Part shown: positions 1 to 64,000 of the stretch, piece by piece
Position numbering within the stretch: the first letter of the stretch is position 1
Layout of the letters: every line of letters begins with the position of its first letter
The notes under the pieces: model-generated
Databases searched by the model: none
Seen by the model: the letters and a program-made list of their open reading frames with translations, nothing else
Told to the model about the DNA's origin: nothing
Program-made: the position numbers and the translations under genes
From: Caulobacter sp.
GTDB taxonomy: Bacteria; Pseudomonadota; Alphaproteobacteria; Caulobacterales; Caulobacteraceae
Reading direction: 5' to 3'
NCBI RefSeq assembly: GCF_049283275.1
Contig: NZ_JBAPVS010000142.1
Coordinates: forward strand, 31,752-95,751
DNA length: 64,000 nucleotides

Positions 1-177
1 CATGACGGTGCGACGGTCAGGACAGGGGCAGCTAATTGAACGGTGTAGGGACATCGGGGGGCTCCATCGGCGGTCTTGGTCGTATCTCGGCTTCGGAGCC
101 GCCGCTGCGCCATCCGGTGAAACCCGTGGCTCTGAATCCCGGCGGACCAACGGCGGGACGCCGGCTCATGCGTAGCC

Positions 178-330
178 TCAGACCACGGCGGCGGGTCGCG
201 TGACGCGCAGGAGGCCCAGGCGGAACGGCAGCGCGCCCAGGACGGCGCCGGCCAGAGGGGTCACGATGAAGAGCCAGAGCTGTCCGAACCCGGTGGTCGT
301 GGTCTCGATCGAGATGTTGCCGATGTTGAC
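178..330 (-). pseudogene. possible C-terminal remnant of an MIP/aquaporin-family gene
   Basis: Minus-strand frame ends GQLWLFIVTPLAGAVLGALPFR, resembling the last helix of AqpZ-like MIPs. No convincing NPA boxes or start upstream. Confidence 0.3.
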
Positions 331-499
331 CCGCGTGCGGCGACCCTCCACCGCGTCGCGCCGTCCGGCTGATCCGGGCCCCAGGCGAGGGTTTCGCCCG
401 ATGGCGCGGCCCTGCCCAACTCGAATGATCAAGGGCGAGCGGGAGCGCCCGCCCGGGCGGGCCCTGCTGGGAGGACATGCGGTGTCTGGAAGCGAACCT

Positions 500-1450
500 A
501 TGTGGAAGCATACGCTGGCGGCTGGCGTCGCCATCATGGTGCTGGCGGCAATGGGGCCGGCGCACGGACAGCGCCTGCCGCCGGGCGTGACGCCCGAGCG
601 CCTGGCCACCGACAACAAGCTTTTCCTGAGCCTGGCGATCAAGGGGCTGCACTGGGAGGAGCCGGCCGAGCCGGTGAAGATCGCTGGCCCCCTCTACTTC
701 GTCGGGACCCGCGGGCTGGGCGCATTCATCTTCGCCACGTCCGATGGCCTCGTCCTGATGAACACGGGCATGCCATCGTCTGGCCCTATGATTGCGGCGT
801 CGATCCGCAAGCTGGGCTTCAAGCCGGAAGACATCCGGCTGATGATCAACGGCCATGCCCACATAGACCACGCCGGCGCCTTCGCCTACTTCAAGACCCT
901 CTCCCCCAGGGCCGAACTCGCGGTCATGCGCGAGGACGTCGCGGCGATGGAGAGCGGCGACAAGGGCGACTTCAAGTACGCCGACGACTTCGTCTACGCG
1001 CCGGCGAAGGTGGACCGCATGCTGCGCGACGGCGAGCGCATCCAGCTGGGAGATGTGACCCTCACCGCCCTGCTTACGCCAGGCCACACCCGCGGCGCCA
1101 CCACCTGGATCGCCGAGATCGTCGACGACGGACGGCCGCTGACCGTCGTGTTCCCGGATGGCGCCGGCTTCAATCCGGGATACCGCATCACGAAGGATCC
1201 ATCCTACCCCGGCATCGAAGCCGATTACCGACGAACGCATCACACACTGGAGATGCTGAAGCCGGACATCTGGCTGGCCCAGCACAACGAGTACTACGAT
1301 TTAGAGGGTAAGCGCGCGCGGGCGCGGACGGATGGCGTCAGGGCCTGGATCGATCCGGAAGGGTACCGCCGCTGGGTGGCGAGCAAGAACCTCGCGTTCG
1401 AGACCCTGGTCGCTCGAGAATCGGGGGCTCAAGCGCCCGACGGCGAGTGA
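500..1450 (+). CDS. subclass B3 metallo-beta-lactamase-like protein, secreted
   Basis: ATG at 500 gives signal peptide MWKHTLAAGVAIMVLAAMGPAHG. Zinc motifs HAHIDH, TPGHT and AQH; N-terminal EPVKIAGPLYFVGT is typical of B3 enzymes. Confidence 0.85.
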   Translation: MWKHTLAAGVAIMVLAAMGPAHGQRLPPGVTPERLATDNKLFLSLAIKGLHWEEPAEPVKIAGPLYFVGTRGLGAFIFATSDGLVLMNTGMPSSGPMIAASIRKLGFKPEDIRLMINGHAHIDHAGAFAYFKTLSPRAELAVMREDVAAMESGDKGDFKYADDFVYAPAKVDRMLRDGERIQLGDVTLTALLTPGHTRGATTWIAEIVDDGRPLTVVFPDGAGFNPGYRITKDPSYPGIEADYRRTHHTLEMLKPDIWLAQHNEYYDLEGKRARARTDGVRAWIDPEGYRRWVASKNLAFETLVARESGAQAPDGE

Positions 1451-1460
1451 GGAGCCGGCC

Positions 1461-2657
1461 ATGCTCCCTCGGTATCCAGCTGTCGGATCCGCTTCCGCGG
1501 CGCTGGTCCTGGTGTCGGCTGTCTCGCTTCCCGCCGCAGCGCAGGAGACGGACCGGCTTAAGGCAAATGCCTCATGGACGCAGTTCGCCGGCGGGCTCGT
1601 CGGTGGTGACGGCGATCAGGACGGTCGCTATGGCGGGTACGTGGCGGCCGAGTTCGAGATAGACGGCGGCGCGGTCGGCCTCTGGGAAGGCGCCTCCATC
1701 AATGTCTACCCAGAGTACATCTACGGTCGGAACGTCAACGGCAGCGCCTCCGGTCCCGTCTTCCCCGTCAATGTCGGCCTGGCCTACCCCAGCAAAGACC
1801 GTGATGACTTCGACGTGTCGCTGTTCGTGCAGCAGCGGATTGGTCGCGCCACCGTGCAGTTCGGCAAGATCAACAGCATGCGCCGCGGGCGCGCGACGCC
1901 GATGATCAGCGGCGGCGGCCTTGAAGGCTTCCAGCACACGGTGCTGGCCTCTCCGCCCTCCATCATAGGCCAGCCGGTCCGCTTTGGCGTGATGGCCACC
2001 ATCCCGCTGGATGGGCCCACGTTGAGCCTTGGCGTTTGGGACCCGGAGTCGACCATCAACAAGACCGGCTTCGAGCATCCCTTCGAGACGGGCGTAGCCG
2101 GCTATGCCCAGTTGGCCTTCCCGGTGACGCTCGGCGGACGAAGCGGCAGCCAGAAGATCGCCGTCTACGGCAGCACGAAGCGCGGCTTAGACCTGCAGGA
2201 CGTACCCGAGGTGATCCTGCCGCCGGAGAGCGAAACGGTCCTGGGGCAGAAGAAGGGCCAATGGCATGTCCAGTACAGCTTCCACCAGCATCTGCACGAG
2301 GCGTCCGCGCCCGGGGGGCGGGGATGGGGGGTGTTCGGACGCCTGGGTGTGTGGGACGGCAATCCCACGCCGTTCCGATGGCAGGCGGCGCTGGGGGTAA
2401 GCGGAGAAGCGCCCTTCGCCTCACGACCGCAGGACCGGTTCGGCGTCGGCGTGTTCCGCACCCAGCTCAGCGCAACGTTGCGTCAGGGACTGGCCCCCAT
2501 CGTCGTGCTGGATGACGAAACCGGCGCTGAGATCTTCTATACCCTGGCCGTCGGCGGACCACTGCGCTTGACGGCCAGCGCGGAATGGGTCGATCCGGCG
2601 ATCGCCGCGCGAGGCGAACTTGTCTACATCGGCCTCAGAGCCAAGCTTGAGTTCTAG
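1461..2657 (+). CDS. carbohydrate-selective porin, OprB family
   Basis: GGAG RBS directly after the MBL stop, signal peptide, alternating beta-strand pattern, QDRFGVG motif and C-terminal ...GLRAKLEF with terminal Phe. Confidence 0.8.
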   Translation: MLPRYPAVGSASAALVLVSAVSLPAAAQETDRLKANASWTQFAGGLVGGDGDQDGRYGGYVAAEFEIDGGAVGLWEGASINVYPEYIYGRNVNGSASGPVFPVNVGLAYPSKDRDDFDVSLFVQQRIGRATVQFGKINSMRRGRATPMISGGGLEGFQHTVLASPPSIIGQPVRFGVMATIPLDGPTLSLGVWDPESTINKTGFEHPFETGVAGYAQLAFPVTLGGRSGSQKIAVYGSTKRGLDLQDVPEVILPPESETVLGQKKGQWHVQYSFHQHLHEASAPGGRGWGVFGRLGVWDGNPTPFRWQAALGVSGEAPFASRPQDRFGVGVFRTQLSATLRQGLAPIVVLDDETGAEIFYTLAVGGPLRLTASAEWVDPAIAARGELVYIGLRAKLEF

Positions 2658-2660
2658 GCT

Positions 2661-3053
2661 TCAGCGCTCCCCCCAAAGTTCGATCCTGGCCTGGCCCCGC
2701 GCGTTACCCGGGCGTCTATAGGTGAGCTCGACGCGCCGGATGAACCGGTCCCGGCCCCGCAGATCGATGCGGCGCGACCAGCCGCCCTGCTCGATGCGGA
2801 AGCGCAGCGGGATATGGTCGGGCGCGCCGTTGCTGTAGATCACGTCGAGGTCATAGACGTAGATCGCGTTGCCTTTGACCAGCAGGCGAATATGGTCGAA
2901 AGCCGCTCGCGCTGCTGTCACGACGATCACGTCGTGGTCCAGGTTCCACCGGACTGTCCGGGCGCCCAAGAACACCCGGCGGTCCTGAGTGGCCCCCGCG
3001 CCGGCGGAGAGCAGCCAGCCTGCGCCGCAAAGCACAAAGGTACGACGATACAT
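2661..3053 (-). CDS. DUF2541 (YaaI-like) secreted protein
   Basis: MYRRTF twin-Arg-like leader, then LGARTV...DHDVIVV...IRLLVKGNAIYVYDLDVIYSNG...SRRIDL pattern; GGGAGA RBS before ATG 3053. Confidence 0.7.
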   Translation of the reverse strand: MYRRTFVLCGAGWLLSAGAGATQDRRVFLGARTVRWNLDHDVIVVTAARAAFDHIRLLVKGNAIYVYDLDVIYSNGAPDHIPLRFRIEQGGWSRRIDLRGRDRFIRRVELTYRRPGNARGQARIELWGER

Positions 3054-3193
3054 GGTGTCTTCTCCCTCGGTGCGGCCGACAGGGGGGGCAATCGGCGCCA
3101 CGTGAAGTGGGTGAACGCGCTGCCGCCCGGCCGCACCAGCAGCCTCGCCCGAACCTCACCCGACAACCATCGGGTGAAGGCCCCAGGCGAGCC

Positions 3194-4003
3194 TCATCTG
3201 AGAGGCGGCGCGAATGACGCCTTCAAGGTCTCCATGGCCTGCTGGGACTCGATGACGCCGCCCATCTTCGGCTCATCGATATCGATTACGAGGACAAGGG
3301 AGAGCACCGTCAGCCCGATAAGCGTGGCGCCGGCCAAGCGCGCGCCGGGCCCCGCCAGCAGACGTCCGAGCAGAGCAGCCGTGGCCAGAAAGTAGGCCAG
3401 CAGCACCAGGAACACCTCCCCCGGCACGCGTGCGAGCCGCGCGGTTCGGCGCGCAGCTTCCAAGTTCAGCACTTCGTTCACAGCGTCGAGGAAGGGGACG
3501 GCGAACGGCGTGGAGCGCACACTGGGAAACGCCGCTTCGGTCGCTTGCCACAGCTCAGCGGCGAGACGATCGTTGACCGCGAGCGCGGTCCGGACCTCGC
3601 CAGGCCGAGCAGTGGCCAGCCGAATCCGCGCCTCGACGTAATCCTCCAACAGTTGCGCCATGACGGTGCGATGCGGCTCATCCAGGAGGCGGGCGCGAAG
3701 GTGCGCCGTACCGATCGCGTTAGCCTCATCCAACACCAGGGCGCGGCGGGTCTGGTAGCCGTCCACGGCAAGGAAGAAGGTGAAGCCCAGCAACAGGGCT
3801 AGCAGCCCAAGGATGGCCGCAACGACATAGGCTTCCTGGGTCTGCTGGTGGTTCGCCTCGACAGGGTCCGGCTGCGCCTGCGGGCGAGGTGGCCGGCGCA
3901 TGGCGACCCCACCTAGCCAAGCGCCCGCGGCGGCGCAGAGCAGCAGCAGGGCGAGAAGCCATGGCGGCCAGGTGGCGACCTGATCCAACAGCCGCGCGGC
4001 CAT
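3194..4003 (-). CDS. DUF4239 / bestrophin-like membrane protein
   Basis: LGLLALLLGFTF...RRALVLDEANAIGTAHLRA and C-terminal VIDIDEP motif; four hydrophobic segments. ATG lies 2 nt after the upstream stop. Confidence 0.7.
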   Translation of the reverse strand: MAARLLDQVATWPPWLLALLLLCAAAGAWLGGVAMRRPPRPQAQPDPVEANHQQTQEAYVVAAILGLLALLLGFTFFLAVDGYQTRRALVLDEANAIGTAHLRARLLDEPHRTVMAQLLEDYVEARIRLATARPGEVRTALAVNDRLAAELWQATEAAFPSVRSTPFAVPFLDAVNEVLNLEAARRTARLARVPGEVFLVLLAYFLATAALLGRLLAGPGARLAGATLIGLTVLSLVLVIDIDEPKMGGVIESQQAMETLKASFAPPLR

Positions 4004-4005
4004 GC

Positions 4006-4581
4006 TTACCAACGAAGGGTGACGCCGGAGCGTCGGGCGATCCGGCGGGTGAGTTCGAAGGAGGCCGCAGCGATGGCGCGAGTGTTGGGGTCCGCCCCTG
4101 GAGCGGCGCCGTTTCTCGGCGCCAGATCGCCCTCCACACGATTTAGCGCCACGTAAAGCCGGTCGACGGCCGCACGATCCTCAGGCTCCGTCAGCAGCGC
4201 GTCCATCTGCAGCGCTTTCCAGCGAAGCATCGCAATGGTGACGACGGCGGCCCGCTCTTCGGCCTGGCAGGATTGCGGCGCCCGCTGGCGGCAGGCTCGC
4301 AGATCGGCCACCTCGGAGATCAACTCCCCTGTTGCGGCGTCGAGGTTGGCGAGGAACTCGATAACGAACGTCGCTTTCAACTTCTGCTGTTCGAACGCGT
4401 GCCCGACAATGGGCGCCAGGACTATGGTGGCGACAACGGTGCCCAGCACGGTCGCCACATGCAGCCACAGCGGCACCTTGTCCTGGAACAGCCCTCGCCA
4501 CACCCAGCGCGCGATCTGCCGCAGTCGTTCCGGCGCGGTCGGTCCGCGCGTTTCGGCGACCTCATGCGCCGCTCCACCCAT
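4006..4581 (-). CDS. hypothetical single-TM membrane protein
   Basis: 191-aa ORF with one hydrophobic helix followed by a helical domain; translationally coupled to the DUF4239 gene. Confidence 0.6.
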   Translation of the reverse strand: MGGAAHEVAETRGPTAPERLRQIARWVWRGLFQDKVPLWLHVATVLGTVVATIVLAPIVGHAFEQQKLKATFVIEFLANLDAATGELISEVADLRACRQRAPQSCQAEERAAVVTIAMLRWKALQMDALLTEPEDRAAVDRLYVALNRVEGDLAPRNGAAPGADPNTRAIAAASFELTRRIARRSGVTLRW

Positions 4582-4754
4582 GCTAGCCTCCAGATCCGAG
4601 AACCCGGAGTATGGAGCCGGGGCGGACGCGCCGCCCTCCGGTCAAACCCTTAGCTTCGGGCCATGGCGCTGCTCGCGGCTCAGGAATGCGGGTTAGGCCC
4701 GATGGGAACAGGCGGCGCTAGCCCTATACTGAACGACAAAGCCGAGAGGCCGGC

Positions 4755-5387
4755 ATGCTTCGTATCCTCATCGCCGACGATCATGAGATGGTCCGTAAGG
4801 GCATCCGCGAGCTAATCCAGGATCATCCGGGCTGGGATGTGTGCGGCGAAGCTGGCGACGGGCTCACTGCGCTGGAGCTGGCGCTCAAGGAGCGTCCCGA
4901 CATCGCCATCCTGGATATCTCGCTTCCGCTGCTGAACGGCGTCGCGGCTACGCGGCGCCTGGTGCATGAGTGTCCACGTACGCGCGTGCTACTCTACACG
5001 ATGCTCGACGACGAGGAGAGCGTCACCAACGGCTTGGCGGCCGGCGCGCGGGGCTACGTGCTGAAGACCGACAGCGCCGAGCATCTGACCTCGGCGATCT
5101 CGGCGCTGGGCGCCAACCGACCCTTCTTCTCGTCCCTCGTCTCAGAGATCCTGCTCGAGACGGTCAACCACCGCAAACGCAGCCGCCTGGACAGCTTCAC
5201 AGACCGCGAGTTGCAGGTCGCGCAACTGATCGCCGAGGGCAACTCGAACAAGGCGACGGCCCGCACCCTCGGCATAAGCATCAAGACCGTCGAGAGCCAT
5301 CGCGCCTCGGCCATGCGCAAGGCGGGCGTGCACACCGCGCCCGAGCTGGTGCGCTTCGCCATCAAGCACAAGCTGATCCAGGCCTGA
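4755..5387 (+). CDS. NarL/LuxR-family DNA-binding response regulator
   Basis: REC domain (ADDH, phospho-acceptor LDISLP, GYVLK) plus LuxR HTH (FTDRELQVAQLIAEGNSNK...KTVESHR). Confidence 0.95.
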   Translation: MLRILIADDHEMVRKGIRELIQDHPGWDVCGEAGDGLTALELALKERPDIAILDISLPLLNGVAATRRLVHECPRTRVLLYTMLDDEESVTNGLAAGARGYVLKTDSAEHLTSAISALGANRPFFSSLVSEILLETVNHRKRSRLDSFTDRELQVAQLIAEGNSNKATARTLGISIKTVESHRASAMRKAGVHTAPELVRFAIKHKLIQA

Positions 5388-5455
5388 CTGGGAGTTCACC
5401 CGATAGGCCGCGCCCCAGCGGCGGCACAGTATCGAGATGTCCGCGATCTTTCCCC

Positions 5456-6925
5456 CTATGCGGATCTCGGGCCATTACGCCCCGTGCGGGGCGCGGCGGC
5501 GGGCGACCGCTCATCTTGTCCTCGCACACTTGTCGGCGGACGAGCGGTCGCCGGCTTCTGCGCCGGCCAGCGCGCCACCAAGGCCGCGCCCGCGCAGCCG
5601 CTGCGAATCTGCAACTGGCCCCCGAGTTGGCGGATGCGCGAGTGCATGGCGTGCAGGCCCTCCCCGAGGCGCCGCCGGCCTGCTGGAAAGCCGCGACCGT
5701 CGTCTCGCACCTCGCACTGAACGACGCCCCGAGCGACGCCCGCCCGGATGCAGACATGCGCCGCCCCCGAGTGGCGGTGGATGTTGACCAGCGCCTCCTG
5801 CACCATGCGGAACAGGGCGCGCTGGCCGTCTTGGGACAGCGCGCGCGGCGGCAACCGGACGTCCACCTCCATCTCAATTCGAGCGCGCCGTGCGAAACCC
5901 TCGGCCAGAGCCCGCACCGCCGCGCCGATCGGCTCGCCGCCGGAGCTGGGTGGATGGATCAAGAACGAGAGGGTGCGCACGTCGCGCTGGGCATCGGCGA
6001 TGCTGGCGGCGAGTTCGTCCAACACGCTTGCGGCCTCACGCCCGTCCGCGACCAACGAGCGGAGACGCGACACGGCCAGGCCGATCGCAACCAGTTGTTG
6101 GCCGGTGGAGTCATGCAGTTCCATGGCGATGCGCCGCCGTTCGGCCTCGCGGGCGGCGATTATGCGCTCCGTGGCGCGCTTGGCCTGCGCCCGGGCCTGG
6201 GCCAGTTCCGTGACGTCCTGCAGCAGCAACAGCCATGCATCGCCGTTGCGGTGGCGGAAGGGAACAAGCCGAACATCCAAGCGCCGTCCCTGACCGCCCG
6301 CGCAACTGCCTTCGAATTCGCGCGCCCCAGCGTGCAGCGCGCGGCGGGCCCGGCGGAAGAGGCGGCTCAGACCAGGGACGACTCCGCCCTCCGCGCCCAG
6401 GAGGTCGGCGCCCGGAGTGGCGGTCGGGGCGATGCCAATACTCGCAAAGTCATGCCAGGCGGCGTTGGCGTCCAACAGGCGACCATCCCGGTCCAAGATC
6501 GTCATCGGCCAACTCAGCACGTCGAACGCTGGTGCAAGGACTGATGGCCGGCGTAAGGGTCGCGGACGACCGCCACTCGGCTGAAAGATCAGGTCGGCTC
6601 CGCCGGCCCGGGCCTGCACGAGCACCTCGATCGAGGCGCCCGGTCGGAAAGACGATGGGAAAGTGGCACGGCTCGCTTCGCCGAAGTCGAACGCCTGCTG
6701 CACGGCGTAGGAAACCCGCCGCGGCAGTCCGGCCTCGCGGATATCGCGCCCAAGGGTCACGGTTTCGTCGAGGCCCAGCCAGATCTGGGCGGCGCGGCTG
6801 ATCCCGGTCACCAGCCAGAGCCGGTCGATTCCGATGACGCAGTCGGGCGCATCGGCGAAGGGCTGGGGGTCCGGCCACGGATCGCCGGCGGACAGTGCAA
6901 CGTCTTCAGGCAGGACCTGCTGCAC
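5456..6925 (-). CDS. cytoplasmic PAS-domain sensor histidine kinase (HisKA_3, NarX/UhpB type)
   Basis: ERRRIAMELHDSTGQ H-box, LFRMVQEALVNIHRHS N-box, DDGRGF G1 box; two PAS-like segments and no TM helix. GTG start uncertain. Confidence 0.88.
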   Translation of the reverse strand: MQQVLPEDVALSAGDPWPDPQPFADAPDCVIGIDRLWLVTGISRAAQIWLGLDETVTLGRDIREAGLPRRVSYAVQQAFDFGEASRATFPSSFRPGASIEVLVQARAGGADLIFQPSGGRPRPLRRPSVLAPAFDVLSWPMTILDRDGRLLDANAAWHDFASIGIAPTATPGADLLGAEGGVVPGLSRLFRRARRALHAGAREFEGSCAGGQGRRLDVRLVPFRHRNGDAWLLLLQDVTELAQARAQAKRATERIIAAREAERRRIAMELHDSTGQQLVAIGLAVSRLRSLVADGREAASVLDELAASIADAQRDVRTLSFLIHPPSSGGEPIGAAVRALAEGFARRARIEMEVDVRLPPRALSQDGQRALFRMVQEALVNIHRHSGAAHVCIRAGVARGVVQCEVRDDGRGFPAGRRRLGEGLHAMHSRIRQLGGQLQIRSGCAGAALVARWPAQKPATARPPTSVRGQDERSPAAAPRTGRNGPRSA

Positions 6926-7057
6926 GTTCGGCGCCTCTCTGCGTCAAAGTAACAAGACTACGGCGAAGATTTAACTGGAAGTTGTGCCTACTCGCGCGAA
7001 AGACACTCGCCAATGCACGCGACGGCCGACGCTTTCCGAGGACGCTGGCATAAGCAA

Positions 7058-7073
7058 TCAGGTGATCACCTGA
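7058..7073. promoter_or_regulatory. perfect 16-bp palindrome TCAGGTGATCACCTGA
   Basis: Exact inverted repeat in the intergenic region upstream of the kinase gene. Confidence 0.4.
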
Positions 7074-7079
7074 AGGGCG

Positions 7080-7304
7080 TCAACCCAGGGGCGTTTCCTG
7101 CGAGCCTTCCACGGCGATGACCAAGTCCAGCACCGCTTGCGCCAACGTGCTTGCGCGGTTGGCCGTGAACGCGGCCTCATGGCGGTCCAGCGTGCGCGTG
7201 CGAGCGGCCCGAACGAGGCGTTCCGCGCTCACGGGCAAGCCTTCCGCGGCCTGGGCGATCCGACGAGCGTGTCCGAGCCAGTCGATCGGAACGCGGGCCC
7301 TCAT
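7080..7304 (-). CDS. small hypothetical protein (74 aa)
   Basis: AGGAGAG RBS ahead of ATG 7304; helical-looking ORF MRARVPIDWLGHARRIAQAAE...; divergent from LysR. Confidence 0.5.
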   Translation of the reverse strand: MRARVPIDWLGHARRIAQAAEGLPVSAERLVRAARTRTLDRHEAAFTANRASTLAQAVLDLVIAVEGSQETPLG

Positions 7305-7429
7305 CGGCTCTCTCCTGACTGCGCTGTCCTGCGTCGTTCCGCCGGCCCCATCCTCTCGCTCCCTATCTGGCGCGGCGGAGGTAACACTGGCGCCCGAGAG
7401 GTGGGTCACGAAATTCTTTCGCCACAGGG

Positions 7430-7444
7430 ATAGCCAACGACTAT
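7430..7444. promoter_or_regulatory. LysR-type recognition box ATAG-N7-CTAT
   Basis: ATAGCCAACGACTAT is a T-N11-A dyad, 21 nt before the LysR start. Confidence 0.65.
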
Positions 7445-7465
7445 TATCCCGCCGGAGACGCCACA

Positions 7466-8383
7466 ATGTTCTCGCCCCTCGACCTAAGGCATCTGGAACA
7501 GATCGCCGCCATCCGGCGGGCCGGAGGGTTCAACGGCGCGGCGCGCGCCCTCGGCATCTCGCAGCCGACGCTGAGCAAGAGCATCGCCCGCCTGGAGGCG
7601 CGCCTTGGCATGAAGCTGTTCGAACGCGGCGCAAGGGGCGCGACGCCTACGGCCTACGCTAACTATCTCGGCGAGCGCGCGGAGGCGCTGCTGCAGAGCG
7701 CGGCTCAGCTGCTACGAGAGGCGCAGCAGATGGTCGACGGCGACTCTGGGCAAGTCCGGATCGGCGTCGGGCCCGTGGCGCGTCTCGCCCTCCTGCCGCA
7801 GTTGGTCAGCCTCGCTGCTGCGCGATTTCCGCGATTGCAGCTTTCTACCTTGCAGAGCAGTCCCCTGACATTGCTGGCGCGGCTGCTGAACGGTGAGTCC
7901 GACGTGATCTTCGTGCACCATGAGTACGCGGAAAGTCATGGCGACCTGATCCGCGCCAAGATCCTCACGGACGACATCATCGTCGTGGCGCGGGCCGGTC
8001 ATCCTGCAGGCGATCGCGGCCCCCTCGCACCTCGCGACCTCCTGGGTTACGCTGCGGCAACGCCGACCGTGACGCCGGCGATCCGGGCCTGGCTGGGCGC
8101 AGCCTCGCCGGACACCGATGGCCATGCCGCTGCGTTGTTCTCGGATGACTACAGCGTGATCGCGCAGCGGTTGCTCGATTCCGATTTGATCGCCTTCGCG
8201 CCTCGGTTCGCCGTGGCCCGGGAACTCGCCGAGGGCGCCTTCATCGAGCTGCCGATCACGCGACCCGCGCCGGCCTACGAATGTTGGATGCTCACCACCC
8301 CGGAACTCTGGCGCTCACCCGTCATCCGAGCGCTTGCCGACGCCGCACGTGAGGCGAGTGAGGCCCCGCGCGGTACGCGATGA
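7466..8383 (+). CDS. LysR-family transcriptional regulator
   Basis: N-terminal HTH (LRHLEQI...FNGAARALGISQPTLSKSIARLEARLGMKLFER) and a PBP2 substrate domain. Confidence 0.95.
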   Translation: MFSPLDLRHLEQIAAIRRAGGFNGAARALGISQPTLSKSIARLEARLGMKLFERGARGATPTAYANYLGERAEALLQSAAQLLREAQQMVDGDSGQVRIGVGPVARLALLPQLVSLAAARFPRLQLSTLQSSPLTLLARLLNGESDVIFVHHEYAESHGDLIRAKILTDDIIVVARAGHPAGDRGPLAPRDLLGYAAATPTVTPAIRAWLGAASPDTDGHAAALFSDDYSVIAQRLLDSDLIAFAPRFAVARELAEGAFIELPITRPAPAYECWMLTTPELWRSPVIRALADAAREASEAPRGTR

Positions 8384-8520
8384 CGGCCAAGGCGATCGAG
8401 TTGGTAGCGCCCCTGCCCATCTGTCCAGATTGCCGGCGCGGGATTCGGATTGTGCGCCCTCTTCCCATCAGACCCTGCTCGGCATCGCGGCAGGCTCTCG
8501 CAACCTGGCGCAGACGCGCC

Positions 8521-8590
8521 CCCATTACTCATCAATTAAACTCAATAAGTATTTGATTTTATTATATTTTATCCCTTATTCCCACTCGAT
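8521..8590 (-). mobile_element. putative att junction of a guaA-associated genomic island
   Basis: guaA ends ATCGAGTGGGAATAA (contains the GAGTGGGA core reported for guaA-3' islands), followed by about 50 nt at 12-22% GC including TAAGTATTTGATTTT. No integrase in the window. Confidence 0.55.
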
Positions 8591-10138
8591 GGTGCCGGGG
8601 GGCTTGGAAGTCACGTCATAGACCACGCGGTTGACGCCGCGGACCTCGTTGATGATCCGGGTGGCGGTCTTGCCCAGCACGTCCCAGGGGAATTCGAAGA
8701 AGTCGGCGGTCATGCCGTCGGTCGAGGTCACCGCGCGCAAGGCCAGGACGTTCTCGTAGGTGCGGGCGTCGCCCATCACCCCGACCGTCTTGACGGGAAG
8801 CAGCACGGCGAAGGCCTGCCAGATCTTGTCGTAGAGGCCGGCATTGCGGATCTCTTCCAGATAGATGGCGTCGGCGTCTTGCAGCACCTTGACCTTCTCG
8901 GGCGTGATGTCGCCGGGGATGCGGATGGCCAGGCCCGGGCCGGGGAACGGGTGGCGGCCGACGAAGGCCGGGGCCAGGCCCAGCTCGACGCCCAGGGCGC
9001 GGACCTCGTCCTTGAACAGCTCGCGCAGCGGCTCGACCAGTTTCAGCTTCATGAAGTCCGGCAGCCCGCCGACATTGTGGTGGCTCTTGATCACCGCCGA
9101 GGGGCCGCCGCGGGCCGAGACGCTCTCGACCACGTCGGGATACAGCGTGCCCTGGGCCAGGAAGTCGGCGCCGTCGATCTTGGCGGCCTCGCGGTCGAAG
9201 ATGTCGATGAACTTGCCGCCGATGATCTTGCGCTTGGTCTCCGGATCGCTGACCTCGGCCAGGGCCCCGAGGAACTCGGCGCCGGCGTCCACGTGGATCA
9301 GTGGAATGTTGTAGTGGTCGCGGAACAGGGTCACGACCTGATCGGCCTCGTTCTTGCGCAGCAGGCCGGTGTCGACGAACACGCAGGTCAGCTGGGCGCC
9401 GATCGCCTCGTGGATCAGGACGGCCGCCACCGAGCTGTCGACGCCGCCGGACAGGCCGCAGATCACCTTGCCGTCGCCGACCTGGTCGCGAATCTTCTGG
9501 ACCATCTCCTGGCGGAACGCCGCCATGGTCCAGTCGCCGGTCAGGCCGGCGATGTTGAACAGGAAGTTCTTGTAGATCTTCGAGCCGTTGACCGTGTGCA
9601 CGACCTCGGGGTGGAACTGCACGCCGTAAATCTTGCGGACGTCATTGGCGATGGCGGCGAACGGCGCGCCGGTCGAGGTGGCGATCACCTCGAAGCCGTC
9701 AGGGATGGCGGTGACGCGGTCACCGTGGCTCATCCAGACCGTTTCCAGCCCGCCGATGTCGGCCAGACCCTGGAACAGCGGGCTCTGCTTGCCGATGGTC
9801 AGTTCGGCGCGGCCGAACTCGCCCGCGTGGCCGCCCTCGACCTTGCCGCCCAGCACGTCGCACAGCAGTTGCTCGCCGTAGCAGACGCAGAGCATCGGCA
9901 CGCCCAGCTCGAACAGCTTGGTCCCGATGCGGGGACTGTCGGCCTCCAGCACGCTGGCCGGGCCGCCCGACAGGATGATGGCGCTGGGGGCGTAGGCGTC
10001 GACCATGGCCTCGGCCTTGTCGAACGGATGGATCTCGCAATAGACGCCGGCCTCGCGCACCCGGCGGGCGATCAGCTGGGTCACCTGGCTCCCGAAATCG
10101 ACGATCAGAACGCGCTGGTGATGGGTTTCGGCAGTCAT
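8576..10138 (-). CDS. guaA: GMP synthase (glutamine-hydrolysing)
   Basis: [41 protein letters not shown]-terminal KPPGTIEWE. Confidence 0.99.
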
Positions 10139-10196
10139 GGGCAGAGGCTCTCCAGCGTGTCGTTTCGGTTCGGTTCGGTCTCCCTGTCGGGAGCAA

Positions 10197-11477
10197 TTAG
10201 GGCGCGTAGGACCCGCGCTCGATCACCGCGGCGAAGAAGCCGTCAGTGCCTGCGCGATAGGGGGTCAGACGCAGATAGCCTTCCGGCGTGATGTGTTGCT
10301 CGACGCCCGCCAGGGTGATCGGCTTGACCGAGAAGCCCGGATGGCGCTCGACGAACGCCGCCACGCGGTCCTCGTTCTCCTCGGCCAGCAGCGAGCAGGT
10401 GACGTAGATCAGGCGGCCGCCCGGCTTTACGAAGTCGCCCGCATCGGCCAGAACAGCGTCCTGCTCGATCTGGCGCTTGGCCAGTTGGTCGGGCGACAGA
10501 CGCCACTTGGCGTCGGGGTGGCGGCGCCATGTGCCCGAGCCGGTGCAGGGGGCGTCGACGAACACCAGGTCCAGCTTGCCCTCCAGCCCCTTCAGCGGTT
10601 CGCCCTCGATCGGCGAGCGGATTTGCAGGTTGCGGACCCCTGCCCTTTGGCCGCGACGGATGGTGTCGGCCAGGCGGCGGGCGTCGCTGTCGTGGGCGTA
10701 GATCTGGCCGCTGTTGCCCATGGCGGCGGCCAGGGCCAGGGTCTTGCCCCCGCCCCCGGCGCAGAAGTCCAGCACCTGCTTGCCCTTGATCGGGCCGGCC
10801 AGGGCCGAGACGATCTGCGAACCCAGATCCTGGACCTCGAACCAGCCCTTGGAGAAGGCCGGCACGGCCTCGACCGACGGGGTGCGGTCGGCGGCGCCGG
10901 GCGCTGGTATGCGGAAGGCGGTGTCCAGCACGCCGGCCGGCTCGGCCCCGATCAGGGCCACGGCCTTGGCGCCGCGCTCGACGTCGGTCTTCAGCAGGTT
11001 GATGCGCAGATCGACCGGCGCGCGCTCGGCCAGGGCCGCCATCTCGGCCGCCCGGTCCTGGCCCAGGGCGCGGGTAAGATGCGGCTCCAGCCAGTCGGCA
11101 TAGTCGCCAGCCACGGGGGCCGGCGCGTCGGCCAGGGCTCGCGGCGAGGCGATGCGTTCGCGCTCGGCATCGGTCAGGGCGCCGGGGCCGTGCTCCTCGC
11201 CCGTGGCTTCGGCGATGCGGTCGAGCGACCATTTCCAGTCCTGGGCCAGCACGCCCAGCACCACGCCGCGCGGGCTGTCGTCGCCCATCATCCAGCCCAG
11301 AGAACGCTTGCGGCGCAGGGCGTCCAGCGCCAGGCCCGAGACGAAGGCGCGATCCTTTGAACCCGCGTAACGGGCGCTCTCGCCCCAGCGCTTCAGCGCC
11401 ATCCGTACGGGGAAATGACGCGTCTCGATCTCGGTGAGAACCTCGATCGCCGCTGCTAGTCTGCCGCCGTCGCGCAT
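10197..11477 (-). CDS. RsmB/NOL1/NOP2-family SAM-dependent RNA m5C methyltransferase
   Basis: [41 protein letters not shown]. Confidence 0.93.
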
Positions 11478-11485
11478 TTTTGCTT

Positions 11486-11875
11486 TCAGATCACCAAGGC
11501 CGCCAGGACCAGGCAGATGCCGATCAGGGAAGCCAGCCAGACCAGCGACCGGATGACCGGCACGCCGAAGGCATAGAGAAAGATGTAGACTGCTCGCGCT
11601 CCGACATAGAGCACCGCGCCATGGGCCGAGAACGTGCCCTGGCGATCACCCAGATAGACGACCAGCACGGCGGCGGCGAACAGCGGGAAGGTCTCGCGGA
11701 AATTGGCGAAGGCGCGTTCGAGACGCCCCGCCATTCCCGTCAGCACCACCGGCGTGTCGCGAGGCCCGACGTTCCACTTCAGACCGCGCTGCGGCTGGGC
11801 GGCCGCGGCCGCCCAGAGCAGATGAACCAGGCCGATCACGACGGCCAGGCCCAGCATCTGAAGTTCGAGGGCCAT
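11486..11875 (-). CDS. MAPEG-family membrane protein
   Basis: RLERAFANFRETFPLF and ARAVYIFLY motifs; hydrophobic helices. Start could be GTG 11881. Confidence 0.85.
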   Translation of the reverse strand: MALELQMLGLAVVIGLVHLLWAAAAAQPQRGLKWNVGPRDTPVVLTGMAGRLERAFANFRETFPLFAAAVLVVYLGDRQGTFSAHGAVLYVGARAVYIFLYAFGVPVIRSLVWLASLIGICLVLAALVI

Positions 11876-11883
11876 CCGCACGG

Positions 11884-13422
<1,539 letters not shown>

Positions 13423-14460
13423 CTAACCGACAATCGTCTCGGGGTTGGGAACGCCCATGCGGGAGATCACAACCAAACCATCGCCCGGTCGGATGACGTC
13501 GTTGGCGCCGGGCCGCAGAGCGCCGCCCTCGCGGCGATCGATGCGAACCACCAGCAGGCCGCCTCCCCGCCGCTCGAACTCGCCCACGGTGATCTGACGC
13601 CCGCCGAACGCGGCGGGCGCGACGATCACGCCCAGCTCGAGGCCCATGCTGGTAAGCGACGCGGCGCTGCCGGCCTCGTCGGTGACGGCGCCTTGCAGAT
13701 ACTCCGCCAGCTTTGGGAACAGGATCAGCTCGGCGATCCGCTCGGCGCCGATGTGGGTTGGCAGGATCACCTTGTCGGCGCCCGCCTGGATCAACTTGCG
13801 CTCGGTGGACGGCCTCTCGCCGCGGGCGATGATCTCCAGTCCGGCGTTGAGGCTTCGCGCCGACAGCGTGATGAACACGTTGGCCGCGTCGTCGGGCAGG
13901 ACGCTGGCCAACACCCGGGCGCGCTCCACGTGGACGGCGCGCAGCACGTCCTCGTCGGTCGCATCGGCATGGCGGCACAGATAACCCAGTTCGCGGGCCT
14001 CCTGGCAGCGCTCCGCCTCTCGCTCGATGACGACGAAGGTCTCACCCGCCATGGACAGGTCCGCGGCCAGCATGAGGCCGATCCGGCCAAATCCGCAGAT
14101 GATGATGTGGCCGTCGAGGCGTTCGATATCGCGTTCCACGCGCTTTCCAAAAAACTGTTCCAGCTGCGACTGGGTGAGCGCCTGCACGAGCGCGCCGGTG
14201 ACCATGATCACACCCGTGCACCCAAACAGCATCGTGGCCATGGTGACGGTATGCAAGTAGTCGGTGTCGATGGGGCGAACTTCGCCATAACCGACGGTGA
14301 AGATGGTCAGGGTGACCATGTAGAGGGCGTCGTCGAAGGACCAACCCGCTTCCATGTAGGCGATCACCGCGACGAGGGCGATCATCAGCACGAACAGGAT
14401 CGCGATCAGGAGATTGCGGAACGGGCGCGCCGTCACCCCCTCGAGCACGCCCGCCCTCAC
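13423..14460 (-). CDS. potassium channel with RCK/TrkA-N domain
   Basis: Selectivity filter TVGYG between two TM helices; Rossmann motif IIICGFGRIG; ADATDEDVL. GTG overlaps the rlmE stop. Confidence 0.92.
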   Translation of the reverse strand: MRAGVLEGVTARPFRNLLIAILFVLMIALVAVIAYMEAGWSFDDALYMVTLTIFTVGYGEVRPIDTDYLHTVTMATMLFGCTGVIMVTGALVQALTQSQLEQFFGKRVERDIERLDGHIIICGFGRIGLMLAADLSMAGETFVVIEREAERCQEARELGYLCRHADATDEDVLRAVHVERARVLASVLPDDAANVFITLSARSLNAGLEIIARGERPSTERKLIQAGADKVILPTHIGAERIAELILFPKLAEYLQGAVTDEAGSAASLTSMGLELGVIVAPAAFGGRQITVGEFERRGGGLLVVRIDRREGGALRPGANDVIRPGDGLVVISRMGVPNPETIVG

Positions 14461-15164
14461 CGCCCCTTGAACCCCGTCGCCACCAGGAAGACCTCGGAGC
14501 TGTCGCTGCGGCTGGCCTTGGGCTTGAAGTGCACGACCTTGTCGAAGTGCTTTTTCAGCTGGCCGATCACCGCCGCGGTCTCGCCGCCCTGGAAGGCCTT
14601 GGCCACGAAAGCCCCCCCAGGCTTGAGCACCTCGATGGCGAAGTCAGCGCCGATCTCGATCAGGCCGACGATGCGCAGGTGGTCGGTCTCGCGATGGCCG
14701 ACCGTGTTGGGGGCCATGTCGGACATCACCAGGTCCGGCGCGCCGCCCAGCAGGTCCAGCATCTTGGGCGGACAGGCCGGGTCGGTGAAATCCATCTCCA
14801 GGATGTGGGCGGGCGCCACCGGATCGACCGGCAGCAGATCGACGCCGACGATGTCGGTCACGCCGCGTTCGGTGGCCATCTGCAGCCAGCCGCCCGGCGC
14901 GCAGCCCAGGTCGATGACGCGCGCCCCTTTCTTGAAGAAGCGATACTTGTCGTCGATCTCGCTGATCTTGAACGCCGCGCGGCTGCGATAGCCCAGGGCG
15001 CGAGCCTTGGCCGAGAACGGGTCGTTGATCTGCCGCTCCAGCCAGTGCTGCTGCGAGGGCGTGCGGCCAAAGGCGGTCTTCAGGCGCGCCGGCTTGGTGC
15101 GACCGCTGTCATTGCCGCCGGCCGGCGGCTTGACCATGCGCTTGCGGGGAGGTTCGTCGTTCAT
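14457..15164 (-). CDS. rlmE: 23S rRNA Um2552 methyltransferase RlmE (FtsJ/RrmJ)
   Basis: GYRSRAAFKISEI, DLGCAPGGW, SDMAPN, KPKASRSDSSE. Confidence 0.96.
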   Translation of the reverse strand: MNDEPPRKRMVKPPAGGNDSGRTKPARLKTAFGRTPSQQHWLERQINDPFSAKARALGYRSRAAFKISEIDDKYRFFKKGARVIDLGCAPGGWLQMATERGVTDIVGVDLLPVDPVAPAHILEMDFTDPACPPKMLDLLGGAPDLVMSDMAPNTVGHRETDHLRIVGLIEIGADFAIEVLKPGGAFVAKAFQGGETAAVIGQLKKHFDKVVHFKPKASRSDSSEVFLVATGFKGR

Positions 15165-16288
15165 GCGTTCACCGTCGAGGGGCGGGAAGCCCGACCAGAG
15201 CCGCCTCGCCGACGCCGGCGCGGCTTCTTCTGCTGATCGGACATCAAGGACATCAGAAGACCTTCTCTAAGCCCCCGATCGGCGACACGCACGCGAGAAC
15301 ACGGCCAAAGCTCCTGAACGGCCTGCAGGATCGCCGCCCCGGCCAGCACCAGATCGGCTCGGTCAGCCCCGATGCAAGGCTCCAGCGCCCGCTCCTTGGC
15401 GGTCAGGGTCAACAGCCGGTCGGCCGCCGCCTCGCACTCGTGACGCTGCATCCACAGGCCGTCGACGATGTTGCGATCGTAGCGCGGCAGCCCAAGGTGC
15501 AGGCCGGCCAGGCTGGTGATCGCGCCGGACGTGCCGACCATGTGGGCCCGGTCGTCCTCGAACAGGCGACGCATGGGCTCGGCGTGTGGGAAGGCGTCGA
15601 TGCGCGTCTTGACCGCGTCGACCATGGCCCGAAACCAGCCCTCCTCAACCCGCTCGCCCTCGGGAAAGCGCTCGGCCAGGGTGACCACGCCGATCGGGAT
15701 CGACAGCCAGGCCTTAATGGGCAGTTTCCAGGTCGCGAACTGGCGCGGCTTGCTGTCGAGCCCGTCGCCCTTGAGGTCCACCCAGGACAACTCGGTCGAA
15801 CCGCCGCCGACATCGACCACCAAGGCCGCCTCGGCGTTGCGGTCGAACAGGCTCATGCAGCCGGCCACCGACAGCTGGGCCTCTTCCTTGGGCGTGATGA
15901 TCTGCAGCCGCAGCCCCGTCTCCTCGGCGACGCGGCGGACGAAGTCAGGACCATTGGCCGCACCCCGGCAGGCCTGAGTGGCCACGGCCTTCACGCGCAC
16001 CACCTTGCGACGGCGGATCTTTTCAGCGCAGACCTTCAGGGCGGCCATGGAACGGTCCATGGCTTCGTCCGAAAGCTGTCCGGTCTGGGAAAGTCCCTCG
16101 CCCAGACGCACGATGCGGGAATAGGCCTCGACGACGCGGAATCCGCGCGGCGAAGGGGTCGCCACCAACAGGCGGCAGTTGTTCGTACCCAGGTCGAGCG
16201 CCGCATAGCACGACTGCTCGCCTGGCGGCCGGCGCCGGCCCGAGCCCGAAGGCTGAGGCGCGCCGGGCGCTCTCGGCGCCTCCGACAT
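15161..16288 (-). CDS. Ppx/GppA-family phosphatase
   Basis: AALDLGTNNCRL, VRLGEG, VATQACR, DVGGGSTE, DRGLREG. Confidence 0.93.
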   Translation of the reverse strand: MSEAPRAPGAPQPSGSGRRRPPGEQSCYAALDLGTNNCRLLVATPSPRGFRVVEAYSRIVRLGEGLSQTGQLSDEAMDRSMAALKVCAEKIRRRKVVRVKAVATQACRGAANGPDFVRRVAEETGLRLQIITPKEEAQLSVAGCMSLFDRNAEAALVVDVGGGSTELSWVDLKGDGLDSKPRQFATWKLPIKAWLSIPIGVVTLAERFPEGERVEEGWFRAMVDAVKTRIDAFPHAEPMRRLFEDDRAHMVGTSGAITSLAGLHLGLPRYDRNIVDGLWMQRHECEAAADRLLTLTAKERALEPCIGADRADLVLAGAAILQAVQELWPCSRVRVADRGLREGLLMSLMSDQQKKPRRRRRGGSGRASRPSTVNA

Positions 16289-16449
16289 GGTCGTTCCACC
16301 TTGTCTCGCAGGCGATTCGCACCGAACCGCCTCACTTCGAGAGCGAGCATAGCGGTCGGATTCCCCCGCCGAAAGGCCTCGCCTTGTCATCCGGTCACGG
16401 AACTCTACGTTCAGATTCCAGTCAGGAGACTCGGTGTAGATTGCCGGGC

Positions 16450-16779
16450 ATGAACTCGAGACTCGCCAAATTCGCGATCGGCCAAGTGGTCAAACACCGG
16501 ATCTTCCCCTTCCGGGGCGTGGTGTTCGACGTCGACCCCGTGTTCGCCAACACCGAGGAATGGTGGAACTCCATTCCCGAGGACATCCGGCCGACCAAGG
16601 ACCAGCCGTTCTACCACCTGCTGGCCGAGAACGACGACAACACCTATGTCGCCTATGTCTCCGAGCAGAACCTGCTGGCCGACGAAACCGGCGAGCCGGT
16701 CGGCCACCCGCAAGCGGCGGTGATCTTCGAGAGCTTCGATCACGGCGCCTACAAGCTTCGCCCCCGGATTTCGCACTAG
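16450..16779 (+). CDS. hspQ: heat shock protein HspQ
   Basis: KFAIGQVVKHRIFPFRGVVFDVDP...DQPFYHLLAEN...AYVSEQNL. Confidence 0.92.
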   Translation: MNSRLAKFAIGQVVKHRIFPFRGVVFDVDPVFANTEEWWNSIPEDIRPTKDQPFYHLLAENDDNTYVAYVSEQNLLADETGEPVGHPQAAVIFESFDHGAYKLRPRISH

Positions 16780-16801
16780 GCGCAAGCTCTCTCCGAGAGA
16801 T

Positions 16802-16846
16802 CCCGGTTCTCACGCAAAATCCGAACGGAATTTGCCACGAACCGGG
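16802..16846. promoter_or_regulatory. long imperfect inverted repeat upstream of phhA
   Basis: CCCGGTTC-tcac-GCAAAATCCG-aa-CGGAATTTGC-cac-GAACCGGG. Confidence 0.45.
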
Positions 16847-16860
16847 CGTAACGTCGTCTG

Positions 16861-17742
16861 ATGAGCGCAGACGGTTTTAGCAGCGGCCCTCCGCCCGGCG
16901 CGGCCGCCGATTGGACGATCGATCAGGGCTGGGAAAACTATGCCCAGGCCGAGCATGATGTCTGGATCACCCTTTACGAACGCCAGACCGCCCTGTTGCC
17001 GGGCCGGGCCTGCGACGAGTTCCTGCGCGGGCTCGACGCTCTGGATTTGCATCGCTCGGGCATTCCCGATTTCAAGCGGATCAACGAAGAGCTTCAGCGC
17101 CTGACCGGCTGGAGCGTGGTGGCCGTGCCCGGGTTGGTGCCCGACGACGTGTTCTTCGACCATCTGGCCAACCGCCGCTTCCCGGCGGGCCAGTTCATCC
17201 GCAAGCCGCATGAACTGGACTACCTGCAGGAACCCGACATCTTCCACGATGTATTCGGCCACGTGCCGATGCTGACGGACCCGACCTTCGCAGACTACAT
17301 GCAGGCCTATGGCCAGGGCGGCCAGCGGGCTCTGGGCCTGGGGCGGCTGGCTAACCTGGCCCGCCTCTACTGGTACACGGTCGAGTTCGGCCTGTTGGAG
17401 ACCAAGGCGGGCCCGCGAATCTACGGGGCCGGCATCGTCTCCTCGCGCACGGAGTCGATCTTCGCCCTCGACGATCCCTCCCCCAACCGCATCGGCTTCG
17501 ACCTGGAGCGGGTGATGCGCACGCCCTACCGGATCGACGACTTCCAGCAGGTTTATTTCGTCATCCCCTCGATCCAGACGCTGCAGGAGGTGACCTTGCG
17601 CGACTTCGGAGCGTTATACGACCGCCTGGCCGGCGCCAGCGACCTCGGCATCGCCGAGATCACCAGCGCCGACCGGGTGATCACCGCGGGCAGCCAGGCC
17701 TATGCGAAGGCCGGTGGCCGACTTGCCTCGGCGGGCGGCTGA
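16861..17742 (+). CDS. phhA: phenylalanine 4-monooxygenase
   Basis: EPDIFHDVFGHVPML (Fe His ligands), LARLYWYTVEFGL, YGAGIVSS, YRIDDFQQVYFVI. Confidence 0.97.
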   Translation: MSADGFSSGPPPGAAADWTIDQGWENYAQAEHDVWITLYERQTALLPGRACDEFLRGLDALDLHRSGIPDFKRINEELQRLTGWSVVAVPGLVPDDVFFDHLANRRFPAGQFIRKPHELDYLQEPDIFHDVFGHVPMLTDPTFADYMQAYGQGGQRALGLGRLANLARLYWYTVEFGLLETKAGPRIYGAGIVSSRTESIFALDDPSPNRIGFDLERVMRTPYRIDDFQQVYFVIPSIQTLQEVTLRDFGALYDRLAGASDLGIAEITSADRVITAGSQAYAKAGGRLASAGG

Positions 17743-18911
17743 CCTTTCAGGCCGAACAGCATCCGCACGCCCGGAACGCGCCGGACGATCTCGTAGGTCG
17801 CGAAGCAGCCGGCGAAGGTCAGAACGATCAGGATCGCGGCCTCGAGGGCCTGAGGCAGGCCCAGCTTGGCCAGATGGTGGGCGGCGACCACGATCAGGGT
17901 CTGATGCACCAAATAGAACGGGAAGACACCCAGGGTCAGATAGCGCAACGCCGGCCCGCCGCGATTCAGACGCCTGGCGCCGAAACCCAAGATGGCGGCG
18001 ATCGCGCACCAGGTGTCGGTCGCATAGACGAAGCGCATCGCGAACCGCAGGGCTTCAGGCGGAGCGGCATTCTCGGCCCGGTAAATCCAGGCATAGCTCG
18101 CCCAAGCCACATAGGCCGCCACGGCCAGGCTTAGTGCGGGCCAGCGCGCGGCGATCAAGCGTTCGCGCAGGACCTCGGACTTGGCCAGGCCGAAGCCGAT
18201 GAGGAACGCCGAGAACGACACCGCATGCACGTAGTAGTCGCCGACCAAGGCGTGGGTTTCGCCATAGCGCGGATAGAGCCAGGCGCGGATCAGGCCCAGG
18301 AAAACGATCGGCCACAGGATGAGCCCAGGCCCGCTCAACACGCGCTCGGCGCCGGCCTGGATATAAACGCCTGATCGCTTCCAGAGCAGCAGCAGTCCGG
18401 CCAGCGCCAGGGTGTAGACCAGCAAATAGGCCACGAACCACATGTGGTTCCAGGTCGGCGTGACCAGACACCCATCCGGACCGCACCAGTGGCCCGACGC
18501 CGTCACATAGCGGATCCAGAAGTTGTCGAGGATCGAGGCCGGCGCGCCCGGATGGGCCGTCACGTACTCGACGATCTGGTAGTAGGACTGCGGCGGCACG
18601 ATCACGAACATCGCAAACAGCAGCGGCGGGGCCAGACGGCCGATCCGGGCGCCAGTCAGCTTGGCGACCGGAACCTTGTCGGCCATGAACCGCGTCGCCG
18701 CGCCCGAGACCAGGAACAGCAGGGTCAGGCGCCACGGATTGGTCAGCATCATCAGCGGTTCCAGCGCTTCGACGGGATGCGGCGACTTCACGTGCCAGTC
18801 CCAGGGCACATAGAACATGCCGACGTGGTACAGGATCAGCAGGAAGAACGCGCCGACCCGAATCCAGTCGAGGTCGTATCGGCGGTCAGGGATCGAAGCG
18901 GTCGAAAGCAT
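17700..18911 (-). CDS. acyltransferase-3 family membrane protein (OpgC/MdoC-like)
   Basis: RRYDLDWIRV...LILYH, PWRLTLLFLVSG, HMWFVAYL, FPFYLVHQT; about 10 TM segments. Confidence 0.88.
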   Translation of the reverse strand: MLSTASIPDRRYDLDWIRVGAFFLLILYHVGMFYVPWDWHVKSPHPVEALEPLMMLTNPWRLTLLFLVSGAATRFMADKVPVAKLTGARIGRLAPPLLFAMFVIVPPQSYYQIVEYVTAHPGAPASILDNFWIRYVTASGHWCGPDGCLVTPTWNHMWFVAYLLVYTLALAGLLLLWKRSGVYIQAGAERVLSGPGLILWPIVFLGLIRAWLYPRYGETHALVGDYYVHAVSFSAFLIGFGLAKSEVLRERLIAARWPALSLAVAAYVAWASYAWIYRAENAAPPEALRFAMRFVYATDTWCAIAAILGFGARRLNRGGPALRYLTLGVFPFYLVHQTLIVVAAHHLAKLGLPQALEAAILIVLTFAGCFATYEIVRRVPGVRMLFGLKGQPPAEASRPPAFA

Positions 18912-18981
18912 GACAGGGCGTCCGGCTTGAAAAACGATGCGAACGTCGTGGCCCGCACCGCCGCCCGAGGCCAAGCGCCTG

Positions 18982-19033
18982 GGGACCAGCGGCCGCCGGC
19001 AGGGACGAGCGGAAAAGCGTCCGGGACCAGCGG
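18982..19033. repeat. three phased 11-bp direct repeats GGGAC(C/G)AGCGG
   Basis: Copies at 18982, 19002 and 19023 (20 and 21 bp period) between the divergent acyltransferase and LytTR genes. Confidence 0.8.
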
Positions 19034-19046
19034 CGCGCTTTTCGGG

Positions 19047-19847
19047 ATGAACGGCGAAGAGCGGCAGGGCATCGGACGCGCCTGGCTGCTGGGCGCCTCT
19101 CTGATCTCGTGCATCTCCGTGGTCAACGTCCTGACCATCCGCCACGACGCGCCGCATTTCGGCACGCTGGCCCCTGCCATTTGGGAAGGCAGCAGCGCGC
19201 TGGTGACCGTGGCGATCTTCATGATCCCCGCCGCGGTCGCTCTGTGGACCACGCGGACAGCACCGCGCTGGTGGCGGGCCCTTCCCGTTCACCTTGTGGC
19301 GGTGGTTCTTTACTCGATGCTGCACGTCGCCGGCTTCGTGGCGTTGCGAAAGCTGGCCTACTGGACCTTGATGGACGGCCCCTACGAGTTTGGGCCGCTG
19401 TCCTCGGAGTTCCCCTACGAATTCCGCAAGGACCTGATGGCCTATGGCCTGGCTTCGATCATCTACTACCTGTCCTTAAGGCGCAGCGCGCGTGAGGCCG
19501 TGCTCGCCCAGACGGCGTCGGCGCCCGCCAGCTTCGACATCCGCGACGGCGCGCGCCTGGTGCGCGTTCCTGTCTCCGAGATCCTGGCCGTGCGCTCGGC
19601 CGGCAACTATGCCGAGTTCCTGCTGGCCGACGGCCGGCGGCCCCTGATGCGTTCGTCGCTCAGCGCGCTCGAGACCCAGATGGTCAAGCACGGCTTCCTG
19701 CGCACCCATCGCTCCTGGCTGGTCAATCCGGCACGGGTGACCGGTCTGCGCCCTGAGGGCTCGGGCGACTATGCGGTCGAGTTGGGCGCGGTCGAGGTCC
19801 CGCTGTCGCGGCGCTTTCCCCAGACCCTGTCCGCGTTGCGCGGCTAG
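19047..19847 (+). CDS. membrane-anchored LytTR-family transcriptional regulator
   Basis: Four hydrophobic N-terminal helices, then a LytTR domain (VSEILAVRSAGNYAE...FLRTHRSWLVN). No receiver domain; start could be a little further upstream. Confidence 0.9.
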   Translation: MNGEERQGIGRAWLLGASLISCISVVNVLTIRHDAPHFGTLAPAIWEGSSALVTVAIFMIPAAVALWTTRTAPRWWRALPVHLVAVVLYSMLHVAGFVALRKLAYWTLMDGPYEFGPLSSEFPYEFRKDLMAYGLASIIYYLSLRRSAREAVLAQTASAPASFDIRDGARLVRVPVSEILAVRSAGNYAEFLLADGRRPLMRSSLSALETQMVKHGFLRTHRSWLVNPARVTGLRPEGSGDYAVELGAVEVPLSRRFPQTLSALRG

Positions 19848-20356
19848 TCCAGCAGCAGGCCCATGACAATGTCGTCCTCGACGTGGCCGTCGGGATAGCG
19901 ACCACGACCGATCATGCGCCCCTCGATCTGGAACCCCAGCCTTTGATAGAGCCGCTGGGCGCCGAGGTTGGCCGCGCCAGTCCACAGCTCGATCCGACCG
20001 ATCGGCGGCGTCATCGTCCGGGCGACCTCGATCAGGGCGCGGAACAGGGCCGAGCCGACGCCCCTGCCCTGCCAGTCCGGATCGACCGCCACGGTCAGGT
20101 CGGTCAGCACATGGGCGAAGATCGCCACCTTCATCCGCTCGACATGCAGCTCGCCGCACACCGCGCCGTCGACGTCCACGGCCACCAGGTTCACTCCGCC
20201 GTCCGTCGCGACCGCGATGGCGTGGGCGACATAGTCGGCCGTCACTTCGTCAGGCTGGCGCGCCAGGCCGCCGGGACGGGCGGCGACCTTGCGATGCAAG
20301 GCCAGGATCGCGCTCGCATCGTCGGGCGTCGCGGGGCGAACGCTGAAGTCGGTCAT
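19844..20356 (-). CDS. GNAT-family N-acetyltransferase
   Basis: VRPATPDD, acetyl-CoA motif VDPDWQGRGVGSAL, NLGAQRLYQRLGF; starts 2 nt after the astB stop. Confidence 0.9.
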   Translation of the reverse strand: MTDFSVRPATPDDASAILALHRKVAARPGGLARQPDEVTADYVAHAIAVATDGGVNLVAVDVDGAVCGELHVERMKVAIFAHVLTDLTVAVDPDWQGRGVGSALFRALIEVARTMTPPIGRIELWTGAANLGAQRLYQRLGFQIEGRMIGRGRYPDGHVEDDIVMGLLLD

Positions 20357-20358
20357 GC

Positions 20359-21702
20359 TCAGCCGGCTCTCTGGAACGGATAGAAGTCTCCGCCAAGGTC
20401 GAGGATCGTCGTCAATTCGTCCAGCGCCTCGCGGCTCTCGACGATCAGCGCCGGATCGGTCAGGTCGGCCGGGGCGAGTCGGTCGCGATAGTGGCGCTCG
20501 GCCCACGTGTTCAGGCGATCGTGCAGGTTCGCATCCAGCCGCTGGCCGGGATTGGTCGCCGCCAGCTCGACGTCGGTAAGCACCACCCGCAGCCTCAGGC
20601 AGGCCGGGCCGCCGCCGTTGCGCATGCTCTGGCGCACATCGACATACTCCACCCGGCCGATCGGGCCGTTCGAACCCGCCAGGGCCTGGGCGGCCGCGTG
20701 GGCCCGCGGATTGTCGCGCGTCTCGCCCGGCGCCAGCAGCACCAGGCGATCCTCGCCGGGCAGGACCAGCAGTTGGGAATTGAACAGATAGCTCTTCACC
20801 AGGTCGTCCATCGGCAGGTCAGCCTCGCTGATCTCGACGAAGACCGGTTCGAACAGACCGTCGGCCGCGCGGCGGACGCCTTCCTCCATCGCCGCGCGAT
20901 CCTCGAAGGCGCGCTCATGGAACAGCAGGCACTCGCGCGTGCCGACACAGACCACGTCATTGTGGAACGCCCCGGCCTCGATCGCGGCCTTAGCCTGACG
21001 GGCGAAGACGCCGCGCGCCGCGCCGTGGCGACGCGCGATCGCCTCGAAGGCCTCGCGAGTCTGGCGAGCGGGGTAACGGCCGTCCCAGTGCTCGAACGCT
21101 TCGCGTCCCCACACGAACAGATTGACCCCGGCCTCGCCATGGTCGGCGCACAACCGCACATGGTTGGCCGCCCCCTCGTCGGCGAAGTGCGCCTGGGCCG
21201 GCAGCGGGTCGTGCACGGCGAACCGCCTCTCGTCAGGGAACAAGCGGCGCAGGGCCCGGGCCGTCTGCCGGCCCTCCAGGCTACGGTGCAGATTGGTCAG
21301 CAGATTGGCGGGCGTGAAATGCACCCGGCCGTCGGCGGTGTCGGCGCTGGGCGTGACCGTGGCGGCGTTGGCGGCCCACATCGGCGAGGCCGAGCAAGAC
21401 GCCGCCGCCAACGCCGGCGCGTCTTTCCAGGCCTTTTCCAGCACCTGCGCGTCCGAGCCTGAAAAGCCGATCGCCCGCAGCAGCGTCAGATCCGGCCGCT
21501 CGTGCGGCGGCAGCACGAACTGCGGCACGCCCCAGTCGGCCAGCTTGCGCATCTTGGTCAGGCCTTCCAGCACCGCGGCGCGCGGGTTGGAAACTTCGCC
21601 GGCGTTGATCTGACTGGCGATGTTGCCGGGCGACAGCCCGACATACGAGTGGGTCGGCCCCACCAGACCGTCGCAATTGACCTCGACCGCCCGCGAGGTC
21701 AT
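20359..21702 (-). CDS. astB: N-succinylarginine dihydrolase
   Basis: EVNCDGLVGPTHSYVGLSPGN, DEGAANH, AFHNDV, SMRNGGGPACLRLRV. Confidence 0.97.
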   Translation of the reverse strand: MTSRAVEVNCDGLVGPTHSYVGLSPGNIASQINAGEVSNPRAAVLEGLTKMRKLADWGVPQFVLPPHERPDLTLLRAIGFSGSDAQVLEKAWKDAPALAAASCSASPMWAANAATVTPSADTADGRVHFTPANLLTNLHRSLEGRQTARALRRLFPDERRFAVHDPLPAQAHFADEGAANHVRLCADHGEAGVNLFVWGREAFEHWDGRYPARQTREAFEAIARRHGAARGVFARQAKAAIEAGAFHNDVVCVGTRECLLFHERAFEDRAAMEEGVRRAADGLFEPVFVEISEADLPMDDLVKSYLFNSQLLVLPGEDRLVLLAPGETRDNPRAHAAAQALAGSNGPIGRVEYVDVRQSMRNGGGPACLRLRVVLTDVELAATNPGQRLDANLHDRLNTWAERHYRDRLAPADLTDPALIVESREALDELTTILDLGGDFYPFQRAG

Positions 21703-23150
21703 TCGCGCAGGCCCTTGATATCACTCAGGGTATTGATCACGCCTTGCGCTTCGAAACTGGCCACGGGATAGGCGCAATAGTCGGCGGCGTAATAGGCGCT
21801 GGGCCGGTGGTTGCCCGAGCTGCCAAGGCCGCCGAATGGCATGGTCCCGGCCGCCCCCGTGGTCGGCCGGTTCCAGTTGACGACGCCGGCCCGGATGCGC
21901 TTGAGGAATTGGTCCCAACGTGCTGTTTCGTTGGAGATAAGTCCGGCTGAAAGTCCATACCGCGTGGCGTTGGCGGCGGCGATCGCCTCGTCGAACGATC
22001 CGACCCGGCGCACCTGCAGGAGCGGCGCGAACAGCTCCTCGTCGGGCACGGTCTCGCCAGTGACGTCGATCAGGCCCGGCGAGACGAACGCCCCGCTCAG
22101 ACCGTCGACCGCCGTCATGGCGCGCACGGTCTGGCCGGGCATGGCCTCGGCGCCGGCCAGGGCCATGGCGGCGGCGCGGTCGGAGATCAACGGCCCCATG
22201 AACGGCTCTTCGGGGCCATTCCAGGGACCGATCACCAGGCGTTCGGACAAGGCCGCCACGGCGTCGATCACCGCCCGCCCCGTCGCGTCGTCCGGGACAA
22301 TCAGCCGCCGGGCGCACGAGCACCGCTGGCCGGTGGTGATGAAGGCGGACTGCACGACCAGGGCGGCCACGGCCTCGGCGTCGCCAGCCTCCCAGACCAC
22401 CAGCGGATTGTTGCCGCCCAGCTCCAGCGCCAGGATCACGTCCGGCCGGTCGGCGAAGTGGCGGCGGAAAAAGGCGCCGGCGCTGGCCGAGCCGGTGAAC
22501 AGCAGGCCGTCGATCTCCTGGTCGATCAGGGCCTGGCCGACCTCGCGCCCGCCCTGAACCAGGTTGACGACGCCGGGCGGCACGCCGGCCGCTTCCAAGG
22601 CTTCGACCAACAGCTGGCCGGCCAGGGGCGTTTCCTCCGACGGCTTGAACACCACGGTGTCGCCCGCCAGCAGGGCCGGCACGATGTGGCCGTTGGGGAG
22701 GTGGCCGGGGAAGTTGAACGGTCCCAGCACGGCCATCACCCCATGCGGACGATGGCGCAGCACCGCGCGGCCGAAAGCCATCTGGCTGGCGTGCTCGCCG
22801 GTGCGTTCGTCATAGGCCTTGATCGAGGCCTCGACCTTGCCGGCCATCGAGCCCAGCTCGGCCTTGGTCTCCCACAGCGCCTTGCCGGTCTCGCGGCTCA
22901 GAGCCTCGGCGAAGGCCGCCGTGTTGGCGACGAGCGCATCCTTATACCGGCGCAGGACCGCGATCCGCGCCTCGCGCGGCAGATCGGCCCAAGCAGGGAA
23001 AGCCTTGCGAGCGGCTGCGACCGCCGCCGCCACGTCGGTCGGACTGGCCGTCGCCTGGCGCCAGATCACCTCGCCGGTGGTCGGATCGACCGAGGTCGCC
23101 TCGGAACCCGCGCCGCCCCGCCAGACGCCGTCGACGAATACGCCCTTCAT
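21699..23150 (-). CDS. astD: succinylglutamate-semialdehyde dehydrogenase
   Basis: GPFNFPGHLPNGHIVPAL, ALELGGNNP, TTGQRCSCARR, HRPSAYYAADYC. Confidence 0.96.
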   Translation of the reverse strand: MKGVFVDGVWRGGAGSEATSVDPTTGEVIWRQATASPTDVAAAVAAARKAFPAWADLPREARIAVLRRYKDALVANTAAFAEALSRETGKALWETKAELGSMAGKVEASIKAYDERTGEHASQMAFGRAVLRHRPHGVMAVLGPFNFPGHLPNGHIVPALLAGDTVVFKPSEETPLAGQLLVEALEAAGVPPGVVNLVQGGREVGQALIDQEIDGLLFTGSASAGAFFRRHFADRPDVILALELGGNNPLVVWEAGDAEAVAALVVQSAFITTGQRCSCARRLIVPDDATGRAVIDAVAALSERLVIGPWNGPEEPFMGPLISDRAAAMALAGAEAMPGQTVRAMTAVDGLSGAFVSPGLIDVTGETVPDEELFAPLLQVRRVGSFDEAIAAANATRYGLSAGLISNETARWDQFLKRIRAGVVNWNRPTTGAAGTMPFGGLGSSGNHRPSAYYAADYCAYPVASFEAQGVINTLSDIKGLRE

Positions 23151-24151
23151 GCCTTCACCCGCACCATTTCGCCGTCCTTGACGCCCAGGGCCGCCGCGGC
23201 GTCCCGGCCGATGACGGCGCTCTCGCCGTCGATCAGCACCGGCGCGCGCACGGCCCGGAAACGGGCGATCGCGCCCGAGCAGACCAGGGCCTCCTCGCCA
23301 TAGGCGTCCTCGCCCAGCCGCACGCGCAACCGCCGGCCCTCACGCACCGTCTTGATGTCGTCGCGTCGCGCCGCCACCGTCGGGCCTGCGTCGAAGATGT
23401 CGACTAGCCCCGCGAAGCGAAAACCCTCGGCCTCCAGCATGGCCCGCGCCGCCTCGCCTTCGCGGTGCACGCGGCCGATGGTCTCCGAGGCCGCCTGGGG
23501 CAACAGTTCGGCGTAGATCGGATGACGCGGCGCCAAATCCAGGATGAACTGGCCGTCGGTGGAGGCGCTCATCATGTCGGCCTCGTCGAATTCCAGTCGG
23601 AAGAACTTGCTCGCCACATGGTCCCAGAACGGACAGCCGCCGTCGTCGTCGAACCAGCCGCGCAGCTCGGCCAGCACCATTTCGGCGAAGCGTTGCGGCT
23701 CCAGCCCGATCAGCATGTAGCGCGACTGGGCCAGCAGCCTCCCGGCCCCGCCCTTGCGGCGCTCGGGTTTGAGGAACAGCGAACCGACCTCCGACCAGCC
23801 GGCGCACTCGTTGACCAGCACCAGGGCCCGGTGGTCGAACCGCTTGTCCAGGGTCGGCGAAGACTGGGCCAGAGTCACGACGCGGAACGAGAAATGCGGG
23901 CGCTTGAGGCCCACCCCCGCCTTCACCCCGGCCACGCCGATCACGTCGCCTTCCGCCAAGTCCTCGAGCATCAGGGTGAACCAGGCCTCGGGCGCGGCGA
24001 CTTCGGACTGGAAACTGGCCTCGGACAACGCCAGGCGGGCGCGCAGGGTCTGCTCATCCTCCGGCAGGCTGGTGAAGCCACGGCCCGACAACACGGCCAG
24101 CTCCATCAGGCTGTCGAAATCGGCGGGCGTCGCGGGACGGACGACAAGCAT
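23147..24151 (-). CDS. astA: arginine N-succinyltransferase
   Basis: GFTSLP, SEVGSLFL, SRYMLI, AELRG, PFW, DIFDAGP. Confidence 0.95.
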   Translation of the reverse strand: MLVVRPATPADFDSLMELAVLSGRGFTSLPEDEQTLRARLALSEASFQSEVAAPEAWFTLMLEDLAEGDVIGVAGVKAGVGLKRPHFSFRVVTLAQSSPTLDKRFDHRALVLVNECAGWSEVGSLFLKPERRKGGAGRLLAQSRYMLIGLEPQRFAEMVLAELRGWFDDDGGCPFWDHVASKFFRLEFDEADMMSASTDGQFILDLAPRHPIYAELLPQAASETIGRVHREGEAARAMLEAEGFRFAGLVDIFDAGPTVAARRDDIKTVREGRRLRVRLGEDAYGEEALVCSGAIARFRAVRAPVLIDGESAVIGRDAAAALGVKDGEMVRVKA

Positions 24152-24153
24152 GC

Positions 24154-25410
24154 TCAACGAGTCTCCGCGAGATCGGTCATGGCGGCGCGCAGGGCGGGAC
24201 CGTCGATCTCGCTGCTCGCCAGTTTCATCAGGATCAGGGCCGACAGCTGGGCGCGCTCGACAAAGCTGTCGGGCCATGCGTGCTCGGCTTCGCTGTGGAT
24301 GTCGCCGCCACGAACCCCCAGGGTGTCGACGTTGGGAAGGCCCGAAGCGAACAGGTTATTGCCCTCGCAGACCCCGCCGGACGGTTTCCAGGCGATCTCC
24401 TGCCCCAGCAGCGCGCCGGCCTCCTTCACCGCCCCGAACAAGCGCTGCTGAGCGGCGTTGAACGGCTTGGCTCCGCGGGTGATGCGGCCGTGCAGATGGG
24501 CGTGCAACCCCTCGCCCGTGGAAGCGGTGATCTTGCCGATCTCGTCCTCGAACCAGGCCGCGTCCTCGTCCGCCGGGAAGCGCACGTTGAAACGGACCAC
24601 GGCGACGTCAGGCACCATGTTCAGCGGCGAGCCGCCGTCGATCTTGGCGATGTTGCAGGTCACACCCTCGCGCTGCCCGTTCAGGGCGTGCAGAGCCTGG
24701 GCGATCCGCGCGGCCTCCATCACCGCGTTGCGGCCTGCGGGGAAGTCGCGACCGGCGTGGGCGGCCTTGCCGTGGACCACGATGTGGAAGTTGCCCGATC
24801 CCTTGCGGGCGCTGGCCAGAGACCCGTCGGCCAAGGCCGGCTCGTAGGTCAGGCCCACATGTCCCAGGTGCGCGAACTGCGCCAGAATCGGGGCCGAGGC
24901 GACCGAGCCGATCTCCTCGTCGGGCGACAGCAGCACGCGATAGCCGACCCGCGCGGCCAGAGGGTGACGCTCGAAAGCCTCCAGCGCCGCCAGCATGACC
25001 GAAATTCCGCCCTTCATGTCGGCGATCCCCGGTCCGTGCAGGGCGCCGTCCGGGCGCGTCGTGACCGTCCGGAAGGCCGAGGTCTCGGGATAGACGGTGT
25101 CGTAGTGGCCGGTCAGCACGACCTGGACCGGCGCTTCGGGCCGCACGACCACGGCGATCGCCGCTGGATGGGCTTGCTCGCCGATCCGACCATCGGAACC
25201 GACCTCAGGCGAGGCGCCCAGCGGGATGTCGGTGGGCGCGGCCGGAAGGCCGGCGAAGGCGTCGAGCAAAACTTGCCGCTGACGCTCTAGACCGCCCAGG
25301 TGCCGGCTTCCGGAGTTTATGGCGCACCAGGCCACCGCCCGATCGATGATCAGGGGCCCCTGATCGGCCAGATGTCGCAGAACGGCGCGATCCTCGTCGT
25401 TGAGTCGCAT
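24154..25410 (-). CDS. M20-family metallo-amidohydrolase heading the ast operon
   Basis: Metal ligands GHYDTV, ADMKGG, PDEEIGS, YEP, DIHS. Confidence 0.85.
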   Translation of the reverse strand: MRLNDEDRAVLRHLADQGPLIIDRAVAWCAINSGSRHLGGLERQRQVLLDAFAGLPAAPTDIPLGASPEVGSDGRIGEQAHPAAIAVVVRPEAPVQVVLTGHYDTVYPETSAFRTVTTRPDGALHGPGIADMKGGISVMLAALEAFERHPLAARVGYRVLLSPDEEIGSVASAPILAQFAHLGHVGLTYEPALADGSLASARKGSGNFHIVVHGKAAHAGRDFPAGRNAVMEAARIAQALHALNGQREGVTCNIAKIDGGSPLNMVPDVAVVRFNVRFPADEDAAWFEDEIGKITASTGEGLHAHLHGRITRGAKPFNAAQQRLFGAVKEAGALLGQEIAWKPSGGVCEGNNLFASGLPNVDTLGVRGGDIHSEAEHAWPDSFVERAQLSALILMKLASSEIDGPALRAAMTDLAETR

Positions 25411-25612
25411 GAATCCACTGTCTCCCTCAGTTCAAAACTAAACCAAGGGCCGCGGACAATTCGTGCTTCCTCGAACGGGGAAACCGGTAGCCCGCGCAAC
25501 AGCCTTGCTCCGAATAGGACCGATCCCGGTCGAAGCCAGGTCGGTATCCGGATCTGTCACTGCATCTTTGCCGCCGCCGTTTCGGGCCTGAGGCGCGAAC
25601 CGGCGAAGACAG

Positions 25613-28600
25613 TTAGTTGTAGTCCTTTCGCCAGCGGACGGAAAGCTGAGCATCGCCCTGGCTGCCGAGCTTGGAGACCAGCGACAAGGCGCGGCGGATC
25701 CGCCATTCGACCTGGGCTGAAGAGCCTTCACGCCCGCCGCCGATGATCTCGACATAGACATCGTCGGTCACGTACTTGCCGCCGGCCACGGTCATGCCTG
25801 TGGCGCTTTCGGCGAAGGACAGTCGGTCCAGCCCGGCCAGGTTGCGCAGGTTGCCGATCACGTCGAAGCCGCCGCCGCCGGCCAGCGCCGCCAGCGCCGA
25901 CGCCAGTTGTGCGGCCTCGATCGGGGTCAGATTGGCGGCCGACGAGCCGAACAGCACCTGGGAAAGCACCTCGTCCTGAGGCAGTTCGGGTTTGGAGGTC
26001 AGGGTGATCTCTGGCTTGGCGGCGGTGCCCCCCACCTTGACCACCGCGGTCAAGGCCGAATCCTCGCGCACGGCGGTCAGGTCCAGCCGGATGCGATCCA
26101 GCTGGGTGGCCAGACGCACCGTGCCGGTCTCCTCGAACTCGAAGCGCTTGCCGGCGAAGTCGTATTCGCCGCGCACCATTCGCGCCTCGCCGTCGAGGGT
26201 CGGACTGTTGGTCGAACCACCGACATGGGCGTTGAGCGACAGCTCAACGTCCAGGCCCCGGCCGCGAACGAAGATCCGCCGAGGGGCGGTCAAGGTGACG
26301 TCCAGCAACATGCCGCTGCCGGGTTCGACCTTGCGGGCCTCGATGCCCTGGTCCAGTTCGTCCGGACGATTGCGCTCGATGACGTCCAGCGAAACCACAC
26401 CGGCGGGGGTCTTGGTCTGGGCCGAGACGTCGGCGCGGTCGATGGTCAGGGCGCCGACCATCTTGACCTTGCCGTCGCTGCCACGATTGACCGTGGTCTG
26501 GCCGCTGGCCGTGGCCGTGGCCAACTCGTTGTCGATCACCCGGAAACCCTTCAGGTCCAGCTTGAAGCTGCCGAGCCCGCCGCGCGCCAGACTGATCCTG
26601 CCCGAACCCGACATCGAGCCGCCCTGGCCGTCGCCGGCCGAGACCTGGCTGACGTCGATGGCGTTGTCGGCCAGGGCCACGCGGACGATCACGTCGCGCA
26701 GGCTGAAGCCGGTTTGACCGTCGTCGACTCGGCCGCCCTCCAAGCTGGCGCGGCCGGTCAGGCGTGGATCGGCCAGGGTGCCGGCCAGATCGCCCTCTGC
26801 GTCGATCCTGCCCGACACACTGCGTTCCGAGCTGCCCAGCAGGTCCCACAGCGGCTTGATCTCGCCCTGAGCCGCGAACTGGCCGCGCACCGGACGCCGA
26901 CGATCGATGGCCAGGCGGAAGGGCTTGGCCGAGGCCTCGGTCGGCAGCGTCACTTCAGCCCTGGCCTGCAGGCCCTGGCTGTTGGAGCTGCTGGCGTTGA
27001 TCGTCATCAGGTTGTCGCGCAGCACGCCGCGGATTTCGGCGTTCAGCGAGAGGTCGGCTCGAGAGCCGCGCTCACGGGCTCCGATCAGGTTGGCGTCGAA
27101 CTCGCCGGTCAGGGTCGTCCCCGAACCGCTGAGCGTCACGTGGGCGTCGACCTTGCCGGCCATGTCGGGATTAAGCGCGGTCAGGCTGACCCCCGTCAGC
27201 TGTGCTCGGAGCATGGCCAGATCGCCGCCGACGTCGGCGTCAAGATCAGCCGCGCCGTCGCCGACCGACAGCCGCAAGCGGGCGCCTGTGCGCGGACCGC
27301 CGAAACGGATCTGAGCGGTCTCGCGGGTCTTGATCTCGGTGCGGGCCATTGCCCCAGCGGCGTCCAGCGCCAGCAGGTATTCAGGGCCCGATTGGGTCAG
27401 CACGCCCGAACCGCTCAGATTCCAGCGACCGGCGGGCGCTTCGCCCCGCGCCTCGACCGTCAGGGGCAGACGCGTCATCGGTCCCGCCGCCTTGACCGCC
27501 GCGTGTCGAACCTTCCAGGCGCCACCGACGATATCGTCGGCGGTCAGGTCCAGCTGCGCCATAGGGCCGGCCGCCCCGTCGGTAATCTTGGCTGTGCCGC
27601 TGACTCGGCCCCGGGTGAGGAAGGCGCCGGGCCCGATCGCCACCGTCAGATCGGCCGTGGCCGGACGACCGTTGCGAAGGGACACCGCGCCCTTGGCCTT
27701 GGCCCCGCCTGCGTCGACGTCCAGGTTGGAAAGCTCCAGCCCTCCCGGCGCGAAATTGAAGGCCGCGCGTCCCTTGGCCGGGCCATACTGGCTGCCGGCT
27801 TCGATCGAGGCGACGCCGTCGGCGCCGTCGGGACGCTTGGCGAAGGACAGCATCATATGGGCGTTCTTGAGCGGCAGGCGCGGCACGTCGATGGAGTCGA
27901 AATCGGCGACCAAGTCGGCCTTTGGCGACGACAGGGTTCCGATGACCGCCCCTGTGCCGGCGGCCTTGCCGGCGACTTCGATCGGACCGGCGATGAACGG
28001 TCCCGTGGCGGTCCAATCCAGTTTGAACGCCAGCGCCGCGCCCGGACCGAGCACGCCGGAGGTCCGCACCGAGGCGGCCGTTCCGTCGAGCTTCGCCTCG
28101 GCGACCGACAGGCGGTCACCGGCCCAGGAAGCGCGGGCGTCCAGGCGTGGGGTCTTGCCTAGCAGGCGGTCCAGCTCCGGCAGACCCGTGGCGAAATTGG
28201 CGCCGCGCGCATCCACGGTCAGCATCCAGGGCTTGCCCGCGCCCTGACTGGCCGACCATTTCGCGGTGGCCTGCCCCCCCATCCCGGCATGAACCGGGGC
28301 CAGGGAGGCCACCTTCGCCTCGCCCTTGAAGGACAGGCCGCCCAGAATGCCGCGCTCGCCTTCAGCTGTAATGGTCAGGTTTGGAGCCTGGACCTTGGCC
28401 GAGCGGATCAGGAAGCGGCCGTCCTTCAACCGCAGTCCTTCGAATTGGGCCGAGGGAGAACGGCCAAGCACCGCCAGCAGCCCCTGCCCCCCGCCGCCCT
28501 CGGTCGTCGCTTCGGCCTTGATGGTCAGCTCGCCACGCTTCCAGCCGACAGTTGCCGGCCCCCTGGCCCGCGCCAGGCGATAGCCCAGCCAGGAAAGGTC

Positions 28601-29803
28601 ACGGACGTCGACACGGCTGTCGACCAGGAAGCCGTCGCCGGTCAGATGGAAGACCCCGTCCGCGACGCCGGCCCCCATGGGCGGCAGCGGCGTGACCCGG
28701 GAGAGATTGCCGATCTTGGCGGTGAAGGTCAGACCCGCGGGAGCGGTCAGGCGCTTGCCCAGGTCGGCCGGGCCATGGGCGACCAAGTTTAGATTCTGAC
28801 TGTCGATCTTGAGGTCGAGAATGCTGAACGCGCCGGCCTTGCGGCCGACGATCGAGAAGCGGGCGTCGGCCCCGAACATCCGCTCCTCGCGGTCGGTCAG
28901 GGTGGAGGCTGTCAGGTCGATATGGCCGGCGGCCGAACCGCCCTGCGGCGTCCAGGCTCCCCCCGCCTTCAGCGGCGTGGCGTCGCCGGAGCGCGCCAGG
29001 ATGGTGAAGGCGCCCTGGCTGACGGCGCCATGGGCCTTGGCGTTGAGGTCGAAAGGCCTATCGGGCGACAGACCCAAGGCCCCTGCCAAGGCGCCGCCGT
29101 TGGCCTCACGCGCCTCGGCGTCGAGCAGCAGGGTCTTGTCGCGCCCAAGATCGAAGACCAGCTTCAGGTGATCGCCGGCATGCAGGCGGCTGAGCACCCG
29201 CAGATTGCCCTTCTGCCCGCCCAACCTCTGGGACTCGTAGTCGCCGCTGAGGTCAAAATCGCCGGCCCGGCGACTGAATTCGGGCCGCGTGATCAGGCGC
29301 AGGGCGACACGGTCCAGATCCACCGATAGCGGCGCGGCGCTGGACTTGCCCTTGGGGGTCAGGGTCGGGCGGCGCAGCACCACGACCTGACGGGCGGAGA
29401 TGGTGTCGGCGTGGAAGCGGCGGTAGAACAGCTCGGTCGGGCGCCAGTCGACATAGAGGTCGGCGGCCTCGAGCCAGACACCCTTTTCGTCGCTGATCGT
29501 CAGGCGCCGGACGCCGAAGGCGTTCCAGATGTCGCCGGTCAGGCCTTCGATCTTCAAACGCCCGATGCGGCCCAACTTCAGGCCGCTGGTGCGCGCCTCC
29601 ATGAACGCGCGTCCTTGGGGCGTGATGGCTCCAAAACGCAAACCGCCCAACAGCACGGCGACCAGCACCACAAGGCTCACCGAAACGATGATGATCAGAC
29701 CGGGCCAGCCGATCTTGCGCGCGACCTTGGTCGCCGCCTCGGCTACGACTTCGGGAATGTCCTCAGGCGGTGGACCGCCAGGTGGTTGCTGGGCTTCGGT
29801 CAA
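25613..29803 (-). CDS. tamB: translocation and assembly module subunit TamB
   Basis: About 1396 aa; N-terminal TM anchor, Gly-rich beta repeats, C-terminal DUF490 (IFVRGRGLDVEL...AGGKYVTDDVYVE...RWRKDY). TTG start overlaps the tamA stop (TTGA). Confidence 0.9.
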   Translation of the reverse strand: MTEAQQPPGGPPPEDIPEVVAEAATKVARKIGWPGLIIIVSVSLVVLVAVLLGGLRFGAITPQGRAFMEARTSGLKLGRIGRLKIEGLTGDIWNAFGVRRLTISDEKGVWLEAADLYVDWRPTELFYRRFHADTISARQVVVLRRPTLTPKGKSSAAPLSVDLDRVALRLITRPEFSRRAGDFDLSGDYESQRLGGQKGNLRVLSRLHAGDHLKLVFDLGRDKTLLLDAEAREANGGALAGALGLSPDRPFDLNAKAHGAVSQGAFTILARSGDATPLKAGGAWTPQGGSAAGHIDLTASTLTDREERMFGADARFSIVGRKAGAFSILDLKIDSQNLNLVAHGPADLGKRLTAPAGLTFTAKIGNLSRVTPLPPMGAGVADGVFHLTGDGFLVDSRVDVRDLSWLGYRLARARGPATVGWKRGELTIKAEATTEGGGGQGLLAVLGRSPSAQFEGLRLKDGRFLIRSAKVQAPNLTITAEGERGILGGLSFKGEAKVASLAPVHAGMGGQATAKWSASQGAGKPWMLTVDARGANFATGLPELDRLLGKTPRLDARASWAGDRLSVAEAKLDGTAASVRTSGVLGPGAALAFKLDWTATGPFIAGPIEVAGKAAGTGAVIGTLSSPKADLVADFDSIDVPRLPLKNAHMMLSFAKRPDGADGVASIEAGSQYGPAKGRAAFNFAPGGLELSNLDVDAGGAKAKGAVSLRNGRPATADLTVAIGPGAFLTRGRVSGTAKITDGAAGPMAQLDLTADDIVGGAWKVRHAAVKAAGPMTRLPLTVEARGEAPAGRWNLSGSGVLTQSGPEYLLALDAAGAMARTEIKTRETAQIRFGGPRTGARLRLSVGDGAADLDADVGGDLAMLRAQLTGVSLTALNPDMAGKVDAHVTLSGSGTTLTGEFDANLIGARERGSRADLSLNAEIRGVLRDNLMTINASSSNSQGLQARAEVTLPTEASAKPFRLAIDRRRPVRGQFAAQGEIKPLWDLLGSSERSVSGRIDAEGDLAGTLADPRLTGRASLEGGRVDDGQTGFSLRDVIVRVALADNAIDVSQVSAGDGQGGSMSGSGRISLARGGLGSFKLDLKGFRVIDNELATATASGQTTVNRGSDGKVKMVGALTIDRADVSAQTKTPAGVVSLDVIERNRPDELDQGIEARKVEPGSGMLLDVTLTAPRRIFVRGRGLDVELSLNAHVGGSTNSPTLDGEARMVRGEYDFAGKRFEFEETGTVRLATQLDRIRLDLTAVREDSALTAVVKVGGTAAKPEITLTSKPELPQDEVLSQVLFGSSAANLTPIEAAQLASALAALAGGGGFDVIGNLRNLAGLDRLSFAESATGMTVAGGKYVTDDVYVEIIGGGREGSSAQVEWRIRRALSLVSKLGSQGDAQLSVRWRKDYN

Positions 29804-31584
29804 AAGGCCTGCCCGATGCTGATATAGACTTGGAACGACGGATCGCCGTCGCGCTTGCTGATCGGCATGGCGATGTCGGCTCGGATCGGTCCGAAGCCCA
29901 GGTCGTAGCGCACGCCGACCCCGACGCCCACGCCGAAATCGTCGCGGCCAGGCCACTTGTCGACGCCCACGCCGCCGGCGTCGACAAAGGCCACCGCGCC
30001 CCATCTGTCGGTGAACCTGTGGCGCAGCTCGATTGAGGTTTCCAACAGCGAGAGACCGCCTTGCGGCGTGGTGGTGTCGCCAATCCGGGGACCAATCGCC
30101 TGATAGGAATAGCCGCGCACCGAACCGCCGCCGCCGGCGTATAGACGCTTGGAAGCCGGCACGTCGGGCATGTTTGCGCCGACGATCTGTCCGGCCTTGA
30201 AACGCCCGGCCAACACTGTTCGCGCGCCCGCGCCGAACGGCAGATAGGCCGTGGTCTGGGCCTGCATCTTCAGGAAGGCCATGGTCAGGTCGCCAGTGAT
30301 GGCGGTGGGTTCGGCCCGCACGTCGAGCCGCCAGCCCTTGGTCGGGTCCAGCACGTTGTCGGACCTGTCCCAGGCCTGGGCGCCCAACAGCGTAAGCGTA
30401 GCGAATTTCCGCTGCACTTCAGTGGTCACGTCGTCCACGGTGATGGGAGAATCGACCTGAGATAGGTCCAACGAGGCCCCATAGGTCCGATAGACCGTCG
30501 TTTGCAGGCGTCGGGTCAGATCCGCGCCGATGTGACCGCCGGTTTCGACATAGGCGTCGGTGTCATTGTGGTAGATGGCGGTGTTGAGCTTCAGGGTCTG
30601 CTGGCTGCGTCGCCAATGCGGCAACGCCAGCTCGGCTTCCAGGCGGCTGTCGACCCTGGCCAGCCGCGCCGTCAGGGTCGTGGTGTCGGCTCGATGAAAC
30701 CGATTGTAGTGGATCCATTTGGCGTCCGCGCCGGGTCCGTCAGTGGTCGAATAGTTCGCCGCCAACTCCACCGTCCTGGCCTTACGGTCGTTCAGGGTCA
30801 CGATCACCGGTCGTCGGCCGTCGGCCAGTGTCTTGTCCTTGGGTGCCAGCGAGACCGAGACGGTGTCGTAGACCCCGGTGTCCCGCAGTCGACGCTCCAG
30901 CTCCGCGATGTCGTCGGGTTGATAGACGTCTCCCGGCGCCCACGGCGCCAGATGTCTGACCCAGAGAGGATTCGATCGGCCCTGGGTCACGACCTGAATC
31001 CCATCGACGTGGGTCAGGTCGCCCGCCGCGATATGGAACACCGGACGCAGCGTGTGGTCTGCATGATCAACGAAGACCTCGCGCGGCTCGGCCGCGGCGT
31101 CCGCATAGCCCATCTGCTGCACTTGGGAGACGACGCGTCCTTCCGCCGCCAGGACGTCGACAGCCCTCCCGGGAGCGCCCGGCGTCAGATGAATGACGCT
31201 CTGGGCTCGCTTGACGACGCCCTCGTCCGGCGCAGCCCCGCTCCAGGCCAGCTTGGGGTCGGCGATCACGAAGATCGGACCAGGCGTGATCTTGAGAATC
31301 GCGCGCGGAGGTTCGGCTTCGGAAACCTCGGGCTCCACCACATAGGCGTAGTAGCCTTCCGACCGCAGCACGGCGACGGCGTCGTCGCCGGCGTCCCTGG
31401 CGCGGCGGCGGGCTTCCGAGCGGCTGCGCGGCGGCTGCTTGGCTTCAGTCATGGCGCGCTGAATCGCTTCGCGCAGCGCCTTGTCCTCGACGCCGGTGAT
31501 GCTGGCCGCGGGCTCGGCCGCAATGGCAGGGCCGGCGGCCAGCACGACCGCCGTGGTCATGCCAAGGGCAAATCTCTTACGCAC
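29800..31584 (-). CDS. tamA: TamA / Omp85-family outer membrane protein
   Basis: Signal peptide, POTRA-like N-terminus, YAGGGGSVRGYSYQ and GVRYDLGFGPIRADIA motifs, terminal ...SIGQAF. Start uncertain (31560-31596). Confidence 0.92.
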   Translation of the reverse strand: MRKRFALGMTTAVVLAAGPAIAAEPAASITGVEDKALREAIQRAMTEAKQPPRSRSEARRRARDAGDDAVAVLRSEGYYAYVVEPEVSEAEPPRAILKITPGPIFVIADPKLAWSGAAPDEGVVKRAQSVIHLTPGAPGRAVDVLAAEGRVVSQVQQMGYADAAAEPREVFVDHADHTLRPVFHIAAGDLTHVDGIQVVTQGRSNPLWVRHLAPWAPGDVYQPDDIAELERRLRDTGVYDTVSVSLAPKDKTLADGRRPVIVTLNDRKARTVELAANYSTTDGPGADAKWIHYNRFHRADTTTLTARLARVDSRLEAELALPHWRRSQQTLKLNTAIYHNDTDAYVETGGHIGADLTRRLQTTVYRTYGASLDLSQVDSPITVDDVTTEVQRKFATLTLLGAQAWDRSDNVLDPTKGWRLDVRAEPTAITGDLTMAFLKMQAQTTAYLPFGAGARTVLAGRFKAGQIVGANMPDVPASKRLYAGGGGSVRGYSYQAIGPRIGDTTTPQGGLSLLETSIELRHRFTDRWGAVAFVDAGGVGVDKWPGRDDFGVGVGVGVRYDLGFGPIRADIAMPISKRDGDPSFQVYISIGQAF

Positions 31585-31889
31585 CAAGCCGTCCAAATCC
31601 CCGCGCGGAGCGCCCCCGGAACCCCTGTAATCGCCCCCCCGCCCCCTGTCACGCGGTGAAATTTCCGGAACCGCTTCAACGCCCAGCCCTTATGACCACC
31701 AGAACGGCGCCCAAATATTGAGCACTCCCGCGCATCGGGTGTTTGCGAAGCGAAAAGCACCGCTTCCGGACTTCACGCGTTCTAGGCTGGATCGGGACGC
31801 GCCACCTCAATGCGGTGCGCAGGGCGGACAAAGTGGACACGGGCGTGGCGGCGAAAATTCAGGACATCGACAATAGCCCCACCTTGCCA

Positions 31890-33380
31890 ATGACGGGGGC
31901 CGCATACCTGCCCGGCGCGCCCTATGACGAGATGATCGCCCAGGGCGGCGACGTTCGCGCTCACTATGCGGCTCTGCAGAGCCGCATCTCCACGCTCGGG
32001 GCCAGCGAGCTGGCGGACCGGCAACGGATGCTCGAGCGCTCTTTCCTGCTGCAAGGCATCACCTTCACCGTCTACGGGGCCGACAGCGCCACCGAACGGA
32101 TCATCCCGACCGATCTGTTCCCCCGCATCCTGCCGGCTCAGGAATGGGCCAAGATCGAGGCCGGCCTGACTCAGCGCCTGCAAGCGCTGAACATGTTCCT
32201 GGCCGACATCTACGGCGAACAACAGATTCTGATGGACGGGGTGGTGCCGCGCGAACTGGTGCTAGGCGCCCCCTCGTACCGTCGCGAAATGCAGAACCTC
32301 TATGTGCCGCACAAGGCCTACGCCAATGTCTGCGGCAGCGACCTGATCCGCGGCGAAGACGGCGAATTCGCCGTGCTGGAGGACAATCTGCGGGTGCCGT
32401 CCGGCGTGTCCTACATGCTGGCCAACCGCGACGCCTCCAAGCGCACTTTCCCCAGCGCCTATCGCGACGCGGGCGTGCGGCCGGTCGAGCGCTATCCCGA
32501 CCTGCTGCTGGCCACGCTCAAGAGCATGAGCGCCGACTGGCGCCCGAACCCCCAGGTCGTGGTCCTGACGCCCGGCGTCTACAACTCAGCCTATTACGAG
32601 CACGCCTATCTGGCGCGGCTGATGGGCGTGCCGCTGGTCGAAGGCCGCGACCTCGTGGTCCATGACAACATGGTCTACATGCGCACCACGACCGGCCTGC
32701 GCCGGGTGGACGTGATCTATCGCCGGGTCGACGACGACTTCATCGACCCCCTCACCTTCCGGCGCGATTCCTCGCTGGGCGCGGCGGGGCTGTTCAACGC
32801 CTATCGAGCCGGCAACGTGGTGATGTGCAACGCCCCGGGCACCGGGGTGGCCGACGACAAGGCGGTCTACGCCTTCGTGCCCGACATCATCCGCTATTAT
32901 CTCGGCCAGGATCCGATCCTGCCCAATATCGAGACTTTCCTGTGCCGCGAGCCGGCCCAGCTGAGCCACGTGCTCGACAACCTGGACAAGCTGGTGGTCA
33001 AGGCGGTGGGCGCGTCGGGCGGCTACGGCATGCTGGTCGGACCGCACGCCTCGGCCAGGGAACGGTCCGAGTTCGCCGACGCCCTGAAGGCCGATCCGGC
33101 CAACTACATCGCCCAACCGACGATCCAGCTGTCGACCGCGCCCTGCCTTGTCGACGGCCGCATCGAGCCGCGCCACGTCGATCTGCGCCCCTTCATCCTG
33201 TCGGGCGAGAAGACCGTCGTCACGCCCGGCGCCCTGACCCGCGTGGCGCTGAAGCGCGGCTCGCTGGTGGTCAATTCCAGCCAGGGGGGCGGCTCCAAGG
33301 ACACCTGGGTGCTTGCCGAAGAGAACAGCCACAATGGCAACGGCAATGGTCACGGTAGTGAGAAAGGCGCCAGCTCATGA
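31890..33380 (+). CDS. circularly permuted type 2 ATP-grasp protein
   Basis: LLQGITFTVYG, IIPTDLFPRI, LEDNLRVPSGVSYML, IYRRVDDDFIDP, PGTGVADDK, HVDLRPF, VVNSSQGGGSKDTWV. Start could be GTG 31845. Confidence 0.93.
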   Translation: MTGAAYLPGAPYDEMIAQGGDVRAHYAALQSRISTLGASELADRQRMLERSFLLQGITFTVYGADSATERIIPTDLFPRILPAQEWAKIEAGLTQRLQALNMFLADIYGEQQILMDGVVPRELVLGAPSYRREMQNLYVPHKAYANVCGSDLIRGEDGEFAVLEDNLRVPSGVSYMLANRDASKRTFPSAYRDAGVRPVERYPDLLLATLKSMSADWRPNPQVVVLTPGVYNSAYYEHAYLARLMGVPLVEGRDLVVHDNMVYMRTTTGLRRVDVIYRRVDDDFIDPLTFRRDSSLGAAGLFNAYRAGNVVMCNAPGTGVADDKAVYAFVPDIIRYYLGQDPILPNIETFLCREPAQLSHVLDNLDKLVVKAVGASGGYGMLVGPHASARERSEFADALKADPANYIAQPTIQLSTAPCLVDGRIEPRHVDLRPFILSGEKTVVTPGALTRVALKRGSLVVNSSQGGGSKDTWVLAEENSHNGNGNGHGSEKGASS

Positions 33381-34312
33381 TGCTCGCTCGCGTTGCCGAC
33401 AGCCTCTACTGGCTGGGCCGTTACATTGAACGGGCCGAGCACCTGTCGCGCCTGTCGACGGTGATGCTGAACGCCACCCTCGACCAGACCGACGCTGGCG
33501 TGGAGGCCGTGCGGATCGCCCTGTCAGCGGTCGGCGAGACCGAATTGACGGCTGGCGCCTTCGAGGCGGCCAACGGACTGGTCCTGGACCGTTCGGACTC
33601 CAATTCGGTGGTCTCGTCCCTGTCGCGGGCCCGGGAGAACGCCCGCCAGGTCCGCGATCAGATCACGACCGAGACCTGGGAACGCCTGAACCTGCTATAT
33701 CTGAAGGTCATCGACCCCAACGCCGGACGCGAGTTCGCTGACAACTCGGTGACCTTCCTGCACGACATCATCGCGGACGTACACCTGTTCAAGGGCGCGG
33801 CCGACACCACCATGAGCCATGGCGAGAGCTGGCGATTCTTGATGGTGGGCATGTATCTGGAGCGGGCCCAGTTGATCGCCAGCCTGCTGGAGGCCTGCTT
33901 CGCCGAGGACAGCCCCACGGTCAACGACCACCTGGCCTTGGTCAGCGTTCTCCGGATGGGTTGCGCCCTGGAGCCCTATCTGCGGGTCTACACCGCCGAG
34001 ATCGAACCGCGGCACATCCTGGAGTTCATGGTCTTCGACGAGGACTTCCCGCGCTCGATCCGCTTCGCAACCAGCCAAATCGAAAGGCACCTCAGCGAGC
34101 TGGCCCGGCACGTCGAGGCCACCGGCCGCGCGGCGCCCGAGCGGCTGGCCGGCCGACTCAAGGCCCGGCTGGAATTCGCCGACGTCGGCGAGCTGGAGAG
34201 CCAGGGCGCCGGCGAGCTGCTGACCACCGTGGCCAACGAATGCGCCCGCATCCATCAGGCCATCTACGAAACCTTCGTCGCCTATCCCCTGGAGATGCGC
34301 CTTCCCGCCTAG
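33377..34312 (+). CDS. alpha-E domain (DUF403) protein
   Basis: MLARVADSLYWLGRYIERAE, ARENARQVRDQITTETWE, GMYLERA, FPRSIRF. ATGA overlap with the upstream gene. Confidence 0.93.
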   Translation: MMLARVADSLYWLGRYIERAEHLSRLSTVMLNATLDQTDAGVEAVRIALSAVGETELTAGAFEAANGLVLDRSDSNSVVSSLSRARENARQVRDQITTETWERLNLLYLKVIDPNAGREFADNSVTFLHDIIADVHLFKGAADTTMSHGESWRFLMVGMYLERAQLIASLLEACFAEDSPTVNDHLALVSVLRMGCALEPYLRVYTAEIEPRHILEFMVFDEDFPRSIRFATSQIERHLSELARHVEATGRAAPERLAGRLKARLEFADVGELESQGAGELLTTVANECARIHQAIYETFVAYPLEMRLPA

Positions 34313-34327
34313 GGACGACGCTTAGGA

Positions 34328-35323
34328 ATGCCGCCCGTGTTGCTCGAGATCCGCCACGTCACCCAATACCACTACGAGCGGCCCGTCCGCGAAAGCCTGA
34401 TGGAGTTGTGGATGCAGCCCCAGAAGGGCGCGCGTCAGCGGCTAGTCAGCTTCGAGCTGGACATCGAGCCCGCCGCCCAGGTGTTCTCCTACGCCGACAG
34501 CTTCGGCAACGCCGTCTACCATTTCGACGTGCCCCAACCGCATGACGGCCTGACGATCATCGCCCGCTCGGCCGTCGAGACCGAGCCGGTGCACGAATGG
34601 CCCCTGCCGCTGGACATGGGCGAATGGGAAAGACTGAAGAGCGCTTTCGTGCGCGGCGAATGCTTCGACTATTTGCAGCCTCACGGCTTCGTCCAGATGA
34701 CTCCCGCCCTTGAGACCTTCATCCTCGAGCACGACATCGACGCGCTGCGCCGCCGCGATCCATATTCGGCGGTTCAGGCCCTGTGCGACACGATCTACAG
34801 GGCCTTCGAGTACCAGCCCGGGGTCACCGACGCCGACAGCCCGATCGATCTGGCGCTGAGCGCCGGTCGTGGGGTCTGCCAGGACTTCGCCCATATCATG
34901 TTGGCCGTTTGCCGCGCCTGGGGCATCCCCGCCCGTTATGTCTCGGGCTATCTGTTCACAGACCGAGAGGCCGGCGACCGCTCCGACCCCGACGCCACCC
35001 ACGCCTGGGTCGAGGTGTTTCTGCCCAGCTATCGCTGGGTGGGCTTTGATCCGACCAATAATGTCATGACCGGCGAGCGCCACGTGGCCGTTGCCGTGGG
35101 CCGCGACTACAGCGACGTCACCCCTTCGCGCGGCGTCTACAAGGGTGATGCCGAAAGCCACCTGGCGGTCGGCGTCTCGGTGCGCCGAGCCCGGGCGGCG
35201 GTGGCCGAGCCCGAGTTCCTGCGCCTGCCCCGCCCCGCGGCCCCCTTTGGCTCGGCCAACCGCCGCAGAGCCAGCGCCGACGCCATCCGCGAACAACAGC
35301 AGCGCCAACAACAGCAACAGTAG
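34328..35323 (+). CDS. transglutaminase-like protein with C-terminal poly-Gln tail
   Basis: IRHVTQYHY N-domain; triad motifs GVCQDFAH, ATHAWVE, GFDPTN, GRDYSD; ends EQQQRQQQQQ. Confidence 0.93.
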   Translation: MPPVLLEIRHVTQYHYERPVRESLMELWMQPQKGARQRLVSFELDIEPAAQVFSYADSFGNAVYHFDVPQPHDGLTIIARSAVETEPVHEWPLPLDMGEWERLKSAFVRGECFDYLQPHGFVQMTPALETFILEHDIDALRRRDPYSAVQALCDTIYRAFEYQPGVTDADSPIDLALSAGRGVCQDFAHIMLAVCRAWGIPARYVSGYLFTDREAGDRSDPDATHAWVEVFLPSYRWVGFDPTNNVMTGERHVAVAVGRDYSDVTPSRGVYKGDAESHLAVGVSVRRARAAVAEPEFLRLPRPAAPFGSANRRRASADAIREQQQRQQQQQ

Positions 35324-35347
35324 ACCTCTCGCCGCGACGCATCCTAG

Positions 35348-35359
35348 GTTAGCGCTAAC
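35348..35359. promoter_or_regulatory. LacI-type palindrome GTTAGCGCTAAC (XylR-operator-like)
   Basis: Perfect 12-bp palindrome with a central CG, 25 nt upstream of the DUF418 start. Confidence 0.6.
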
Positions 35360-35384
35360 AAAGCGACGACCTGGGAGGGCGCGA

Positions 35385-36563
35385 ATGTCAGTAGAGCCGA
35401 ACGGGGCGTCACCGCGCCTTGCGATCGTGGACGCCTTGCGGGGCTACGCCCTGATGGGCCTGTTCCTGGTCCACATGCTGGAATATTTCGAGCTTTACTG
35501 GTCCAACCCGACTTCACATCCGGTGACCACGGCTGTCTTCACCCTGTTCATGGGCAAGACGTTCTCGCTGCTGGCCCTCTGTTTCGGCTTCAGCTTCTTC
35601 GTGATGATGGACAGCGCCGCGCGCCGGGGCGAGCCGTTCGCGGGTCGGTTCGCCTGGCGCCTGATCTTGCTGGCCTTGATCGGCGTGCTGCACGGCCTGG
35701 TCTATCGCGGCGACATCATCATCGTGCTGGCCCTGACCGGCTTCGTCCTGATCCCCTTCGACAAGGTCCGATCCAACCGCGTGCTGCTGGCCGTGGCGAC
35801 GCTCTGCTTTCTGCAGCCCTACATCCTGCTGTGGATCGCGGCCGGCGCCGCCGGCGCTCCCTGGGCGCTGGGCAAGCCGCACTTCACCAACGATCCCGCG
35901 ATGGCGGTCTATCTGACGGGCGACATCGGCCAGGTGTTCAGGGCCAACCTCTGGGAGGGCCAGGTCAACAAGTGGTGGTTCTTCATCGAGACCGGCCGCT
36001 GCGTGCAGGTGCTCGGCCTGTTCCTGGTCGGGCTGGTGCTGGGCCGGATCGGCTTCTTCGCGGATCCGGGACGCTTCCGCCGGGGCCGCGTGATGGCCCT
36101 GGTCTCCGTCGTCCTGTTCGCCGCCGTCTGCCATGTGATCAAGGCCAAGACCGCCGGGCCGAGCAGCGGTCCGGTGTTCTGGACCAACATGCTGGCCGGC
36201 GGCTGGTTCACCCTGTCGTGCATGGCCGCCTCGGTGTTGATCTTCGTCTGGCTGTGGCGAGCCGGCGGCGAGCGGGCGCTGGGCGCCCTGGTTCCAGTGG
36301 GGCGGATGACCCTGACCCTCTATGTCGCCCAGTCGCTGGTCTTCATCCCGCTGTTCTATCCGCTGGGCCTGGGACTGTATGAGCGGATGACCCCGCCCCT
36401 CGCCTTGGGGATCGGCCTTGTCGCCGTGGCGGTGCAGCTGCTGCTGGCCGCGGTCTGGTTTAAGGCCTTCCACTATGGTCCGCTGGAGTGGCTGTGGCGG
36501 TGCGGGACGCGACTGTCGTTCGACATTCCGTTCCGGCGCAAGCCCGAGCCCCGGGCGGCCTAG
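35385..36563 (+). CDS. DUF418 (YeiB-like) membrane protein
   Basis: RLAIVDALRGYALMG, LFSLL-type TFSLLALCFG, GRMTLTLY, GPLEWLWR; GGGAGG RBS. Confidence 0.88.
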   Translation: MSVEPNGASPRLAIVDALRGYALMGLFLVHMLEYFELYWSNPTSHPVTTAVFTLFMGKTFSLLALCFGFSFFVMMDSAARRGEPFAGRFAWRLILLALIGVLHGLVYRGDIIIVLALTGFVLIPFDKVRSNRVLLAVATLCFLQPYILLWIAAGAAGAPWALGKPHFTNDPAMAVYLTGDIGQVFRANLWEGQVNKWWFFIETGRCVQVLGLFLVGLVLGRIGFFADPGRFRRGRVMALVSVVLFAAVCHVIKAKTAGPSSGPVFWTNMLAGGWFTLSCMAASVLIFVWLWRAGGERALGALVPVGRMTLTLYVAQSLVFIPLFYPLGLGLYERMTPPLALGIGLVAVAVQLLLAAVWFKAFHYGPLEWLWRCGTRLSFDIPFRRKPEPRAA

Positions 36564-36566
36564 TCC

Positions 36567-37586
36567 CTAGAGCGGATAGACGTGGCTCCGACGGGCCGCG
36601 ATCCTGATCGTGCCGGTGAACTTGGCCGCCTCGGCGCGCGAGGCGCTGATCTCGAGGTGACGGCCGTCAGCGCTGGTGGCCGACACGGCGGTCAGAGCGC
36701 CCTGGACGTGGACCCGGGCGACAGTGACCTCGAAGCCGCCGTCGTCCAGCGCGAAGTCGTGCGGCCGCACGAACGCCACGGCTCCGCCGTCGGCGGCGCC
36801 GGGGGCCGCGAACGACACCGCGCCCGAGGTGAAGCGCCCTGCCGAAACCACACCCTCGAAGCGGTTGGCCTCGCCCACGAAGCCGCAGACGAACGGCGTG
36901 GCGGGATTGTCGTGCACCTCGTCCGGCGTGCCGATCTGTTCGATGCGGCCGGCGTTGAGAATGGCCACGCGGTCAGCCAGGCCCAGGGCCTCTTCCTGGT
37001 CGTGGGTGACGAAGATGGTGGTCACGCCCGTGGCGTCATGCACGCGACGCAGCTCCTTGCGCAGCGACTTGCGGACGGTGGCGTCCAAGGCGCCGAAGGG
37101 CTCATCCAGCAGCAGCACGCTGGGCTGCACCGCCAGGGCGCGCGACAGAGCCACCCGCTGACGCTGGCCGCCCGACAGCTGCGAGGGGTAACGTTTGCCC
37201 AGACCTTCCAGCTCGACCAGCTTCAAGAGCTCCTCGACGCGGCGGGCGATCTCGGCTTTCGGCGGCTTGTCCTTGCCTTTGCGCACGTCCAGGCCGAACG
37301 CGATGTTGCGGGCCACGGTCATGTGCTTGAACAGCGCGTACTGTTGGAACACGAAACCGACGCGGCGCGCGGCCGCCGAGGCGAAGGTCACGTCCTGGCC
37401 TTCGAACAGCACCTGGCCGGCGTCGGGGAACTCCAGGCCCGCAATGGTGCGCAGCAGGGTCGTCTTGCCCGAGCCCGACGGGCCCAGCAGAGCCACGAGC
37501 TCGCCGTCGGCGATCTCCAGATCGACGTGATTCAGAGCCGGATAGCGCCCGAACTTCTTTTCGACGGAACGGATGGAGATGGTCAT
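36567..37586 (-). CDS. cysA: sulfate/thiosulfate ABC transporter ATP-binding subunit
   Basis: [41 protein letters not shown]. Confidence 0.95.
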
Positions 37587-37604
37587 GGGTCTATTCGTTC
37601 CGGT

Positions 37605-38465
37605 CTAGTGTCCGCCGCCGCGCTTGACGTCGGGTTGGGCGATCTCGAGCAGACTCTTGAGCACCAGGGTCACGATCGCCAACAGGCAAAGCAAAGCGGC
37701 GACGGCGAAGGCGGCGACGAAGTCGTACTCGTTGTACAGAATCTCGACGTGCAGCGGCATGGTGTTGGTCAAGCCGCGGATGTGGCCGCTGACCACCGAG
37801 ACGGCGCCGAATTCGCCCATGGCCCGGGCGTTGCACAGCAGCACCCCGTACAGCAGGCCCCAGCGCACGTTCGGCGCGGTCACCCGCCAGAAGGTGTAGA
37901 GGCCCGAGGCGCCCATCGAGACGGCCGCCTCTTCCTCCGACACGCCCTGTTCCTGCATCAGCGGGATCAGCTCGCGGGCGATGAACGGGAAGGTCACGAA
38001 GATCGTGGCCAGCACGATGCCCGGGATGGCGAAGATGATCTTGATGTCGTGGTCGATCAGCCGCTCGCCGAACCAGCCCTGCAGGCCGAAGACCAGCACG
38101 TAGATCAGGCCCGCCACCACCGGCGACACTGAAAACGGCAGGTCGATCAGGGTGATCAGCAGCGGCTTGCCGGGAAACTCGTGCTTGGCGATCGCCCAGG
38201 CGGCGCACAGGCCGAACAGGGCGTTAAACGGCACGGTGATCCCGGCGGTGATCAGGGTCAGCTTGATCGCCGCCCAGGCGTCCGGCGTCGAAATCGCCTC
38301 GATGGCGGGCCCCAGGCCCTTACGCAGGGCCTCGGCGAACACCGCCGCCAAGGGCAGGATCAGCACCAGGCCCAGGAAGGCCAGGACCAGGCCGACGATC
38401 ACGACCTTGGCCCAGACAGGATCATCGGTCGGATGACGGAATTGCGCCTTGGTCGGAGCGACCAT
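37605..38465 (-). CDS. cysW: sulfate ABC transporter permease CysW
   Basis: DLPFSVSPVVAG, EEAAVSMGAS, RAMGEFGAVSVVSG, TMPLHVE. Confidence 0.96.
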   Translation of the reverse strand: MVAPTKAQFRHPTDDPVWAKVVIVGLVLAFLGLVLILPLAAVFAEALRKGLGPAIEAISTPDAWAAIKLTLITAGITVPFNALFGLCAAWAIAKHEFPGKPLLITLIDLPFSVSPVVAGLIYVLVFGLQGWFGERLIDHDIKIIFAIPGIVLATIFVTFPFIARELIPLMQEQGVSEEEAAVSMGASGLYTFWRVTAPNVRWGLLYGVLLCNARAMGEFGAVSVVSGHIRGLTNTMPLHVEILYNEYDFVAAFAVAALLCLLAIVTLVLKSLLEIAQPDVKRGGGH

Positions 38466-39331
38466 CAGACGAATCTCCGCGTCCAGGCCTGGATGGCGTT
38501 GATGACCAGTAGCATCAGGAACGAGACGCCCAGCATGACCAGGGCGATAGCCGCGGCGTTGGCGTATTCGAACTGCTCCAGCTGGATGATGATCAGCAGC
38601 GGCGCGATCTCGGACTTGTAGGGCATGTTGCCGGCGATGAAGATCACCGAGCCGTACTCACCCACGCCCCGAGCGAAGGCTAGGGCGAAACCGGTCAGCC
38701 AGGCCGGGCCCAGGGCCGGCAGGATGATCCGTGCGATGGTGGCGAAACGGCCAGCGCCCAGGCTGGCCGCGGCTTCCTCGACATCCGCGGAGAGGTCGCG
38801 CATCACCGGCTCCAAGGTGCGAACCACGAACGGCAGGCCGATGAAGATCAAAGCGATGGTGACGCCGACCGGATTGTAGGCCGCCTTGATGCCCAGCGGG
38901 GTCAGGTACTGGCCGACCCAACCGTTGGGCGAATAGAGCGTAGCCAAGGCGATGCCCGCCACGGCTGTCGGCAGGGCGAACGGCAGATCAACCAGGGCGT
39001 TGACCACGGCCTTGCCGGGGAACTCGTAGCGGACCAGCGCCCAGGTGGTCAGCACCCCGAACAGCCCGTTGATCACCGCCGCCACGAAAGCCGCCCCGAA
39101 GGTCAGGCTGTAGGCCGCCATGGCGCGTTCGGAAAAAGCCGCGGCGACGAACTGGGCCGGCGACAGGGCCGAGGCCTTGATGGCCACCGCCGACAGCGGG
39201 ATCAGCACGATCAGCGACAGGATCGTCAGGGTCACGCCCAGTGTCAGGCCAAAGCCCGGAATCGCCGAGCGTCGACGGAACAGCGGCCGTCGTGGAGCGC
39301 GGGCGGGTGCGGAAATCGTCTCGGCGGTCAT
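38465..39331 (-). CDS. cysT: sulfate ABC transporter permease CysT
   Basis: IPGFGLTLG, DLPFALPTAVAG, EEAAASLGA, GEYGSVIFIAGN. Start could be 39352. Confidence 0.96.
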   Translation of the reverse strand: MTAETISAPARAPRRPLFRRRSAIPGFGLTLGVTLTILSLIVLIPLSAVAIKASALSPAQFVAAAFSERAMAAYSLTFGAAFVAAVINGLFGVLTTWALVRYEFPGKAVVNALVDLPFALPTAVAGIALATLYSPNGWVGQYLTPLGIKAAYNPVGVTIALIFIGLPFVVRTLEPVMRDLSADVEEAAASLGAGRFATIARIILPALGPAWLTGFALAFARGVGEYGSVIFIAGNMPYKSEIAPLLIIIQLEQFEYANAAAIALVMLGVSFLMLLVINAIQAWTRRFV

Positions 39332-39676
39332 CGGGTGATCGTCGTCCAGCATCCGCGTCGGGCTCCGCAACGGAGCCATGAAAACAAGAACGCGCCAAGC
39401 CGGGAAAACAGCGAGGTGCGGGTGAAGCTGAAGCGGCTTAAATCTCTACAAGACCGGTCGGGTCAATTGAGTTCGTCGAGCGGAGCAGCCAGAAAAACTG
39501 GGAGGGCCTGCGGGGGCGCCTCAAACAGATCTCGCGCTCGCTAGAATCATTCGCCAGCACCGAGCCAGGCGACGGACCGTCCGTGGCCATCCGATCCTTA
39601 CGCCGCCCCCAAGCTCACCCAAGATCGGAGCGGCCGCCGAGGCGGTGATTTTAGCTAATCTTTTCAAGGGAAGGGG

Positions 39677-39751
39677 TGGTGGGCCGGCTGGGATTCGAAC
39701 CCAGGACCATTCGATTAAAAGTCGAATGCTCTACCACTGAGCTACCGGCCC
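39677..39751 (-). tRNA. tRNA-Lys (anticodon UUU), CCA encoded
   Basis: Cloverleaf: acceptor GGGCCGG/CCGGCCC, D-arm GCTC/GAGC, anticodon stem TTCGA/TCGAA with loop CTTTTAA, T-loop TTCGAAT, 3' ACCA. Confidence 0.98.
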
Positions 39752-39858
39752 GCATCGACACGGCGGGAGGCCGGTGGAAGCGGCGCGGACCATAGTCGGG
39801 GGGCGCTCGCGCCGCAAGCGCGCTTTCACGAAGGCCTTCTTCGTTCCTTGCCGGCCGC

Positions 39859-40974
39859 CTACGCGCCCTGCTGGCGCGCCGCGAAGTCGCGCCGGAACTG
39901 CTCGAACCGCCCCTCGGCGATCGCCGTACGCATGGCCGCGGTCAGGGCCTGGAAGAAGGCGATATTGTGCCAGGACAGCAGCACCTGGCCCAGGATCTCC
40001 TCGGCCTTGAACAGATGGCGCAGATAGGCCTTGGAATAGTCGCGGCTGGCCGGGCAGTCGCTGGTCGGGTCCAACGGATCCTCGTCCTCGGCGTAGCGGG
40101 CGTTCTTGATGTTGATCGCCCCGTCCCAGGTCCAGGCCTGGCCGTGGCGGCCCGAGCGGGTGGGCAGCACGCAGTCGAACATGTCGACGCCGCGATAGAC
40201 CGCCTCGACCAGGTCGATGGGCTTGCCCACGCCCATCAGATAGCGCGGTTTGTCAGCCGGCAGCATCGCCGGCGCGTAGTCCAGCACCTCGCACATGGCC
40301 TCGTGCCCCTCGCCCACGGCGAGGCCGCCAAGCGCGTAGCCGTCAAAGCCGATCTCCTGCAGGCGTTCGGACGACTCCTGGCGCAGATTCCGAAAGGTCG
40401 AGCCCTGCTGGATGCCGAACAGCACCTGGCTGTCGCGCGTCCCGAAGGCGGCCTTGGACCGCTTGCCCCAGCGGGCCGACAGCTCCATCCCTTGGCGCGC
40501 CCTCGCCTCCTCCGCAGGCCAGGCCACGCACTCGTCCAGCTGCATGACGATGTCGCTGCCCAGCAGGTCGGCCTGGATCTCCATCGACCGCTCGGGACTG
40601 AGCACATGCTTGGAGCCGTCGATGTGGCTGGAGAAGGTGACGGCTTCCTCGGTGACCTTGCTGATGCCCGACAGGCTCATCACCTGAAAACCGCCACTGT
40701 CCGTCAGGATCGGCTTGTCCCAACGCATGAACTTGTGAAGCCCGCCCAGACGCTTCACCCGCTCGGCCGTGGGCCGCAGCATCAGGTGGTAGGTGTTGCC
40801 CAGGATGATGTCGGCGCCGGTGGCCTTGACCTGGTCCACCGTCATGGCCTTGACCGTCGCCGCCGTGCCGACAGGCATGAAGGCCGGGGTGCGGATCTCG
40901 CCGCGCGGGGTCTTCAGCACTCCCGTCCGGGCCGCGCCGTCGGTGGCGGAGATTTCGAAGGGAAAGGCGGCCAT
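39859..40974 (-). CDS. tgt: queuine tRNA-ribosyltransferase
   Basis: [46 protein letters not shown]. Confidence 0.99.
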
Positions 40975-42080
40975 CAGACTTGCTCTGTCTCGGCGCGGAA
41001 CAGCAGGCTGCCGTCACCGTAGGAATAGAAACGATAGCCCGTGGCGATCGCGTGCTCATAGGCCGCCTTCATCACGGCCTGGCCGGCGAAGGCGCTGACC
41101 AGCATGAACAGGGTCGATTTGGGCAGGTGGAAATTGGTCATCAGCACGTCGGCGGCGCGGAAGCGGTAGCCGGGGGTGATGAAGATCGCCGTCTCGTCGG
41201 CGAACGGCTTGATCACCCCGTCCTCGCCCGTGGCGCTCTCCAGCAGACGCAGGCTGGTGGTGCCGACGCAGACGATGCGGCCGCCGGCGGCGCGGACAGC
41301 GTTCAGGGCTTCAGCGACGCTGGCCGGAACCTCGCCGAACTCGGCGTGCATCCTGTGCTCGGACACCACGTCGGTCTTGACCGGCAGGAAGGTGCCAGCG
41401 CCGACGTGCAGGGTGACGAAGTGCAGGGAAACGCCCCTCGCCTTCAGCCGGTCCAGCAGCTCGGGCGTGAAATGCAGGCCGGCGGTCGGAGCGGCCACCG
41501 AACCGTCCTCGCGGGCGTAGACGGTCTGGTAGTCGGCCCGGTCGCGATCGTCCTCGGGGCGCTTGGCGGCGATATAGGGCGGCAGCGGCATCTCGCCGTG
41601 GGCGGCGACGGCCAGGTCAAGATCGACGCCGGAAAAGTCGAAGGCCAGCTCGATCTCTCCGCCCTCGTGCTTGGCGATCACGGTGGCGTCCAGCATGCCC
41701 GTCTGGCAGGCGCGGTCCTGATCGTGACCAAAGGCGATGCGGTCGCCTTCCTTCAGGCGCTTGCCGGGCCGCATGAAGGCGACCCAGCGGTCGGGAGCGA
41801 CACGGCGATGCAGGGTGGCCTCGACCGCCACCGGCGATCCATCACCGCCGCCGGTCTCGCGTCCGGCCCGCAGGCCCATCAGCCGGGCGGGGATCACCCG
41901 GGTGTCGTTGAAGACCAGCGCGTCGCCTGGTCGCAGGAAGTCCGGCAGCTCGCGCACGATCCGGTCTTCCAGGCCTTGGCCAGGTCGGACAACGAGCAGG
42001 CGCGCGGAATCCCGCGGCTCGGCCGGCCGCAGGGCGATCGCCTCGTCGGGCAGGTGGAAATCGAAGTCGGACAGGCGCAT
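40974..42080 (-). CDS. queA: SAM:tRNA ribosyltransferase-isomerase
   Basis: [52 protein letters not shown]. Confidence 0.99.
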
Positions 42081-42309
42081 GGGGCGGCTTCAAGGCCACG
42101 GTGGGACGTCGAGGTCAAGCGCCGAGGCGTCGCCTGGACCTGCGAACGAGGCCAAGATTCCTGAAACAGCGTTAGCCCCGACCGAGCGAAAACCGTCATC
42201 AAGGGTCAATTCCAGCTCGGCGACCATCAATGCCGCAACATGGGTTTCATGACCTTCGGGGACGACTAAGACGGCGTGAGCGCCATCCGGACATGCTAAG
42301 GGCCAGCCC

Positions 42310-43287
42310 ATGCGCCTGATCCTGAACCTTGCGAACCTGTTCCTGCGCGGCACAGCCCTAATGCTCGGTCTGATGGGCGCGTTCGCGGGCCTAGCTTGTT
42401 GGGGCGGGATGTTCAGCGATCGACTCGACACCCTGACCCACCTGGCGCCGATCTGGCTGACCTGCGGCGCCCTGGCGTTGATCTTGGCCATGACCTTTTC
42501 GCGCGATGGCGAGCGTCGGGCGATCGTGGGCCTCGCGCTAGTGGCGGTCATCGCCATCGGCGCCCTGATGGCGCCCGAACTACTGACCGTTCTGCGTCAG
42601 ACACGAGAGCCTGCAGGCGCCTCGACCGTGAAGCTCGTGCAGTTCAACCTCTGGGTCGAAAACCGGGAGCCCGGCGCGACCCTGGACTGGATCATCGCCC
42701 AGAAGGCCGATCTGGTCATCGTGGAGGAAGGCGGCGGAAGAGCCTCGCTCGTCATCAGACGACTGCGCGAGGTCTATCCAAACTACATCACCTGCGCTGG
42801 ACGGCGCCGTTGCGACACCTGGATTTTCAGCCGAAGTCCAATCACCCAGGGACGCGGCTTCTATCAGGACCGTCATCCTTTGGCCGCCGCCTGGGCGACG
42901 GTCCGCGATCCGAGCGGAGACTTCACGGTGGCGGGCGCTCACTATGGCTGGCCCGTTCCGGCAGGACTGCAACGGGCCCAGAGCCGAATTTTGGTCGACG
43001 TCCTCAAGCCGTTCGCTCACGATAGCCTGATCGTGGCCGGCGATTTCAATTCCACGCCCTGGTCCTGGACATTACGCCGGCAAGACAAGGCGCTGGGCCT
43101 GAAGCGACGCACTCGCGCCCTGGCGAGTTGGCCAACGGGCGGCTTCTCCCGGATCGCCACAGCCCCGTTTCCCCTCTTGCCGATCGATCACGTCTACGCC
43201 GGTAAGGCCTGGAAGACCGTCAAGGTCGAGCGCGGTCCGAGCCTGGGTTCGGACCATCGACCCATCGTGGTGACGCTGACCCGCTAG
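42310..43287 (+). CDS. membrane-anchored endonuclease/exonuclease/phosphatase family protein
   Basis: Three N-terminal TM helices; QFNLW, VEE, GDFNSTP, IDHVY, GSDHRP. Confidence 0.9.
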   Translation: MRLILNLANLFLRGTALMLGLMGAFAGLACWGGMFSDRLDTLTHLAPIWLTCGALALILAMTFSRDGERRAIVGLALVAVIAIGALMAPELLTVLRQTREPAGASTVKLVQFNLWVENREPGATLDWIIAQKADLVIVEEGGGRASLVIRRLREVYPNYITCAGRRRCDTWIFSRSPITQGRGFYQDRHPLAAAWATVRDPSGDFTVAGAHYGWPVPAGLQRAQSRILVDVLKPFAHDSLIVAGDFNSTPWSWTLRRQDKALGLKRRTRALASWPTGGFSRIATAPFPLLPIDHVYAGKAWKTVKVERGPSLGSDHRPIVVTLTR

Positions 43288-43295
43288 GCGCCACG

Positions 43296-43326
43296 AAAAA
43301 GGGCCCCGGTTTCCCGGGGCCCTCTG
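43296..43326 (-). terminator. rho-independent terminator of the cyclophilin cluster
   Basis: Minus strand GGGCCCCGG-GAAA-CCGGGGCCC followed by TTTTT, between convergent genes. Confidence 0.85.
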
Positions 43327-43333
43327 TCTTCGC

Positions 43334-43801
43334 CTATTCGTCGGCGGCGATCTTGGCGCTGAGGATCTTGCCGGGCTCGCGGGGCGGCTCGCCGGTCGGC
43401 AGGGCGTCGACATGCTCCATGCCTTCGACCACCTGGCCCCAGACAGTGTATTGGTTGTCCAGGAACGTGGCGTCATCGAAGACGATGAAGAACTGGCTGT
43501 TGGCCGAGTTCGGATCGGGGGTGCGGGCCATCGAGCAGACGCCCCGCACGTGCGCCTCCTTGGAGAATTCGGCCTTGATGTCCGGCTTGGCCGAACCGCC
43601 GCGGCCGGTGCCGGTCGGATCGCCGCCCTGGGCCATGAAACCGGGGATCACGCGGTGAAAGACCACGCCGTCGTAGAAGCCTTCGCGGACCAGTTCCTTG
43701 ATCCGCTCGACGTGGCCGGGGGCCAGGTCGGGGCGCATCTTGATCGTGACAGGCCCGGACTCGAGCGTCAGCAGAAGGGTGTTTTCGAGGTCGGCCGACA
43801 T
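43334..43801 (-). CDS. cytoplasmic cyclophilin-type peptidyl-prolyl isomerase
   Basis: DLAPGHV, FHRVIPGFMAQGGDP, SMAR, SANSQFFI, LDNQYTVWGQV. Confidence 0.95.
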   Translation of the reverse strand: MSADLENTLLLTLESGPVTIKMRPDLAPGHVERIKELVREGFYDGVVFHRVIPGFMAQGGDPTGTGRGGSAKPDIKAEFSKEAHVRGVCSMARTPDPNSANSQFFIVFDDATFLDNQYTVWGQVVEGMEHVDALPTGEPPREPGKILSAKIAADE

Positions 43802-43927
43802 GATCATCCCTTGAGGATTGAAGTGGGGGAGGTAGAGAGTTGGAAGGCTTCTATCCCTCTTTCCATAAGGGCGAAACCGCCCGGTTGGATCCCGAGACGG
43901 ATCAATTGTCACAGCCCAGCTTGCGAA

Positions 43928-44776
43928 TTAGTTGACGTCGACCGCCAGTTCGATGTCGCAAACCGAGAAGTCGGCGCCCCGGGCCGCGCGCTTGCGGGCG
44001 ATCTCGGCCCCGAACCAAGCGCTCCCCGTATCGACCACCCGGACAGTCGGGCGCTCGGTCGCCGGGATATCGGCCAGCAGGCGCACCTTGACCATCAGAT
44101 CCTGCGGCTTGGCCACCGGTTCGCCCGTCTTGATGGCCCGCACGACGTCCAGGCCGGCCAGCACGCGCCCGAAGGCCGTGTAGCGCTTGTCCAGCGACGG
44201 ATAGGGTTGGCGCATCAGGAAGAACTGGCTGTTGGCTGAATTGACGTCCTCGTCGCGGGCCTCGCCGATCACGCCAGGGCAATAGGTCCCCCAGGCCGAA
44301 ACCTTCTTGTCCGAGGTGACCTCGGCCCAGTTCCAGGCCTGGCTGACGACCGGCAGCGACTTGAGGAAGCCGACCTCGGTCCCGGCCGGCGCGGCGGCGG
44401 CCACGAACGGCGTCGCGGCGTCGCGGCGGAAAGTGAACTCGGCCTTCAGGTTGGGCTTTTTCGTGCCGCCCTCCCCGGTGTCGTCCGGATCGCCGGTCTG
44501 GGCCATGAAGCGGTCTATGACCCGAAAGAAGGTGCGCCCGTCATAGACGCCCTCGCGGGTCAGCTCCTGGAAGCGCGCCACATGGCCAGGCGCGACCTCG
44601 GGGATCAGCTCCACCACGATTCGGCCCTTGTTGGTGTCGATCACCACCACGTTCTCGGGCGGCGGCGTCCGCCATTCCGCGGCCTTGGGCGGCGCGACCT
44701 CCGACGCGGCTTGCGCCCCGTCGATCGCCAAGAGGTTGGACAGAAAGGCGACCGAAGCGAGCAGCGGACGGATCAT
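43928..44776 (-). CDS. secreted cyclophilin-type PPIase
   Basis: Signal peptide; FFRVIDRFMAQTGDP, ANSQFFLM, LDKRYTAFGRV. Confidence 0.92.
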   Translation of the reverse strand: MIRPLLASVAFLSNLLAIDGAQAASEVAPPKAAEWRTPPPENVVVIDTNKGRIVVELIPEVAPGHVARFQELTREGVYDGRTFFRVIDRFMAQTGDPDDTGEGGTKKPNLKAEFTFRRDAATPFVAAAAPAGTEVGFLKSLPVVSQAWNWAEVTSDKKVSAWGTYCPGVIGEARDEDVNSANSQFFLMRQPYPSLDKRYTAFGRVLAGLDVVRAIKTGEPVAKPQDLMVKVRLLADIPATERPTVRVVDTGSAWFGAEIARKRAARGADFSVCDIELAVDVN

Positions 44777-44789
44777 CTATCTCACCTGT

Positions 44790-45605
44790 CTATTTGACCT
44801 GTACGGGCACGGTGACGTCGCAGGGCCCGAACGCCCCGCCCATCTCGGCGCGCTTCTTCTCGACCAGGGCCGCGAAAGCCGTCGAGCGGGTGTCCATGAC
44901 CTGGATGCTCGGGCGCTGGGCGGCCGGCATGTCGGACAGCACGCGAACCGTCAGCATCTTGTCCTGCGGCGCGGCCACCGGCTCGCCGCTCTTGATCGCG
45001 CGAATGACTTCAAGGCCGCTCAGCGCACGGCCAAAGGCGGTGTAAGTCTTCTCCAGCGAGGCATAGTGCTGGCGCATGAAGAAGAACTGGCTGTTGGCGC
45101 TGTTCGGATCGCCGGCGCGGGCCATGCCCAGCACGCCGGGGCAGAAGGCGCCCCAGGCGGCCACCTTGCCGTCGGCGGTCATCGCCGCCAGGGCGCTGTT
45201 TTGGCTGTAGACCGGCAGCGGACCGACGAAACCGATTTCCGTCGTTCCGGCCTTGCCGGCCGGGGCGTAGCCGGACCCGCGACGGAACAGGAATTCGGCG
45301 GCCAGATCCGGCTGGTCCGAGCCCCCGGAACCGTCGTTCTTCGGGTCGCCCGTCTGGGCCATGAAGCTGTCGATGACCCGGAAGAAGGTCAGGCCGTCAT
45401 AGAAGTGGGCCTTGGCCAGCTGACGCACCCGCGCCACATGGTTCGGCGCGGCCTCGGGCGTCAGCTCAACGATGATCCGGCCCTTGTTGGTGTCGACCAC
45501 CAGGATGTTCTCGGGGTCGGGCGTCCGCCAGTCGGAAGCCTGCTGGGCGCTGGCGGCGGAGGCCGCGGTGAGCGCCAGAACGGCGACGATGGACGCAAGC
45601 TTCAT
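44790..45605 (-). CDS. secreted cyclophilin-type PPIase (paralog)
   Basis: Signal peptide MKLASIVAVLALTAASAASA; FFRVIDSFMAQTGDP, GMARAGDPNSANSQFFFM. Confidence 0.92.
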   Translation of the reverse strand: MKLASIVAVLALTAASAASAQQASDWRTPDPENILVVDTNKGRIIVELTPEAAPNHVARVRQLAKAHFYDGLTFFRVIDSFMAQTGDPKNDGSGGSDQPDLAAEFLFRRGSGYAPAGKAGTTEIGFVGPLPVYSQNSALAAMTADGKVAAWGAFCPGVLGMARAGDPNSANSQFFFMRQHYASLEKTYTAFGRALSGLEVIRAIKSGEPVAAPQDKMLTVRVLSDMPAAQRPSIQVMDTRSTAFAALVEKKRAEMGGAFGPCDVTVPVQVK

Positions 45606-45798
45606 GGAGATCCCCGATAGAACTGGTCTGACGGCGTAGAACGCCGCCGCGCGAACGACAAGTGGCGCCGCGTTAGAGGACAAGATTCCGGCGGGTTTGG
45701 GACGGGCGACCGGCTCGCCGCTGCGGGATGGACGTCACCGTGATTGACGCCCCTTTTTGTCTGAGTAATGCTAGCGCCAGAATTTGGGGAAGATCACA

Positions 45799-46797
45799 AT
45801 GCGTTCAGTATGGATGGCGCTTGCGCTAACGGCGACCCTGTCTGCCGCGTCGCCATCGGGGGCAAGTGACGGGGAAGGCGCTGCGCCGGGCTCCAATCCC
45901 CTCTTCCGGGACAGGTTCACGGCCGACCCGGCCCCCCTGGTCGTCGGCGATCGCCTGTATCTGTACGTCGGCCACGACGAGGCTCAGCGCGACGAGATGT
46001 TCAACATGCGCGAATGGCTGGTCTATTCGACAACGGACATGAAGAACTGGACGTCCTATCCGCCGATCATGAAGGCCACGGACTTCAAGTGGGCCAAGAA
46101 GGACGCCTGGGCGTCGCAGACGATCCAGAAAAACGGAAAGTTCTATTTCTACGCCGCCGTCGAGCATGACAGTTCGCACCCCGGCAAAGCCATCGGGGTC
46201 GCGGTCTCGGACCGACCGACCGGCCCTTTCACCGACGCGCGGGGTTCGGCCCTGATCACCAACGAGATGACGCCCAAGGGAACGCACAGCTGGGAGGACA
46301 TTGATCCCACGGTGTTCACCGACGATGACGGGACGACCTGGATCGCCTGGGGCAATCGCCAATGCTACATCGCCAGGCTCAAGCCGAACATGATCGAGAT
46401 CGACGGCCCGATCACGGAAATCACCCCTCCGCATTTCGAGGAAGGACCTTGGCTGCACAAGCGCGGAGGGCTCTACTATCTGAGCTACGCCTCGCTCGAT
46501 CGGTCGACTCAGCGGGACGAGCACGTCTCCTACGCAACGGCGCCCTCGATTACTGGTCCATGGACCTATCGCGGCGAGCTCACCGGCTCTGGCAAATACA
46601 GCTTCACGATCCATCCCGGCATCGCTGAGTTCAAGGGCGACTGGTACATCTTCCTGCACAATGCGGCCCTGACGGTCGGTGATCAGAACGGGGCGATAGG
46701 ACGCCGGGCCGTGACGGTTGAACGCCTTCTCTACAACGCCGACGGGACTCTTCGACCTGTCATGCAGACCTCGGCGGGCGTGTCGGCGCCACGATAG
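45799..46797 (+). CDS. secreted glycoside hydrolase family 43
   Basis: Signal peptide; catalytic motifs TADP, IDPTVF, EEGP; WASQ; five-blade propeller pattern. Confidence 0.9.
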   Translation: MRSVWMALALTATLSAASPSGASDGEGAAPGSNPLFRDRFTADPAPLVVGDRLYLYVGHDEAQRDEMFNMREWLVYSTTDMKNWTSYPPIMKATDFKWAKKDAWASQTIQKNGKFYFYAAVEHDSSHPGKAIGVAVSDRPTGPFTDARGSALITNEMTPKGTHSWEDIDPTVFTDDDGTTWIAWGNRQCYIARLKPNMIEIDGPITEITPPHFEEGPWLHKRGGLYYLSYASLDRSTQRDEHVSYATAPSITGPWTYRGELTGSGKYSFTIHPGIAEFKGDWYIFLHNAALTVGDQNGAIGRRAVTVERLLYNADGTLRPVMQTSAGVSAPR

Positions 46798-46821
46798 TGG
46801 AGGCGCCGGGCCCGAAGCGCC

Positions 46822-47310
46822 CTACTTCTGCAGCTTGCCCAGCAGCTGTTCAGCCACGCCCGGCGGCACAAACTTATGGACGTCGCCGCCGAGGGCCGCG
46901 ATCTCCTTGACCAGGCGCGAGGCGATGGCTTGGTGGCGCGGGTCGGCCATCAGGAACACCGTCTCGATCTCGCGGTCGAGCTGCTGGTTCATGGCCGTCA
47001 TCTGGAATTCGTATTCAAAGTCGGCCACGGCCCGCAGGCCGCGCACGATCATTTGGGCTCCCACTTCGCGAGCGAAGTGCATCAGCAGGCTGTCGAACGG
47101 CCGGACCTCGATCTCGGCGATCTTGGTCAAGTGGGCCGTTTCGCGGCGCACCATCTCCACCCGTTCTTCCAGCGAGAACAGCGGCCCTTTGCCGATGTTC
47201 ACCGCCACCCCGATCACCAACCTGTCGACCAGCTTGACCGCGCGACCGATGATGTCGAGGTGGCCGTTGGTGACCGGGTCAAACGTCCCCGGATAGAGAC
47301 CGATCCGCAT
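46822..47310 (-). CDS. coaD: phosphopantetheine adenylyltransferase
   Basis: YPGTFDPVTNGH, RGLRAVADFEYE. Confidence 0.98.
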   Translation of the reverse strand: MRIGLYPGTFDPVTNGHLDIIGRAVKLVDRLVIGVAVNIGKGPLFSLEERVEMVRRETAHLTKIAEIEVRPFDSLLMHFAREVGAQMIVRGLRAVADFEYEFQMTAMNQQLDREIETVFLMADPRHQAIASRLVKEIAALGGDVHKFVPPGVAEQLLGKLQK

Positions 47311-47361
47311 GCTTTTCCCCTCACCCGGGCCTAGGCCCGTTGGTCCCTTACTCTGGGTCGC

Positions 47362-50130
47362 TTACGAGATCTCGTCCGCCTCGTTTTCGTCGCCCGTGTT
47401 TTCGTCGCCGCCGGTTTCGGCGAGGCGCTCGACGCTGACGACATGTTCGTCGGCGGCGGTGCGGAAGATGGTTACCCCTTGGGTATTCCGCGCTGCAACA
47501 CGAATTTGCGAGACAGGCACCCGGATCAGTTGCCCCGCGTCAGTGACCAGCAGGATCTGGTCGCTGTCCTCGACCGGGAACGAGCCCACCAGCTTGCCGC
47601 CGCGCTTGGACAGATCCTGGGCCGTCAGGCCCTGGCCGCCGCGGCCGGTGCGGCGATAGTCGTAGGCGCTGGTGCGCTTGCCGAAGCCTTCCGACGAGAC
47701 GGTCAGCAGGATTTCCTCGGCTGCGCCCAGTTCGGCGATCCGTTCCGGGGTCAGGCTGGCTTCGCCGACGTCCTCGTCGCTGTCTTCAACCGCCACGGGG
47801 GCCTCGTCGCCCTCCTCGCCCAGGGCTCGGGCCAGGGCCCGCTGATGCTTGAGATAGGCGGCGCGCTCGGCCGGGGTGGCGTCGACATTGCGCAGCACGC
47901 TCATCGAGATGACGCTGTCGCCCTCGGCCAGGCGCACGCCGCGCACGCCGGTGGAGTCACGGCTGGCGAACACGCGCACCTCGTCGGTCGAGAAGCGGAT
48001 GCAGCGGCCCGAGGCGGTGTTGAGCAGAATGTCCTTGCTGCTGTCGCAGACGGCCACGCCGATGATGCCGTCGCCCTCGTCCAGCTTCATGGCGATCTTG
48101 CCGTTGCGGCGAACGTCCACGAAGTCCGACAGCTTGTTGCGACGCACGCTGCCCGAGCGGGTGGCGAACATCACGTCCAGGCCGTCCCAGGTGGCCTCGT
48201 CCTCGGGCAGGGTCAGGATCGAGGTGATGGTCTCGCCCGGCTCGATCGGCAGCAGGTTGACGAACGCCTTGCCGCGGCTGTTGGCGACGCCCTGCGGCAG
48301 GCGCCAGACCTTCATCTTGTAGACCTTGCCGCCCGAGGTGAAGAACAGCAGCGGCGAGTGGGTCGAGGCCGAGAACACGCGGGTGACCGCGTCCTCGGTC
48401 TTGGTGGCCATACCCGACTTGCCCTTGCCGCCCCGGTGCTGGGTGCGATAGGCGGCCAGCGGCGTGCGCTTCACATAGCCGCCCAGGGTGACGGTGATGA
48501 CCATGTCCTCGCGGACGATCAGGTCCTCGTCCTCCATGTCGGCGTCGCCGTCGACGATCGCACAGCGGCGCGGGATGGCGAACTTTTCGCGCACCTCGAC
48601 CAGCTCCTCACGGACCACGGCCATGATGTTGGCGCGGTCCGACAGCAGGTCGAGATAGCCCTTGATGGCTTCCGACAGCGTGGCGGCCTCGTTGCCGATC
48701 TCGTCGCGGCCAAGCCCGGTCAGGCGCGACAGGGTCAGGGCCAGGATGGCGCGGGCCTGCTCGTCGGTCAGGCGGATCAGGCCGCCGTCTTCCTGCACGG
48801 TGCGCGGATCGGCGATCAGCTCGACCAGCGGCAGCATGTCTCCGGCCGGCCAGGACTTGGCCACCAGCCGCTCGCGGGCCTCGGTCGGGTCCTTGGACGA
48901 GCGGATGATATGGATGAATTCGTCGATATTGGCGACGGCGATGGTCAGGCCGACCAAGACGTGGCCGCGATCGCGCGCCTTGCCCAACTCGAACTTGGTG
49001 CGCCGGACCACGACCTCTTCGCGGAACTTGACGAAGATGTCGATCAGCTCGCGCAGGCCCATCTGCGAGGGCCGGCCGCGGTTCAGGGCCAGCATGTTGA
49101 CGCCGAACGAACTTTGCAGCGCCGTGTAACGGTAGAGTTGGTTGAGGATCACCTCGCCCGAGGCGTCGCGCTTCAGTTCGACCACGATGCGCATGCCGTC
49201 GCGATTGGATTCGTCGCGGATGTCGGAGATGCCCTCGATCCGCTTATCGCGGACCATTTCGGCGATGTACTCGACCAGGTTCGACTTGTTCACCTGGTAG
49301 GGAATGGCGGTGATGACGATGGCTTCGCGGCCCGTTCGGATCTCTTCCACGGTGGCCAGACCGCGCATGATCACCGAGCCGCGGCCGGTCAGCAGCGCCT
49401 GGCGCGGGCCGGCGCGGCCAATGATCTCGCCGCCGGTCGGGAAATCGGGACCGGGCACCAGATCGAGAAGTTGGTCGGTGGTGACGTCCGGCTGATCGAT
49501 CATCAGCAGACAGGCGTCGATGATCTCGCCCAGGTTGTGGGGCGGGATATTGGTGGCCATGCCGACGGCGATGCCGCCCGCGCCGTTGACCAGCAGGTTG
49601 GGGATCCGCGAGGGCAGGACGACGGGTTCCTGCTCCTTGCCGTCGTAGTTGTCCTGGAAGTCGACCGTGTCCTTGTCCAGGTCGGCCAGCAGCGACATGG
49701 CCGGCGGGGCCATACGGCACTCGGTGTAACGCATGGCGGCGGGCATATCGCCGTCGACCGAGCCGAAGTTGCCCTGGCCGTCGATGAGCACCAGGCCCAT
49801 CGAGAACGACTGCGTCATGCGCACCAGGGTGAAGTAGATCGAGGCGTCGCCATGCGGGTGGTACTTACCCATCACGTCGCCGACCACCCGGGCCGACTTG
49901 ACGTAGGGCCGCTCGGGCGTCTGGCCCTGCTCGTGCATCGAGAACAGCACGCGGCGGTGCACCGGCTTGAGGCCGTCGCGTGCGTCAGGCAGCGCACGGC
50001 TGACGATCACGCTCATCGCATAGTCGAGATAGGAGCGCCGCAGCTCGTCCTCGATATTGATGGGGGTAACGTCCCCGCGGGACGCCGGCGAAGCCGGGGA
50101 CCCGGGGATGGTGTTTTGATCGTCGCTCAA
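47362..50130 (-). CDS. gyrA: DNA gyrase subunit A
   Basis: [29 protein letters not shown] (catalytic Tyr), GyrA-box QHRGGKG. Confidence 0.99.
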
Positions 50131-50252
50131 GGGAATTTTTCGCCGTCAGAATCGAACACGGAACCGTCAAAAACAGTTAGCATTACCCTAGCCAAGACGC
50201 CACCTTTGCGGCCTCAGCCCCCGATATCCTTAGGGCTTTCCAGGAGTTTCTC

Positions 50253-50771
50253 ATGCGTTTGACCGCTCTTGCCTTCTCCGTCGGCCTGCTGGTCGCCTCA
50301 CAAGCCTCCGCCGCCGCCACCAGCGCGACGGCTGAACTGAAAGGCGCCGACGGCAAGACGATCGGCATGGCGACGCTGACCGAGGCGCCGCACGGGGTGC
50401 TGCTCCGGATCGAGGCCAAGGGCCTGACGCCGGGCTGGCATGGCCTGCACTTCCATGAAAAGGGCGACTGCGGCGCGCCGGACTTCAAGTCGGCCGGCGC
50501 CCACGTCCACACCACGACCACCGTCGTCCACGGCCTGCTGAACCCGGACGGCAACGACAACGGCGATCTGCCCAATCTGTTCGCGGCCGCCGACGGCGCG
50601 GCCACAGCGGAGCTGTTCTCACCCCTGGTGTCGCTGAACGGCGCGGGGGGCCGCCCCGCCCTGCTCGACGCCGACGGCTCGTCGATCGTCGTCCACGCCA
50701 GCCCCGACGACTACAAGACCCAGCCGATCGGCGGAGCCGGGGCGCGGGTGGCCTGCGGGGTTGTGAAGTAG
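50253..50771 (+). CDS. sodC: periplasmic Cu/Zn superoxide dismutase
   Basis: Signal peptide; HFH, SAGAH, VHG, GDLPN, IVVH, GARVACG. Confidence 0.96.
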   Translation: MRLTALAFSVGLLVASQASAAATSATAELKGADGKTIGMATLTEAPHGVLLRIEAKGLTPGWHGLHFHEKGDCGAPDFKSAGAHVHTTTTVVHGLLNPDGNDNGDLPNLFAAADGAATAELFSPLVSLNGAGGRPALLDADGSSIVVHASPDDYKTQPIGGAGARVACGVVK

Positions 50772-50830
50772 CTCTGCGCCGACTGACCGGCCCTCTTGTC
50801 TGAGACCAGAGGGCTGCGCTTCCGTTTTTG

Positions 50831-50871
50831 ACCCGCTCATCCCGGCATTCGCCGGGATGAGCGGGTGTTTT
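50831..50871 (+). terminator. 16-bp perfect hairpin, terminator or REP-like element
   Basis: ACCCGCTCATCCCGGC-attc-GCCGGGATGAGCGGGT then GTTTT. A second hairpin precedes it at 50790-50814. Confidence 0.7.
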
Positions 50872-50882
50872 AAGAGGCTAGG

Positions 50883-51779
50883 CTAAGTCGCCTCGCCCTC
50901 GGCTGGCACCACTTTCTTCGCCGTCATCGCGACCAGCGCCACGCCGGCCATGGTCGCCGTCGCGCCGATCACCAGCTGCGGCGACAGGGCGTCGCCCAGG
51001 AACAGCACGCCGATCGTGCACGACACCAAAGGCGTCAGCAGGAAATAGGGCGTCACCCGGCCGGCCTCGCGGCGCTGGACCAGCCAGAACAGCAGGGCGC
51101 TGGCCCCGATGGTCGAAACGACGCCGGCGAAGGCCACGCAGGCCCAGGCGATCGGCGCCGCCGTCTTCACCCGCTCCACGACGTTGTCCTCGAAGCCGAA
51201 CGACATCACCAACAGCACCGGCGCGGCGACGATCGCGGTCAGGGCCTGGACCTGAAGCGGCTTGGCGCCCGGTGTCTGGCGCACCAGCACCGTCGCCACC
51301 GCCCAGCAAGCACTGGCGACCACGCCCAGCATGATGGCCGGCAGGTCGGCGGCTCCGTGCGGATCCAAACTCATCCAGGCTACGCCGACGAAGGCCACCA
51401 CCAGGCCGGCGACGGCCAGGGGCTTCATGGTCTCGCCCAGCATTTTCCAGGCAAAAAGGGCGGTGAACGGAATCCACAGCTGGGTGGCCACCACCAGCGG
51501 GCTCAGCGACTTGGCCAGCCCGAAGGCGACATAGATAAGCCCGAAGTGGATCGGCCCCGACAGCAGGCAGATGGCCAGCAGCCGCCGCGACCACGGGAAC
51601 GGCGGTTTCAGGAACGGGATCAGGAACGCAAGGGCCAGGGCGAAACGTAGGGCGCCGACCATCATCGGCGGCAGCTCGGCCGTCGCCACCTTGGCCGCGG
51701 CGTTGTTAAGGCCCCAGGTCAGGATGATGGCCGCGATGGCCAGGCGCTCAAGCGCCGTCAGAGGCGTGTTTGACGACAT
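50883..51779 (-). CDS. DMT/EamA-family transporter
   Basis: Ten hydrophobic helices in two EamA repeats (WGLNNAAAK, LLGETM-type LGETMK, FLGDAL). Confidence 0.9.
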   Translation of the reverse strand: MSSNTPLTALERLAIAAIILTWGLNNAAAKVATAELPPMMVGALRFALALAFLIPFLKPPFPWSRRLLAICLLSGPIHFGLIYVAFGLAKSLSPLVVATQLWIPFTALFAWKMLGETMKPLAVAGLVVAFVGVAWMSLDPHGAADLPAIMLGVVASACWAVATVLVRQTPGAKPLQVQALTAIVAAPVLLVMSFGFEDNVVERVKTAAPIAWACVAFAGVVSTIGASALLFWLVQRREAGRVTPYFLLTPLVSCTIGVLFLGDALSPQLVIGATATMAGVALVAMTAKKVVPAEGEAT

Positions 51780-51792
51780 GGCCTCGCTTGGA

Positions 51793-53085
51793 TCAGACCC
51801 CGCCGCTTCCTTCAACCCCGCCCGCGCCCAGCACCTTGCGAATAGCGGCGGTGAGGATCGCCAGGTCGGCGTCCGGCGTCGTGAAGGCGGGCGTCAGGTA
51901 CACCGTCTTGCCCATCGGCCGGATCCAGGCTCCTTCGGCGGCGAAGGCGTCGCACAGGGCGCCGACAGCTACCGGCCGATCGAATTCGACAACGCCGATC
52001 GCGCCCAGCACCCGTACATCGACCACGCCCGGCGCGCTTCGCAGCGGCTCCAGCCCCTGGACCAGCGCTGCCGACACCCGCGCTACATTCGCCCGCCAGG
52101 CGCCGTCCTCGAACAGGTCCAGCGAAGCGTTGGCGGCGGCGCAGGCCAGGGCGTTGCCCATATAGGTGGGGCCATGCATCAGGGCCGCCCCGGCGTCGTC
52201 GGACAAGAAGGCCTCAAACACCTTGGTCGAAGCCACCGCCGCCGACAGCGGCAAGGTCCCCCCGGTCAGGGCCTTGGACAGGGTGACGATGTCGGGCTCG
52301 ATCCCGGCCGCCTGCATGGCGAACAACTCGCCGGTGCGACCAAAGCCCGTGAAGATTTCGTCGAAGATCAACAGCACACCGTGCTTGTCGGCCAGGCGGC
52401 GTAAGACGCGCAGCACGCCCGGCGCGTGGAACAGCATGCCGCCCGCGCCCTGGACCAGCGGTTCGGTCAGGATGGCGGCGATCTCTCCGCGCCGCTGGGC
52501 CAACAGGGCGTCGAGCGCGGCTTCAGAGGCCGCGTCCACCGGCAGGTCGGCGATCACCTGGCTTGGCATGACGCCCGAGAACAGGCTGTGCATGCCCTCC
52601 TCCGGATCGCAGACCGTCATGGTCGCCAGGGTGTCGCCGTGATAGCCGCCCCGGAACGACAGAAACTTCGTACGCCCCGTCACGCCCCGATTGATATGGT
52701 ACTGCAGCGCCATCTTCATAGCGATCTCGACCGACACAGAGCCGGATTCAGCGAAGAAGGCGTGGTTCAGGTCGCCGGGCAGCAGGTCGGCCAAGCGTTT
52801 GGCCAGGCGGTAGGCCGGCTCGTGGGCCAGGCCGCCGAACATCACGTGCGGCATTCGCTCCAGCTGATCGCGAACGGCGGCGGCGATGTGCGGGTGGTTG
52901 TAGCCGTGACAGGCGGTCCACCACGAGGCCAGGCCGTCGACCAGTTCACGCCCGTCGTCCAGAATCAGCCGCGAACCGCGCGTGGCGACGACCGGCAGAG
53001 GCGGCCGGGCGGTCTTCATCTGGCAGTACGGTCGCCACACATGAGGGGCGCCGGCCTGGAGCCAATCGGGGCTTTCAGCGGTCAT
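51793..53085 (-). CDS. bioA: adenosylmethionine-8-amino-7-oxononanoate aminotransferase
   Basis: HVWRPYCQM, DGLASWWTACHGY, SGSVSVEIAMKMA, YHGDT, DEIFTGFGRTG, PLP Lys in LSKALTGG, HGPTYMGN. Confidence 0.97.
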   Translation of the reverse strand: MTAESPDWLQAGAPHVWRPYCQMKTARPPLPVVATRGSRLILDDGRELVDGLASWWTACHGYNHPHIAAAVRDQLERMPHVMFGGLAHEPAYRLAKRLADLLPGDLNHAFFAESGSVSVEIAMKMALQYHINRGVTGRTKFLSFRGGYHGDTLATMTVCDPEEGMHSLFSGVMPSQVIADLPVDAASEAALDALLAQRRGEIAAILTEPLVQGAGGMLFHAPGVLRVLRRLADKHGVLLIFDEIFTGFGRTGELFAMQAAGIEPDIVTLSKALTGGTLPLSAAVASTKVFEAFLSDDAGAALMHGPTYMGNALACAAANASLDLFEDGAWRANVARVSAALVQGLEPLRSAPGVVDVRVLGAIGVVEFDRPVAVGALCDAFAAEGAWIRPMGKTVYLTPAFTTPDADLAILTAAIRKVLGAGGVEGSGGV

Positions 53086-53159
53086 AGGGCGATCCTTCGT
53101 TGCCTAGCGGGGGCGCACTGCCTATGCCCTCCCGCTGCGAGGGGCAAACAGGAACCGTG

Positions 53160-54314
53160 ATGCACAGTCTGGACACCTACGCCGCCGACAAGATCCAGCG
53201 CCTGGAGGCCGCCAGCCTGCTGCGTCGCCTCAAGCCCACCCAGCGCTCCGCCGGAGCCATCGTCGAGCGCGATGGCCGCAAACTGCTGTCCTTCTCCTGC
53301 AACGACTATCTGGGCCTGGCTCACCACCCGGCGGTCAAGGCCGCCGCCCAGGCCGCGATCGAGACCTACGGCGCCGGCTCCGGCGCCTCGCGGCTGGTGA
53401 CCGGCGACCACCCTCTCCTCTCCGAGTTGGAGGCCCGTCTGGCGCGGTTGAAGGGCACGGAGGCCTGCGTGGTGTTCGGCTCGGGCTACCTGGCCAATGC
53501 CGGCGTCATCCCCACCTTCGCCGGCAAGGGCGACATCGTGCTGGTCGACGAATTGGCCCACGCCTGCATCTGGGCCGGCGCCCAGCTGTCGGGCGCCCGG
53601 ATCATCCCGTTCGCCCATAACGACAGCGACCATCTGGCCGAGTTGCTGGCCGAGCACCGGTCCAGCGCCCGTCACGCCATCGTCGCCACCGACGGGGTGT
53701 TTTCGATGGACGGCGACATCGCGCCGCTGGACTGGCTGTCGGCGGTCTGCGAGGCCAATGACGCCTGGCTGCTGTCGGACGACGCACATGGCGTGGGCGT
53801 GCTGGCCGAGGGCCGTGGCTCGGCCGCCTTGTTCCCCGAGGCCCAGATCCCGTTCCAGATGGGCACCCTGTCCAAGGCCCTGGGGTCTTACGGCGGCTAT
53901 GTCTGCGGTTCGCAGGCCGTGGTCGACCTGATCAAGACCCGGGCCCGCACCTTGGTCTACACCACCGGCCTGCCGCCGGCCGCCGCCGCCGCCGCCCTGG
54001 CGGCGCTGGATATCATCCAGGCCGAGCCGGCCCTGACCGCCCTGCCCCTGGCCAAGGCCCAGGCCTTCACCAAGACCGTCGGCTTGCCACTGGCGACCAG
54101 CCCCATCGTGCCGGTGATCATCGGCGAGGCCCAGGACGCGCTGAACGCCTCACGGGCTTTGGAAGCCGACGGCTTCCTGGTCGTCGCCATCCGCCCGCCC
54201 ACCGTGCCGACCGGCGAGGCCCGCCTGCGCATCGCCTTCAGCGCCGAACATCCCGACGCCGAGGTCGCCCGCCTGGCGGCCCTGGTGAAACCCTACGTCA
54301 AGGCCGCGCCCTGA
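53160..54314 (+). CDS. bioF: 8-amino-7-oxononanoate synthase
   Basis: FSCNDYLGL, GSGASRLVTG, DGVFSMDGD, DDAHG, GTLSKALG, IRPPTVP. Confidence 0.96.
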   Translation: MHSLDTYAADKIQRLEAASLLRRLKPTQRSAGAIVERDGRKLLSFSCNDYLGLAHHPAVKAAAQAAIETYGAGSGASRLVTGDHPLLSELEARLARLKGTEACVVFGSGYLANAGVIPTFAGKGDIVLVDELAHACIWAGAQLSGARIIPFAHNDSDHLAELLAEHRSSARHAIVATDGVFSMDGDIAPLDWLSAVCEANDAWLLSDDAHGVGVLAEGRGSAALFPEAQIPFQMGTLSKALGSYGGYVCGSQAVVDLIKTRARTLVYTTGLPPAAAAAALAALDIIQAEPALTALPLAKAQAFTKTVGLPLATSPIVPVIIGEAQDALNASRALEADGFLVVAIRPPTVPTGEARLRIAFSAEHPDAEVARLAALVKPYVKAAP

Positions 54315-54988
54315 TGCCGACCCTATTCGTCACCGGAACCGGCACCGACATCGGCAAGACCTATGTCAGTTGCGCCCTGATCCGCGCCCTGAAGGCCCGG
54401 GGCGCGGTCGTCGACGCGTTCAAGCCCGTGGTCAGTGGCTTTGATCCCAAGGACGCGGCCGGCAGCGACCCGGCCCGGCTGGCCTCGGCCCTTGGCGATC
54501 CCGGCGCGCTATTCCGCATCGCCCCGCGCCGCTACCGCGCCCCGCTGTCGCCCAACATCGCCGCGCGGCTAGAGGGGCAGACCCTGGTCCTGGGCGACAT
54601 GGTCATCGACGCGGTGGCCCGCGCCGCCGAGATCCGCAACGGCCTGCTGCTGGTCGAGGGGGCCGGCGGGGTGATGTCCCCGCTGACCGACAGCGAGACC
54701 AATCTGGACATGATCACGGCTCTCGGCGCGCCGGTGCTTCTGGTGGCCGGTTCGCATCTCGGCACGATCAGCCACGTCCTGACCGCTCTGGTCGCCCTGC
54801 GCGCCGTCAAGACCGAGATCGCGGCGGTGGTGATGAGCGAAAGCCTCGACGCTCCCGACCTGGCCCAGACCGCCCAGGCCTTGGCGTCGTTCCTGGACGG
54901 AGCGCCATTGTTCCTCGCGCCGCGCGCGGAATCCTGGGACGCTGGAGCCCTTGCCGACCACCTGCTGACGAAGACCCGCGCGCCATGA
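54314..54988 (+). CDS. bioD: dethiobiotin synthase
   Basis: FVTGTGTDIGKT, FKPVVSG, LVEGAGG. Confidence 0.96.
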   Translation: MPTLFVTGTGTDIGKTYVSCALIRALKARGAVVDAFKPVVSGFDPKDAAGSDPARLASALGDPGALFRIAPRRYRAPLSPNIAARLEGQTLVLGDMVIDAVARAAEIRNGLLLVEGAGGVMSPLTDSETNLDMITALGAPVLLVAGSHLGTISHVLTALVALRAVKTEIAAVVMSESLDAPDLAQTAQALASFLDGAPLFLAPRAESWDAGALADHLLTKTRAP

Positions 54989-55878
54989 CCCTTCGTATCG
55001 CCATGATCGGCCTGGGCGACATCGCCCGGAAGGCCTACCTGCCCGTGCTGGGCCCGCGCGCGGACGTCCAGCTGACCTTCGTCACCCGCAACAGGCAAGC
55101 CTTAGAGACGCTAGGCGCGGCTTGGCGGGTCGAGCGACTGCACGCCGAGCTGGACACGGCCTTGGCCGAAGGGCTGGACGGGGCCTTCGTTCACGCCGCG
55201 ACCGAGGCGCACCCCGCTATTGTTCAACGCCTTCTGGAGGCCGGAGTGCCGGTCCTGGTCGACAAACCGATCGCCGATAACGCCGCCGACAGCGAAGCGT
55301 TGGTTGATCTGGCCGAGACGCGCGGCATATCCCTAATGGCTGGCTTCAACCGGCGTTACGCCCCGGCCTATCGCGACGCCGCCGCCCTGAACCTGCCGCT
55401 AGTAGTGTTGCAGAAGAACCGCCCAGGACCGCTGGACGACCTCCGCCGGGCGGTGTTCGACGATTATATCCACGTGGTCGACACGATCCGGTTCCTGGCT
55501 CCGGGCGCTGACCAAGTCGCCGTTCGTGGTCGCGCGCGCGATGGCCGGCTCGAACACGTGATGCTGTCGTTGTCGGGTGACGGCCGGGATGCCCTGGGGA
55601 TCATGAACAGGGCCAGCGGCGCCAGCGAGGAGATCCTGGAGGTCTCGGGCGAAGGCCAAAAACGCAAGGTCGTCGATATCGACCAGGTCCTCGACCAGGG
55701 CGCGGCCGAGGTCCTGACTCGACGCGGAAATTGGACCTCGGTCGGCCGTCAGCGCGGCTTCGAAGCGATGTGCGAGCACTTCCTGAGCGCCGTGCGCGAC
55801 GGCCGACGACTGTCGGCGCTGGACGCGCTGGCGACGCATCGACTGTGCGAGACGGTGGTGCGCGAGTTGAGCGCCTAG
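54985..55878 (+). CDS. Gfo/Idh/MocA-family oxidoreductase (MviM/YceM-like)
   Basis: IAMIGLGDIARKAYLP, VDKPIA, GFNRRYAP, DDYIHVVD. Confidence 0.9.
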   Translation: MTLRIAMIGLGDIARKAYLPVLGPRADVQLTFVTRNRQALETLGAAWRVERLHAELDTALAEGLDGAFVHAATEAHPAIVQRLLEAGVPVLVDKPIADNAADSEALVDLAETRGISLMAGFNRRYAPAYRDAAALNLPLVVLQKNRPGPLDDLRRAVFDDYIHVVDTIRFLAPGADQVAVRGRARDGRLEHVMLSLSGDGRDALGIMNRASGASEEILEVSGEGQKRKVVDIDQVLDQGAAEVLTRRGNWTSVGRQRGFEAMCEHFLSAVRDGRRLSALDALATHRLCETVVRELSA

Positions 55879-56687
55879 GCCGTCTTCCTCCACGCCGTGG
55901 GCGACAGCCCGAACGCGCCACGGAAGGTCGCGTTGAAGTGCGAGATGTCGTTAAAACCGATCTCCAGCGCGATGCGGGTAATCGGCTCGGCCGTGTCGGT
56001 CAACCGGTCGGCGGCGGCGCGCAGGCGGGCGCCGATCAGGTACTGGCGCGGGCTTTCGCCGGTCACGGCCCGGAACAGACGGATAAAGTGGAAGCGGCTG
56101 ACCTGGCCCATGGCGGCCAGGGCATCCAGCCCACAAGGCTCCGCATAGGCGACGTCCAGATGTCGAACCACCTCGCGGATGCGGCGGCGCTCGACCACCG
56201 TCGGCGCCACTCTCCGCAGGCGACGTCCCAGGGTCAGGGCGCGAGCCGTCAGGTTGATCACCTCCTCCTCGCCCAGGCGCAGCCCGCCCGCCGCGCGGCG
56301 CACGGCCCCATAAAGCGGCGCGGTCTCGCGCGAAGGACCTAGGGCCGAGACCGCGAAGCCGGGCTCGTCCAGGCCGCAGTCGTTGGCCACCTCGGCCAGC
56401 AGGTCCGGATGCAGGGCGATCACCGCCCGGCGATTGCCATGGGCATCCAGGTGGCGGCAGTCGAAGGCCTCGCCGGTGTTGCCCAACAGGATGGCGCCCG
56501 GCCTCGCCCGCGTGCGCCCATGGCGACCGCCATAGTCGAAGGTTCCCGCCACCACCGCGCCGATGGCAGGACCGGCGTAGCACTTCTCGATCGCGGCCGA
56601 GGCGTCGGTGGCGCAGCGCGCCTCGCCGGCCCCGTACAGCGGTGAACGGGCGGGCAAGGCGGGGCCGTGGGTCTCGACGCGGAACAT
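55875..56687 (-). CDS. AraC-family transcriptional regulator
   Basis: SRFHFIRLFRAVTGESPRQY and IGFNDISHFNATFRGAFGLSPTAWR double HTH. Confidence 0.93.
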   Translation of the reverse strand: MFRVETHGPALPARSPLYGAGEARCATDASAAIEKCYAGPAIGAVVAGTFDYGGRHGRTRARPGAILLGNTGEAFDCRHLDAHGNRRAVIALHPDLLAEVANDCGLDEPGFAVSALGPSRETAPLYGAVRRAAGGLRLGEEEVINLTARALTLGRRLRRVAPTVVERRRIREVVRHLDVAYAEPCGLDALAAMGQVSRFHFIRLFRAVTGESPRQYLIGARLRAAADRLTDTAEPITRIALEIGFNDISHFNATFRGAFGLSPTAWRKTA

Positions 56688-56804
56688 GCGAGCCTCCGTC
56701 TTATCAACACGCCCATAGAACCCGGCTCGGCGTCGCCGCGCAACAAACCCCAAGTCAGTCGACGGACGGTGAGCCAACCTGCCCTTCTGCGGATGGGAGG
56801 GTTC

Positions 56805-57572
56805 ATGAACCGCGACGGCGTTCCCTACGGCCTCGGCGCGACGGCGCTGGGGATCATCGGTCTGGTCTTCGGCGACTTCGCCCTGCAATGGCAACCGGTC
56901 CCCAAGGGCCTGCCTGAGCACCATGCGCTGGCCCTGGCCAGCGCCATGGTCATGGTGATGCTAGCCCTTGGCGTCCTGTGGTCGCGCACCGCCCGCCCCG
57001 CTTCGGCGAGCCTGGCCGTGGTCTATCTGGGCTGGGTCGCTCTGCATGGCCCCGAGACCGCCGAGGCGCCCGCCAGCGTCGCCTCATGGCTGGGCGTGGC
57101 CGAGACCCTGTCACTGGCGGCCGGCGGCCTGGCGCTGTTCGCAATGTCGACCGCCCCGCCCAGCGACCGCCTGCGGTTGGCGGCGCGGCTGGTCTATGGC
57201 CTCTGCCCGCTGGTGTTCGGCCTCAGCCACTTCGCCTATGCCGACTTCACCGCCAAGATGGTCCCCGGCTGGATCCCCTATCCGCTGTTCTGGGCCTATG
57301 CGACAGGCGTCGGCCATCTGGCGGCGGGACTGGCAATCCTGTTCGGCGTCTCGCCCCGGCTGGCGGCGACCCTGCTGACGGCGATGATGGGGTGCTTTGT
57401 GGTGATGCTGCACATCCCGCGCGTGATGGCCGCGCCCGGCAGCCATCTGGAATGGACGATGACGGCGGTCGCCCTGTCACTGACTGGCGCGGCTTGGGCT
57501 ATGCGGCAGTCCTTGCCATCTTCAGAACCGTCAGGCGCTTTGGCGTTCGACCGGGTCGGGCTCGACGGCTAG
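56805..57572 (+). CDS. DoxX-like multi-TM membrane protein
   Basis: GGGAGG RBS; FGLSHF...MVPGWIP...WAYATGVGHLAAG motif; about 7 TM helices. Confidence 0.7.
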   Translation: MNRDGVPYGLGATALGIIGLVFGDFALQWQPVPKGLPEHHALALASAMVMVMLALGVLWSRTARPASASLAVVYLGWVALHGPETAEAPASVASWLGVAETLSLAAGGLALFAMSTAPPSDRLRLAARLVYGLCPLVFGLSHFAYADFTAKMVPGWIPYPLFWAYATGVGHLAAGLAILFGVSPRLAATLLTAMMGCFVVMLHIPRVMAAPGSHLEWTMTAVALSLTGAAWAMRQSLPSSEPSGALAFDRVGLDG

Positions 57573-58607
57573 GACCGGCGCCGGTGCGCAGGCGCGCCGG
57601 AACAGCTTGCCCAGCGCCACGAACAGGCTCTTCTCCTCGACCTGATGATAGGGGGAGGTTTCCGCCAACTGCGCCGACAACCGCGCGTGGGCCTTGCCCA
57701 GATTATGGTACGGCAGGCGCGGCAGCAGGTGGTGCAGGGCGTGATAGCGCAGACCCACCGGGGCCCACAGGAACGGCAACAGAGCCGGCGGCGGGACATT
57801 GACCGAGTCGAGGAACTGCGCCTCGAAACTCATCTTCTCGCCGTCGTTCTCCCAGTAGTGGGCCGCCAGGGTGCGCAGTTGGTTGACGAAGGTCGCCAGC
57901 GAGAACAGGACGAACCACGTCACGACGAAGCGCACCGGCACGAGGCCGATGATCGTCGCCGCCGCCACGCTCCAGCACCACAACCAACACCCCAGCTCCT
58001 GGGCCAACCAGTCGGGGCGCGTCCTATCATTATCCTCGCGCACGAAGTCGGGATTGATCACCAAGGCCGACAGCTTGGCCCTGACCAGTCGCCGCACGCT
58101 GGGGATCACGAATGACAGCGGAACCAGAATGCCCGAGCGCAGGATCACGCCCAGCGGGGCCAGCAACGAGATCAGGGCGAACATCGCCAGCTTGAACGGC
58201 GAGTAGCGGCCCAACGGCAGATATTCCGGGTCACGCGCGGTGCCGAAGCGGTCCTTGGCGTGGTGCAGATTGTGTACGCCCTCGTACATCATCGACGGGG
58301 TCATCAGCGGCACGCCGATCAACAGGTTCCAACCCAGTCGGAAGCCCGGCACGTCCTTGGGGCGAAGGTGGCTGATCTCGTGGATAAAGCTGAGCCCCCT
58401 GTAGAGGGCCAGCAGGCCGACCAAGCCGCCGCCGGCGACCACGATCAGATTATGGGCGGTGGCGGCCAGCCACAGACCGCCCCAAGCCGACGTCGCTGTC
58501 AGCACCAGATCAACCCAATAGGTCATGCGATCAGGCGTCGTCAGATCAGCGGTCAGGCCGTGGGCCTGGCGCACCAGACCGGTCTCGTCTTTCTGGGATG
58601 ATCCCAC
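57531..58607 (-). CDS. membrane fatty acid desaturase family protein
   Basis: Three His boxes HEISH, HNLHH, HALHH; GTG start. Confidence 0.9.
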   Translation of the reverse strand: MGSSQKDETGLVRQAHGLTADLTTPDRMTYWVDLVLTATSAWGGLWLAATAHNLIVVAGGGLVGLLALYRGLSFIHEISHLRPKDVPGFRLGWNLLIGVPLMTPSMMYEGVHNLHHAKDRFGTARDPEYLPLGRYSPFKLAMFALISLLAPLGVILRSGILVPLSFVIPSVRRLVRAKLSALVINPDFVREDNDRTRPDWLAQELGCWLWCWSVAAATIIGLVPVRFVVTWFVLFSLATFVNQLRTLAAHYWENDGEKMSFEAQFLDSVNVPPPALLPFLWAPVGLRYHALHHLLPRLPYHNLGKAHARLSAQLAETSPYHQVEEKSLFVALGKLFRRACAPAPVLAVEPDPVERQSA

Positions 58608-58873
58608 GGTCTAAATCCCCGATTCCGCCTTGAGGGCCCCGACGTGGCGCCGCGGCTCTCGAAATTCAATGCCCGCACGACAGAAGACGCTCATGGACAT
58701 AGATCAAAACGACCGGTGTCGAAACGCTGACCGTTCTTGGCAGATCGTGCGGCGCTCGACTGAAACGGCTCCTACAGTCAAAGACCGTCTCGATGTCGCG
58801 CCGATGTCGACGATCGCGTCGAAATCGAAAAGGCTAACCGCCGCTTCGCACTATCGAGACCAACGACACAGAT

Positions 58874-58886
58874 ATTGTACAACAAT
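58874..58886. promoter_or_regulatory. putative GntR/FadR operator copy 1 (ATTGTACAACAAT)
   Basis: Imperfect palindrome about 117 nt upstream of gntR; matches the copies at 62525 and 62786. Confidence 0.6.
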
Positions 58887-59003
58887 CCTGACCCATAGCG
58901 CGACAAAATGCTTGCCGCGTTGTTCGGTGCGAAATAGGAATGAAGAGGTACGGAGTTGGTAAGCTCTCGGTGAAGCGCAACGAGTCCGTATGAGGATACG
59001 TCT

Positions 59004-59783
59004 TTGGCAGCCACAGTGAAGACATCGAGCAAGTCCAAGGGGAAGGAAGCGGCTGCAAGCGCCGCTCCGACCGCCGACGATCTGGCTCAGGCTTTGCGGG
59101 CCCGCATACAGAAAAGCGAGCTCGCGCCCGGCGAATGGCTTCGCGAAGTCAAGCTTTGCAGTGAGTTTGGCGTGGGACGCTCGATCGTGCGCCGGGCCCT
59201 GCGAACCCTCGCCGACGACGGCTTGATCGAGATCGAAGAAAACCGCGGCGCACGCGTATCCGCCACCACGGTCGAGGAGGTCTTCGATCTCTACGAGGTT
59301 CGCGCTGCGCTCTACGGCATGGCGGCGCGCTTTGCCTGCCTGCGGGGATCGGACTCCATGATCCGCAGCATGATGGCCAAGATCGATCGCTTGCTCAGCG
59401 ACGCCGAGAGCAAGGCGCCGGCCGAGCAGATCATCGAAGTCAGTGAATCGATCTTCAGCGACATGATCGCGTGCGCCAGCGCCGACGCCCAGCGCATGAT
59501 CGAGAGCGTGCGCCGCAAGACACGCTTCCACTTTTCCTATGCGGCCCTGGCGATCAACACCAATGCTCCGGGACCTTATGAGCATTGGCGGCACGTTCGC
59601 GCCGCATTGGCCGAACGCGACGCGGATAGGGCCAGCCAGTCGGCGCGCGACATCCTCTACTTCATGCAGGGCGAGGTCGCGCGCATCATGCTCGCCCGCG
59701 GCCCGCGGTTGATATCGGAGGCTGCAACCACGCCGAACGCGAAGCCGAAGCGCCGCTCGCCCCCAAAACGGAAACCAAGTTGA
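59004..59783 (+). CDS. GntR-family (FadR/FCD) transcriptional regulator
   Basis: GAGGA RBS with TTG start; wHTH (APGEWLRE...FGVGRSIVRRAL..L..DGLIEIEENRGARV) plus FCD-like domain. Confidence 0.92.
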   Translation: MAATVKTSSKSKGKEAAASAAPTADDLAQALRARIQKSELAPGEWLREVKLCSEFGVGRSIVRRALRTLADDGLIEIEENRGARVSATTVEEVFDLYEVRAALYGMAARFACLRGSDSMIRSMMAKIDRLLSDAESKAPAEQIIEVSESIFSDMIACASADAQRMIESVRRKTRFHFSYAALAINTNAPGPYEHWRHVRAALAERDADRASQSARDILYFMQGEVARIMLARGPRLISEAATTPNAKPKRRSPPKRKPS

Positions 59784-60829
59784 TGCAAGCTGCGCTAGTC
59801 CGCATGATCGCGGCGGCGGCGGTCGCCACCCTTGCCATCGCCCCTAGCGCCTCGGCGGGCCCGGCTCCTTCCGCGATCGGCAAGACCGCACCCTCGCCTG
59901 ACATGACGGACCTGCTCAACTACGTGCGCAATCACGGCGGCACCGGGTTCATTGTCATCCAGGACGGCAAGCTGCTCATCGACGAGACCTGGCCCGCGCC
60001 GGACGACGACCAGATGTTCGCCAACTTCGTCTACGGCCGCGCCGGCGATGGCGCGCTGTTCGAGGATGTCGCCTCGCAACAGAAGAGCTTCGTCGCGGTT
60101 CTGGCGGCGATCGCGATCGACAAGGGATTGATCGATCCCGAGAAGCCCGTTTCCACCTATCTCGGCCAGGGCTGGTCCAAGGCTTCGCCCGAACAGGAAG
60201 CGGCCATCCGGGTCATCGACATTTTGACAATGAGCTCTGGTCTCGACGAGAAGTTCGGCTATGTCGCGCCGCCGAGGACCGTCTTCTTCTACAACACGCC
60301 GGTCTATGCGATCAGCAAGCGCATCGTCTCGGCGGCCGCCGGCCAACCGCTGGACGCGATCACCCATGACTGGCTGACGGCGCCGACCGGGATGAAGGAC
60401 ACGGCCTGGCGCAAGCGCCCGGCCGTCCTGGCCTCGATCGGCAACGATACGGGCCTGGTCACGACGCCGCGCGACGTCGCGCGCTTCGGACTCATGGTGC
60501 TGCATGGCGGGGTGGCGCAAAACGGCGCGCGCGTGGTCTCACAGGCCCAACTCGACGCCCTGTTCACCCGATCCGCCACCAACCCAGCTTACGGCCGCCT
60601 TTGGTGGCTGAACGGCGGCAGCTACACGATACGGGCGGCGGCGGGACGCAGCGAGGGTCAGCTGATCCCGGCGGCTCCATCTGATCTTGTGGGCGCGCTC
60701 GGCGCGTTCGATCGCCGGCTCTATATCGTGCCCAGCCGCAAGTTGGTGGTCGTGCGCATGGGCGCGGCCACGAACGACCGAGAATTCGATCAGCAGCTGT
60801 GGCTGCGACTGATGAAGGTGATCGGCTGA
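59783..60829 (+). CDS. secreted serine hydrolase, beta-lactamase/PBP-like family
   Basis: TGATG overlap with gntR; signal peptide; SxxK (SQQK), FYNT, YGRLWW. Confidence 0.85.
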   Translation: MQAALVRMIAAAAVATLAIAPSASAGPAPSAIGKTAPSPDMTDLLNYVRNHGGTGFIVIQDGKLLIDETWPAPDDDQMFANFVYGRAGDGALFEDVASQQKSFVAVLAAIAIDKGLIDPEKPVSTYLGQGWSKASPEQEAAIRVIDILTMSSGLDEKFGYVAPPRTVFFYNTPVYAISKRIVSAAAGQPLDAITHDWLTAPTGMKDTAWRKRPAVLASIGNDTGLVTTPRDVARFGLMVLHGGVAQNGARVVSQAQLDALFTRSATNPAYGRLWWLNGGSYTIRAAAGRSEGQLIPAAPSDLVGALGAFDRRLYIVPSRKLVVVRMGAATNDREFDQQLWLRLMKVIG

Positions 60830-60989
60830 TCACGCCCGCGCGATCGACCACGACCAGCTTTGAACTGGAGAGACCGAGCGGCGATTTGGCTTCGCCTTGC
60901 GACGCTGAGCTCGGCGACGCCCGCCGGCGGAGTTTGCCTATCCGTTTCTGACGGCTCCCATCAGAAACGGATAGGTTCCAGGGTCGGCC

Positions 60990-62171
60990 TTAGACGCGCT
61001 CGACGATCAGGGCGATCCCCTGCCCTCCGCCGATGCACATGGTGGCCAGGCCGTAACGCCCCTGGACGCGCTGCAACTCGTGCACCAGCTTGGCGGCGAT
61101 GATCGCGCCGGTCGCTCCGACCGGGTGACCCAACGAGATGCCGCTTCCGTTGGGATTGGTCTTGGCCGGATCAAAGCCGAGCGCATCCGCGACCGCGCAA
61201 GCCTGCGAGGCAAAGGCCTCGTTCGACTCGATCACATCCATGTCGGACACCGATAGACCGGCCCGGGCCAGCGCCGCCTCGACGGCGGGGACTGGACCCA
61301 TGCCCATGAAATTGGGGTCCACGCCCGCATGACCATAGGCGACGATCCGCGCCATGGGCTCGAGCCCCTGGCGCGCAATGGCGGCCTCGTTCGCCAGGAC
61401 GAGGGCGGCGGCGGCGTCGTTGATGCCCGAAGCGTTGCCGGCCGTGACCGTCCCGCCCTCCCGAAAGATCGTACGAAGCTTCGCAAGGTCGGCGGCCTGG
61501 GTGTCGCCGCGCACATGTTCGTCCACCTCGAACGTCCTGACGGCCTTGCCCGCCTTCACCTCGACGGGAACGATCTGGGACGTGAAACGCCCCTCCGTGA
61601 TCGCCTGGGCGGCACGCCGATGGCTTTCGGCGGCATAGGCGTCCTGACGCTCGCGACCCACGCCATGCCGCTCGGCGACATTTTCAGCGGTCACCCCCAT
61701 GAGGCCGCCGCCGAACGGGTCGGTCAGCGCCCCGTTTAGGCCGTCGATGAGCATCGCGTCGCCCATCTTCTGCCCCCAACGCGTCGCCGGGGCGAAATAG
61801 GGCGCACGGCTCATCACTTCGGCGCCGCCCGCGACCGCCACCTCGGCGTCTCCCAGCATGAGCATCTGCGCCGCCGAGACGACGGCCTGAAGTCCGGATC
61901 CGCACAAGCGGTTGAGCGTCATGGCGGGGACGCTCTGCGACAGTCCCGCCTCCAGCGTCGCGATGCGCGCCAGATAAGCGTCGCGCGGTCCGGTGGGGAT
62001 CACCTGGCCGAAGACGACATGACCAACTGACGACGGATCGATCCGGCCGGTCTCAAGCACGTCGCGCGTGACCAAGGCGGCAAGCTCACTGGGGTTCCTG
62101 TCTTTAAGCGAACCGCCGAATGCGCCGATCGCCGTGCGGCGAGCGGCGACGATGAACACCGGGGCCGTCAT
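60990..62171 (-). CDS. bktB: beta-ketothiolase (acetyl-CoA C-acyltransferase), BktB type
   Basis: PRDAYLARIA, NRLCGSGLQA, NEAFA, GHPVGATG, CIGGGQG. Confidence 0.88.
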   Translation of the reverse strand: MTAPVFIVAARRTAIGAFGGSLKDRNPSELAALVTRDVLETGRIDPSSVGHVVFGQVIPTGPRDAYLARIATLEAGLSQSVPAMTLNRLCGSGLQAVVSAAQMLMLGDAEVAVAGGAEVMSRAPYFAPATRWGQKMGDAMLIDGLNGALTDPFGGGLMGVTAENVAERHGVGRERQDAYAAESHRRAAQAITEGRFTSQIVPVEVKAGKAVRTFEVDEHVRGDTQAADLAKLRTIFREGGTVTAGNASGINDAAAALVLANEAAIARQGLEPMARIVAYGHAGVDPNFMGMGPVPAVEAALARAGLSVSDMDVIESNEAFASQACAVADALGFDPAKTNPNGSGISLGHPVGATGAIIAAKLVHELQRVQGRYGLATMCIGGGQGIALIVERV

Positions 62172-62272
62172 GCCTTCACCCCGCACTGGCTCAACACCAT
62201 GGCGAGCGCCGCGTCCAGGCCGCCGCCTGCGCCCGTGACGATCGCCACGCGGCTCAATGGATCGATCCCCAT
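62168..62272 (-). pseudogene. internally deleted SDR oxidoreductase (34 codons)
   Basis: GAAAGGA RBS, then MGIDPLSRVAIVTGAGGGL (SDR TGxxxG start) fused to DAALAMVLSQCGVKA*. The stop overlaps the thiolase ATG (ATGA). Confidence 0.75.
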
Positions 62273-62524
62273 ATTCCGTTCCTTTCGATGGTCATCAGTA
62301 TTGGGCGTCCGCCTTGGGAGAGGCGCTGGACGGTTGCGGCGCGAAGCTGCGAAGGGGCCGCCGGTCTGGGCCATCACGACCCCTGAGACCCAGCCGGGAA
62401 AACCACGGCTGACGAGCAGGCAAGCAAACCGACCAAGCGTTTTAGTCTCTCCCCGAAATCTTGGCGCCGGTGTTTTCCGTGGCGGTTGAAGCGGACCATC
62501 CTCCGGCCTCACCTTCCCGTCAAC

Positions 62525-62537
62525 ATTGCACGACAAT
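62525..62537 (-). promoter_or_regulatory. putative GntR operator copy 2 (ATTGCACGACAAT) abutting -35 TTGACG
   Basis: Minus strand reads ATTGTCGTGCAAT-g-TTGACG toward the SDR/thiolase genes. Confidence 0.65.
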
Positions 62538-62785
62538 ACATGTCGAATTGAGTTACCAGAGGCCTTATGAGCGCGCAGGCGACCAAGGCCTGCGGGCGCC
62601 GCGGTCGCGCGCAGGATGGACTATCTGAGCGATGGACCGGCCGTGCACGACCCTCTTGCGCGCGGGCGGCTGGAATCAGGTCCACGTCCCGGCGCCGACC
62701 CGCCAGGTCGCCACAGGACCTTCAAATGCCCTGTGCCCCTTCTTCAATTTCTGAGACCCATCCGAAGAAGAACAATTGCGCTAGT

Positions 62786-62807
62786 TTTGTCGTACAATCT
62801 ATTGACA
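62786..62807 (+). promoter_or_regulatory. putative GntR operator copy 3 (TTTGTCGTACAAT) plus -35 TTGACA
   Basis: TTTGTCGTACAAT-cta-TTGACA, 60 nt upstream of the MFS start. Confidence 0.65.
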
Positions 62808-62867
62808 CCCCTCGTGCGTGAATGGTGTCCTCCCTCCAAGCGTCGTCCAGAACGCCAGGGAGAGCGA

Positions 62868-64000
62868 ATGTCAGCCTCGGATGTTTCCGCCAACAAACCG
62901 AACCTCAAGGTTGCGGTGATGGCTTCGGCGGGCGCCGCGGTGGAATGGTACGACTTCTTCATCTACGGGACGGCCGCCGCGTTGGTCTTTCCCCATCTGT
63001 TTTTTCCGGCTGACCTCCCCCCTTTCGTGGCGCAGATCGCCTCCTTCAGCACTTTTGCGGTGGGCTTCATCGCTCGGCCGGTCGGCGGGATGCTCTTTGG
63101 ACATTTTGGCGACATCCACGGCCGCAAACGCGTGCTGGTCGCGGCGATGCTGATCATGGGCCTTTCGACCACGCTGATCGGCCTGTTGCCGAGCTATGCC
63201 AGCATTGGCGCTTGGGCGCCGCTGCTGCTGGTGCTGCTGCGTTTCGCCCAAGGCCTGGCGGTCGGCGGACAATGGGGCGGCGCGGCGCTGCTGGCGATCG
63301 AGAGCGCGCCGGCCGATCGGCGCGGTTTCTACGGCAGCTTCGTGCAGGTCGGCGTGCCTCTCGGCGTGGTGCTCGCCAATTCGGTTTTCCTGGTGGTCAG
63401 CGCCCTCAGCACCGAAAGCGCTTTCATGGCCTGGGGCTGGCGAATCGGTTTCGTGCTGAGCGTTCTGCTGATCGTGATCGCCATTGTCGTCCACTTCGGC
63501 GTTACCGAATCCGTGGCCGACAGCGTTTCCGAAGCGACCGCGGAACGGCGCCGGTCACCGCTGGCGGAGGCGGCGCGAGACCATTGGCGTCAGATCCTGC
63601 TCGCCGGCGGCGCGTTCGTCGCCAACAACACCTGCTTCTACATCGCCATCACCTATGCGGTGGCCTACGGCACGACGCGGGTGGGGATCGATCGCGACCT
63701 GCTTCTGTTCGCGGTCATGGCGGCCAACGTCCTGATGATCCCGGCTCTGCTGGGCTGCGGCGCCCTGTCCGACCGATACGGCCGACGTGGTATTTTCCTG
63801 ATCGGCGCATTCCTGTCGGGGCTCTGGGCGTTCGCGGTGTTCCCGCTGCTGGAGAACGCCTCTCCCCTCGCCGTCCTGGCCGCGATCGCCGTCCAACTGC
63901 TGTTCGTCAGCATGATGTATGGACCGCAGGCGGCGCTGTTCGCCGAACTCTTTCCCAGGTCGGTGCGCTATTCCGGCGCGTCGCTCGGCTATCAGATCGG
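62868..64000 (+). CDS. MFS transporter, MHS (ShiA/ProP-like) family, 3'-truncated by window
   Basis: GGGAGAG RBS; MSASDVS...AVEWYDFFIYGTAAALVF...ARPVGGMLFGHFGDIHGRK...GGQWGGA...ELFPRSVRYSGASLGYQI. Not in the ORF track because it runs off the window. Confidence 0.93.
   Translation, partial: MSASDVSANKPNLKVAVMASAGAAVEWYDFFIYGTAAALVFPHLFFPADLPPFVAQIASFSTFAVGFIARPVGGMLFGHFGDIHGRKRVLVAAMLIMGLSTTLIGLLPSYASIGAWAPLLLVLLRFAQGLAVGGQWGGAALLAIESAPADRRGFYGSFVQVGVPLGVVLANSVFLVVSALSTESAFMAWGWRIGFVLSVLLIVIAIVVHFGVTESVADSVSEATAERRRSPLAEAARDHWRQILLAGGAFVANNTCFYIAITYAVAYGTTRVGIDRDLLLFAVMAANVLMIPALLGCGALSDRYGRRGIFLIGAFLSGLWAFAVFPLLENASPLAVLAAIAVQLLFVSMMYGPQAALFAELFPRSVRYSGASLGYQI

Follow-up and report, generated by a model that had tools for sequence, protein, structure and literature searches.

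In the window (the whole stretch of 64,000 nt analysed here), the gene of an exported subclass-B3 metallo-beta-lactamase (MBL) is directly followed by the gene of an OprB-family porin, and genome comparison indicates that the two are a horizontally acquired two-gene unit, whose foreign origin we regard as established. The best explanation of this unit, with a probability of about 0.6, can be outlined as follows: the two genes would be transcribed together, a small solute would enter the periplasm through the OprB-type porin and be hydrolysed there by the Sec-exported di-zinc B3 enzyme, the most probable substrate being a beta-lactam, or else a cyclic amide or ester resembling one. That channel and enzyme act on the same molecule, taken separately, falls slightly short of even odds. 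The features of the region are listed in Table 1.

Table 1. Features of the MBL–porin region (window coordinates)
Feature	Position	Strand	Remarks
Strain-specific accessory DNA with the MBL–porin pair	1..8575	.	ends exactly at the guaA 3' end
Aquaporin (MIP) gene, 3' remnant	178..270	-	rearrangement junction shortly before the MBL gene
Perfect 16-bp palindrome GCCCGCCCGGGCGGGC	447..462	.	38 nt upstream of the MBL start
MBL gene, subclass-B3 metallo-beta-lactamase-type exported hydrolase	500..1450	+	316 aa, P0001
Predicted Sec signal peptide of the MBL	500..568	+	residues 1–23, cleavage after AHG; translation read directly
HAHIDH motif (H119-A-H121-I-D123-H124)	854..871	+	BBL His116, His118, Asp120 and His121; FEZ-1/BJP-1 alignment
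His196 codon, third Zn1 ligand	1085..1087	+	within PGHTRG; alignment
FPDGAG, clade signature	1151..1168	+	Gly at BBL 221 and 223; FEZ-1 alignment anchored on Y228
H262 codon (His263-equivalent), third Zn2 ligand	1283..1285	+	within WLAQHNEYYD; alignment
GGAG, Shine-Dalgarno of the porin gene	1451..1454	+	adjoins the MBL stop codon; 6 nt to the porin ATG
OprB-family 16-strand outer-membrane porin gene	1461..2657	+	398 aa, P0002; Pfam PF04966
guaA	8576..10138	-	boundary of the conserved DNA

The extent given to the pair by the first-pass annotation (500–2657) is exact according to the open reading frames (ORFs). The MBL ORF runs from ATG 500 to TGA 1448–1450; translation could alternatively begin at an in-frame ATG at 476. 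The N-terminus, read directly from the translation, is Sec-signal-like (MWKHTLAAGVAIMVLAAMGPAHG followed by Q), with an AHG-Q cleavage site whose counterparts in the homologs of the clade alignment are AxA-Q sites, and the enzyme is presumably periplasmic. This protein belongs to subclass B3, as had been proposed at first reading. It scores 289.6 bits with the curated B3 equivalog model NF033105 of NCBIfam (cut-off 240), covering profile positions 1–257 of 257. The complete HxHxDH/H/H zinc set recognised earlier is confirmed, all six ligands aligning with those of FEZ-1 and BJP-1; by this alignment, Zn1 is bound by His119, His121 and His196, and Zn2 by Asp123, His124 and His262. The AF2 model (pLDDT 76.7, with low confidence for the N-terminal helix and for loop 225–231) retrieves only B3 or B3-like structures among its top 50 Foldseek matches in the PDB, with BJP-1 and FEZ-1 leading at TM 0.84. 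By every defining test the enzyme is an ordinary B3, and standard annotation would already name the gene so.

None of the cut-offs of the curated models of named B3 families compared here (FEZ, BJP, SPG, SPR, CSR, L1, GOB, POM, ESP, MSI, PEDO, PAM, SMB, CPS, THIN, PJM, AIM and EFM) was reached, the best score being that with FEZ (190.5 bits vs 600); 14 further families matched at E <= 0.01 and, because the matches run by E-value, should score below 101.5 bits, the lowest value listed. Assignment to the HARLDQ-motif MBL-fold proteins, which are non-lactamase look-alikes of B3, was rejected (motif HAHIDH; 186.9 bits vs a cut-off of 350), as was assignment to the CAU/MBL1b family (NF000427; 188.2 bits vs 500). 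The comparison with Caulobacter CAU-1 suggested by the first-pass annotation therefore leads elsewhere: this genome has a native CAU-family gene on another contig (C83:4695-5480; 545.7 bits with NF000427), and from these scores the window MBL is related to CAU-1 no closer than at the subclass level.

Judging from sequence identity, the window MBL is a member of an unnamed, unusually conserved B3 clade with a wide occurrence among soil bacteria. More than 1,500 homologs were retrieved. Members from Acidobacteriota and from Alpha-, Beta- and Gammaproteobacteria share 62–77% identity (one outlier, 56%), homologs of the window protein are 68–75% identical to it, and its nearest MBLs have hosts in other classes and phyla. 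The zinc ligands and FPDGAG are invariant in an alignment of 22 sequences, as are P219, D220, G221, G223, N225, P226, G227 and Y228; the window MBL differs from the clade consensus at 9 positions, which include no metal ligand, and most of the changes are conservative. A literature search on the clade motifs, or on B3 enzymes in operons with porins, found no relevant paper.

FPDGAG had drawn attention at first reading because it occupies the region where B3 enzymes often carry a conserved Ser. Position 221 (BBL) is indeed Gly in the window MBL and Ser in FEZ-1, when the two are aligned with the Y228A mutant entry 1l9y as anchor, but the motif characterises the clade rather than this gene. Ser221 is common but not universal in B3, GOB enzymes also being devoid of it, and Gly221 does not disqualify the window MBL from the subclass. 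Together with an N-terminal helix like the one that occludes the site in BJP-1, Gly221 and Gly223 could confer poor or altered beta-lactam activity. Hydrolysis of beta-lactams in vitro by the window MBL is nonetheless quite likely.

At the junction of the two genes, the MBL stop codon (TGA 1448–1450) is immediately followed by the GGAG (1451–1454), then by 6 nt and the porin ATG (1461), so that the gap is 10 nt; the TGAGGAG junction described by the first-pass annotation can be read directly. The gene after the porin is convergent, its stop lying 3 nt past the porin stop. Scans of positions 1–3300 of the window for promoters (sigma-70), terminators and Rfam families gave nothing usable, and no terminator-like site was found in this interval. 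The arrangement of the MBL and porin genes is, from its sequence, operon-like, and the two would presumably be co-transcribed. Alternatively, they could be adjacent and separately expressed, the GGAG being simply the ribosome site of the porin gene and an internal promoter driving the latter. Such independence would accommodate the sigma-70 scan, which located no promoter upstream of the MBL gene or of the porin gene (promoters of this organism are therefore not detectable by it), and also locus L090, where a gap of 288 nt containing a small ORF separates an MBL (60% identical) from the OprB porin (44% identical) that follows it. It agrees poorly with the 10-nt gap devoid of any terminator-like hairpin, with the shared strand and with the convergent gene that closes the unit, and is considered very unlikely. 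The palindrome GCCCGCCCGGGCGGGC upstream of the MBL gene, present as a single copy in the 4.3-Mb assembly, is a possible operator or hairpin.

The earlier identification of the second gene as an OprB porin holds for sequence as well as for predicted structure. The protein matches the Pfam OprB profile PF04966 over positions 2–372 of 372 (E 1.4e-25; 90.9 bits vs a gathering cut-off of 22.9), starts with a signal peptide and has a Phe at its C-terminal end. Its AF2 model has 16 strands (pLDDT 79.6), and the top Foldseek match is OprB of Pseudomonas putida (4gey; E 2.1e-21, TM 0.76), the best non-OprB structure being at E 3e-10; sequence searches retrieved no PDB chain at E 0.01. A longer porin ORF (ATG 1332, 441 aa) was discarded, its 43 extra residues not being signal-like and homologs starting near 1461. 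The porin has one relative in the genus, 38% identical. A metagenome scan for the porin used an alignment of 4 sequences; the alignment of 7 porin sequences has no conserved stretches.

The gene context of the MBL was compared at 57 loci found through the MBL (home-made gene caller, tblastn seeds, some flanks cut). An outer-membrane channel belonging to one of two unrelated families adjoins the MBL on the same strand at 11 of these loci, namely an OprB porin at 6 and a COG4313/Phenol_MetA_deg channel at 5 (L082, L085, L029, L044 and L031), vs none of 12 native CAU-type loci. The MBL–OprB pair recurs in other genomes (L025, L033, L040, L041, L043, L049 and L090) so that its confinement to this one, part of what the first-pass annotation had named as refuting the pairing, can be dismissed. 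The MBL–OprB pairs occur in both gene orders, with porins that are only 28–44% identical. The maximum-likelihood tree requires 4 changes in OprB adjacency, and strongly supported branches force at least 2 of them; in the sister loci of the window MBL (support 100/97), the place of the porin is taken by a COG4313 channel. The genome of the window has only two OprB-like genes, so that the chance of an MBL–OprB adjacency is about 0.1%. The import-and-hydrolysis module imagined at first reading thus gained support from the channels, 11/57 vs 0/12, but the commonest partner in the clade is not a porin: a DUF1254/DUF1214 gene accompanies the MBL on the same strand at 23 of the 57 loci, with a spacing of 6–80 nt in most of them. 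Neither a DUF1254/DUF1214 gene nor a COG4313 channel was found in the genome of the window.

About half of the loci of the clade have neither a channel nor a DUF neighbour, and the clade enzyme therefore works without a dedicated channel. Seen from the porin side, the link with the MBL is weak: among the informative loci of the porin subfamily, about 7 in all, a single one has an MBL, so that the porin does not count as a partner dedicated to the enzyme. These observations are what would be expected from plain accessory beta-lactam resistance, in which the enzyme would destroy the beta-lactams of neighbours and the porin would be unrelated cargo, any co-transcription being functionally meaningless; within accessory DNA, a porin next to a resistance gene may simply have been carried along. 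The B3 equivalog score, the intact ligands, the nearest solved relatives, which are genuine beta-lactamases, and the remaining context, highly variable as in stand-alone resistance genes, agree with this. On the other hand, resistance would hardly be expected to pair a beta-lactamase with an influx pore, a native CAU-family enzyme is already present in the genome, and the same-strand adjacency to two unrelated channel families arose repeatedly and is absent at native CAU-type loci. Named B3 resistance families are also far less similar to one another than the clade members, with their 62–77% identity across phyla. Taken as a whole, plain resistance appears unlikely.

Another alternative is that the enzyme is not a lactamase in nature, the clade providing the hydrolase of a periplasmic module for a non-antibiotic lactone, ester or cyclic amide, of which the window would hold a version without the DUF gene. 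The DUF1254/DUF1214 gene as dominant partner points in this direction, and so do the COG4313 proteins, which are uptake channels tied to hydrophobic compounds (PMC4493636). The porin–MBL pairs of Kaistia, Bosea, Pseudorhizobium and Bradyrhizobium SRS-191 are preceded by AraC-type regulators that have a ligand-binding domain; this and the replacement of Ser221 by Gly throughout the clade can be read in the same way. Kaistia hirudinis DSM 25966 and Bosea sp. TND4EK4 are cultured carriers of such a pair. The B3 enzymes MIM-1 and MIM-2 are, moreover, reportedly good lactonases. However, no neighbour points to a substrate, DUF1254/DUF1214 is without known function (its sole PDB relative is uncharacterised, and a literature search gave nothing), and the DUF gene is missing from the window and from its genome; to our knowledge, the canonical HHH/DHH B3 enzymes so far tested hydrolyse beta-lactams. 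A natural role outside beta-lactam hydrolysis is therefore held to be possible but doubtful. With equal reserve, it can be conjectured that the Gly221 clade does not serve primarily in antibiotic resistance and supplies the hydrolase for a recurrent module of periplasmic uptake and processing, the substrate being an environmental compound of lactam/lactone type. Such a module would tentatively combine an interchangeable channel family with the B3 hydrolase, often with DUF1254/DUF1214, and the window would then represent a swap of OprB for COG4313, a scenario that is likewise improbable rather than favoured.

The preferred reading, that of an acquired porin–hydrolase unit, also draws on the genomic setting, which the first-pass annotation had rightly described as accessory. 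DNA homology to congeners (78–93%) begins at 8573–8580, at guaA, in 36 of 36 cases, and nothing to the left of that is syntenic; none of these 36 same-genus genomes carries the MBL gene, their B3 genes being only 33–41% identical. This absence and the sharp start of homology at the guaA 3' end together lead to the conclusion that the MBL–porin pair was acquired. The variable stretch runs on for about 33 kb leftwards in the contig and encodes a type I secretion system (T1SS) as well as a giant RTX adhesin; going leftwards, synteny does not return before contig position 7.5 kb, a point that lies 140 kb from guaA in G003. The aquaporin remnant upstream of the MBL gene was identified by comparison with the intact NPA-motif aquaporin of a congener (L100:472-1167; 63% identity over 27 aa with its C-terminus), the 64-aa remnant having no Pfam match, and no intact copy was found in the genome of the window.

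A mis-binned contig was rejected as the source of the foreign gene, guaA and the genes beyond being 78–93% identical to those of 36/36 congeners. A simple island at guaA was rejected too, with neither att repeats nor an integrase found there. More generally, the main ORFs of 1–8575 have no recombinase domain (integrase, transposase), no bounding repeats were found, and no clade member at >=60% identity occurs among 72,556 plasmids, where the best match is 36%; the earlier suggestion of a mobile resistance determinant is not borne out. In terms of resistance surveillance this gives little cause for concern: an environmental Caulobacter-like genome has gained a second B3 gene, without sign of plasmid or IS mobility.

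B3 MBLs are abundant in soil bacteria, and their role there bears on the origin of clinical carbapenemases. What is unusual in the present clade is its tight conservation across phyla, its movement between lineages and its repeated placement beside uptake channels and DUF genes, a pattern that fits substrate processing better than simple self-defence. The enzyme, the porin and DUF1254/DUF1214 form a small protein set whose joint biochemistry could be tested. If the module reading is true, it would open a concrete, testable way to what environmental B3 enzymes do in nature and place DUF1254/DUF1214 in a functional context for the first time.

Among known systems, the best PDB sequence match of the window MBL is FEZ-1 from Legionella gormanii (5w90/1l9y; E 4.6e-57), with 38% identity over 258 aligned columns and TM 0.84 by Foldseek. 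Both have the six zinc ligands, Asn225 and Tyr228. The window MBL differs by Gly in place of Ser221, by about 28 additional N-terminal residues and by its total lack of cysteines, so that those of FEZ-1 (RCDIF, TGCKNY) have no counterpart; given its 190.5 bits against the FEZ cut-off of 600, it is not a FEZ-family member. BJP-1 from Bradyrhizobium (blr6230, 3lvz) is the top fold match (E 4.5e-27, TM 0.84, 36% identity), and its N-terminal helix segment aligns with the conserved KLFLSLAxK..W of the clade. The window MBL reaches only 185 bits with the BJP model (cut-off 600), however, and loop 219–228 reads FCSGTVALNR in BJP-1 vs PDGAGFNPGYR in the window MBL. The Bradyrhizobium members of the clade are distinct from BJP-1, being up to 75% identical to the window protein, which itself shares about 36% with BJP-1. 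The native Caulobacter enzyme CAU-1/Mbl1b has the same subclass and ligand set but is only 37% identical, with very long tree branches in between.

On the porin side, OprB of P. putida (4gey) shares the full Pfam OprB profile and the 16-strand barrel with the window porin; identity is only 16%, and a chain of 420 residues compares with 398 aa including the signal peptide. Unlike carbohydrate-selective OprB, the window porin lies outside any sugar-uptake cluster. The COG4313/Phenol_MetA_deg channels (Pput2725, TcpY and SphA; PMC4493636) form a 12-strand barrel family that is unrelated to the window porin. By analogy, their presence beside the sister MBLs suggests that they may play the role proposed for this porin, the entry of a solute for the periplasmic enzyme.

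The two genes of the pair (see the table) encode P0001, a metallo-beta-lactamase (MBL) of the subclass B3 type, and P0002, a porin of the OprB family. Rereading of the ORFs and of the TGA/GGAG junction showed that the coordinates and sequence statements made for 500..2657 by the first-pass annotation are correct. Read from its translation, P0001 is predicted to begin with a Sec signal peptide (MWKHTLAAGVAIMVLAAMGPAHG, followed by Q); an alternative in-frame ATG is found at 476, but the leaders of homologs in the clade alignment match in length the one given by start 500. P0002 has a signal-like N-terminus and a C-terminal Phe. The gene that follows the porin gene (2661-3101) runs towards it, so the unit consists of two genes. 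Owing to the 10-nt spacing, the Shine-Dalgarno sequence (SD) and the convergent downstream gene, this layout makes one transcript for MBL and porin likely, rather than the separate expression of the two genes that is its rival. A scan of window 1-3300 found no terminator-like hairpin; only 3 nt separate the porin stop from that of the convergent gene (window 2655-2663), a gap too short to accommodate a terminator. The convergent gene encodes a 146-aa product with a signal-like N-terminus and without Pfam match. A perfect 16-bp palindrome, GCCCGCCCGGGCGGGC, lies at 447-462, 38 nt 5' of the MBL start codon; it is present in a single copy in the whole 4.3-Mb assembly and may represent an operator or a relic hairpin.

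Features of the gene pair and of the DNA to its left (window positions, unless contig C142, NZ_JBAPVS010000142.1, is named)
Feature	Coordinates	Strand	Remark
RTX-type adhesin ORF, >3,700 aa (loci L081, L092)	C142 about 7.5-31.7 kb, left of window	-	
Type I secretion pair, HlyD-type and ABC-type	C142 about 7.5-31.7 kb		with RTX adhesin gene
Omp85-superfamily gene, then Ysc84/SYLF gene	left of window		Ysc84/SYLF end at window position about 3
Aquaporin (MIP) 3' remnant, last 30 or so codons	178-270	-	just upstream of MBL gene
P0001 MBL gene, 316 aa	500-1450	+	direct reading of ORF
MBL stop TGA	1448-1450	+	direct reading
GGAG (SD of porin gene)	1451-1454	+	abuts MBL stop TGA, six bases before ATG 1461
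P0002 porin gene, 398 aa	ATG 1461, end 2657	+	direct reading
Porin stop TAG	2655-2657	+	direct reading

P0001 covers the full profile of NF033105, the NCBI equivalog model for subclass B3 (289.6 bits, cut-off 240), carries all six metal ligands (Zn1 H119, H121, H196; Zn2 D123, H124, H262) and lacks any cysteine. The best 50 structural matches of its AlphaFold model (22 clade members as input, pLDDT 76.7) are B3 or B3-like proteins only, and the B3-type fold with a complete zinc set proposed earlier is thus confirmed. In numbering from the FEZ-1 alignment, fixed by the FEZ-1 Y228A mutant entry, the motif FPDGAG puts Gly at both 221 and 223, where FEZ-1 has Ser221 and Gly223, while Asn225 and Tyr228 of FEZ-1 are retained. 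P0001 is subclass B3 by every defining feature tested, bar Ser221, which is common but not universal in this subclass. FPDGAG, flagged earlier at the usual Ser region, is present, but it lies within columns invariant in the 22-member clade alignment; it thus marks the clade as a whole and does not set the window gene apart. About 40% of the columns are invariant in this alignment, including NGHAHIDHAG, PGHTRG, FPDGAGFNPGYR and PDIWLAQHNEYYD. P0001 reaches the cut-off of none of the listed named B3 families (FEZ, 190.5 against 600; BJP, 185 against 600; CAU, 188.2 against 500) and is outside all of them, including CAU, the reference singled out in the first-pass annotation. A HARLDQ look-alike identity was also excluded (186.9 against 350). 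Judged from its sequence, P0001 would very probably hydrolyse at least some beta-lactams in vitro, because of its canonical ligands, equivalog score and lactamase relatives; a rival reading has the module built on a non-lactam hydrolase.

A search of about 5.8 billion proteins retrieved at least 120 homologs of P0001; among the matches listed, all are 68-75% identical and similar in length, most come from soil metagenomes, and the few with a name, from Vicinamibacterales, Bradyrhizobium and Xanthomonadales, bear that of 'subclass B3 metallo-beta-lactamase'. With one genome scanned for each species, 54 loci of the clade were detected; their hosts are Acidobacteriota, Hyphomicrobiales (Bradyrhizobium, Mesorhizobium, Neorhizobium, Kaistia, Bosea), Burkholderiales and Gammaproteobacteria, and almost all share 62-77% identity with P0001 (56% for the divergent L051). 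P0001 departs from the 90% clade consensus at 9 positions (clade median 4), mostly by conservative exchanges and at no metal ligand; it looks intact and under constraint. Clade members also lie beside DUF1254/DUF1214 in MAGs labelled Patescibacteria (L013, 2.8-kb contig) and Akkermansia (L014, 90-kb contig). As these genes are 69-70% identical to proteobacterial ones and the L013 contig is short, both are probably mis-binned contigs and not true hosts.

The 104-kb contig that contains the window belongs to an assembly of 376 contigs (4.3 Mb). The protein closest to P0001 in each of 36 genomes of the genus (33-41% identity) is the native B3 enzyme of that genus. Such a native copy is also present in the source genome (contig C83, 4695-5480; 545.7 bits on the CAU/MBL1b model, cut-off 500); its product is 37% identical to P0001, and the genome therefore has two B3 MBL genes of different origins; very long branches lie between these two kinds in the tree. 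P0002 has a single relative in the genus (38%). In none of the 36 genomes is there a syntenic match to window 1-8570; DNA homology to all of them (78-93%) has an abrupt onset at 8573-8580, where guaA has its 3' end. The contig is therefore that of a member of the genus, and the DNA around the pair is strain-specific, as expected from the accessory region suspected earlier. The start of homology falls at most 8 bases from the guaA stop; window 1-9000 showed neither an integrase nor a directly repeated guaA end. The pair has GC3 values of 0.86 and 0.81, which resemble those elsewhere in the accessory stretch; those of guaA and guaB are higher (0.89-0.94). The aquaporin remnant, QLWLFIVTPLAGAVLGALPFRLGLLRV, is 63% identical to the C-terminus of a congener's intact NPA-motif aquaporin; the gene is otherwise missing, nothing homologous to the fragment was found elsewhere in the assembly, and the remnant marks a rearrangement junction. 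Left of the window, the contig is strain-variable, with partial congener matches (67-76%), and synteny with a congener returns only at contig position 7.5 kb. The proposal of a mobile resistance determinant is supported weakly, by the acquisition of the gene and nothing further: no recombinase domain or bounding repeats were found around the pair, nor any plasmid copy of P0001 (best plasmid match 36%).

Flanking genes were called and scanned against Pfam at 57 MBL loci (the 54 species genomes and three long contigs of the closest metagenomic matches); some flanks are incomplete, and the counts are therefore lower bounds. The only recurrent families among the 98 immediate neighbours are DUF1254/DUF1214 (17), OprB (7, including that of the window) and Phenol_MetA_deg (2), any other family occurring at most twice; second neighbours include AraC-type regulators and further DUF1254 genes. 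In the seed-based table, OprB is adjacent in at least 6 of the 57 loci, downstream of the MBL in L025, as in the window, and upstream, preceded by an AraC gene, in L033, L040, L041, L043 and L049. In these last five, from cultured strains of Kaistia, Pseudorhizobium, Bradyrhizobium SRS-191 and Bosea, a regulator (Arabinose_bd and HTH_18), a large porin (about 460-600 aa as called) and the MBL follow each other on one strand. A COG4313/Phenol_MetA_deg channel gene is adjacent in at least five loci (L029, L031, L044, L082, L085), with a likely remnant in L084 and a gene 3 kb away in L048. DUF1254/DUF1214 genes occur in at least 23 loci, always on the MBL strand and mostly within 80 nt. On the ML tree, OprB and COG4313 adjacency each require four changes, of which strongly supported branches force three for COG4313 and at least two for OprB, and neighbour labels are more clustered than in shuffles. 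As the genome has two OprB-like genes only and no homolog of the COG4313 or DUF1254 seeds was found in it, the probability of MBL-OprB adjacency by chance is roughly 0.1%. No such neighbour lies within 1.5 kb of twelve native CAU-type loci from the genus.

Seen from the porin, the association is weak: among about seven loci of its subfamily with usable flanks, one carries the MBL (L090: MBL 60% identical, 67-aa ORF, porin 44% identical), and the closest relative of P0002 (61%) has a TetR gene on one side and recJ on the other. P0002 has few close relatives (six in a large protein collection and seven further loci in metagenome contigs, 37-61% identical). In our reading, the enzyme clade repeatedly recruits whichever uptake channel is at hand, and the porin is no dedicated partner. 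Both proteins would be exported, the di-zinc enzyme remaining in the periplasm and the porin becoming part of the outer membrane. A rival account sees a plain resistance gene with the porin as a hitch-hiker. Several traits of the clade, namely its association with influx channels and with a DUF partner, the presence of AraC regulators in one sub-clade and a tight conservation between phyla, fit the processing of an imported compound better than pure self-defence.

Standard annotation already names proteins like P0001 subclass B3 metallo-beta-lactamases, so the gene belongs to a known kind. A literature search did not find described the clade's repeated same-strand association with two outer-membrane channel families and DUF1254/DUF1214; it is open to testing, and the Kaistia, Pseudorhizobium, Bradyrhizobium SRS-191 and Bosea carriers are where the module could be tested. 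The best solved relatives of P0001, FEZ-1 (E 4.6e-57) and BJP-1 (E 4.4e-51), also lead the structural matches (TM 0.84); a conserved stretch near the N-terminus of P0001 aligns with the region of the N-terminal helix in BJP-1. The match of P0002 to Pfam OprB spans the complete profile, and a sequence search of the PDB gave none; its model is a 16-strand barrel (pLDDT 79.6), whose structural matches are headed, by eleven orders of magnitude, by P. putida OprB (4gey; E 2e-21, TM 0.76). Members of COG4313 form 12-strand channels in the outer membrane and are implicated in the uptake of hydrophobic molecules (PMC4493636). P0001 is sister to L082 and L084 (support 100/97), with the layouts MBL-COG4313-DUF1254/1214 and MBL-(remnant)-DUF1254/1214, respectively, and the position of the COG4313 barrel of these relatives is taken in the window by an OprB-type barrel.

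Follow-up and report, generated by a model that had tools for sequence, protein, structure and literature searches.

Four phased direct repeats in the divergent gap and at the 5′ end of a LytTR gene, together with a GCCAAG box, are likely to be the operator of the membrane-anchored LytTR regulator encoded beside them. A LytTR-type operator had been proposed in the initial annotation, and this reading gains support from a strict 20/21-bp period, conservation at the DNA level, co-occurrence with the LytTR gene, an AlgR-like core and a position 6 bp from a −35-like box. The features of the locus are given below by their positions in the window, i.e. the whole stretch of 64,000 nucleotides of Caulobacter sp. 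DNA that was analysed.

17700..18911, minus strand: Acyl_transf_3 membrane acyltransferase, 403 aa (PF01757, E=1.7e-22)
18927..18929, plus strand: TTG, candidate true start of the LytTR open reading frame, which would give 306 aa with a 40-residue tail holding the repeats
18970..18975, no strand assigned: GCCAAG box, which reads CTTGGC from the acyltransferase side and is a candidate −35-like element for a divergent promoter
18982–18992, plus strand: repeat R1, GGGACCAGCGG, out of frame with R2–R4 (20-bp step)
19002–19012, plus strand: repeat R2, GGGACGAGCGG, starting 20 bp after the start of R1
19011–19016 and 19038–19043, no strand assigned: GGAAAA tract and CTTTTC tract on both sides of R3, kept in the Caulobacter clade
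19023–19033, plus strand: repeat R3, GGGACCAGCGG, the best conserved of the units together with R4
19044–19054, plus strand: repeat R4, GGGATGAACGG, covering the annotated LytTR ATG at 19047
19047..19847, plus strand: LytTR one-component regulator, short form of 266 aa, with four transmembrane helices followed by the LytTR domain

The repeat array and its uniqueness in the genome

The motif GGGAYNNNCGG occurs four times, starting at 18982, 19002, 19023 and 19044 with steps of 20, 21 and 21 bp. Three repeats at 20–21 bp had been described initially; all three stand, 20 and 21 bp apart, but the count is four and the last unit overlaps the ATG. Similarly, the divergent gap first put at 135 bp has this length (18912–19046) if the regulator starts at ATG 19047, but measures only 15 bp if it starts at TTG 18927. 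Canonical LytTR operators consist of direct repeats of ~9–11 bp with a period of ~20–22 bp, and the four 11-bp units at 20/21/21 bp fit this period.

The stricter pattern GGGACSAGCGG matched just the three array units in the 64-kb window, with 0.45 matches expected from shuffles, and had 17 matches in the whole 4.3-Mb genome, in which the array is the sole one of its kind. In a position-weight-matrix scan for pairs at 20–21 bp, the three adjacent pairs of the array scored 32–33 bits, as compared with 26.9 bits for the next best site in the genome (C64:3393) and a maximum of 26.0 bits in the reversed-genome control. Using both the strict pattern and the position weight matrix, no further regulon member was found in this genome above the reversed-genome control apart from the marginal C64:3393, whose excess over the control maximum is narrow; the site C293:4607 falls inside a coding sequence. 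A chance origin of the array was ruled out by the window shuffles, by the pair scan against the reversed genome and by the strict spacing across orthologous loci described next.

Conservation of the array

The related-locus search was run from a six-sequence alignment, the conservation set comprised 82 orthologous loci and a closer comparison was made with 13 orthologues. Over the 82 loci the spacing was 20 bp in 52 cases and 21 bp in 108, with no other step between phased units; the 41–42 bp steps in this set reflect the decay of one unit. The array is kept as DNA across the Caulobacterales.

The GGAAAA and CTTTTC tracts flanking R3 would translate in the LytTR frame into the rare codons GGA, AAA and CTT. 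A role in the DNA is likelier for them than an RNA hairpin, because the orthologue comparison revealed no compensatory change at the outer stem positions. More generally, the units might act in the mRNA and not in the DNA, forming a protein-binding or folded element in the 5′ leader or early coding region. In all lineages the 5′ end of the LytTR transcript contains them, with the likely start codon inside R4 or R3, which would suit such a role. However, the region searched (18700–19300) gave no Rfam match, the only inverted repeat (GAAAAGCG/CGCTTTTC) is without compensatory change beyond GAAAA/TTTTC, and the strict two-turn phasing and fixed distance to the divergent ATG are properties of DNA sites, as is suggested likewise by the AlgR-like core, making an RNA element very unlikely.

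Start codon of the LytTR gene and constraint on the repeats

Gene callers disagree on the start of this LytTR family, placing it so as to give either 266–267 aa or 300–312 aa; the protein of Caulobacter sp. 73W is annotated with 290 aa from an upstream GTG, an automatic call and hence without experimental weight. The in-frame column at 18927 contains TTG in 31, GTG in 11 and ATG in one of the 82 loci, and at this locus the TTG is preceded by a purine-rich AGGG (18915–18918) and followed by the rare codon AAA. Between −66 and 0, frame 0 is free of stops in all 82 loci, whereas stops occur in the other two frames in 26 and 22 loci. The ATG in R4 is gone in about seven close species with the reading frame intact, and the repeat is still there, with ATC, ATA, ACG, CTG or AGG at this position. 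The Caulobacter LytTR open reading frame thus probably starts at TTG 18927, in which case the repeats are likely to be translated too, as a disordered tail of the regulator; in the AlphaFold2 model of the long form this tail has a pLDDT below 50 and is predicted to be disordered. The inconsistent calling of the family start, at 266 aa or ~306 aa, is an annotation problem that deserves flagging.

The open frame across the array, the retention of TTG, GTG or ATG in the start column at −120 and the loss of the R4 ATG without a frame break would all be expected if the repeats were conserved purely as peptide, i.e. as G-T/M-S/N/T-G every seven residues in a cytoplasmic N-terminal tail, with no role as DNA. 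Several observations speak against this. In 53 loci anchored on the GCCAAG box and not selected on the motif, motif positions 1–3 read GGG in 46–52 loci and never GGC, against a glycine codon usage of 66–74% for GGC and just 12–14% for GGG. The motif is kept in R1 although it falls there in another frame than in R2–R4, the 20-bp step from R1 to R2 not being a whole number of codons, and in one locus (L020) the motif is translated as G-D-E-R, compared to G-T-S-G elsewhere. In two other families (L023 with four units and L021 with three), GGGAY units at 20-bp steps sit 45–50 nt upstream of the LytTR ATG behind in-frame TGA stops, and there the array reads as non-coding. GC3 in the spacers between repeats (0.64/0.61/0.63) shows no coding signal relative to the 0.90 at third positions of the coding sequence, with a weakly coding look to the stretch from −117 to −78 (0.72/0.52/0.76). 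Together with the predicted disorder of the tail, these observations make conservation for the peptide alone extremely improbable.

As judged from sequence comparison, the constraint on the motif acts at the DNA level, because GGG is fixed without use of GGC, the motif is read in several frames and units lie behind stops in two families. Since frame 0 is open through the array in all 82 loci, part of the conservation in Caulobacter could still stem from coding. The initial annotation had weighed an upstream start with the repeats kept only as GTSG codons; the start is indeed probably upstream, but the fixed GGG, the use of other frames and the stops before the array in two families do not agree with the second part.

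An extended version of the operator reading, possible but doubtful, is that of a dual-coded operator in Caulobacter, in which the disordered tail, once translated, would have the four sites embedded in its coding sequence (codons ~19–43 from TTG 18927) and the divergent starts would be only 15 bp apart. During its co-translational insertion the regulator would act in cis on the DNA that encodes it, so that the condition of the bilayer or envelope would be coupled to the OpgC-like acyltransferase or, in other lineages, to a periplasmic PQQ dehydrogenase. Sensor and operator might together form a portable cassette able to capture different envelope genes.

Architecture of the regulator

The initial gene calls, an OpgC-like acyltransferase and a LytTR regulator, agree with the matches to PF01757 and PF04397 and with a full-length, sub-threshold match to MdoC/OpgC. 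The PF04397 match spans residues 170–263 of the 266-aa form (E=7e-16; score 58.7 bits, cut-off 22.6). The domain search gave no Response_reg match, so that the protein is not a LytR/AlgR two-component response regulator, and database names such as "response regulator" are misnomers for a protein with no receiver and an N-terminal part made of four transmembrane helices. The AlphaFold2 model of the long form (mean pLDDT 86) displays four long helices (residues 43–74, 81–111, 115–149 and 158–198) followed by the LytTR beta fold (202–293), in line with the four transmembrane helices without a receiver that had been recognized at the outset. The loops between the predicted helices are 3–8 residues long, which fits a 4TM-LytTR protein without a periplasmic domain. 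Foldseek matched the model to 3d6w (TM 0.82), AgrA (3bs1/4g4k, TM ~0.78–0.80) and ComE, and for the transmembrane bundle gave no meaningful solved-structure match beyond the LytTR domain. No MHYT domain (PF03707) was detected in the regulator at E≤0.01, and its LytTR domain is no closer to AlgR-type proteins than to the rest of the family. The gene downstream of the LytTR gene encodes a GNAT acetyltransferase in convergent orientation.

Divergent partner genes

The acyltransferase aligned over its full length with the MdoC/OpgC model NF003014, but its score of 88 bits is below the equivalog cut-off of 338; it is a distant full-length relative of OpgC/MdoC, with family membership in Acyl_transf_3 only. 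Its ATG (CAT at 18909–18911) is invariant in 13 orthologues. The divergent acyltransferase–LytTR pair is kept in families f1, f2, f4 and f5, with identities of ~30% for LytTR and ~42% for the acyltransferase; cultured strains with the pair include Caulobacter sp. K31 and C. segnis. The facing acyltransferase, initially presented as the partner, is a feature of this locus and of at least four families in which the array adjoins such a gene, whereas in Phenylobacterium- and Rhizomicrobium-type genomes the partner is a PQQ dehydrogenase. The array is next to this dehydrogenase in 13 loci, and in the six of their genomes searched there was no acyltransferase. In three loci without a divergent partner, the array is degenerate. 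Since the array occurs beside the PQQ dehydrogenase too, yet is absent upstream of acyltransferase homologues without a LytTR neighbour (G005, G006), it follows the LytTR gene rather than the partner gene; and because the partner varies by lineage, "acyltransferase regulator" would not be a universal label.

This distribution also bears on the identity of the binding protein. Two further LytTR genes are present in the genome, on contigs C25 and C228 (the latter the HigX orthologue), and the array could be a genuine cis-regulatory element bound by such a paralogue or by an unrelated factor. This is improbable, as the array stays with this LytTR gene when the neighbour is the PQQ dehydrogenase and is absent wherever this gene is absent, the HigX orthologue of this genome comes with another direct repeat, also 20-bp-phased but different, and the genome has no second strong array, contrary to expectation for a global factor.

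The GCCAAG box and a model of regulation

The GCCAAG box is invariant in 13/13 orthologues and present in 53 of the 82 loci; in the LytTR frame it would give the rare Gln codon CAA. Its distance to R1 is 6 nt in all 44 loci with a first unit found, and that to the divergent ATG is 55–59 nt in 38 loci (~58 bp at this locus). A scan of the locus for a consensus (sigma-70) promoter and for terminators found none, and CTTGGC is a candidate −35 element of the acyltransferase promoter by its position and conservation. By analogy with other LytTR systems, a box 6 bp from R1 and ~58 bp from the divergent ATG would correspond to the usual LytTR activator geometry.

For the operator of the adjacent regulator, the following mechanism is proposed. 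With their spacing of two helical turns, all four units would face the same side of the double helix, where membrane-tethered LytTR domains, probably arranged as two dimers, could bind from a single direction. On the acyltransferase strand the AlgR-like units read CCGYTSGTCCC and end 6 bp upstream of the −35-like CTTGGC, and because this layout is the usual geometry of LytTR activators, the regulator most likely controls the divergent envelope gene, probably by activation. Autoregulation is probable too, since the array covers the 5′ end of the regulator's own reading frame. We infer binding by this protein, the direction of its regulatory effect, the location of the promoters and the kind of signal; the regulator may sense an envelope signal directly and would activate rather than repress.

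Comparison with known LytTR systems

LytTR regulators anchored in the membrane are common among Alphaproteobacteria; to our knowledge, CoxC and HigX are the only ones studied so far, and we know of no clear operator or signal for HigX. The present locus most likely adds a further case to these membrane LytTR switches. It offers a precise candidate operator, with four units in fixed phase, a flanking −35-like box and just one local target. As the same cassette faces either an acyltransferase or a PQQ dehydrogenase, it also allows a natural comparison, and it would be a convenient system for studying how a membrane-fixed transcription factor reaches DNA and what it senses. The initial annotation knew of no characterized binding site for this architecture, a view that does not hold given the published work on CoxC, with its three direct repeats, and on the 4TM-LytTR protein HigX.

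HigX (CCNA_03131) of C. crescentus is a transmembrane LytTR transcription factor of the 4TM-LytTR type (PMC13384398, 2026). It is from the same genus and shares with the present regulator four N-terminal transmembrane helices, the lack of a periplasmic domain, a short linker, a C-terminal LytTR domain, a link to cell-envelope genes and a divergent arrangement with a conserved neighbour. However, it is a paralogue, the HigX orthologue of this genome being located on C228 beside ctrA; the two proteins align over the LytTR domain only, with 29% identity, and HigX has a COG4188 hydrolase as its neighbour in place of an acyltransferase. The ChIP motif of HigX is an inverted repeat, not direct repeats (PMC13384398), which by analogy would count against a direct-repeat operator for a 4TM-LytTR protein.

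In Afipia carboxidovorans, three direct repeats are bound by CoxC, a membrane one-component regulator of the MHYT-LytTR type (PMC11347149, 2024). CoxC is likewise an alphaproteobacterial membrane-bound single-component LytTR protein, and its operator has a period of ~20–21 bp. The CoxC sensor is a 7-TM MHYT copper/CO domain, in contrast to the present regulator; its repeat is TTNNNGCN, its operator overlaps the −35 element and it represses the cox genes (PMC11347149).

In addition, the repeat core resembles the 9-bp AlgR site of Pseudomonas aeruginosa, CCGTTCGTC (PMC4064291), which is the reverse complement of the core GACGAACGG seen in many orthologues. The reverse-complemented repeat core agreed with it at 7 or more of the 9 positions in 149 of 212 units, 19 of these being exact, and at 7–8 positions in the window's own units. 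Unlike the present regulator, AlgR is soluble and, as a response regulator, has a receiver domain; its sites are scattered, with no 21-bp-phased arrays.

The repeats of HdrR/BrsR lie 4–11 bp upstream of the −35 element (PMC6193735). The HdrRM, BrsRM and AgrA/ComE-type operators share with this locus direct repeats, theirs being 11–13 bp apart, a regulator gene that adjoins its own operator and control through the membrane. No separate downstream gene for a membrane inhibitor, as in the two-gene layout of LytTR Regulatory Systems, was found at the locus, where the convergent GNAT acetyltransferase gene occupies this place. The regulator of those systems is soluble and inhibited by a separate membrane protein, whereas here the membrane and DNA-binding parts are fused, and the four units overlap the regulator's own 5′ coding end.

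Gene pair and repeat array

The acyltransferase and LytTR genes form a divergent pair in the window, with the repeat units R1-R4 lying between them:

17700-18911, minus strand, Acyl_transf_3 protein of 403 aa (PF01757, E=1.7e-22)
18982, 19002 and 19023, repeat units R1, R2 and R3
19044-19054, fourth repeat unit R4, GGGATGAACGG, 21 bp after R3 and holding the annotated ATG at 19047
ending at 19847, plus strand, LytTR protein (266 aa in the short form, with PF04397 at residues 170-263)

The sequence GGGACSAGCGG has only three matches in the window, at R1-R3 (shuffles predict 0.45), and 17 in the whole 4.3-Mb genome. All three phased repeats described in the initial annotation were thus recovered in place, but the array in fact comprises four units. 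In a scan of the own genome using a weight matrix built from orthologues with the own locus excluded, the three adjacent pairs of the array scored 32-33 bits, against 26.9 bits for the best pair elsewhere and 26.0 bits for the best in a reversed-genome control, so that the array is real, non-random and unique in its own genome. The top pair outside the locus, GGGATGAAGGGAAAAGAAACGGGATGAACGGC (C64:3362-3393, minus strand, on another contig; 26.9 bits vs the control maximum of 26.0), is intergenic and close to the contig end.

The acyltransferase, previously called OpgC-like, does resemble MdoC/OpgC over its full length, but below threshold (88 bits vs a cut-off of 338). A domain search of the LytTR protein found neither a receiver nor an MHYT domain, a separate membrane inhibitor was absent, and an AlphaFold2 model gave four long helices joined by very short loops, in agreement with the four transmembrane helices and missing receiver proposed earlier. 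In this model the fourth helix continues straight into the LytTR fold, which predicts little tether, such that the DNA must approach the membrane closely. Both genes also meet convergent neighbors: a phenylalanine-4-hydroxylase-like gene (16861-17742, plus strand; Biopterin_H) overlaps the 3′ end of the acyltransferase gene by 43 nt (17700-17742), and the four bases CTAG at 19844-19847 supply the stop codons, on opposite strands, of both the LytTR gene and a GNAT acetyltransferase gene (19844-20353, minus strand).

Conservation and association of the array

The 5′ regions of orthologous loci, from 18 same-genus genomes plus 80 from public genomes, were aligned. The conserved intergenic islands were an invariant GCCAAG box (18970-18975 in the window), the four units with the consensus GGGAY-NNN-CGG(C), short A and T tracts around R3 and a block beside the acyltransferase ATG, the sequence between these islands varying freely. 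Across 82 loci, units were spaced by 21 bp (n=108) or 20 bp (n=52) and at no other phased distance, the sole exceptions being 41-42 bp steps with one decayed unit; the two step lengths were exchanged in some lineages, with the R1-R3 distance constant at 41 bp.

At least four families of the order keep the divergent acyltransferase-LytTR pair, with identity of ~30% for LytTR and ~42% for the acyltransferase. Phenylobacterium-type, Rhizomicrobium-type and related genomes contribute 13 loci (e.g. L078:436-2406 and L097:435-2360) at which a PQQ-dependent dehydrogenase (PF01011) replaces the acyltransferase opposite a LytTR orthologue (~50% identity); the acyltransferase was absent from the six genomes searched among these. 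The PQQ loci retain R3 and R4, often R1, and in the Phenylobacterium type also the GCCAAG box, which L097 lacks. In two Caulobacter genomes, no array was found upstream of an acyltransferase homologue without a LytTR neighbor. Sequence comparison therefore assigns the element to the LytTR gene, since it is kept beside the PQQ dehydrogenase and missing at LytTR-less acyltransferase homologues. It also appears to need a divergent partner, because the units are degenerate at the three loci without one.

Translation start and coding potential

Gene callers were divided between LytTR proteins of ~266 aa and ~306 aa. From -66 to 0, the LytTR frame is free of stops in 82/82 loci, compared with stops in 26 and 22 of the 82 in the other two frames, and the in-frame column at -120 from the ATG (18927 in the window) holds TTG (n=31), GTG (n=11) or ATG (n=1), preceded by a purine-rich stretch and followed by AAA. 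In about seven close species the R4 ATG is replaced by ATC, ATA, ACG, ACC, AGG or CTG, with no alternative start downstream. On these four grounds, TTG 18927 is fairly likely to be the Caulobacter LytTR translation start, in which case the repeats would form codons ~19-43 of a tail predicted to be disordered (residues 1-38, pLDDT <50 in AlphaFold2). In L037 and L091, loci of two Caulobacter strains, short tandem duplications with units like CGAAGGCATGAC precede the TTG column by ~60-110 nt at the acyltransferase start and multiply the candidate ATG.

Such a reading frame raises the alternative that the array is conserved through coding alone, which the codon data do not bear out. In loci anchored on GCCAAG, and hence without selection on the motif, motif positions 1-3 were GGG in 46, 49 and 52 of 53 loci at R2, R3 and R4, respectively, and never GGC, whereas glycine codons in these genes are 66-74% GGC and just 12-14% GGG. 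At R1 the motif is one base out of frame and read as G-D-Q-R, with the rare GAT for Asp in half of the loci, and L020, a locus from another genome, reads the motif as G-D-E-R. In the LytTR frame, the GCCAAG box would contribute CAA, a rare codon, as would GGA, AAA and CTT in the flanks, and the GC3 signal is absent from the spacers (0.64/0.61/0.63 vs 0.90 in coding sequence). Most decisively, L023 and L021, which represent two other families of the order, carry plainly non-coding arrays: GCCAAG precedes four GGGAY units in 20-bp steps in L023, L021 has three units, and in both loci in-frame TGA stops separate the units from a LytTR ATG 45-50 nt beyond. In L085 and L086, where a stop precedes the units, a GTG within R3 is the sole in-frame start. 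The common denominator of all cases thus points to a DNA motif, not a peptide. Of the two circumstances that the initial annotation had named as jointly counting against a binding site, an upstream start is probable (TTG 18927), but the repeats are not kept only as codons, given the fixed GGG and the non-coding arrays. Unusually, the putative operator of Caulobacter probably also encodes the N-terminal tail of the regulator itself.

In the Caulobacter and Phenylobacterium MAG loci L085, L086, L082, L098 and L095, R3 reads GTGACGAACGG, and its GTG is in frame with LytTR; the start inside a repeat in the first two parallels the R4 ATG of the window.

Partner-side geometry and proposed mechanism

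Spacing on the partner side is constant: GCCAAG and R1 are 6 nt apart in 44/44 cases, and the box is separated from the divergent ATG by 55-59 nt in 38 loci, with 56 nt in both L023 and the PQQ locus L078. In the orientation of the acyltransferase gene, the units become CCGYTSGTCCC, and 149/212 orthologous units matched the AlgR site CCGTTCGTC (PMC4064291) at ≥7/9 positions (19/212 exactly), compared with ~0.2% of random 9-mers. The direct repeats used by LytTR activators have spacers of 11-13 bp and stop 4-11 bp short of the -35 on its upstream side (PMC6193735); similarly, 6 bp separate the array from CTTGGC, which would occupy the -35 position if the 5′ UTR were ~28 nt. A promoter scan found no consensus promoter. 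The AlgR-like units and the activator-type distance to the -35-like CTTGGC favor a model in which membrane-tethered LytTR domains would occupy four sites on one helix face, control, and probably activate, the divergent envelope gene, and exert feedback on the LytTR gene itself, the 5′ end of which they would cover; we infer the direction of control as well as the promoter positions and the signal. The role of the array as an operator is well supported comparatively, and binding is predicted.

Relation to known membrane LytTR regulators

Proteins with the architecture of this LytTR regulator are already known. HigX of C. crescentus, likewise a membrane transcription factor of the 4TM-LytTR type, is linked to envelope genes, and the same study notes a similar appearance for all Caulobacter LytTR proteins (PMC13384398, 2026). 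A second published regulator, CoxC, is a membrane-bound MHYT-LytTR repressor and binds three direct repeats (PMC11347149, 2024); the LytTR protein of the window lacks its MHYT domain. HigX is a distinct paralogue: its own-genome orthologue adjoins ctrA on contig C228 and shares 29% identity with the LytTR protein of the window, in the LytTR domain only. On the 5′ side of the HigX orthologue, a 17-bp direct repeat, TTCGCGAAnnGGCGAAC, occurs twice at 20-bp spacing (C228:15519-15555; L113:951-987), and this pair was found once per genome in 12/16 same-genus genomes (control pattern, zero). It is a candidate HigX operator, differing as a direct repeat from the inverted-repeat HigX motif obtained by ChIP-seq (PMC13384398).

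Follow-up and report, generated by a model that had tools for sequence, protein, structure and literature searches.

Genes and candidate operators at the locus

The window, i.e., the whole 64,000-nt stretch of Caulobacter sp. DNA analysed here, carries at its end a gene for a GntR-type regulator, accompanied by genes for a hydrolase, a thiolase and a transporter and by three copies of a 13-bp motif:

58874-58886, no strand assigned: candidate operator O1 (site A), ATTGTACAACAAT, with the arms ATTGT/ACAAT forming a perfect inverted repeat
59004..59783, plus strand: gntR, encoding a FadR-subfamily GntR regulator of 259 aa that carries an FCD effector domain; starts at TTG, with GAGGA ahead of it
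59783..60829, plus strand: serine hydrolase of the beta-lactamase fold that carries a signal peptide at its N-terminus; start codon and gntR stop share bases (TGATG)
60937..60975, no strand assigned: hairpin (inverted repeat I11) with 18-nt arms, 94% complementary, and a 3-nt loop, situated where the hydrolase and thiolase genes converge
60990..62171, minus strand: beta-ketothiolase of the BktB subfamily, 393 aa, ATG at 62171; Thiolase_N and Thiolase_C
62525-62537, minus strand: candidate operator site B, ATTGCACGACAAT, reading ATTGTCGTGCAAT on the minus strand; a -35 box begins 1 nt downstream
62786-62798, plus strand: candidate operator site C, TTTGTCGTACAAT; the -35 box of the MFS promoter lies 3 nt downstream
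62868..64000, plus strand, continuing to window-equivalent position 64163: MFS transporter, probably a metabolite:H+ symporter (MHS), 431 aa; MFS_1 and Sugar_tr
64209-65507, outside the window and following the MFS gene (read from contig C142): PA/M28-fold protein, 432 aa, with a Tat signal

The regulator combines an N-terminal winged-helix GntR domain (PF00392, residues 24-85, 60.9 bits against a cut-off of 27) with an all-helical C-terminal FCD domain (PF07729, residues 95-218, 33.4 bits against 24.3), and its PDB relatives are the GntR/FCD proteins 3ihu and 7xp0. It reached the cut-off of none of the NCBIfam equivalogs PhnR, CsiR, NanR, PdhR, GlcC and LldR, the best score being 71.3 bits against a required 271.5 (TIGR03338, phnR_burk) and the rest lower.

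The hydrolase (PF00144, 83 bits) belongs to the same fold family as the family VIII carboxylesterases and class-C beta-lactamase-like hydrolases (EH7, PDB 7pp3; EstU1; EstB; NylB) and shares their invariant S-x-x-K, its own S-Q-Q-K motif (S99..K102) being invariant in 16 orthologues. However, it is only remotely similar to solved proteins: the PDB relatives PIB-1 and NylB are weak, the best solved protein gave E 3e-7, and the structure model is poor (pLDDT 61). The close relative of EH7 is a second, cytoplasmic hydrolase of the related loci (E 1e-114). The thiolase scored above the cut-off of the BktB subfamily model NF006552 (624.4 bits against 565) but below that of the BktB equivalog NF042999 (601.9 against 725), and the hairpin behind it is likely a bidirectional terminator. 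For the MFS fragment the best match was TIGR00883, with model positions 1-362 covered and 385 bits against a cut-off of 443, as scored on the 377 aa that end at the window edge. The model of the PA/M28-fold protein (pLDDT 77) matched the PA-domain M28 aminopeptidases BSAP and PaAP in Foldseek (2ek8, 6hc6; probability 1.00, TM 0.64-0.69), whereas both Pfam scores stayed below gathering (PA 18-21 bits against 23.9, Peptidase_M28 14-17 against 21.3). A profile alignment to PaAP showed the canonical di-zinc ligands (H-x-D, bridging D, E-E) of M28 to be replaced, with TPRSG opposite AHLDS (Pro for His, Ser for Asp) and HEYE opposite AEEA; since other His/Asp residues are invariant, an alternative metal site is possible.

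The three 13-mers were indeed present at 58874, 62525 and 62786-62798, where the original prediction had placed them. Scanning the window with WTTGTYGTRCAAT at up to one mismatch returned exactly sites A, B and C (0.13 expected; none of 100 shuffles reached three), all within 4 kb of gntR. In the 4.3-Mb assembly (67.7% G+C) the degenerate 13-mer WTTGYACRACAAW matched three times, all at this locus and all intergenic, against about 0.1 expected. With ATTGTACGACAAT and up to two mismatches, the genome gave eight matches, among which only sites A, B and C were both intergenic and within one mismatch. These within-genome statistics are inflated, as the consensus was built from the same three sites, and independent support for the motif comes from its conservation across other genomes. 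The core TTGT-ACG-ACAA satisfies the FadR-subfamily operator consensus TKGTN2-3ACMA (PMC7641319), which, together with the GntR and FCD domains of the neighbouring regulator, agrees with the proposed reading as a FadR-subfamily GntR dyad.

Recurrence of the motif with the regulator in other genomes

Motif, regulator and target genes are found together again in about 27 further bacterial species. The comparison covered 27 orthologous loci of Caulobacter, Brevundimonas, Sphingomonas, Steroidobacteraceae and Niveispirillum, i.e., two proteobacterial classes, with 67-85% best-segment identity for the gntR orthologues and 78-88% identity for the thiolases; in 25 loci the hydrolase gene follows gntR. 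In essentially every one of the 27 loci, the motif was found upstream of gntR, and promoters of the MFS-PA, TonB-receptor and GST/MFS2-SDR-thiolase units in related loci carry it as well, as was anticipated for a conserved operator. At up to one mismatch, the orthologous loci, 431 kb in all, hold 46 sites where 0.25 would be expected, and 12 genomes having the locus gave 28 matches, mostly within it, against a single one for a control pattern. Over large evolutionary distances the 13 core positions hardly change, whereas their flanks are randomised.

A search of 36 same-genus genomes yielded ten scattered matches, and the one genome with a regulator homologue (56% identity) had none; six of the ten were inspected, and none lay beside a regulon gene. 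A few isolated copies such as ATTGTACGACAAA and TTTGTACGACAAA in same-genus genomes without the regulator, some of them intergenic and close to sugar-catabolic (sugar-acid/glycosidase) genes and a LacI-type regulator, would suit a factor encoded elsewhere (a LacI-type protein or another GntR paralogue), with the proximity of gntR reflecting a mere shared neighbourhood, and similar words may well serve other factors. As an account of the sites described here this is nevertheless very unlikely: the motif travels with gntR through 27 loci, two classes and several gene rearrangements, it precedes gntR itself nearly throughout, clusters of at least two sites were seen only in genomes possessing the regulator, the sequence fits the FadR-subfamily consensus, and the related loci conserve no regulator gene other than gntR. 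Very probably, the protein that binds the 13-mer is the GntR-type regulator of the adjacent gene. The assignment of transporter, secreted hydrolase and thiolase to one GntR is supported by the domains of the protein, the presence of the motif at those operons in the related loci and its rarity elsewhere.

Promoter layout and decay of the window's copy

The promoter elements and gene remnants around the sites are the following:

58895..58907, plus strand: putative operator O2, ATAGCGCGACAAA, degenerate (9/13 positions), with the right half-site CGACAAA intact
58912..58940, plus strand: putative gntR promoter, -35 TTGCCG (58912-58917), 17-nt spacer, -10 TAGGAA
62168..62272, minus strand: 34-codon remnant of an MFE-2-type SDR gene, MGIDPLSRVAIVTGAGGGL..., whose stop overlaps the thiolase ATG (ATGA)
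62367..62517, minus strand: leader from a TonB-dependent-receptor promoter region with a frameshifted signal-peptide remnant (LLACSS...GVVMAQ)
62518..62523, minus strand: -35 box TTGACG of the thiolase-facing promoter, read from sequence; TTGACA at the homologous position of related locus L006
62802..62807, plus strand: -35 box TTGACA of the MFS-PA operon promoter, conserved beside the operator in orthologous promoters

Upstream of gntR, the centres of O1 and O2 are 21 bp apart, and 4 nt separate O2 from the -35 box. The -10 TAGGAA is part of a conserved block, GCGAAATAGGAAT (58929-58941), and both promoter blocks keep equal spacing across Caulobacterales and Sphingomonadales loci, although a strict E. 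coli-type promoter scan did not match the putative promoter. In essentially all 27 loci, ATTGTAC[A/G]ACAAT precedes the gntR match by 110-235 nt, amid variable flanks. In most loci a block 'GACAAA-N3-4-CTTGC' is conserved after O1; in sphingomonads the O2 block is a fuller second operator copy, e.g., ATGGTTTGACAAA or ATTGTTGAATATT. O1 with a degenerate O2 abutting the -35 box implies autoregulation of gntR. Site A had been placed between gntR and a divergent desaturase; because that desaturase occurs in none of the 27 related loci, the site is best read as a gntR autoregulatory site, and the desaturase is no conserved member of the gene set.

Read in the direction of transcription, site B is ATTGTCGTGCAAT-g-TTGACG, facing the thiolase, and site C is TTTGTCGTACAAT-cta-TTGACA, facing the MFS gene, so the original claim of identical orientation 1-3 nt upstream of a -35 box at both divergent promoters was correct. 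The module of operator, 1-4 nt and TTGACA also precedes the MFS orthologues in L006, L009, L014, L017, L019, L024 and L031. Across 63 sites, TTGAC followed the ...CGTACAAW end by 1-5 nt in 41 and stood on the other side in one. The -35 boxes match the consensus, but a scan for E. coli-type -10 elements to go with them found none; the promoters are assigned by their conservation.

The part of the locus facing the thiolase has been remodelled. What had been taken for an SDR gene is the 34-codon remnant, whose alignment to the 296-aa SDR of L005, L006, L009 and L019 is confined to about the first 33 codons and whose long ORF had no Pfam match. Moreover, window positions 62540-62367 align with 4777-4948 of L006, comprising operator, -35 box, leader and first codons of a TonB receptor. 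Site B is, by this homology, a former TonB-receptor promoter which now faces the thiolase and not a homologue of the native thiolase-operon promoter. The window's locus is a decayed copy, which lacks the relatives' ligase, GST, second esterase and second MFS and in which the regulation may be vestigial.

It might be argued from these lost or truncated genes, from the captured promoter at site B and from a consensus defined afterwards on the same three sites that the copies are non-functional, having arisen by chance or as relics of duplicated promoter modules. Set against the three intergenic sites where about 0.1 was expected, the near-invariance of the core between randomised flanks and the intact reading frames of the regulator and four target genes, this is the least probable of the explanations considered.

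Mode of regulation, related systems and possible substrate

ATTGTAC(G/A)ACAAT is probably the operator of the FCD-type GntR (59004-59783) in a local three-unit regulon, with repression relieved by an effector. Unit 1 would comprise gntR and the secreted beta-lactamase-fold hydrolase, autoregulated via O1/O2; unit 2 the BktB-type thiolase, read from the captured TonB-receptor promoter through two pseudogene remnants; and unit 3 the MHS transporter and the Tat-exported PA/M28-fold protein. Seated 1-5 nt upstream of the TTGAC(A) -35 boxes, a GntR dimer most likely blocks RNA polymerase, and a small carboxylate or acyl effector on the FCD domain would release the dimer. We infer binding by this GntR, the sign of regulation and the effector alike from sequence comparison.

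The same regulator and sites could also work by activation or in a dual manner, recruiting RNA polymerase with the effector. FadR activates fabA from about -40, and the operator centre here has a similar position, near -45 and a little ahead of the -35 box; site orientation and promoter direction go together (41 versus 1), as if one face or end touched the polymerase, and a good -10 was not found. The one-way orientation of the asymmetric centre (CGT) is unexpected for a symmetric dimer. Activation is nonetheless unlikely, as full-consensus TTGACA boxes are unusual for activator-dependent promoters, the 1-5 nt gap variation would rotate the protein by up to about 140 degrees round the helix, and the regulator's own promoter shares the layout, negative autoregulation being the common case. 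Moreover, FCD-type regulators of catabolic loci are mostly repressors, e.g., AusR (PMC7641319). Occlusion is favoured over face-specific activation because the -35 box is consensus and the gap variable.

AusR of Zobellia galactanivorans, an FCD-type repressor (PMC7641319), has the same GntR winged helix and all-helical FCD domain, likewise uses, as do FadR-subfamily repressors, a TTGT-N3-ACAA-type palindrome, and has its sites at several promoters of one catabolic locus, its own included, which also contains a TonB receptor and an MFS transporter. In contrast to AusR-type systems, the targets here are esterases, a thiolase and (3R)-hydroxyacyl-CoA enzymes, and the operator lies just upstream of the -35 box in fixed orientation, not over the -10 box or start site. 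DgoR, LldR, PdhR and UxuR/ExuR of E. coli are further FadR-subfamily (FCD) GntR repressors of catabolic loci. E. coli FadR, also a GntR-family protein, controls thiolase and acyl-CoA metabolism, has an acyl-type ligand and can act near -40; however, it has a C-terminal domain family of its own (FadR_C) and a 17-bp operator, whereas the regulator here has an FCD domain and an esterase-rich regulon without fadE, fadB and fadL-type genes.

The larger regulon of the relatives also takes in a TonB receptor, a type-B carboxylesterase, a family VIII esterase, GST, a second MFS, a DmdB/FadD-like acyl-CoA ligase and an MFE-2-type (3R)-hydroxyacyl-CoA dehydrogenase. This gene content suggests uptake and hydrolysis of an ester/amide conjugate, CoA activation, (3R)-hydroxyacyl-CoA oxidation and thiolysis. 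The aromatic substrate that was also considered has no support; with low confidence, the substrate may be guessed to be a (3R)-hydroxy-acid conjugate of the ester or amide type. Still more far-reaching, and rather doubtful, is a new scavenging route for ester-/amide-linked (3R)-hydroxy-acid conjugates (polyhydroxyalkanoate oligomers, (R)-3-hydroxyacyl lipid fragments), complete in relatives and reduced here, which would proceed by TonB uptake, periplasmic and cytoplasmic esterases, CoA ligation, MFE-2-type oxidation and BktB thiolysis, without acyl-CoA dehydrogenase/hydratase, under an asymmetric GntR operator orientation-locked to the -35 box.

Overall, the gene switch is real but of an ordinary, local kind, for an ester- or acyl-type nutrient, and the general picture of GntR regulators is unchanged. 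It provides a clean regulator-operator pair for a catabolic gene set of patchy occurrence in Caulobacterales, Sphingomonadales and Steroidobacteraceae, and the operator can serve as a marker delimiting the regulon in any genome, hence as a route toward the substrate. The window's copy illustrates how an operator-promoter module outlives the loss of genes and comes to drive a different one. Cultured carriers of the locus include Brevundimonas lenta DSM 23960, B. naejangsanensis DSM 23858, Peristeroidobacter soli JW-3 and Sphingopyxis indica DS15.

Putative operator copies and their conservation across genomes

The original prediction placed a mini-regulon of an MFS transporter, a hydrolase and a thiolase under one FadR-subfamily GntR with three 13-bp operators, and all three 13-mers (sites A, B and C) were found at the positions claimed. 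They lie among the following features, and no Rfam families were found in 56000-64000.

Features of the candidate regulon (window coordinates)
57531-58607, minus strand: fatty-acid-desaturase-family gene
58874-58886: site A, ATTGTACAACAAT
59004-59783: gntR, with GntR and FCD domains
59783-60829: beta-lactamase-fold hydrolase with signal peptide, its ATG overlapping the gntR stop
60937-60975: perfect-looking hairpin with arms of 18 nt, where the hydrolase and thiolase genes converge
60990-62171, minus strand: BktB-subfamily thiolase
62168-62272, minus strand: 34-codon ORF, its stop overlapping the thiolase ATG (ATGA)
Next to it, 595 nt: intergenic region containing sites B and C
62525-62537: site B, ATTGCACGACAAT
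62786-62798: site C, TTTGTCGTACAAT, the reverse complement of ATTGTACGACAAA
62868 to window-equivalent 64163: MHS-type MFS transporter
Window-equivalent 64209-65507 (contig C142, 95960-97258), past the window end: 432-aa Tat-signal PA protein
After the PA protein gene, other strand, past the window end: ssb

The consensus was derived from these same three sites, and the within-genome statistics are thus generous: with at most one mismatch, sites A, B and C were the sole matches in the window (0.13 expected), and three matches never arose in 100 shuffles. The window covers C142:31752-95751 of the assembly (4.30 Mb, 376 contigs, 67.7% G+C), in the whole of which the degenerate 13-mer occurs three times, each time in the window. 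Allowing two mismatches gave 8 matches genome-wide, the only intergenic ones with at most one mismatch being sites A, B and C. The 11-nt core has a fourth match (TTGTCGTGCAA at C76:10330, on another contig), which falls within an open reading frame of 821 aa and was taken as chance.

Since the consensus was built from sites A-C themselves, conservation of the motif elsewhere serves as the independent check. Orthologues of gntR (67-85% best-segment identity) were found in 27 species-level genomes of Caulobacter, Brevundimonas, Sphingomonas, Sphingopyxis, Parasphingorhabdus, Stakelama, Niveispirillum and the gammaproteobacterial Steroidobacteraceae. The regulator is rare within the window's own genus, with a 56% homologue in one of 36 genomes. 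The motif expected by the original prediction at orthologous loci is kept in essentially all 27, as ATTGTAC(A/G)ACAAT 110-235 nt upstream of the gntR match, with the flanking sequence unconserved. Altogether, the 27 loci (431 kb) contain 46 sites with at most one mismatch versus 0.25 expected from first-order Markov random sequences; five of the 46 fall "inside ORFs", which are artefacts of longest-ORF gene calling.

When the neighbor genes were clustered, the sites always fell into the same recurring promoter settings. The first lies upstream of gntR, the hydrolase, a type-B carboxylesterase (not in every locus) and an acyl-CoA ligase. In the second, the MFS-PA operon and a TonB-dependent receptor gene diverge, and each of the two promoters has its own site. 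In the third, the sites separate a GST/second-MFS/SDR/thiolase operon from a family VIII esterase gene that diverges from it. A second locus with one more site is present in two Sphingomonas genomes (sp. R-74633 and HITSZ_GF; L033:1956-6260 and L034), where the site is flanked by an operon of two alpha/beta-hydrolases and an SCP-x-type thiolase and by a gene for a secreted 364-aa GHSQG protein, for which no Pfam or PDB relative was found.

In 12 carrier genomes, 28 motif matches were counted, mostly within the locus, versus 1 for a reversed control pattern, while the 36 same-genus genomes gave 10 scattered matches versus 3 for the control. None of six inspected among these 10 stood beside a regulon homologue, and several were close to sugar-catabolic genes. 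The conserved sites, together with the carrier and same-genus counts, argue that the motif, the regulator and its targets are kept together despite several rearrangements and in two different classes. A fit to the FadR-subfamily operator consensus TKGTN2-3ACMA (PMC7641319) was also seen for the motif.

The original interpretation is thus supported, with corrections, by the joint conservation of motif, regulator and target genes: this is very probably an uncharacterised local regulon of a FadR-subfamily GntR, a well-known type of system and not a surprising one, which offers a useful handle on the pathway it serves. In literature searches, the operator words matched only unrelated primers, and gene-set keywords gave nothing relevant.

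Three same-genus genomes without the regulator contain isolated intergenic copies of ATTGTACGACAAA or TTTGTACGACAAA (L039:4010, L040:4015 and L044:4016), near genes for a sugar-acid dehydratase, a GH51 arabinofuranosidase, an alpha-galactosidase and a LacI-type regulator. An unrelated factor may use these copies as operators.

Operator-promoter geometry and proposed regulation

At the target promoters, with the operator read as ATTGTCGTACAAW, TTGAC(A/G/T) follows after 1-5 nt at 41 of 63 sites (drawn from the window and loci L002-L029, L031, L033, L034 and L038) and stands on the opposite side at only 1. Sites B (gap 1, TTGACG) and C (gap 3, TTGACA) obey this orientation and -35 rule, just as had been predicted. 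The asymmetric centre CGT is locked to the direction of the promoter, TTGAC lying beyond the ...CGTACAAW end, and such a lock is not expected of a symmetric dimer. A strict sigma-70 scan found no full promoter and no E. coli-type -10 with the -35 boxes; the promoter assignments are putative and derive from conservation.

The gntR promoter differs in that a degenerate second site, O2 (58895-58907, right half CGACAAA), follows 8 nt after site A (here O1), and past it come a conserved -35-like CTTGCC and, 17 nt on, a conserved GCGAAATAGGAAT block. In sphingomonads, O1 also adjoins a TTGACA facing a divergent TonB-receptor/MFS/PA operon. This divergent partner is replaced in the window by the unrelated desaturase gene, so O1 and O2 are best read as an autoregulatory pair. 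The desaturase was rejected as a regulon member, being absent from every related locus. Upstream of it are an AraC-family regulator and a Gfo/Idh/MocA oxidoreductase (55875-56924, minus strand, and 54985-55878), with no operator copy there.

GntR would block these promoters by occlusion, and an effector would relieve the repression. This reading is probable by analogy with the habits of FCD regulators, and repression is further favored by the consensus -35 boxes, the variable 1-5 nt gap and the same layout at the gntR promoter; GntR acting as an activator appears improbable beside it.

A second conserved block, TGTA(C/T)CACCA(C/T)A, is found 8 nt away from the operator, toward the family VIII esterase gene (around 14100-14160 in L003 and at equivalent positions in L005-L009, L011 and L019). 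This block could belong to a promoter or be bound by another factor.

The window locus compared with its relatives

Alignment suggests that the window locus is a reduced derivative of the relatives' regulon. On the minus strand, 62540-62367 can be aligned with the TonB-receptor gene of L006, a related locus, over its operator, -35 box, leader and signal-peptide codons. The remaining receptor coding sequence is frameshifted and ends after GVVMAQ. The 34-codon ORF matches only the first ~33 codons of the relatives' 296-aa SDR, ~260 codons being gone; it is apparently an N-terminal remnant of an MFE-2-type SDR gene, seemingly still coupled translationally to the thiolase through ATGA. Of the SDR-thiolase unit originally proposed, the thiolase thus stands with an intact frame, while the SDR does not. 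The ~93 nt between the two remnants (62274-62366) have no recognizable origin, and the thiolase would now be read from the captured TonB-receptor promoter.

Intact frames are kept by gntR and by the genes for the hydrolase, thiolase, MFS and PA protein. The locus lacks the ligase, the second MFS, the GST, the family VIII esterase and the TonB receptor. The relatives' acyl-CoA ligase gene occupies the position of the window hairpin. Only more distant paralogues of the missing genes exist elsewhere in the genome, notably on contig C17, where a cluster at ~6400-19700 comprises a type-B carboxylesterase, an acyl-CoA ligase (67% identity), an SDR (58%), a thiolase-like gene, an MFS, a 225-aa regulator and a TonB receptor. 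The operator motif is absent from this cluster, presumably a sister pathway under another regulator.

Enzymes of the relatives and the candidate substrate

The relatives' SDR is an MFE-2-type (3R)-hydroxyacyl-CoA dehydrogenase (2et6, E 3e-104), their ligase is DmdB/long-chain-ligase-like, and their second hydrolase is a family VIII esterase near EH7 (PMC9795927). Among the neighbor-gene clusters, F7 is a type-B carboxylesterase and F12 a 3-hydroxyacyl-CoA dehydrogenase. The structure model of the window hydrolase (pLDDT 61) was too poor for a fold search.

This gene set combines many esterases with a ligase, a thiolase and a (3R)-dehydrogenase, and lacks both an acyl-CoA dehydrogenase and a hydratase. 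It suggests a substrate in which (3R)-hydroxy acids are conjugated through an ester or amide bond, a guess that is rather unlikely to be right as it stands. The aromatic option of the original prediction (a chlorogenate- or ferulate-type compound), considered because the MFS protein resembles a shikimate transporter, was not adopted, since hydratase/lyase and ring-cleavage genes are absent.

The PA protein has the predicted fold of PA-domain M28 aminopeptidases, with canonical di-zinc ligands replaced (His to Pro and Asp to Ser), which makes its peptidase activity uncertain; the protein may have been neofunctionalised or be a non-peptidase member of the family. Other His and Asp residues are invariant, namely H297, H323, H404, H407, H408, D412 and D413 (numbering of the L009 protein, L009:2457-3779).
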